Source: an uncultured Candidatus Saccharibacteria bacterium
GTDB taxonomy: Bacteria > Patescibacteriota > Minisyncoccia > UBA6257 > 2-01-FULL-56-20
Length of the DNA stretch: 33,634 bases
Assembly (NCBI GenBank): GCA_964577245.1
Contig: CAZNYI010000004.1
Coordinates: 1-33,634, forward strand
Reading direction: 5' to 3'
A program made the position numbers and the translations under genes. Positions 1 to 33,634 of this stretch are shown one piece after another. Within the stretch, counting starts at the first letter, position 1. Each line of letters opens with the position of its first letter. The notes beneath the pieces were generated by a model. That model was given only the letters and a program-made list of their open reading frames with translations, made no database searches and was not told the origin of the DNA.

Positions 1-6661: not shown

Positions 6662-8341
6662 ATGCAAGCGGAAACGCGTACGTGTCAGAATTGCAAGGCC
6701 CAGTTCACGATAGCACCGGAAGATTTTGATTTCTGCTCAAAGATGGGGGTTAACGCTCCTGATCTTTGTTATGGGTGCGGAATTTCGCGGTTGATGGTGC
6801 TGCGCAACGAGAGAACGCTATACAAGGGGGAATGTGCGCGATGCAAGAGGGCGACCATCTCTCTCTATCGGTCGAATTCTCCCTATGTGGCGTATTGTCA
6901 CGATTGCTGGTGGAGCGATGAATGGGCAGGGGAGGAATATGCGGCGGAATATGATCCGGCGGAACCGTTATTCGAACAACTCAAGAAGCTACAGCTGAAA
7001 GTTCCTCGCGAGGCGCTTATCATCCTCAATTCCACAAATTCAGATTACGGGAACAACATTCGGGATTCAAAGGATTGCTATTTTAATTTCCAGGTTGCCA
7101 ACTGCGAGAACATGATGTATTCCTGGTGGATGGTGGGAAGCCGTGATTGTATTAATTGCCACAAGATAATGAATAGCGAGTTGCTTTTCTCGTGCTTCGA
7201 CATTATTAACTGCTATTCGAGCGCGTTTTTGAAAAACTGTATTGATTGCTCAAGTTGCTATTTTTCATACGATCTTCGTGGGTGTAATAATTGTATTTTT
7301 TCATATAATCTTCGCAATAAGTCTTATTGCATCGGCAATCGTCAATATGCAAAGGAAGAATACGAAGAGGAAGCAGCGAAGATTATCGATGGAAGCTATA
7401 AAACATTGCAAGTATCGCTCAAAAAATTCGAGGAGCTTCAAAGCGAGGCGATGCATCGGTTTGCGGATACTTACAAATGTGTTGATGTAACGGGTAATTA
7501 TATGGAAGAGTGCAAGGAAAGCTATTTTTCGTTTGATTCCGTAAAAACAGAGAAGGTGAAGAACGCCTCTCTTATCCTTAACTCAAAGAACTCTTTCTAT
7601 GGCTATTCGATAGGCCCACAGCCAACAGAATTGCTCTATGGAACCTGCGTAATAAAGGGAGGATCAAATCTAAAGTTTTGCTTCAATCTTTTCGCTTCAA
7701 ACGATTGTGCATGGGGTGATAGTTTGATCTCCTGCTCCAATTGCATCGCTTGCGTTGGCCTCAAGAAAAAAGAATATTGCATTCTGAACAAACAATATTC
7801 AAAGGACGCATTTCTTAAGATAAAAACAGCGCTCGCGGGAAAAGGTGAACTATCCGGATATGTTCCACCTACTTTTTCTACATTTGCATATAACGAAACC
7901 GCGGCGCAAGATAAATACCCGTTATCAAAAGAAGATGCGGTACGGCAGGGATATGAGTGGGCAGAAGAAGCGCTGATGACCACCGGCCAGGAAACGTTGA
8001 TGCCTGAAAAAATATCAGACAACGTGCAGGACGTGGGCGATTCCATTTTGAAGGAAATATTGAAATGCGTTGATTGCGGGAGAAATTACAGAGTGGTTGA
8101 GCGCGAGCTACAGATGTACAAAAAGTTTAATTTTCCAATATCACGGACCTGTCCGCAGTGCCGCCTTGAATATGGGCGGCTTCAGCGGCTGCCGTTTCTT
8201 CTTTGGAGCCGACCGTGTGGCTGTGAAAAAGATCACTCGCATCACAAAGGAAGGTGTCCGAATAGATTCGAGACCCCGTATGCGCCGGATCGTCCCGAGA
8301 TTGTTTATTGCGAACAGTGTTACAACGCGGAGGTCGCATAG
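6662..8341 (+). CDS. cysteine-rich protein with zinc-ribbon modules at both ends and a central Cys-repeat region
   Basis: 559 aa with 39 Cys by my count. N-terminal CxxC pairs (CQNC, CYGC, CARC, CHDC) and C-terminal pairs (CVDC, CPQC, CEQC). The central part has periodic motifs such as DCINC, NCIDCSSC and GCNNC. Confidence 0.85.
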   Translation: MQAETRTCQNCKAQFTIAPEDFDFCSKMGVNAPDLCYGCGISRLMVLRNERTLYKGECARCKRATISLYRSNSPYVAYCHDCWWSDEWAGEEYAAEYDPAEPLFEQLKKLQLKVPREALIILNSTNSDYGNNIRDSKDCYFNFQVANCENMMYSWWMVGSRDCINCHKIMNSELLFSCFDIINCYSSAFLKNCIDCSSCYFSYDLRGCNNCIFSYNLRNKSYCIGNRQYAKEEYEEEAAKIIDGSYKTLQVSLKKFEELQSEAMHRFADTYKCVDVTGNYMEECKESYFSFDSVKTEKVKNASLILNSKNSFYGYSIGPQPTELLYGTCVIKGGSNLKFCFNLFASNDCAWGDSLISCSNCIACVGLKKKEYCILNKQYSKDAFLKIKTALAGKGELSGYVPPTFSTFAYNETAAQDKYPLSKEDAVRQGYEWAEEALMTTGQETLMPEKISDNVQDVGDSILKEILKCVDCGRNYRVVERELQMYKKFNFPISRTCPQCRLEYGRLQRLPFLLWSRPCGCEKDHSHHKGRCPNRFETPYAPDRPEIVYCEQCYNAEVA

Positions 8342-8356
8342 GTGTAACAGAATACG

Positions 8357-8517
8357 GCCATCCTCACGCAATGTTCTGCGGGGGCTCCCGGAACCCCGAT
8401 TGGCTTGGTCCGAAATGCCATTGAGTGCATTTCGGCAATCGGGGTGAGGGAGCAGGGTGCGGCTCGCCGCAGGAGCGAGCCGACACCCGTACCCGCAGAA
8501 CATTGCGTGAGGATGGC
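8357..8517. repeat. 161-bp element closed by a perfect 26-bp inverted repeat (IR-1), interior almost fully paired
   Basis: Arms 8357-8382 and 8492-8517 are exact reverse complements. Interior pairings: 8384-8389/8448-8453, 8394-8402/8436-8444, 8410-8418/8427-8435, 8455-8459/8484-8488 and 8460-8467/8475-8482. Confidence 0.85.
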
Positions 8518-8525
8518 TTTTTTGT

Positions 8526-8554
8526 TTGACCAATGCGTATTCCATCGCTATACT
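8526..8554 (+). promoter_or_regulatory. candidate uvrA promoter
   Basis: TTGACC (8526-8531), 17-nt spacer, TATACT (8549-8554). It lies about 50 nt upstream of ATG 8612. Confidence 0.5.
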
Positions 8555-8611
8555 TCTTTTGATATACCCCTACAGAGCTTGGCTCGGGGGCAATTTCCGT
8601 ATTGCAAACAC

Positions 8612-11158
8612 ATGCCACAAGACAAAATCATCATTAAGGGCGCGCGCGAGCACAATCTGAAGAACATCAACCTGGAAATTCCACGGGATAAGATGGTGGT
8701 TTTTACGGGTCTCTCGGGGTCAGGGAAGTCCAGTTTGGCGTTTGATACGATCTTCGCCGAGGGTCAGCGTCGCTACATCGAATCGCTTTCCGCCTATGCG
8801 CGGCAGTTTTTGGGCCGTTTGGATAAGCCGGACGTGGATGACATTGAGGGCCTTTCGCCCGCGATCTCCATCGACCAAAAGAGCCATTCGGCGAATCCGC
8901 GCTCAACGGTCGCGACTATCACAGAGATCTATGACTATCTGCGCGTGCTGTTTGCCCGTGCCGGGAAGCCATATTGCCCAACGTGTGGCCGCGAGATCAA
9001 GAAACTTACCAACGAAGAGATCGTTGATGTGGCGATAGACATTGCGAACGAAAATAGCGGCGAGAAGGGCGCGAAAAAGAATATGGTTATTTTGGCGCCC
9101 GTGGTGCGCGGCAGAAAAGGGGAGTATTACCAGATGCTTTATGATTTCTTGAATGCGGGGTTCAGCGAAGTGCGCATTGACGGTAAATACCATTCACTCC
9201 GCGAGCGCGTGGAGCTTAGCCGTTACAAAGTGCACTCAATTGATCTTGTGGTGGACCGCATGCCGACCGGCATCAACTTCAAAGAAAAAGATAATCGTCT
9301 GCGGCTTTCCGAAGCGATCGAGCACGGCCTTAAATATGGCAACGATGTGGTGACGATCATTGCGGATAAAGAAGTTTCGCTTTCGGCAAAGTTTACGTGT
9401 CCGCACGACGGTTTTTCGTTTCCCGAAATTGAGCCGCGCCTCTTTTCGTTCAATAGCCCCTATGGCGCGTGCCCGGAATGCCATGGGCTTGGCACAAAAG
9501 ATCTGTGGTCCGAAGAGATCTGCCCGGTCTGTGCCGGCAAACGGCTGCGCGTGGAAAGTTTGAACGTTTTGATAGACGGGAAAAGCATCCAGACCGTGAC
9601 GGCGTTCTCGATTGAAGCGGCATACAAATTTTTTGACAAGATGAAGTTCAAAAACGCTTCGCTTATTGAAGTAGCCGAGGCGCCGCTCCGCGAGATCAAG
9701 AGCCGACTGAAGTTCATGGCTGACGTCGGTTTGGAGTATCTAACGCTGGATCGCAAGGCGGGAACGCTTTCCGGCGGTGAGGCACAGCGGATACGGCTCG
9801 CATCGCAGATCGGTTCGCGGCTCGTTGGCACGCTCTACATATTAGACGAGCCCACGATCGGTCTTCATCAGCGCGACAATGCGAAGCTCATCAAGACCCT
9901 ACAGGATCTGCGCGACCTTGGGAATACTATCATCGTGGTGGAACACGACGAAGAGACGATCCGCGAGTCGGATTACCTCGTGGATATCGGCCCAGCGGCG
10001 GGCATCCATGGCGGGCAAGTGGTGGCGGAAGGGCCGATCCCCGAGATATTAAAAGACATGAAAAAGGATTCGCTCACGCTGCAATATCTGCGCGGCAAAA
10101 AATTCATTGAAGTGCCCGAGAAACGGCGGAAGGTTATAGCGGCGGGCGAGAAGGGCAGTGGTGCGCAGGAGTCCTTGAAAATTCGCGGCGCGCACGCGAA
10201 CAACTTAAAGAATCTCAATGTTGATATTCCGTTGCGCCGGCTCGTGGCGGTGACGGGCGTTTCGGGTTCGGGAAAATCCAGTTTGGTCTATGACGTTTTG
10301 TATAAGGCGGTGGCAGACAAACTGAATCGCGCGAATTACAAAGCGGGTGGCTATACGCAGCTGCTCGGCTTGGAATATATCAACCGCATCATCAATATTG
10401 ACCAGGCAGCGATCGGCCGCACGCCGCGTTCCAATCCGGCCACTTACGTTGGCGCGTGGACGCACATTCGCGATCTTTTTGCGGCGACCGAAGACGCGCG
10501 TGTGCGCGGCTACAAACCGGGCCGGTTCAGCTTCAACGTGGCGGGCGGGCGCTGCGAGAACTGCGAAGGGCACGGCACGATCGCGATTGAAATGCACTTT
10601 TTGCCGACGGTCTATGTGACGTGCGACGTGTGCAAGGGCAAGCGCTTTGATCGCGAAACATTGGAGGTGGAATATCGCGGCAAGAGTATTTATGACATTT
10701 TGAAGATGACGATAGAGGAGGCCGTGAAATTCTTTGAAGACATTCCGTGGCTCTACGAAAAATTGACGATCCTTGAAGAGGTCGGGTTGGGATATCTTGA
10801 ACTCGGCCAGTCGGCGACCACTTTGTCTGGCGGCGAGGCGCAGCGCATCAAACTCTCCGCAGAGCTCGGCAAGCGCGATACGCGCCGCACGCTTTACCTG
10901 CTTGATGAGCCGACGACCGGTCTGCACTTTGCGGACATTGATCAATTGCTGAAAGTTTTGCAGCGGCTTGTTGATAAGGGAAACACGGTGGTTGTGATTG
11001 AGCACAATCTGGACGTCATCAAGACCGCCGATTGGGTGATAGACCTCGGTCCCGAAGGCGGCGAGCGCGGCGGCCGCGTGATCGCGGAGGGCACGCCGGA
11101 GGAGATAGCGCGGAAGGCAGGGAGCGCGACGGGGGAATATTTAAGAAAGGTGCTGTAG
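8612..11158 (+). CDS. uvrA: excinuclease ABC subunit A
   Basis: Begins [19 protein letters not shown]. Two Walker A motifs ([18 protein letters not shown]), two LSGGEAQRI signatures, and zinc modules CPTC, CPEC..CPVC and CENC..CDVC. The track start 8405 reads through IR-1 and is rejected. Confidence 0.95.
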
Positions 11159-11310
11159 GGCGGGTGCATGCGTTGCGGTTTTGAAGCCTGGCTTCGGGAG
11201 AGATGGATGTTTGCTTTTTGCTGCTTGGCACTCTCCTTCTGATTTATAATCACGTCTATCGCTGATGGCCCTCTCGCACGGCTTCAAAACCGCAACGCAT
11301 GCACCCGCCC
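11158..11310. repeat. 153-bp element closed by a perfect 31-bp inverted repeat (IR-2)
   Basis: Arms 11158-11188 and 11280-11310 are exact reverse complements, separated by a 91-nt interior. The left arm starts at the last base of the uvrA stop codon. Confidence 0.85.
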
Positions 11311-11344
11311 CCACAACCCTTATTTTATTGGCTATTTGCGGCTA

Positions 11345-11374
11345 TTGACAATTATGCCTATTATAGTGTATACT
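11345..11374 (+). promoter_or_regulatory. candidate promoter of 179-aa gene
   Basis: TTGACA (11345-11350), 18-nt spacer, TATACT (11369-11374). It would give a leader of about 70 nt ending in AAGGAGA (11439-11445). Confidence 0.5.
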
Positions 11375-11452
11375 ATAGTCAGTGCGGTAAGCTGGGTACC
11401 GAAATTCCCAGCCCGCTTCGGCGGAATCAGCTATTAACAAGGAGAAGTATAT

Positions 11453-11992
11453 ATGGCTACGTGGAAGCTCGTTTGCATGGGTTTGGCGGCTGTGGTGGCC
11501 CTGTTCGCGATCTGGAACTGGATCTGCCTCCGCAAAAAGAGACAGGAAGAAGAAAAGGAACGCCGCCGCGCTGAACTCATAAAGCAAGCGGATGACGCCG
11601 GTCGCAAGACCAACGATCACCGGATGAACGTAAGCAATCGCATCTTCAACGCGTTGACCGATGCGGCGATGCTAAACTCCCACTGCAGGATTGCTGTCAA
11701 GCGGTGGGACGACGACAACCCTTACTGCGTGAGGGTCGGCATCTACGAGCCGGCGCGGGGCGCGGAATACGCCCATTTCCCTGGATTGCAAATCCTCGAG
11801 GTGCGTGTCGGCGTCTGCCTTCCACTCGGTGAGTATAAGGGCTCATCCATTAAGCCGCTCACCATCTTCTTCGGTCCCGCTAAGTTGCAGATGTTCAACA
11901 ATGGCAAAGAAGAAGAGCTCACGTCGCTCCTTTTCTTCCTTGCTCGTTACGTCAGCGACTACGGCGTGCGCGAGGAAGCGACCATCTCCTAG
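11453..11992 (+). CDS. hypothetical membrane-anchored protein, 179 aa
   Basis: SD AAGGAGA lies 7 nt upstream. There is an N-terminal TM helix (LVCMGLAAVVALFAIWNWICL), then a charged stretch and a globular part. No motif recognised. Confidence 0.75.
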   Translation: MATWKLVCMGLAAVVALFAIWNWICLRKKRQEEEKERRRAELIKQADDAGRKTNDHRMNVSNRIFNALTDAAMLNSHCRIAVKRWDDDNPYCVRVGIYEPARGAEYAHFPGLQILEVRVGVCLPLGEYKGSSIKPLTIFFGPAKLQMFNNGKEEELTSLLFFLARYVSDYGVREEATIS

Positions 11993-12000
11993 ATTCAAGA

Positions 12001-12041
12001 GGGGAATCCGCATGGAGGCCAACAAGCCCCACGGATTCCCC
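12001..12041 (+). terminator. hairpin after 179-aa gene (no U tract)
   Basis: GGGGAATCCG (12001-12010) pairs perfectly with CGGATTCCCC (12032-12041), with a 21-nt loop. Confidence 0.35.
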
Positions 12042-12094
12042 GATTACCTAAGTTCGATATTCAAAATAGCGAGTTTAGGTGATGACGACAAATT

Positions 12095-12103
12095 TGCTAT
12101 AAT
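12095..12103 (+). promoter_or_regulatory. extended -10 promoter, leaderless start
   Basis: TGcTATAAT (12095-12103), then 6 nt to ATG 12110. Confidence 0.6.
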
Positions 12104-12109
12104 TAACCT

Positions 12110-12400
12110 ATGATCAAAATCATTGGCAACGACCTGTATCGCGCGGGGGAAAAGATCGGCTATATGGATACTAAGCATGTGTGGGGGCACGATGGCAAGA
12201 AGCTCGGCTACTTTGACGACCGCACGGTGTGGGGTGAGGACGGCCGCAAACTTGCCTTCATTGACGGCGATTTTCTTATCTCCTATGGCGCGAGCGGCGA
12301 AGAATCAAAAGTGCGCCTGGAAACAATGAACGAGCAAGTGGAGGGCGGCGTGATGCCCGGCATCCAAAAATGCGCGGTGTATGTGCTGCTCGGGGAGTAG
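12110..12400 (+). CDS. small repeat protein, 96 aa (three tandem 16-residue repeats)
   Basis: The repeats are YRAGEKIGYMDTKHVW, GHDGKKLGYFDDRTVW and GEDGRKLAFIDGDFLI. The gene has a leaderless promoter directly upstream. Confidence 0.7.
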   Translation: MIKIIGNDLYRAGEKIGYMDTKHVWGHDGKKLGYFDDRTVWGEDGRKLAFIDGDFLISYGASGEESKVRLETMNEQVEGGVMPGIQKCAVYVLLGE

Positions 12401-12411
12401 TGTAAAAATTT

Positions 12412-12972
12412 ATGGGGAATCAGCAGGAAAAGATAGGCCCAATTGAATCAGATGCCCAAGAGCGCGCTCTTAGTGCTGGCTTGGAAATTGAAAAAAAATT
12501 GGAACTCTCCGAGCGAGTCGTCTCCGGTTTAAGGGGAAAGGGTTTATATATTACTACGATTGAATCTTGTACGGGCGGCGGATTGGCATATTCAATCACT
12601 AATACTCCGGGAGCAAGCGAGGTTATGAAGGATTCATTTGTAACTTATTCAAACGAAGCGAAAATAGCATTGGGGGTTCCGGCAGAAATTATTGATAAAT
12701 ATACGGTTTATTCTCAAGAAACCGCTCAGGCAATGGCCGCAGCGGGACTAAAAAAATCAATACGTGCTGACGTTGCGGTCGGTATTACCGGAAGCATCTC
12801 GCGCGCCGATCCTGCGAATGAGAACTCGGTTCCCGGGGTTATCTATTTTGCGGTGAAATATGGGGACAACGTTGTCAGCAAGGAACTTAATATCTCCGCC
12901 GATCGTCGCTTTGATGTCCAAGAGAAGATTATAGAAGAGGCATTGCTTACTGTTTTAGAAGTCATAAAATAA
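12412..12972 (+). CDS. pncC: CinA C-terminal domain protein (nicotinamide-nucleotide amidase family)
   Basis: Contains 'TIESCTGGGLAYSITNTPGAS..F..(V)TYSNEAK...LGV' and 'AVGITGSI', typical of the CinA_C/PncC domain. It carries an N-terminal extension of about 40 aa. Confidence 0.8.
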   Translation: MGNQQEKIGPIESDAQERALSAGLEIEKKLELSERVVSGLRGKGLYITTIESCTGGGLAYSITNTPGASEVMKDSFVTYSNEAKIALGVPAEIIDKYTVYSQETAQAMAAAGLKKSIRADVAVGITGSISRADPANENSVPGVIYFAVKYGDNVVSKELNISADRRFDVQEKIIEEALLTVLEVIK

Positions 12973-12977
12973 GCTTT

Positions 12978-14294
12978 ATGGAGAAGCTTATTAGCCAGGG
13001 TGGTTACAAAAAACTTCCCGAAACCCCGGGCGTCTATATCATGCGGGACGCCGCCGGCCGCGTGCTCTATGTGGGCAAGGCGGGGAATTTGCGCCGGCGG
13101 GTTTCGAGTTATTTTGAGCGGCCGCACGATGTGCGGATTGAGGCACTCGTGGCAAAAATTAAAAAGATAGATCACGAGAAAACGGATACGGCGCTTGAGG
13201 CGTTGATCCGCGAGGCAGAGCTGATACGCGAATATATGCCGCCCTATAATGTGCGCGAGAAAGACGACAAAAGTTTTTTGTATATTGAGATCACAAAAGA
13301 AAAGTTCCCGCGCGTGCTTTTGGCGCGCGGCCCATCCGCGGGCGGCTCGGGGAAGCGTTTCGGGCCGTTCACGTCGGCGTCGAGTGTGCGTGAAGCGTTG
13401 AAGATCTTGCGGCGGATATTTCCGTGGAGCGCGCATGATCCGGAGCGCATAGGCAAATTTGCGCGGCCCTGTTTTGATTATGAGATCGGGCTTTGCCCGG
13501 GAACGTGCGTGGGCATGTGCGTGCGCGAGGAATATTTGAAGAACATTGCGCGCCTGGAACTTTTTTTGGAAGGCAAGAAAAAACGGTTGCTGGGGTCACT
13601 CACAAAAGAAATGACTGCGGCAGGCCGCACGCTTGAATTTGAAACTGCCGAGAAGTTGCGGCGGCAGATCTTTGCACTACGGCACATCCGCGATACGGCG
13701 CTTATTCACGATGCGGAGGTGCTTGCACCGGGAACGCCGGACGGGCGGGACGGTCCTGCGGGGCGCGACGCGGGTGGGCACGGCTACCGCATAGAGGGCT
13801 ATGACATTTCAAATATTTCCGGCACTGCGGCGGTCGGTTCGATGGTGGTGTTTGAAAACGGCGAGCCGAACAAAGATGAATATCGTAAATTTAAGATCCG
13901 CAGTATTTTCAAACCGAACGATGTGGGCATGCTCACGGAAGTGCTTGAGCGCCGATTCCATCACGGTACGGGCGGTACGAGTAGCACGAAAGACGTGGCG
14001 CGCGCGGCCATGCGCGGCGAGCGATGGCGCATGCCCGATCTTGTTTTAATAGACGGCGGTCTTGCGCAGGCGAACGCCGCGCATCGCGTGCTTTTGCGCG
14101 CCGGGTTGCGCATCCCGATCGTGGGCATTGCGAAAGGCCCCGAGCGTAAACGGAACGACATTATTGGAGCTATCCCGAAAGGTGTTACGAAACTTACGCT
14201 GATCCGCGTGCGCGACGAAGCGCACCGGTTCGCGATCGGCTATCACAAAGCGCTCCGCAAGCGCACGTTTATTGAGCGGCCGCTACGATCGTAA
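12978..14294 (+). CDS. uvrC: excinuclease ABC subunit C, short form lacking the C-terminal (HhH)2 region
   Basis: GIY-YIG (GVYIMRDAAGRVLYVGKAGNLRRRVSSYF). UVR motif (TLEFETAEKLRRQIFALRHI). Endonuclease core (EGYDISNISGTAAVGSMVVF...YRKFKI...DEAHRFAI). Only 438 aa. Confidence 0.9.
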   Translation: MEKLISQGGYKKLPETPGVYIMRDAAGRVLYVGKAGNLRRRVSSYFERPHDVRIEALVAKIKKIDHEKTDTALEALIREAELIREYMPPYNVREKDDKSFLYIEITKEKFPRVLLARGPSAGGSGKRFGPFTSASSVREALKILRRIFPWSAHDPERIGKFARPCFDYEIGLCPGTCVGMCVREEYLKNIARLELFLEGKKKRLLGSLTKEMTAAGRTLEFETAEKLRRQIFALRHIRDTALIHDAEVLAPGTPDGRDGPAGRDAGGHGYRIEGYDISNISGTAAVGSMVVFENGEPNKDEYRKFKIRSIFKPNDVGMLTEVLERRFHHGTGGTSSTKDVARAAMRGERWRMPDLVLIDGGLAQANAAHRVLLRAGLRIPIVGIAKGPERKRNDIIGAIPKGVTKLTLIRVRDEAHRFAIGYHKALRKRTFIERPLRS

Positions 14295-14829
14295 CGGTCG
14301 GACTCGTGATGGGCGAAAGATGATTGCCGTCAAAAGAAATCCGGACGACATAACTGCCTGGCACCACCGTGATTTTTGCGGGGCTGGTGCGGCTCATAAG
14401 AAGGTCGCGCGTGTTCCATGTGTAAGAAGTCTGACGTGCGTCGATTTGGTTCAATATCACTCCGACCAGTTTATAAGTGGCGGCGTCGAGTAATTCTATC
14501 TGTCCTGTTACCCCGCCTGCCCGATCCCAACTGATAAGATTTTGACGCGTGATCGTCCACACGTTGTTTGCCGTCGGCGTGACAAGATGGATGCTTTGGG
14601 TGGTTGGCGTGGGCGCCGGCGATGGCGTTACCGGTTTGGAAACGGTGTTGGTGGTAGTGGCAAGCGCGATAGCCGCGGTCGCGGAAGTGGTGGATGACGA
14701 GACGATAACAGTGGTCACGGGTCCCGGCGTTCCACTCCAGCTTTTTCCGACGAAAAACGCAGTGCCCGCGACGACGATGGCCAAGAGCGCGACAATAGCA
14801 ACCCAGTCATATTTGTTTATAATAGGCAT
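14269..14829 (-). CDS. membrane-anchored exoprotein with Ser/Thr/Pro-rich linker
   Basis: N-terminal TM helix (WVAIVALLAIVVAGTAFFV), an S/T/P-rich linker and a C-terminal beta-rich domain. Its 3' end overlaps the uvrC 3' end by 26 nt, and the two genes converge. Confidence 0.75.
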   Translation of the reverse strand: MPIINKYDWVAIVALLAIVVAGTAFFVGKSWSGTPGPVTTVIVSSSTTSATAAIALATTTNTVSKPVTPSPAPTPTTQSIHLVTPTANNVWTITRQNLISWDRAGGVTGQIELLDAATYKLVGVILNQIDARQTSYTWNTRDLLMSRTSPAKITVVPGSYVVRISFDGNHLSPITSPTVTIVAAAQ

Positions 14830-14835
14830 ACCATA

Positions 14836-14845
14836 ATGATACTAT
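14836..14845. promoter_or_regulatory. overlapping back-to-back -10 boxes for two divergent leaderless genes
   Basis: Plus strand: TGaTACTAT (14837-14845), N6, ATG 14852. Minus strand: TATCAT (14841-14836), N6, ATG 14829. The whole intergenic gap is 22 nt. Confidence 0.45.
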
Positions 14846-14851
14846 AAAGCT

Positions 14852-15457
14852 ATGAAGGGCAACACTGCATATAATATGGCGCGCGAAATGCTTATGGCGG
14901 GTGGCGTTGGCGTAATGCCCACTGATACACTCTATGGCATTGTTGGTTCTGCGCTGCGATCGCGCACGGTAGCGCGCATTTACCGCTTGCGGCGGCGCAG
15001 TCCAAAAAAACCGATGATCATTTTGATAGGGGACGTGCGTGATGTTTCCCGTTTCGGCGTGCACCTTGACCGCGCCACCTCGAAGCTTTTAAAAAAAGTG
15101 TGGCCGGGGAAAGTGAGCGTTGTTTTGCCGATCGCGGAGGGGCGCGCATCGGTGCTAAAAAAATTCAAATATCTCCATCGTGGCGGCGGTTCGCTTGCGT
15201 TCCGTTTGCCCCGCCCGGCGTGGCTTCGCGCGATGCTCCAAAAAACCGGGCCGCTCGTGGCGCCCAGCGCGAACTTTGAAGGTGCGCTGCCAGCCAAAAC
15301 GATCGCTGCGGCAAAGAAATATTTTGGCGACCGGGCGGACTTCTATATAGACGCTGGCCGATTAAATGCGAAGCCCTCAACCCTTATTGAGATCAAGCAT
15401 GGTGCCGCGAATATTCTCCGACGCGGCGCAGGAAAGATTCCCAAGCATCTTGCGTGA
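14852..15457 (+). CDS. tsaC: L-threonylcarbamoyladenylate synthase (YrdC/TsaC family)
   Basis: Motifs 'PTDTLYGIVG', 'RIYRLRRRSPKKPMIIL', 'WPGKVSVVL', 'LAFRLP' and 'GPLVAPSANFEG' match the YrdC/Sua5 domain. Confidence 0.85.
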   Translation: MKGNTAYNMAREMLMAGGVGVMPTDTLYGIVGSALRSRTVARIYRLRRRSPKKPMIILIGDVRDVSRFGVHLDRATSKLLKKVWPGKVSVVLPIAEGRASVLKKFKYLHRGGGSLAFRLPRPAWLRAMLQKTGPLVAPSANFEGALPAKTIAAAKKYFGDRADFYIDAGRLNAKPSTLIEIKHGAANILRRGAGKIPKHLA

Positions 15458-15497
15458 TCTTTCGTAATTTTGTATAACGAACGCAGGAGGTGGGCTT

Positions 15498-15752
15498 ATG
15501 TCTAAGCTCGCTCGGCTTAAACAGATTGTGGTGGCGTTTGCTGCGGGCATCTTTGTGGCGACGCTTGCGGCTTTGCTCTCATACTGGGGGCTGATGAGAA
15601 TCGCACTCACCTTTCTCCCCGTCGAGGCCCTGCTGATACCAGTCGTGGTGTGGGTTCCTGCCGTTCTTATGTTTTTGGCGAGCCTCGTCTTGGGGGTGCT
15701 GGCATTTCTCCGTGTTTGGCAGAAGCTTGGCCCTCAGCCAGCGGGGTGGTGA
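15498..15752 (+). CDS. small membrane protein, 84 aa
   Basis: SD AGGAGG (15484-15489) lies 8 nt upstream. Three hydrophobic helices. A classical terminator follows. Confidence 0.65.
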   Translation: MSKLARLKQIVVAFAAGIFVATLAALLSYWGLMRIALTFLPVEALLIPVVVWVPAVLMFLASLVLGVLAFLRVWQKLGPQPAGW

Positions 15753-15775
15753 GCGAGTATGCGTACTGCGGCATC

Positions 15776-15816
15776 GCGCGGCGGTCGGGTTCACCCGGCC
15801 CCCGCGCTTTCTTTTT
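15776..15816 (+). terminator. rho-independent terminator
   Basis: A 14-bp GC-rich stem (15776-15789/15794-15807, one mismatch, loop TTCA) followed by TTTCTTTTT. Confidence 0.75.
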
Positions 15817-15855
15817 ATGATCTTTTAATGCTCGGCGTGGTATGCTCTCACGGTA

Positions 15856-15861
15856 TATAAT
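15856..15861 (+). promoter_or_regulatory. -10 box, leaderless start
   Basis: TATAAT (15856-15861), then 6 nt to ATG 15868. Confidence 0.45.
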
Positions 15862-15867
15862 TTTCAT

Positions 15868-16236
15868 ATGCCTATATTCGGAAGATCGCTCAAGCTTTCT
15901 TGGACGCATCACGCCCAGGCAAAGATGCAGTTCTATAGATTGTCGCCTATGCGGGTGCGGCGCGTGTTGAACGCGCCGAAACGTGTGGAAGAAGGCGTGG
16001 CGCCCAAAACGGTGGCGGTGATGCAACCGGCGGCGATCAAGGCGTCTGGCGGGCGCGCAGGCGCGCAGAAAGAAGAGCGGTGGACACAAGAGATCTGGGT
16101 GATGATCCAAGACGTAGGGAAGGAGCGCCGCGTGATCAGTGCGTGGCGCTACCCGGGCGTAACGAAGCCCAGGAGCACGGTGCTGTTGAATATCGCTCGC
16201 GGCGAATATGAAGAGTTTTTAGCCAAAGAACAGTAG
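15868..16236 (+). CDS. hypothetical protein, 122 aa
   Basis: The ORF has a consensus -10 box at leaderless distance. The composition is protein-like. The overlapping antisense ORF 15667-16110 is Arg/Pro-rich and is rejected. Confidence 0.65.
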   Translation: MPIFGRSLKLSWTHHAQAKMQFYRLSPMRVRRVLNAPKRVEEGVAPKTVAVMQPAAIKASGGRAGAQKEERWTQEIWVMIQDVGKERRVISAWRYPGVTKPRSTVLLNIARGEYEEFLAKEQ

Positions 16237-16244
16237 TATATATC

Positions 16245-16700
16245 ATGATCCTCATCAGTCCTTCATTTGATAACAATGGGGCGATCCCGAAAAAGTTCAC
16301 GTGCGACGGCGGGGGTATCAATCCGGAATTGCGGATAGAGAACGTGCCGGCGGAGGCGGAAGGCCTGGCGTTGGTGCTTCACGACCCCGACGCGCCAACG
16401 CCCGGTGGTTTTACGCACTGGGTACTGTGGAACATTCCACCGTCTACCACGCTTATCAAAGAAGAGAGCGTCCCGCCGCGCGCTATGGAGGGAAGAAACT
16501 CGGATGGGGTGGGGTATGCGGCTCCGTGCCCGCCGCCGGGGCATGGCGTGCATCATTACGAATTTTATCTCTATGCCCTTGATACCACCCTTGATCTTCC
16601 CGTGACCGCGGGCCGCGCGGAGCTCACGGACGCATTAAAGGGCCATGTGCTTGAGGTAGCGAAGCTGTCGGGCATGTATGAGCGAAAAAAAGAATTGTGA
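16245..16700 (+). CDS. YbhB/YbcL-family PEBP (Raf kinase inhibitor-like) protein
   Basis: Motifs 'FTCDGGGINPEL', 'LHDPDAP...GFTHWVLWNIP', 'GY.APCPPPGHGVHHYEFYLYALD'. Confidence 0.9.
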   Translation: MILISPSFDNNGAIPKKFTCDGGGINPELRIENVPAEAEGLALVLHDPDAPTPGGFTHWVLWNIPPSTTLIKEESVPPRAMEGRNSDGVGYAAPCPPPGHGVHHYEFYLYALDTTLDLPVTAGRAELTDALKGHVLEVAKLSGMYERKKEL

Positions 16701-16709
16701 TATACTTAA

Positions 16710-17306
16710 GTGGCTAAACTAATGGAACAAACTGATCTTGAAATAATTCAATCCGTGCTGCGCGGGGACAAAGAGGCCTTTGCCATGCTGGTGGACCGCC
16801 ATGCGGGCACGGTCTATAAATTCGCATACCGCTATGTGCGGAACGGCGATGACGCGCAGGATGTGTCGCAGGAAGCGTTTGTCCGCGCCTGGAAGAATAT
16901 AAAAAAATTCGACGAAACGAGGAATTTTAAAACGTGGCTTTTTGCGATCGCAAAGAATGCCGCGCTCGACCTTATTAAAAAGAAAAAGCCACTGCTCTTT
17001 TCGCAGATCGCCGAAGAGGACGACCAACTGGATACTTTTTTTGCTCCTTTTCTTGCCGCGCCCGAACTCCCTGACGCCATTTTTGCGCACAAGATGGAAA
17101 AGGCGGACATCGCTCGCTCGCTCGCCACGCTCCCGCCGAATTACCGGATGGTGCTTGCGATGCGGTATAACGACCATTTGAAGTTTCGGGAGATCGCGGA
17201 GACCCTTGGCGAACCTATCGATACCGTAAAAAGCAAGCATCGGAGGGGGCTTGCCCTGCTTCGGCGGATCGTTACGGGCGAGGGCCCCGACTCAAGTTTC
17301 GCCTAG
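16710..17306 (+). CDS. ECF-type RNA polymerase sigma-70 family factor
   Basis: Region 2 (DDAQDVSQEAFVRAWKNIKKFD...FKTWLFAIAKNAALD) and region 4 (LPPNYRMVLAMRYNDHLKFREIAETLGEPIDTVKSKHRRGL). The track start is GTG 16710. ATG 16722 (MEQTDLE...) is equally plausible. Confidence 0.9.
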   Translation: MAKLMEQTDLEIIQSVLRGDKEAFAMLVDRHAGTVYKFAYRYVRNGDDAQDVSQEAFVRAWKNIKKFDETRNFKTWLFAIAKNAALDLIKKKKPLLFSQIAEEDDQLDTFFAPFLAAPELPDAIFAHKMEKADIARSLATLPPNYRMVLAMRYNDHLKFREIAETLGEPIDTVKSKHRRGLALLRRIVTGEGPDSSFA

Positions 17307-17356
17307 CGGCGTGACGGGCGCGCACCTAAAAGCGCCGCCCCGTCGTATTCTTATTA

Positions 17357-17761
17357 ATGGAAGACGGCATTTTTAACGAAATCATTCCTGAGCCGCCGGC
17401 GGAGCTTGTGAAAAACATCCTGCTTCGCATTGAACGGGAAGAGCATCGTCGGCTCGCGATGAATACCGCGGCATTCGGCGCGGTACTTTTAGGATCGCTC
17501 GTGCTCGCGGGATACGGCTGGATGGCAGCGGCGGGCGAGGCGTCGCGCTCGGGACTTTTGTCGTTCATCTCGCTTTTCTTGTCGGACTTTTCGGTCGCCA
17601 CGGCGAACCTTTCCGACTTTATGCTTTCCGTCGTGGAATCATTCCCGGTGTTTCCTGTTGCGCTGTTTCTCTCGGGCATTTTCTTCGCCATCTGGTCCGC
17701 GGCCCGCTTTGTACGCGAGATAGTGCTTACGCGGACGCATGTTTTTTCGGCCTTTTCGTAG
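17357..17761 (+). CDS. membrane protein in the anti-sigma position (putative anti-sigma factor)
   Basis: It lies immediately downstream of the ECF sigma gene. It has a short cytoplasmic N-terminus followed by three TM helices. No zinc-binding anti-sigma motif was seen, so the call rests on position only. Confidence 0.5.
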   Translation: MEDGIFNEIIPEPPAELVKNILLRIEREEHRRLAMNTAAFGAVLLGSLVLAGYGWMAAAGEASRSGLLSFISLFLSDFSVATANLSDFMLSVVESFPVFPVALFLSGIFFAIWSAARFVREIVLTRTHVFSAFS

Positions 17762-17772
17762 ATTAAAAAAAT

Positions 17773-18243
17773 ATGAAAGACCTCTTGCATTCTTCACCTT
17801 TAAAAGCGATTCTTTGGATATTGGGAGCGATCATCGTCTTACTCCTCGTCTTCGGATTGGGCGTCACGATCGGCGCGCGTCGGACGGTGTTCACGGGGCG
17901 GTTCGAAGAAAATTATTATAGGAATTTTTACGGCGCGCCGGGAGGGCCGATGCCATTCAACCAACACGGGGTGGCCGGCGAGGTGATAGACGTTTCAAGC
18001 TCAACGATCTCTGTAAAAGATACCGATGGCGATGAACATTCGGTGGCGGTACTTTCGGATACCGCGATCCGCGAAGGAGGCGCCGCAATCATGATCGGCG
18101 GGGTCGTGCCGGGCGATATGATCACCGTGATCGGAGCGCCGAACTCGCAGGGGCAGGTTGAGGCACGATTCATCCGCGTGTTTGCCGCGTCGTCGTCATC
18201 GCCGCCGGTGTTGCCGCCGTTGCCGGGGACTAATATGAACTAA
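17773..18243 (+). CDS. membrane-anchored small beta-barrel protein (DUF5666-like), paralog 1
   Basis: N-terminal TM helix. The pattern 'GEVIDVSSSTISVKD.DG.EHSVAV...T.I......I....V.PGD.ITVIG......G.VEA.FIRV' is shared with 22176-22616. Confidence 0.7.
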   Translation: MKDLLHSSPLKAILWILGAIIVLLLVFGLGVTIGARRTVFTGRFEENYYRNFYGAPGGPMPFNQHGVAGEVIDVSSSTISVKDTDGDEHSVAVLSDTAIREGGAAIMIGGVVPGDMITVIGAPNSQGQVEARFIRVFAASSSSPPVLPPLPGTNMN

Positions 18244-18260
18244 CCAATCAATACAAAACT

Positions 18261-20075
18261 ATGTTTTCAAAAATAGGACACTGGATGCGAGCGCATAAGA
18301 TAATTACCATCATCATCGTTCTGGTTATCGCCGCGGGCGGCTATTATTGGTATACCTCGACGCATGCGACCACTACGGTCACTAAGTACGTTATCCAGAA
18401 CGCCACGCAGGGGACGGTGGTCTCGTCGGTGACGGGGAGTGGGCAGGTGCAGGCGGTCACTTCGATTGACCTCAAGCCGCAGATCTCCGAAAACGTGACG
18501 AGGGTATATGTAAAGGTGGGCGATCACGTGGCGGCCGGACAGACGCTGGTGCAGCTTGATACTACGAACGAGCAGAAGGCGGTGAATCAAGCGCAATTAT
18601 CGCTCCAGTCGGCGCAGCTTTCTCTTGCGCAGATGCAGCAGGTTTCGACCAGCACCCTGCTTCAGGACCAGAGTGCAGTGATCAAGGGCCAGCAGAGCGT
18701 GGTCGATGCCTCAACGACGCTCGTTACGGATTATCAGAGCGGGTTTGATACGCTCTCTTCCGTGTTTGTAAATTTACAGACCGTCATGACGGATGCGGGC
18801 AACTTCGTGGTCGGGACCAACGTCAACAAGTCCCAAGCGAATCCCGACGCATACGTGAGCATTATGCCGACCTACCTTCAGACGGGGACGCAGTCATATA
18901 GCACCCCCGTTGCGCCAAGCTATAATAGTGCCCTCGTGAGCTATCAGCAAACGCTTGCGGACTATCATGCTGCCAACCGGAATTCCGACCGGGTGGCGCT
19001 CGACGCACTTTTCGCGGAGACCTATCACACGACGCAACTGGTGAGCGCAAGTATGAAATCGATCAACGATCTTTTGAATTACGTCATAAATAATTATCCA
19101 AAGGATAGTCGACTTGCGCCGCTTCCTGCGATCACGACTACGTTCCAAACGACGTTCGGCAATGATATTACGACGGTCAACAATAATGTGACGAGCGTGC
19201 AGAATGCCATCACTGGCATCGCGAACGACAAAAACACGTTCCAAAATAACCAGCTTTCACTTGCTCAGGCAAGCGAAACACTTGCGGAACTCACGGCAGG
19301 TCCGACGCCGTTGAATGTGCTTTCCCAGCAGATCAGTATCCAAAGTGCGCAGAATTCGCTTGCGACGGCGGAGCAGAACCTCGCGTATGATTCCATCCGC
19401 GCGCCACTTGCGGGGGTGATCTCCGCGGTACCCGCGGTCGTGGGCACCACGGTGCCGTCGCCTGCGGTGAGCATGGTGACGCAAGGGGAGCTCGCGCAAG
19501 TGACCTTGAACGAGGTGGATGCCGCGAAAGTGATGATTGGCAACAAAGCAACGCTTACCTTCGACGCGCTGCCCGATCTTTCGCTCGCGGGCCAGGTGAC
19601 AGAGATAGATACGGTGGGTACGGTGAGCCAGGGCGTGGTGAACTACAACGTGCAAGTGGCATTTCAGGAAGCTTCGGGTGCGCCCCAGGTGAAACCCGGC
19701 ATGAGTGTGACGGCGAGCATCGTTACGGCGGCGCATCAAAACGTGATCGCGGTTCCGAATGCGGCGGTCACGACGCAGGGCGGTGCGAGCTATGTGCTTG
19801 AGCCGGCCGCACCGGTTCCTTCCTCAACGCTTGCGGCAAGTGCGAATGGCGGCGTCACGCTTTCCGCGACCACGCGCGTGCCGGTTGTGATCGGATTGGC
19901 AAACGATACGCTCACGGAAATAACGTCCGGCGTGAATGTGGGAGACCAGATCGTTACGCAGACAATAAAATCAACGGCAAGTGCGGCGTCTGCCGCATCC
20001 ACTGGCGCGGGCGGGTTACGCATCGGCGGCGGACTTTTTGGCGGTGGGGGAGGCGGCGGCACTACCGGACGATGA
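18261..20075 (+). CDS. efflux periplasmic adaptor (HlyD/MacA family) with long coiled-coil insert and Gly-rich tail
   Basis: N-terminal TM helix. Lipoyl-like 'VYVKVGDHVAAGQTLVQLD' and 'IRAPLAGVIS'. Beta-barrel 'VTEIDTVGTVSQGVVNYNVQVAF'. The stop overlaps the next start (ATGA at 20072). Confidence 0.85.
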   Translation: MFSKIGHWMRAHKIITIIIVLVIAAGGYYWYTSTHATTTVTKYVIQNATQGTVVSSVTGSGQVQAVTSIDLKPQISENVTRVYVKVGDHVAAGQTLVQLDTTNEQKAVNQAQLSLQSAQLSLAQMQQVSTSTLLQDQSAVIKGQQSVVDASTTLVTDYQSGFDTLSSVFVNLQTVMTDAGNFVVGTNVNKSQANPDAYVSIMPTYLQTGTQSYSTPVAPSYNSALVSYQQTLADYHAANRNSDRVALDALFAETYHTTQLVSASMKSINDLLNYVINNYPKDSRLAPLPAITTTFQTTFGNDITTVNNNVTSVQNAITGIANDKNTFQNNQLSLAQASETLAELTAGPTPLNVLSQQISIQSAQNSLATAEQNLAYDSIRAPLAGVISAVPAVVGTTVPSPAVSMVTQGELAQVTLNEVDAAKVMIGNKATLTFDALPDLSLAGQVTEIDTVGTVSQGVVNYNVQVAFQEASGAPQVKPGMSVTASIVTAAHQNVIAVPNAAVTTQGGASYVLEPAAPVPSSTLAASANGGVTLSATTRVPVVIGLANDTLTEITSGVNVGDQIVTQTIKSTASAASAASTGAGGLRIGGGLFGGGGGGGTTGR

Positions 20076-20800
20076 ACACTATTATTGAATGCAAAGACAT
20101 ACGGAAGGTCTATAACACCGGCGGCATAGAAACCGAAGTTTTGAAAGGAATCACGTTCTCAGTGAACGAGGGGGAGTTTGTGGCGATCATGGGGCCGTCC
20201 GGATCGGGCAAATCCACCCTTATGCATATTTTGGGTGCACTTGATACGCCGACGAGCGGCGAATATTTTTTGGACGGGAAGGACGTCTCCAAACTTTCCG
20301 ACGACGAACTTGCCGACATCCGGCGTGAGAAGATCGGCTTCGTGTTCCAGGCCTTCAATCTTTTGCCACGCACCACGGTAATGCGGAACGTTTCGTTGCC
20401 ACTCATCTATGAAGGCGTGAGTAAGGAGCGGCGCGAAGTGATCGCGGCGAAGGCATTGAATGACTCGGCGTTCCCTGAGCAATTCTGGCAGCATCATTCA
20501 AACCAGCTTTCGGGCGGCATGATGCAGCGCGTGGCGGTGGCGCGCTCGCTCGTGAACGATCCGGCGCTCATTTTGGCCGACGAGCCGACGGGCAATCTTG
20601 ATTCCAAAACCGGCGAGATGGTATTGCACACCTTCCAAACGCTCAATGCGCAACAGGGCAAAACCATTATTTTGATCACCCACGAAGAAGATATTGCGAA
20701 GCACACCGATCGGATCATCCACATCCGCGATGGGAATATTTTGAGCGACGAAAAGAATCAGCACAAGGTCGTCGCGCGGCATGAAAAAGAAATACCATAA
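20072..20800 (+). CDS. ABC transporter ATP-binding protein (MacB/LolD-type)
   Basis: Walker A GPSGSGKST, Q-loop FVFQ, signature LSGGMMQR, Walker B ILADEPTGNLD, H-loop ITHE. Confidence 0.95.
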   Translation: MNTIIECKDIRKVYNTGGIETEVLKGITFSVNEGEFVAIMGPSGSGKSTLMHILGALDTPTSGEYFLDGKDVSKLSDDELADIRREKIGFVFQAFNLLPRTTVMRNVSLPLIYEGVSKERREVIAAKALNDSAFPEQFWQHHSNQLSGGMMQRVAVARSLVNDPALILADEPTGNLDSKTGEMVLHTFQTLNAQQGKTIILITHEEDIAKHTDRIIHIRDGNILSDEKNQHKVVARHEKEIP

Positions 20801-20808
20801 TTTTCCCT

Positions 20809-22050
20809 ATGACCACAAGAGATCTTTTTGACGAAACCTATAGCGCGGTGACCGTAAACAAAGTGCGGTCGGGCCTTACCATGCTCGGCATTGTGATCGG
20901 CATTGCGTCCGTGATCGCCCTGCAGGCGATTGGCACGGGTGCGCAGAGTTCCATCCAATCCAGTATTCAATCCATAGGGTCCAACTTGTTGCTTGTGATG
21001 CCGGGAGCCACGCGCTCATTTGGCTCTACGGTGAGTGCGGGACGGGGGAGTGCGCAAACGCTTACGCCGGAAGATTCGGCCGCGATTGGCCAGCTTTCGG
21101 GGGTCGCTGCGGTCTCACCCAGTGTGACCGGCCGCTACCAGGTGCTGTATAAGGGCACGAACACTAACACGAGCGTGCTCGGCGTGGTTCCCGCATACAC
21201 GTCGGTGCGGAACATTCAAGTGGACCAAGGGGCGTTCATCACGGATGCGGATGTTTCCGCTTCGAACCGCGTGGCGGTGATCGGTCCTACCGTGTTGCAG
21301 GACCTTTTTGGCAATGCGAATGCTACGGCAACGCCGGACATGGCGATCGGGCAAACGATCCGCATCAAAAATATTGATTTCAAAGTGGCGGGCGTTACGG
21401 TGTCCAAGGGTGGGAGCGGGTTCAATAACCAAGACAACATGATCTATGTGCCGCTCGCGACAGCGCAACATTTTCTGGTGGGCAATGTTTCATACGTGAC
21501 CGAAATTGATATTGAAGCGACCGACCAGTCGGTTATGACGCAAGTACAGAACGATGTCACGAATTTGCTGCTTGCTCGTCATAATATTTCCGACCCGACC
21601 CTCGCTGATTTCAATGTGCTGAACCAGGCAGACATCGTGGCGGCCGCATCCTCGGTGACAGGCACGTTCACCACGCTCCTCGCCGCGATCGCGGGGATTT
21701 CACTCGTGGTCGGTGGCATCGGCATCATGAACATGATGCTCACCACGGTCACCGAGCGCACGCGTGAGATTGGTCTGCGCAAGGCGATCGGTGCCAAGCG
21801 CAAAGACATCACGCTTCAGTTCCTCGCCGAGTCGGTCATGCTCACTTTTACCGGCGGGGTTGCGGGAATTATTCTTGGATGGCTTATTGCCCTAGCGGTC
21901 ACTTACCTTACTTCCATCGCCACCAGTATCTCCGTAAGTTCCATCGTCCTTGCGTTTGGCGTATCTGCGGTCATCGGTATTATTTTCGGCTATTATCCCG
22001 CGCGTCGTGCGGCGGGATTAAGTCCCATAGAAGCGCTACGGTACGAATAA
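20809..22050 (+). CDS. ABC transporter permease (MacB periplasmic domain plus FtsX domain)
   Basis: Layout is N-terminal TM helix, large extracytoplasmic domain, then three C-terminal TM helices. It has 'ERTREIGLRKAIGAKRKDI' and ends '...YYPARRAAGLSPIEALRYE'. Confidence 0.9.
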   Translation: MTTRDLFDETYSAVTVNKVRSGLTMLGIVIGIASVIALQAIGTGAQSSIQSSIQSIGSNLLLVMPGATRSFGSTVSAGRGSAQTLTPEDSAAIGQLSGVAAVSPSVTGRYQVLYKGTNTNTSVLGVVPAYTSVRNIQVDQGAFITDADVSASNRVAVIGPTVLQDLFGNANATATPDMAIGQTIRIKNIDFKVAGVTVSKGGSGFNNQDNMIYVPLATAQHFLVGNVSYVTEIDIEATDQSVMTQVQNDVTNLLLARHNISDPTLADFNVLNQADIVAAASSVTGTFTTLLAAIAGISLVVGGIGIMNMMLTTVTERTREIGLRKAIGAKRKDITLQFLAESVMLTFTGGVAGIILGWLIALAVTYLTSIATSISVSSIVLAFGVSAVIGIIFGYYPARRAAGLSPIEALRYE

Positions 22051-22054
22051 CATG

Positions 22055-22139
22055 TACATACTCCCGCGCACAGTAATGTTTTTGCCTCGTGGCATAAGAA
22101 TGAATTCGGCAAAAACATTACTGTGCGCGGGAGTATGTA
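22055..22139. repeat. perfect 32-bp inverted repeat (IR-3), 21-nt loop
   Basis: 22055-22086 is the exact reverse complement of 22108-22139. The left arm starts 4 nt after the permease stop codon. No U tract follows. Confidence 0.85.
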
Positions 22140-22175
22140 AAAGGTCGTTTAAATAACAATCAATTCTTAAAAACG

Positions 22176-22616
22176 ATGAAAAAATATACGGTGCACATTG
22201 TTTGGTTAGTAGTGGCGATCGTTGCGTTCGTCGGTGGTATGTATTACGGAAAGGGAACGGCATCGCCAACCCTCGCTATGCGTACGGGTAATTTTGCGAG
22301 TTCTACGCGTGGAGGATTTGGCGGCGCCCGTGGCGGCGGATTCGTGACGGGCAGTATCCTTTCAAAAGACGCACAAAGCTTGACAGTGCAGCTTGCGAAT
22401 GGAAATTCCGAAGTGGTGTTCTATTCCAGTTCCACTTCGGTTATCAAGCCGATGCCCGCATCGGTTGGTGATCTCGCGGTCGGAACGAACGTGATAGTGG
22501 ATGGTGCGCAGAACCCTGATGGCAGCGTGACGGCGCAGACTATCCAGGTACGGCAACCCGGCACGCCGGGCGGCGGTGCAGGCGGGGGAGGAACGCTGGG
22601 TGGAGGCGCACAATAA
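22176..22616 (+). CDS. membrane-anchored small beta-barrel protein (DUF5666-like), paralog 2
   Basis: N-terminal TM helix. The pattern 'GSILSKDAQSLTVQLANGNSEVVFYSSSTSV......VGDLAVGTNVIVDGAQNPDGSVTAQTIQV' and a Gly-rich tail resemble 17773-18243. Confidence 0.7.
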   Translation: MKKYTVHIVWLVVAIVAFVGGMYYGKGTASPTLAMRTGNFASSTRGGFGGARGGGFVTGSILSKDAQSLTVQLANGNSEVVFYSSSTSVIKPMPASVGDLAVGTNVIVDGAQNPDGSVTAQTIQVRQPGTPGGGAGGGGTLGGGAQ

Positions 22617-22624
22617 AACGTGAG

Positions 22625-22656
22625 AAGCTCGGCTCTGTCTGCCGAGCTTTTTATTT
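22625..22656 (+). terminator. rho-independent terminator (overlaps the stop of the convergent gene)
   Basis: AAGCTCGGC (22625-22633) pairs with GCCGAGCTT (22641-22649), loop TCTGTCT, followed by TTTTATTTAT. Confidence 0.7.
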
Positions 22657-23202
22657 ATGCTCAGGTTTCCAAACGACAAGAAGCATTTCTATAAGAAGGA
22701 GGCCGGCAAGCGTTACTCCCCATGCGGCAAAAACCATCAGTTCGAGCCGCCATTCACGTATTTCCACTTCGCGAAGCGAGCGGCCGGCCATCACGAATCC
22801 CGGCTGCGGGCCTGGTATGCGCACAACGACGATCGCCTGGCGCACACCGGGTTCCGGTTGCCACGTGACGCGGGTTTCCCCCGCGGCGCGGACGTAATCA
22901 AAAATGCCGGGCGGGAGCAGGGGAGCGAGTCCGTGCAAAAAACCGTTGCCGCCCGAAGGGACACCCGCGTCGCTATAAAAAACAAGATAGGGCGATAAGC
23001 TTTGTTCGATATTGATTGTTCCCGTGGCATTGCCCGAAATGGCTGCGGCGGCATCTTCCGCCATCTGGATCTGTGGATCGTTCGCCGACTGGCGATACGA
23101 CTGCTGCACGGCACCATACACGAGACCGCACAACATCGTCGCGACGAACGCGAGCGGCAGCCAACGTTTAAAGATAATAATTGAAGCATTCATAACTATC
23201 AT
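22651..23202 (-). CDS. hypothetical two-TM membrane protein
   Basis: TM helices lie near both termini (WLPLAFVATMLCGLVYG and MVFAAWGVTLAGLLLIEMLLVV). ATG 23193 (MNASIII...) is an alternative start, with TACAAT 7 nt upstream. Confidence 0.7.
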   Translation of the reverse strand: MIVMNASIIIFKRWLPLAFVATMLCGLVYGAVQQSYRQSANDPQIQMAEDAAAAISGNATGTINIEQSLSPYLVFYSDAGVPSGGNGFLHGLAPLLPPGIFDYVRAAGETRVTWQPEPGVRQAIVVVRIPGPQPGFVMAGRSLREVEIREWRLELMVFAAWGVTLAGLLLIEMLLVVWKPEHK

Positions 23203-23252
23203 TGTAATTTACGGGACACCATATTACAATACTTAAGTACTCTAACTATCAT
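23193..23252. promoter_or_regulatory. divergent control region with dyads (candidate MarR operator)
   Basis: ATTGTAAT (23201-23208) and ATTACAAT (23223-23230) form an inverted repeat. TACTTAAGTA (23230-23239) is a perfect 10-bp palindrome. TAACTATCAT is a direct repeat at 23193-23202 and 23243-23252. Confidence 0.35.
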
Positions 23253-23261
23253 CACTACTTC

Positions 23262-23672
23262 ATGAAGACATCTTCCGATCGCGTGAAGATCATTTCCCTG
23301 CTTTTCAACATCGGCCGTCGGATGCGGGACGAGAAAAGCAAATATTCCATGTTGCATTTTCAAACCCTGCGCTACGTGCAGGAAGAAGGGCGTCCACTGA
23401 TGCATGGGGTAGCCGCTTTTCTTCGTGTGACGCCACCGGCAGCCACCTTGCTTATCGACGGTCTTGCGAAAGACGGGCTGCTGATACGGTCGTTAGACAA
23501 AAAGGACCGCCGGACGGTGCGGGTATCGCTCACGCCCCGGGGTAAGAAGTTTATCGGACAGTGCATTCTGAAGAAAATGAGCAAGCTTAAGAAAACGTTT
23601 GGGGTGCTCACCCCTAAAGAGCGCAGCGCACTCGTCGCTTTACTTGAGAAGGTTTCAAAACAGAACCGCTAA
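23262..23672 (+). CDS. MarR-family transcriptional regulator
   Basis: Winged-helix pattern 'LRYVQEEGRPLMHGVAAFLRVTPPAATLLIDGLAKDGLLIRSLDKKDRRTVRVSLTPRGKKF'. Confidence 0.9.
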   Translation: MKTSSDRVKIISLLFNIGRRMRDEKSKYSMLHFQTLRYVQEEGRPLMHGVAAFLRVTPPAATLLIDGLAKDGLLIRSLDKKDRRTVRVSLTPRGKKFIGQCILKKMSKLKKTFGVLTPKERSALVALLEKVSKQNR

Positions 23673-23674
23673 GC

Positions 23675-24841
23675 ATGGCTATTGTCCTTATCGTGAGCGT
23701 GCTTGTGCTACAGATACTTCTCGTTTTTACGCACCTTACGCTCTATGTGGTCGTGGCAATGGTGTTCGGCATTGGCGGGACGGTGTTAAAAACGATATTC
23801 ATCATTTTGGCGTTTTTGTTCCTCTCCGCATCGCTCCTGGCGCACCAATACCGATGGAAGTGGCTTGATTGGTATTACACCGTCGCCGCGTATTGGTTCG
23901 GCCTGTCAAGCTTCCTTTTTATCGGTGCGCTCGCGTTCTATTTCGCGAGTGATGTACTCTATGCTTTCAATATATATGTCCCTCCGGCGCCCTTCGCCGG
24001 CGTTCTTTTCGCTCTGGCGTTCCTTCTTCATCTTTATGGGACATGGCAGAGTTCCCGCGCGCAGATAACCCCCGTTACGGTTACGATACCAGAATTGCCT
24101 GCGGCGTGGCATGGGAAAAAGATCGCGTTTGTGAGCGATCTTCATCTTGGAAAGGTGTGGCGTGAGGGATTTGCAGCGAAAGTGGCGGGGAAGATTATGG
24201 CGCTTGCGCCCGACGCGATCTTGATCGGCGGAGATCTTTTTGATGGCATGACGTGCGATGTTCGGAAGATGGTTGAGCCATTGCGAGCACTGCGTGCCCC
24301 GCGCGGCGTATTCTTTGTCACTGGCAATCATGAATATTTTTTGCCTGACGTCACGGCCGCGCTCACGGCACTCCGCGCCGTAGGCATTCGCATATTGGAC
24401 GATGAACGGGTGGATATTGGCGGCCTATCGCTCATTGGCGTGAACGACAAGAGCGACAAGGGTCCGCACCGCGACGATCATTTCAAAAAAGTACTCGGCC
24501 TCAAGCGGCCAGAAATATTGGACCATGAAGAGGCGCATTTTGAAAAGAGGCTGAATGGCGCAGGCACCCGTGACGGCCAGCCGATCATCCTTTTGAAGCA
24601 CGAACCGGATCATCTTGAGATCGCGAGCGAAGCCGGCGTCTCGCTCGGTCTGTTTGGGCACACGCATCACGGCCAGATTTTCCCCCTTAATTATTTCACC
24701 TGGAAGATCTACCACGGTTTTGACCATGGTCTGCACCGCATGGGCGACATGCAGGTCTATACCTCAAGCGGTGTAGGTACGTGGGGGCCACCCCTGCGCC
24801 TCGGCACGAAATCGGAGATTGTGCTTATTACGCTCCATTAA
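23675..24841 (+). CDS. membrane-anchored metallophosphoesterase (calcineurin-like)
   Basis: About 4 N-terminal TM helices, then the motifs FVSDLHLG, GGDLFDG, GNHEY and GHTHHG. It starts 2 nt after the marR stop. Confidence 0.9.
   Translation: MAIVLIVSVLVLQILLVFTHLTLYVVVAMVFGIGGTVLKTIFIILAFLFLSASLLAHQYRWKWLDWYYTVAAYWFGLSSFLFIGALAFYFASDVLYAFNIYVPPAPFAGVLFALAFLLHLYGTWQSSRAQITPVTVTIPELPAAWHGKKIAFVSDLHLGKVWREGFAAKVAGKIMALAPDAILIGGDLFDGMTCDVRKMVEPLRALRAPRGVFFVTGNHEYFLPDVTAALTALRAVGIRILDDERVDIGGLSLIGVNDKSDKGPHRDDHFKKVLGLKRPEILDHEEAHFEKRLNGAGTRDGQPIILLKHEPDHLEIASEAGVSLGLFGHTHHGQIFPLNYFTWKIYHGFDHGLHRMGDMQVYTSSGVGTWGPPLRLGTKSEIVLITLH
24269..24841 (+). repeat. 573-bp direct repeat, copy A (3' part of the intact phosphoesterase gene)
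   Basis: Aligns without indels to 30760-31332 at an offset of 6491. I counted about 81 mismatches by hand (about 86% identity). It contains an 89-bp identical tract, 24386-24474 = 30877-30965. Confidence 0.9.
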
Positions 24842-24848
24842 TCATTTT

Positions 24849-24857
24849 TGCTATACT
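24849..24857 (+). promoter_or_regulatory. extended -10 promoter, leaderless start of giant gene
   Basis: TGcTATACT (24849-24857), then 6 nt to ATG 24864. It begins 8 nt after the phosphoesterase stop. Confidence 0.6.
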
Positions 24858-24863
24858 AACTTT

Positions 24864-27800
24864 ATGAGAATGATGCGCCAATTTGCGTTCATAGTTCTTT
24901 TTTGTGTGACGCTCGGTTACGGCGTCATACCTTCCGTTTCTTTCGCATCAGCGCCGTGGTATAACGCGAGTTGGCCGTACCGCACCCAAATAACTATTGA
25001 CCATACGAAGGTTGCTTCATCAACCGGCGCCGAGTCCTACACCAATTTCCCTCTCCTCGTAAACGTAACAAGCACGAATTTAAGATTTGCGAGCAGCAGC
25101 GGTTACGTTGGCAATACGGACGGCTCCGATATCGTTTTTACGGCGGCCGACGGTACGACCAAGCTCAATCATGAGATAGAAAAATATTCCTCAAGCACGG
25201 GTAACTTGGTGGCGTGGGTGCAGATGCCGAACATTTCGACTTCCAGCGACACGAATCTCTATCTTTATTATGGGAATGTTGGGGCCGCGAACCAGCAGAA
25301 TGTGACGGGCACGTGGGATCCGACGTATAAGGCGGTGTGGCATTTCGCCGACGCCTCGGGAAATTTTAAGGACTCAACGGCTAACGGCAATACCGGAGTC
25401 GCTGCTACTACTACCCATTTGGTAGTGGGGCAAATCGACGGAGCAGCGGGTTTTGATGGGGCCACCTCAAGTGTGATCGCCGCCGATAATGCCGGGTTGC
25501 GGCCTACGGCGCAAATGACCGCCTCCATTTGGGCCAACCAATCTTCGTTGGCGGTCACTAAGATGCTGATTGATAAATATGGCTCTCTCCAGGCGTGCTG
25601 GACCATACGTGTCGATTCTACGAGCACTACGCGGCTGGTAAGCTACATCGCTACCAGCAGCAACGACGCGTCCAATTTTGCGCAGACTCCTGTTGGTTCT
25701 TGGTCAACGGGGTGGCATTATGTGGTCCTTCGTTACTATGGGGCAGGGGCGGCCGCTTCAGATAGGCAACAGGTTTATATTGACGGGGTGAACCAAGCTC
25801 TTACGTTTACCGGGATCGTACCGGCTGCATTGCTTACTACCACGGGTCCACTTGCGGTGGGATGGCAAACTGGGTTGAGCCGGGATTTTAACGGCACTCT
25901 TGACGAAGTCCGCTTTTCGAATATCGCCCATTCCGCCGACTGGATAGCGACTGAATATAATAACCAGGCGACCACTTCACTGCTTGCGTATAATACGCAG
26001 GAGAATTATCAAACGTCGCCCACTGTTCAATTTTCCCAAGCGACCACCACCATAGGGGAGACCTCCTCGTCCATCGCTATCGTCCTCGCACTCTCTGCCA
26101 CTTCCACGGCCACTTCCACGGCCACTTTTTCCATTGCGGGAAACGCCACTTCCGGCATTGACTATACGCTCTCTTCAACGACGGTTACCGTCTTGCCCGG
26201 AGCGACGACTTCAAGTGTCACGTTCACGCCGCTCAGTGATGGCGTCTATGGCCCTACGAAAACGTTGACCCTCACTCTCACGACCACTACGAACGCGACG
26301 ATCGGCGTCCAAGCTACTTCTACCGTCACGATACTTGAGGGAGGCGCCCCTCCCGTGCTCCAATTCGCCGCCACCTCCTCGTCGGGCGCCGCTGCTACCA
26401 CTACCGTTCCCGTCACGGTTGTTCTGGCCCCGACTTCCTCCATCCCTGCGGCTGCGAACTATGCCGTGACCGGCGGCACGGCAGTAAATGGCGCTGATTT
26501 CTCTCTTGCTTCCGGCACTGCGACTGTGGCCGCCGGCGCCACTTCCACCAGTTTCAACCTGCAGGTCAATAACGTGGCTTCCACCTCCGCACGTACCATC
26601 GTGATCACGCTTTCTGCGCCGGCCTCTTCAACGCTCGGGGCGAACACGACGTATACCTACACGATTGCGGCTTCAACTGATGCCATCCCGCCCGCCGTTG
26701 CATGGGTCGCTCCCGCTCAAAACGTCACGGTTTCCGGAACGGTCACGCTCACTGCTTCTTCTACGGACAACGTCAATGTTGCAAGCGTTGCTTTCTATCG
26801 TGGCAGCTTTGGAGGCGCGTTCGCCTCAAGCACGCTCATCGGGTCCAGTTCCGCTCCGAGCGGCACGCTTTTCTCGATACCCTGGAGCACCACCTCTACG
26901 ACGAACGGCTCCACTACGCTCTGGGCCCTCGCAACCGATACCTCGAACAATACTTCCACTGCCACCACCACGGTGAACGTGGAAAATCCGCCGGTGATCA
27001 CGAGTCCCGCAGTGGCTGTCGGTGCAACATCCACTGCCACCGTTAGTTGGACGACCAATGCGAACGCAAATTCCGTCGTGAACTACGGCCTCACCGCGGC
27101 CTATGGTTCTTCAACCACGAGCCCAACCCTCACCACCACTCACGCCATGCTCCTTACCAGCCTTGCGGTATCGAGCACGTATCACTATCAGATCAGCTCG
27201 ACTGATGGGCAGGGCAACGCCGCTACCACCACGGACGCGACTTTCAATACAAATCCGTCATTACCTGTTGCAAATGCGGGACAAGATCAGGCGCTGACGC
27301 TTCCTGCGCACACGATCACTTTAACCGGTTCGGCAACGGATGCCGGCGGGACTATCTCTTCGTATGCGTGGAGCGAGATCGATTTGCTTGGCGCGACCAT
27401 ACTTTCGCCGAGTAGTGCATCAACGACCGTGACCGATCTTGCCGTTGGAACCTATACCTTCCGTTTATTGGTAACTGACAGCAATAATGTAACCAGCACC
27501 GACGACATGTCTACGGTCATGACAAGCCCGAGCTATGTGGTCGGTGCCCCCGCAAAGAAAATCGTTATTCTCGGGTCTTCAACGGCCGCCGGAACCGGCG
27601 CAAGCCCGGTCAGTGATTCATGGGTCAATCTTTATGCGGCATATTTACAAACACTGAACGCAAGTAATGTCGTCGTTAATTTGGCAGTGGGCGGATATAC
27701 CACCTACCAGGAATTACCAACAGGTACGTTGCCGCCAAACGGGCGGCCAAATCCTGACACTTCGCATAACATTACGGCAGCGATTGCGCAGAATCCAAAT

Positions 27801-30716
27801 GCGATCATCGTCAGTCTTCCCACGAACGATACGGCGGATGGTTACACGCTTGCCGAAACGGAGGCGAATTTCGCCACTATCGCTGCGGCTGCGGCTGCGG
27901 CTCATATTCCAATATGGGTTTCAACTTCGCAACCGAGAAACTTAGGCACCACGGGACAAAATGGTTTGATAACCTTGCGGGATTGGATCAATACTACCTA
28001 TGGCAGGCATGCGCTCGATTTTTGGACTACGGTTGCAAATTCCGACGGTTCTATTAATACGCCATACGGTTATGGCGACGGCATCCACTTAAATAACGCT
28101 GGCCACCAGAAGCTTTATAACCGGGTGGTTGATAGCGGATTAATAGAGGAGCTTGACGATACTCAGGTGCCGAGCGTTTCCATCATCGCTCCCGCGCCCG
28201 GTGCCATGGTGCAAGGGACGGCGGTCACGGTGTCCGCGAGCGCGACCGATAATTATGCGATGGGGTCGGTGCAATTCATATTGGATGGCAGCAATTTAGG
28301 GTCGGCAATCACTGCCACGTCTTCTCCGAATACCTATAGTTACTCATGGAATACCGTTACGGCTTCCAATGCCACCCACACCTTGACGGCCATAGCGACG
28401 GACGTGTCGGGCAACGCTACCACTTCTCCCGGGATTGTCATTACGGTGAATAACACATTGCCCGTGCTCCAATTCGCCGCCACCTCCTCGTCGGGCGCCG
28501 CTGCTACCACTACCGTTCCCGTCACGGTTGTTCTGGCCCCGACTTCCTCCATCCCTGCGGCTGCGAACTATGCCGTGACCGGCGGCACGGCAGTAAATGG
28601 CGCTGATTTCTCTCTTGCTTCCGGCACTGCGACTGTGGCCGCCGGCGCCACTTCCACCAGTTTCAACCTGCAGGTCAATAACGTGGCTTCCACCTCCGCA
28701 CGTACCATCGTGATCACGCTTTCTGCGCCGGCCTCTTCAACGCTCGGGGCGAACACGACGTATACCTACACGATCTTACTGACCGCCACCACTTCCACTG
28801 CGCCGCAGAGCTTTGCGGCTGCGCCCGGCAACGCGCAAGCCGCCCTCACCTGGCTGGCGCCCTCTTCTAATGGCGGCTCAAATGTCACCGGGTATCTAGT
28901 AAGTGACAAACTCTCTGCCTCTTCCACCTATGCCCAAGCGACGACGACGGGTGCCACTGCTACTTCTGCGGTCATAACCGGTCTCACGAACGGCGCAAGC
29001 TATGACTTTCAGATTGTTGCGCAGAACAGTGTAGGCACTTCGAGCCCCGCAACGGCAACCAACGTCGTGCCGTTCACCGTGCCCAATGCACCCGTAATCG
29101 GCACGGCGATTGCGGGCAATGCCCAAGCAACTGTTACGTTTACGCCTGGTTTCAACGGAGGATCACAAGTGCTGTATTATACTGCGGCGGCAAATACCGG
29201 CGGAGTATTCGCCACGAGCACCGGGAGCAGTTCGATCACTGTGTCCGGTCTCACGAACAATCAGGCCTATAGCTTTACGGTGACCGCGACGAATGCTGCG
29301 GGCACTTCCGCTTCGTCTTCGCCATCCAATACCGTGACGCCCTTGGCCGCCATTCCCCAGATCTTGGGCGTCACTTCTTCTACGGCGTCCACTACCGCGG
29401 TGATTGCTTGGACCACCGATCTTCCCGCCGATGCTACGGTGAACTACGGCTTGACTGCGGGTTATGGTTCGTCTACTACCAATTCCGTCGCGACCACGTC
29501 CCATAGCATATTCCTTTCCGGTCTTGCTCCGCTTACGACCTATCACTTCAAAGTTTTGAGTTCCAATGGCACGGTGGCGTCATCGTCCGACGCTCTTTTT
29601 ACCACTCTCTCTGCCGGCGCGCCCACGGCGAGCAATGTGACAACGACCGGCATCACGGCGGTTGGCCAGATGCTGACCGGGCATTATACCTTTTTCGATC
29701 CGAATAATTATTCCGAGGGCGCTTCCACGTATCGGTGGCTTTCGGCAACTTCTACGGGCGGCACCTATGTACCGATCGGCGGGGCGGTGAATGCAACCCG
29801 CACATTGGTCGCTGCCGATGCCGGTACCTATCTGGAATTTGAAGCGACGCCGGTTTCTACGGCCACAGCCGGCGCGCCAGTGCGGAGCGGTCCAACGGCG
29901 CAGATCCAGGGGACAACCACCATACCGAATTTCTTATCGATCGCCGCTTCTTCCGTGACCGATGCTGCGGCCACGATCACTTGGACCACGGATATTGCTG
30001 CTTCCTCGTTCGTGAATTACGGCATGACCGTTGCGTATGGCGCGTCGACCGCCGAAGTCGATACTGCCCCACGCGTCTTGTCTCATGGCGTGGCATTGTC
30101 TGGGCTTTCCGCGTGCACTGCGTATCATGTCCAAGCCGAATCCACCGGATATGTTGGGAATACGGGGACAAGCACCGACATTGCCTTCACGACGACTGGC
30201 TGTATCGCGCCCACCCCCACGTCTACCTCTGGTAGCGGGGAAATTTCCGTCGGTGTTGCCGCGAGCTATGCGCCGTCCGGGTTCACGCCGGGTGCGCCCA
30301 CCCCCGTTGCCGTTACCCTCGCCCCCTCCACGACCGGCACCGGCACGGCCACATCCCCAACCAATGCTTCTTTGCTGGCTCAACTCCTATCGCTCTATCA
30401 ATCCTTGCAATCGTTAGAGCGGACTGCTGGTCTTACGATCACGCCGGCTCCGGCGGAGCTCAGCAGCTTTTCAACTTATATTTTTTCCCGCAATCTCTCG
30501 TTACGTGACGCCGGCGCCGACGTTCAAGAGCTCCAGAAATTTTTGATTGCCCACGCGGCTGGTCCCGCCGCACAAAAACTCAAGGTGCACGGCACAACGA
30601 CCGTTTTTGGCGCGCTCACGTATAACGCCCTGGTTGAATTTCAAAAATATGCCGGCATCACGCCGGCCTCGGGGTACTTTGGCGCGAAGACGCGCGCGTG
30701 GGCGAACGCACAATAG
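24864..30716 (+). CDS. giant multidomain cell-surface protein (about 1950 aa) with embedded SGNH/GDSL hydrolase and C-terminal PG_binding_1
   Basis: ATG 24864 gives the signal peptide MRMMRQFAFIVLFCVTLGYGVIPSVSFA. The track start 24819 is TTG inside the upstream gene. Modules: DUF2341-like N-terminus (WPYRTQITIDHTKV), LamG-like (LDEVRFSN), Calx-beta-like (GIDYTL, GADFSLASGTATV), Ig-like, three Fn3-like 'VNYG.T..YG' modules and PKD-like (ANAGQDQ). SGNH blocks are GSSTAAG, GGYTT, PTNDT and DGIHLN. A PG-binding tail closes the protein. Confidence 0.9.
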   Translation: MRMMRQFAFIVLFCVTLGYGVIPSVSFASAPWYNASWPYRTQITIDHTKVASSTGAESYTNFPLLVNVTSTNLRFASSSGYVGNTDGSDIVFTAADGTTKLNHEIEKYSSSTGNLVAWVQMPNISTSSDTNLYLYYGNVGAANQQNVTGTWDPTYKAVWHFADASGNFKDSTANGNTGVAATTTHLVVGQIDGAAGFDGATSSVIAADNAGLRPTAQMTASIWANQSSLAVTKMLIDKYGSLQACWTIRVDSTSTTRLVSYIATSSNDASNFAQTPVGSWSTGWHYVVLRYYGAGAAASDRQQVYIDGVNQALTFTGIVPAALLTTTGPLAVGWQTGLSRDFNGTLDEVRFSNIAHSADWIATEYNNQATTSLLAYNTQENYQTSPTVQFSQATTTIGETSSSIAIVLALSATSTATSTATFSIAGNATSGIDYTLSSTTVTVLPGATTSSVTFTPLSDGVYGPTKTLTLTLTTTTNATIGVQATSTVTILEGGAPPVLQFAATSSSGAAATTTVPVTVVLAPTSSIPAAANYAVTGGTAVNGADFSLASGTATVAAGATSTSFNLQVNNVASTSARTIVITLSAPASSTLGANTTYTYTIAASTDAIPPAVAWVAPAQNVTVSGTVTLTASSTDNVNVASVAFYRGSFGGAFASSTLIGSSSAPSGTLFSIPWSTTSTTNGSTTLWALATDTSNNTSTATTTVNVENPPVITSPAVAVGATSTATVSWTTNANANSVVNYGLTAAYGSSTTSPTLTTTHAMLLTSLAVSSTYHYQISSTDGQGNAATTTDATFNTNPSLPVANAGQDQALTLPAHTITLTGSATDAGGTISSYAWSEIDLLGATILSPSSASTTVTDLAVGTYTFRLLVTDSNNVTSTDDMSTVMTSPSYVVGAPAKKIVILGSSTAAGTGASPVSDSWVNLYAAYLQTLNASNVVVNLAVGGYTTYQELPTGTLPPNGRPNPDTSHNITAAIAQNPNAIIVSLPTNDTADGYTLAETEANFATIAAAAAAAHIPIWVSTSQPRNLGTTGQNGLITLRDWINTTYGRHALDFWTTVANSDGSINTPYGYGDGIHLNNAGHQKLYNRVVDSGLIEELDDTQVPSVSIIAPAPGAMVQGTAVTVSASATDNYAMGSVQFILDGSNLGSAITATSSPNTYSYSWNTVTASNATHTLTAIATDVSGNATTSPGIVITVNNTLPVLQFAATSSSGAAATTTVPVTVVLAPTSSIPAAANYAVTGGTAVNGADFSLASGTATVAAGATSTSFNLQVNNVASTSARTIVITLSAPASSTLGANTTYTYTILLTATTSTAPQSFAAAPGNAQAALTWLAPSSNGGSNVTGYLVSDKLSASSTYAQATTTGATATSAVITGLTNGASYDFQIVAQNSVGTSSPATATNVVPFTVPNAPVIGTAIAGNAQATVTFTPGFNGGSQVLYYTAAANTGGVFATSTGSSSITVSGLTNNQAYSFTVTATNAAGTSASSSPSNTVTPLAAIPQILGVTSSTASTTAVIAWTTDLPADATVNYGLTAGYGSSTTNSVATTSHSIFLSGLAPLTTYHFKVLSSNGTVASSSDALFTTLSAGAPTASNVTTTGITAVGQMLTGHYTFFDPNNYSEGASTYRWLSATSTGGTYVPIGGAVNATRTLVAADAGTYLEFEATPVSTATAGAPVRSGPTAQIQGTTTIPNFLSIAASSVTDAAATITWTTDIAASSFVNYGMTVAYGASTAEVDTAPRVLSHGVALSGLSACTAYHVQAESTGYVGNTGTSTDIAFTTTGCIAPTPTSTSGSGEISVGVAASYAPSGFTPGAPTPVAVTLAPSTTGTGTATSPTNASLLAQLLSLYQSLQSLERTAGLTITPAPAELSSFSTYIFSRNLSLRDAGADVQELQKFLIAHAAGPAAQKLKVHGTTTVFGALTYNALVEFQKYAGITPASGYFGAKTRAWANAQ
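26352..26665 (+). repeat. 314-bp perfect direct repeat, copy 1 (inside giant gene)
   Basis: Base-for-base identical to 28461-28774 by visual comparison. The offset is 2109 nt (703 codons), so it is in frame. It encodes PVLQFAATSSS...TYTYTI, a Calx-beta-like module. Confidence 0.95.
28461..28774 (+). repeat. 314-bp perfect direct repeat, copy 2 (inside giant gene)
   Basis: Identical to 26352-26665. The flanking bases differ on both sides (t/g before, t/c after). Confidence 0.95.
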
Positions 30717-30759
30717 AGAGTATCCTCAATGCTCGCCGAGACCTCTTGGGGCCCGGCCA

Positions 30760-31332
30760 ATGGTTGAGCCGTTGCGTGCGCTCCATGCTCCGCGCGGCGT
30801 ATTCTTTGTCACTGGCAATCACGAATATTTTTTGCCGGATATGGTGCCCGCCCTTGCGGCTCTTCGTGCGGCGGGTATTCGCATATTGGACGATGAACGG
30901 GTGGATATTGGCGGCCTATCGCTCATTGGCGTGAACGACAAGAGCGACAAGGGTCCGCACCGCGAAGATCATTTCAAAAAGGTGCTTGGTCTCAAGCGTC
31001 CGGAAGTATTGGATCATGAAGAAGATCATTTTGAAAAACGGCTGAACGGCACGGGGACCAATCACGGTCAACCGGTCATTCTTTTGAAGCACGAGCCGGA
31101 TCATCTTGAGATTGCGAGCGAGGCCGGCGTTTCGCTTGGTCTGTTTGGCCACACGCACCACGGCCAGATCTATCCGCTGAATTATTTCACCTGGAAGATC
31201 TATCACGGTTTTGACCATGGCTTGCACCGTATGGGCACCATGCAGGTCTATACCTCAAGCGGCGTTGGCACGTGGGGCCCGCCGCTGCGCCTCGGCACGA
31301 AATCGGAGATTGTATTGATCACGTTGCAGTAG
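30760..31332 (+). pseudogene. orphan 3' fragment of a metallophosphoesterase gene (direct repeat copy B)
   Basis: It encodes 190 aa, of which 174 are identical to the C-terminal 190 aa of 23675-24841. It lacks the TM region and the DxH and GD metal motifs. The 71 N-terminal residues of track ORF 30547-31332 are an out-of-frame read of the giant gene's 3' end. Confidence 0.65.
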
Positions 31333-31335
31333 CTT

Positions 31336-31408
31336 TCCGCATACACAAAAGAGCTTTTGAAAGCAGCTTGAGATTTACTGCTTTCAAAAGCTCTTTTGTG
31401 TATGCGGA
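31336..31408. repeat. perfect 31-bp inverted repeat (IR-4), 11-nt loop
   Basis: 31336-31366 is the exact reverse complement of 31378-31408. It begins 4 nt after the TAG of the phosphoesterase fragment. No U tract follows. Confidence 0.85.
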
Positions 31409-31497
31409 CAACCGCGCGTGATTGATACGATTTTACTTTTTTCCAAAATGGTGTATAACAGTGCTAGCTCGCCAAACCTTGGGAGCGGGAGGTTTCT

Positions 31498-32019
31498 GTG
31501 TCGTTTGCGCTGTATCTGACGAGCGTTTTCACTATTGCCCTGCCTCTTGCGCTCTTTGAGATTTGGTTGGAGCGCTTCAAGACGGGGTGGGGAGGGAATT
31601 TCACGAGCGAGTTCTGGGGACGCAAGATCCAGTTCGGATTGGCAAAAAAGCTACTCGGGAGCGGTGTGGAGCTGGGAACGCGGTATCACATTCTGATGTT
31701 CCCGGTCGTTGTCCCAACGCTCTTCTTCCTCTGCGCTCGCTTCCTCGGCCGGCACGTGGCGCACGCGCCCGTGTTCTGGCCACTCTTTGTTATTGCGGGC
31801 ATGTTGGGGATCATGGTGGCGGAGGACGCTCTGTGGTTCGTCCTCAATACCACCTTTCGCCTGCGATTCCCCGACGCACTCCAGCGCCTCCTTCGCGGAG
31901 ACGTTTCATGGCACCCGCGTTGGATTCGGTTGGGGTCCGTGAAACTTCCGGACTTTTACGTCTGGATGCCGGTGCTCGTAACGGCGCTGCTCTATCTGCA
32001 GGCGCAGATCGCCAAATGA
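31498..32019 (+). CDS. hypothetical polytopic membrane protein, 173 aa
   Basis: GTG start with GGGAGG (31485-31490) 7 nt upstream. Four or five hydrophobic helices. The overlapping frame 31563-32114 is Arg/Ala-rich and is rejected. Confidence 0.7.
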   Translation: MSFALYLTSVFTIALPLALFEIWLERFKTGWGGNFTSEFWGRKIQFGLAKKLLGSGVELGTRYHILMFPVVVPTLFFLCARFLGRHVAHAPVFWPLFVIAGMLGIMVAEDALWFVLNTTFRLRFPDALQRLLRGDVSWHPRWIRLGSVKLPDFYVWMPVLVTALLYLQAQIAK

Positions 32020-32140
32020 TCAATCATCGGTCCCGTGCGGGAAGCAATCCATTTGCTTTGTCCGCTCGGGACCTTTTTCATATGCTTTGGTGCACGGGTC
32101 TGGACGATCTTTGAATGATTGTATAATACCAACCTCAAAA

Positions 32141-33634: not shown

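Follow-up and report, generated by a model that had tools for sequence, protein, structure and literature searches.

In Escherichia coli K-12, the prophage e14, which brings its own site-specific recombination, sits in the 3′ part of icd, supplies the gene with a replacement end and leaves the original end on its far side as the C-terminal pseudogene icdC (Hill et al. 1989, as described in PMC13626634). According to the description given there, the two ends differ mostly synonymously, and loss of the insert yields a chimeric functional gene. Homology-facilitated illegitimate recombination (HFIR) has been proposed for the displacement of C-termini in Rhs/CDI proteins and of T6SS effectors in Vibrio (PMC5361080; Jackson 2009; de Vries & Wackernagel 2002; Prudhomme 2002). 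In the accounts of these systems, a homology anchor lies in the conserved 5′ part of the gene, the other end of the incoming DNA undergoes an illegitimate join, and the resident 3′ end is displaced downstream, where it forms a startless orphan; no integrase is involved. Deletion between diverged, directly oriented paralogous repeats, with chimeric genes as the product, was observed at cpsG/manB in the E. coli long-term evolution experiment (PMC13626634).

The locus described here adds an example, from a little-studied group of bacteria, to this known general kind of recombination scar, and is not a new system. It lies in a stretch of DNA of 33,634 bp (the window), which corresponds to one whole contig and represents ordinary chromosomal DNA of an uncultured, ultra-small bacterium of the CPR/Paceibacterota type. 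As at icd, an insert in the 3′ part of a gene provides one gene end, a second, mostly synonymously different end stands as a C-terminal remnant on the far side, and loss of the insert would give a chimeric functional gene. Compared with e14 as described in PMC13626634, the insert consists of a single surface-protein gene and lacks a recombinase, and divergence extends over the entire repeat. The likeness to Rhs/CDI and T6SS displacement would lie in an upstream homology anchor combined with an illegitimate other end, a displaced startless orphan and the lack of an integrase. The displaced ends reported for those systems are variable toxin tips with immunity genes that are kept for their function, whereas here both ends specify almost identical halves of one enzyme, and an unrelated surface-protein gene past the stop codon forms the cargo. 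The cpsG/manB case predicts that recombination between the two copies would leave one hybrid gene and remove the interval; there the event was observed in the laboratory, whereas here the deletion is deduced from the geometry of the locus only.

All features are given in window coordinates and on the forward strand unless stated otherwise. The window encodes UvrA, UvrC, CinA, Sua5, a sigma factor and a MacAB-like ABC system, followed by a MarR-family regulator (23262..23672, Pfam MarR) whose stop codon abuts the start of an intact gene for a membrane-anchored metallophosphoesterase of 388 aa (23675..24841). The two form a conserved gene pair in all relatives, as judged by synteny across L003-L008. 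The phosphoesterase matches the calcineurin-like Metallophos family (PF00149) with 47.4 bits at a cut-off of 21.5 and contains the full-length domain (profile positions 2-190), while YaeI/LpxG-like matches were weak and below cut-off. The best-named homologs come from Paceibacterota/Minisyncoccia metagenome-assembled genomes, and orthologs of the phosphoesterase share 82%, 69% and 65% protein identity with it.

Codons 199-388 of this gene together with its stop codon (copy A, 24269..24841) are present a second time downstream (copy B, 30760..31332). The two copies align over 573 nt at an offset of 6491 without a single indel and with 81 mismatches (85.9% identity), 60 of which fall on third codon positions; at the protein level, they differ in 16 amino acids. 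Homology sets in at the ATG of codon 199, upstream of which only a chance match of 3 nt remains, and terminates at both stop codons (TAA and TAG), past which the sequences are dissimilar. Realignment thus returned exactly the figures of the initial annotation, which had claimed indel-free direct repeats of 573 bp with about 81 nucleotide and 16 amino-acid differences that end precisely at both stops. The phosphoesterase gene remains intact through copy A. Copy B is the orphaned 3′ half of such a gene and retains an open frame; its match to PF00149 is confined to profile positions 57-190 of 191, and it therefore lacks the first two metal-binding motifs. Upstream of it, we looked for a Shine-Dalgarno sequence and for the leaderless promoter motif described below and found neither, unlike for other genes of the window. 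The 43-nt spacer that precedes copy B (30717..30759, no strand assigned) likewise contains no Shine-Dalgarno sequence, promoter motif or terminal repeat, and ends at a non-homologous junction (J2, 30759|30760) at which shared sequence of at least 9 nt is absent. Copy B is probably a recent, untranslated remnant and presumably not expressed. A 218-aa database match (P0113) that looked like another truncated phosphoesterase was rejected as such, as frameshifts interrupt what is a full gene at the corresponding locus, L005.

The interval between the copies, which the initial annotation had described as filled by the giant gene, contains a single open reading frame of 1950 aa that fills it (24864..30716). 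The encoded protein comprises a signal/transmembrane segment, DUF2341, Calx-beta, Big_7 and PKD domains, a GDSL hydrolase, FN3 and a C-terminal PG_binding_1 domain according to Pfam, and its ATG follows 22 bases after the stop codon of copy A. An extended -10-like motif, TGCTATACT (24849..24857), is located 6 nt before this ATG and, at the same spacing, also precedes four other genes of the window (at 6646, 12095, 33193 and, on the minus strand, 33127). The motif would act as a leaderless-type promoter of the large gene. The promoter of its own that had been claimed for this gene is thus supported by the recurring motif, but not by a generic sigma-70 scan, which called no promoter before the gene. 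An exact repeat of 314 nt occurs twice within the large gene (26352..26665 and 28461..28774). An exhaustive representative search for relatives of the large protein revealed none above about 42% identity besides its own cluster representative. An apparent 91% match (P0367) is in fact the protein of the window itself, with its start called at the fourth codon. A search with the N-terminal 429 aa listed only proteins of up to 751 aa, its reach apparently being about 1.75 times the query length and thus too short for large orthologs.

Five related loci were available for comparison (L003/L004, 82% phosphoesterase identity; L006/L007, 69%; L008, 65%; and L005, in which the gene is frameshifted). 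Left-hand synteny up to the MarR-phosphoesterase pair is common to all of them. A single phosphoesterase copy is present at the locus in each of the five, and in none is it followed by a large gene. Beyond the pair, most relatives carry a convergent DsbB gene, with a TIG-domain gene (L003) or a NUDIX gene (L005) as extras. In the window, the corresponding right flank starts with a 173-aa membrane-protein gene (p173, 31498..32019) and continues with p323 and a PG-binding protein, for which the relatives have no counterpart; conversely, their DsbB has none in the window. Distant homologs of p173 have no phosphoesterase nearby. A variant of p173 that differs in six residues is found on a JGI contig of 5761 bp. 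No integrase or transposase was detected by Pfam in any open reading frame of the window, including the large one, and no phage or plasmid similarity was found. Insertion by a transposon or IS element was rejected, as transposase, terminal inverted repeats and target-site duplication are missing; the ends of the insert were inspected for inverted repeats and target duplications, and none were found.

What distinguishes the two copies is the sequence that follows them. A perfect hairpin with arms of 31 nt (31336..31408, no strand assigned) begins 3 nt after the stop codon of copy B, and no trace of it exists after copy A. L003/L004, L005 and L006/L007 possess a hairpin of about 30 bp within a few bases of the phosphoesterase stop, positionally homologous to that of copy B, and the sequence beyond the hairpin varies among relatives. 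When the hairpins of four lineages were aligned, the consensus fold comprised 31 pairs, 18 of which show compensatory double changes. An Rfam search with the hairpin matched no known RNA family. The hairpin is a conserved element, probably a terminator. As the relatives carry it directly after the phosphoesterase stop and the window only at copy B, copy B is, by this comparison, the one with the ancestral-type 3′ end. This bears out the earlier proposals that copy B lacks the N-terminal half of the enzyme but is followed by a 31-bp hairpin, and that it represents the original 3′ end, in the sense of an ancestral-type end. The further proposal, that copy A plus the large gene is the inserted unit, is not established, the right flank being non-syntenic with every relative. 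Because this flank matches no relative, copy B cannot be demonstrated to be in its native place. The incoming piece may have been copy A with the large gene or copy B with the right flank, and flanks and composition favor neither: synteny with the relatives holds on the left flank but breaks off on the right, and no compositional difference is seen. GC3 and codon composition were accordingly rejected as markers of native versus incoming DNA, as they do not separate the copies.

Next to the layout, the substitutions record how the two ends have evolved. By the Nei-Gojobori method (NG86), the copies differ with dS 0.65, dN 0.052 and omega 0.08. When the differences were polarized with four outgroups, 27 synonymous and 10 non-synonymous changes were assigned to the branch of copy A and 22 and 8 to that of copy B, which corresponds to an omega of about 0.11 on either branch. 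Under neutrality, about 72 non-synonymous changes would be expected on the branch of copy B (about 3.3 non-synonymous sites per synonymous site), compared with the 8 observed, and copy B contains neither an indel nor a stop codon. The purifying selection claimed by the initial annotation, for which a dN/dS calculation had been proposed as a check, is thus seen in the overall comparison as well as on each branch. With an omega of about 0.11 on its branch, copy B evolved inside a working gene during almost the whole time since it parted from copy A, and its truncation is recent. A tandem or segmental duplication in place, with the extra copy decaying ever since, was rejected on the same grounds (22/8 changes, omega about 0.11, no indel or stop).

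Outside a tract in which the copies are identical, dS between them is 0.88, and seven flanking genes of the window show a dS of 0.8-1.2 to L003. By this measure, the divergence between copies A and B is equal to the distance to the nearest sampled genome, which puts the two ends of one locus at the distance of separate species. In a neighbor-joining tree, the copies are nonetheless sisters with a bootstrap support of 100%, or 97% without the identical tract, at sparse sampling; such a placement would be compatible with xenologs as well as with old paralogs. The origin in different lineages put forward by the initial annotation is therefore a candidate reading, as old paralogs could also produce the sister placement. 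A clustering of the copies as recent paralogs of one genome had been named there as an outcome that would speak against it; the clustering is indeed seen, but the recency is not.

The identical tract comprises 95 nt (24386..24480 in copy A and 30877..30971 in copy B) and is internal to the repeat (offset 117-211), whose edges are diverged. With 80 differences in 570 nt, an identical run of this length has a probability of about 2e-5, and L003 differs from copy A at 14 positions within it. The most plausible reading of the tract is a patch of gene conversion or a crossover heteroduplex between the copies. In a mosaic test, counts of changes derived in copy A or copy B show no asymmetry between its two sides. 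At 95 nt, the tract should be long enough for RecA-type recombination and would be the best substrate for a deletion. A crossover within it would yield an intact hybrid gene of 388 codons, with the ancestral hairpin after it, and excise 6491 bp. The precise deletion of the large gene that had been predicted from the repeats would hence follow from the geometry.

Assembly support for this layout comes from two MEGAHIT contigs of the ENA sample ERZ27245402. One (L001) corresponds to positions 13751-26450 of the window with one SNP and contains the MarR gene, the intact phosphoesterase gene that includes copy A, and a 5′ portion of the large gene. The other (L002) corresponds to positions 26547-32391 with three SNPs and contains the 3′ part of the large gene, J2, copy B, the hairpin and the next gene. 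Both junction regions thus occur in another assembly as well, at a difference of 4 SNPs, and as L002 carries J2, the orphaned copy B beside the end of the large gene has been seen in two separate assemblies. Both contigs end inside the first copy of the 314-nt repeat (26352-26665) and do not overlap. It is therefore the window contig that carries the physical link between copies A and B, and it is also the one contig, from one source, with a full-length large protein on record.

The initial annotation had further proposed a search for the empty site. Neither an empty site nor a donor, nor anything nearer than 82% protein identity, turned up when the complete phosphoesterase and copy B served as protein queries, when JGI metagenome contigs were searched with a degenerate DNA pattern of the A/B clade, or in genome and metagenome scans anchored on p173. 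The 90% protein cluster of copy B, retrieved by exact cluster look-up, contains copies A and B themselves only. Within the collections searched, the empty site, which would be a complete B-type gene with the hairpin behind it, and the donor arrangement, an A-type gene next to the large gene at another place, are thus both absent.

Taken together, we consider it about an even chance that the locus is the scar of a recombination event by 3′-end displacement, which united two diverged phosphoesterase alleles. The marks of such a displacement are present, namely an orphaned 3′ fragment without 5′ part or expression signals and a J2 without homology. In this scenario, two alleles of the phosphoesterase 3′ half would have diverged to a dS of about 0.9, each inside a working gene. 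Allele B would have retained the ancestral layout with the stop codon followed by the terminator hairpin, while in the lineage of allele A the large surface-protein gene, under a leaderless-type promoter of its own, would have taken the place of the hairpin. A later single event would then have joined A-type and B-type DNA, most simply by homology-facilitated illegitimate recombination, with homologous exchange within the 5′ part of the phosphoesterase gene or further upstream, and an illegitimate join of the spacer end after the large gene (30759) to codon 199 of the other allele (30760). As a result, the ancestral hairpin would now terminate a longer unit, flanked by direct repeats able to delete the large gene precisely. 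As the displaced gene end is still intact, the joining event would be recent. The origin from two lineages and the HFIR mechanism are what we infer from this combination of features. Several observations would weigh against it: copies A and B are sisters, donor and empty site were not found, the right flank is unmatched, and one contig carries the link between A and B. Homologous exchange at about 83-86% identity is, in addition, inefficient.

Several of these points recur in competing accounts. The sister placement at 97-100% bootstrap, the equal purifying selection on both branches and the 95-nt patch, of a kind typical of conversion between linked paralogs, would all fit two full-length phosphoesterases that are old paralogs of one genome and flanked the large gene, both long kept by selection, until a recent deletion took the 5′ half of the second copy together with any DNA that separated it from the large gene. 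We regard this as unlikely: it needs three events (duplication, loss of the hairpin of copy A, and deletion), it requires near-redundant direct repeats 6.5 kb apart to have been kept for long in a small genome, it leaves a single conversion patch over a dS of about 0.9, and five of five sampled relatives have a single copy at the locus. Slimmer chances are given to an assembly artifact, in which DNA of two strains or loci was fused into one contig, for instance across the 314-nt repeat, and copies A and B belong to separate molecules. J2 lies in unique sequence and recurs in L002, which places an orphaned copy B beside the large gene regardless; the path X-R-Y-R-Z is the sole single path using all contig edges that were seen, the large gene is unbroken in frame and in domain order, and the longest exact run between A and B (95 nt) is shorter than the k of 141 indicated by the contig names of L001 and L002 (k141_...). 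An artifact would still account for the stop of both contigs inside the first repeat copy without overlap, for the full-length protein being known from one source and one contig only, and for the strain variation on the right side (SNPs and the six-residue variant of p173).

The layout itself, with the 3′ end present twice as direct repeats around an insert and the upstream copy completing the gene, is that described for icd-e14-icdC of E. coli K-12 in PMC13626634, and could point to an integrase element targeting the phosphoesterase 3′ half, its recombinase since lost or acting from elsewhere. Since one open reading frame fills the insert, recombinase domains are absent from insert and window, similarity to phages or plasmids is absent, and the 573-nt repeat is diverged throughout with its identical stretch internal and not at the edge as expected of an att core, we consider such an element very unlikely. 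Highly improbable, in our view, is a duplication in place after which copy B was kept as a functional protein of 190 aa, translated from the ATG at the start of homology. The intact frame of copy B, the position of this ATG exactly at the repeat boundary and the purifying selection on its branch agree with that idea; metal-binding motifs I and II, however, are missing, as are both a Shine-Dalgarno sequence and the leaderless motif upstream, which other genes here possess, and stand-alone homologs of such a length are limited to frameshifted or truncated gene calls.

With the displacement scar as the preferred reading, the locus provides a single anecdote from one contig, which would become important only if the layout recurs or both states are seen in population reads. 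To our knowledge, the exchange of fast-evolving surface proteins is poorly documented in CPR/Paceibacterota-type bacteria, which are uncultured. Here, a large surface-protein gene has left a clean and datable footprint between a conserved gene and its terminator, without machinery of a mobile element, at a site that would be revertible by simple recombination. A bolder and rather improbable possibility is that the phosphoesterase 3′ half and the large gene constitute an integrase-free cassette, which may be excised as a circle of 6491 bp when the diverged repeats recombine, and enter related genomes again by a single homologous crossover. Re-entry of the circle at the phosphoesterase 3′ half would recreate the present layout, and the 95-nt tract would then be the crossover scar, which we hold to be similarly doubtful. 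If this were true, host-attachment proteins would be swapped among CPR lineages by the recombination machinery of the host alone.

The gene for the 1950-aa surface protein (24864-30716, +) contains an exact 314-nt repeat (26352-26665 and 28461-28774; spacing, 2109 nt), which codes for a Calx-beta-like module. Because the contigs of an independent ENA assembly stop within the first of these copies, the copy number of the module rests on the window contig. Among the related loci that share the MarR-phosphoesterase gene pair, L006 harbors a different protein of 1083 aa with a PG-binding-like segment (L006 1014-4265), the gene of which is inserted between the gene for a sigma factor and the conserved gene that comes next. 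The sites that large surface-protein genes occupy thus differ across related genomes. The phosphoesterase gene of the related locus L005, from which the 218-aa 'truncated' protein P0113 derives, is broken across three reading frames (L005 2500-3714); either it is a true pseudogene or the breaks stem from indel errors in long reads.

Variation among strains clusters immediately to the right of copy B, the orphaned 3' half of the phosphoesterase gene. The window and the ENA contigs differ by four SNPs, three of which are located on this side (31398, 31752 and 31782); one of these three falls into an arm of the hairpin that follows copy B. The neighboring gene for a 173-aa membrane protein also occurs in a JGI variant with six clustered amino-acid changes at residues ~106-121. 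Another perfect hairpin, in which 32-nt arms enclose a 21-nt loop, is positioned directly 3' of an FtsX-type permease gene (22055-22139). In the lineage of the window, the usual gene-end element seems to be a very long perfect hairpin.

The 183-aa ORF between the DUF5666 gene and MarR (22651-23202, -), which gave no family match, is missing from all five related loci and therefore represents another small lineage-specific insertion. A further ORF without a family match (32141-33112, -) encodes a membrane-anchored protein of 323 aa and has a GC content of 44%, compared to ~56% in the adjoining genes; it is possibly a recent acquisition. Two further low-GC genes are found at 3062-3616 and 6662-8341.

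At the left end, the window bears another diverged direct-repeat pair of ~280 nt (127-402 and 3623-3899; 75-87% identity). Besides a promoter-like TTGAC...TGCTATCAT, both repeats contain a GC-rich hairpin as well as a tRNA-like element, with an Rfam tRNA match at 315-388 (32 bits); ARAGORN called no tRNA for these elements. The repeats enclose three genes, encoding a 339-aa ORF, an M23 peptidase with PG_binding_1, and YdjM.

Several genes without a Shine-Dalgarno sequence exhibit an extended -10-like motif, TGnTAnAnT, 6-7 nt upstream of the ATG. Such sites occur at 6646, 12095, 24849 and 33193 on the forward strand and at 33127 on the reverse strand. This arrangement suggests that leaderless transcripts are frequent in this organism.
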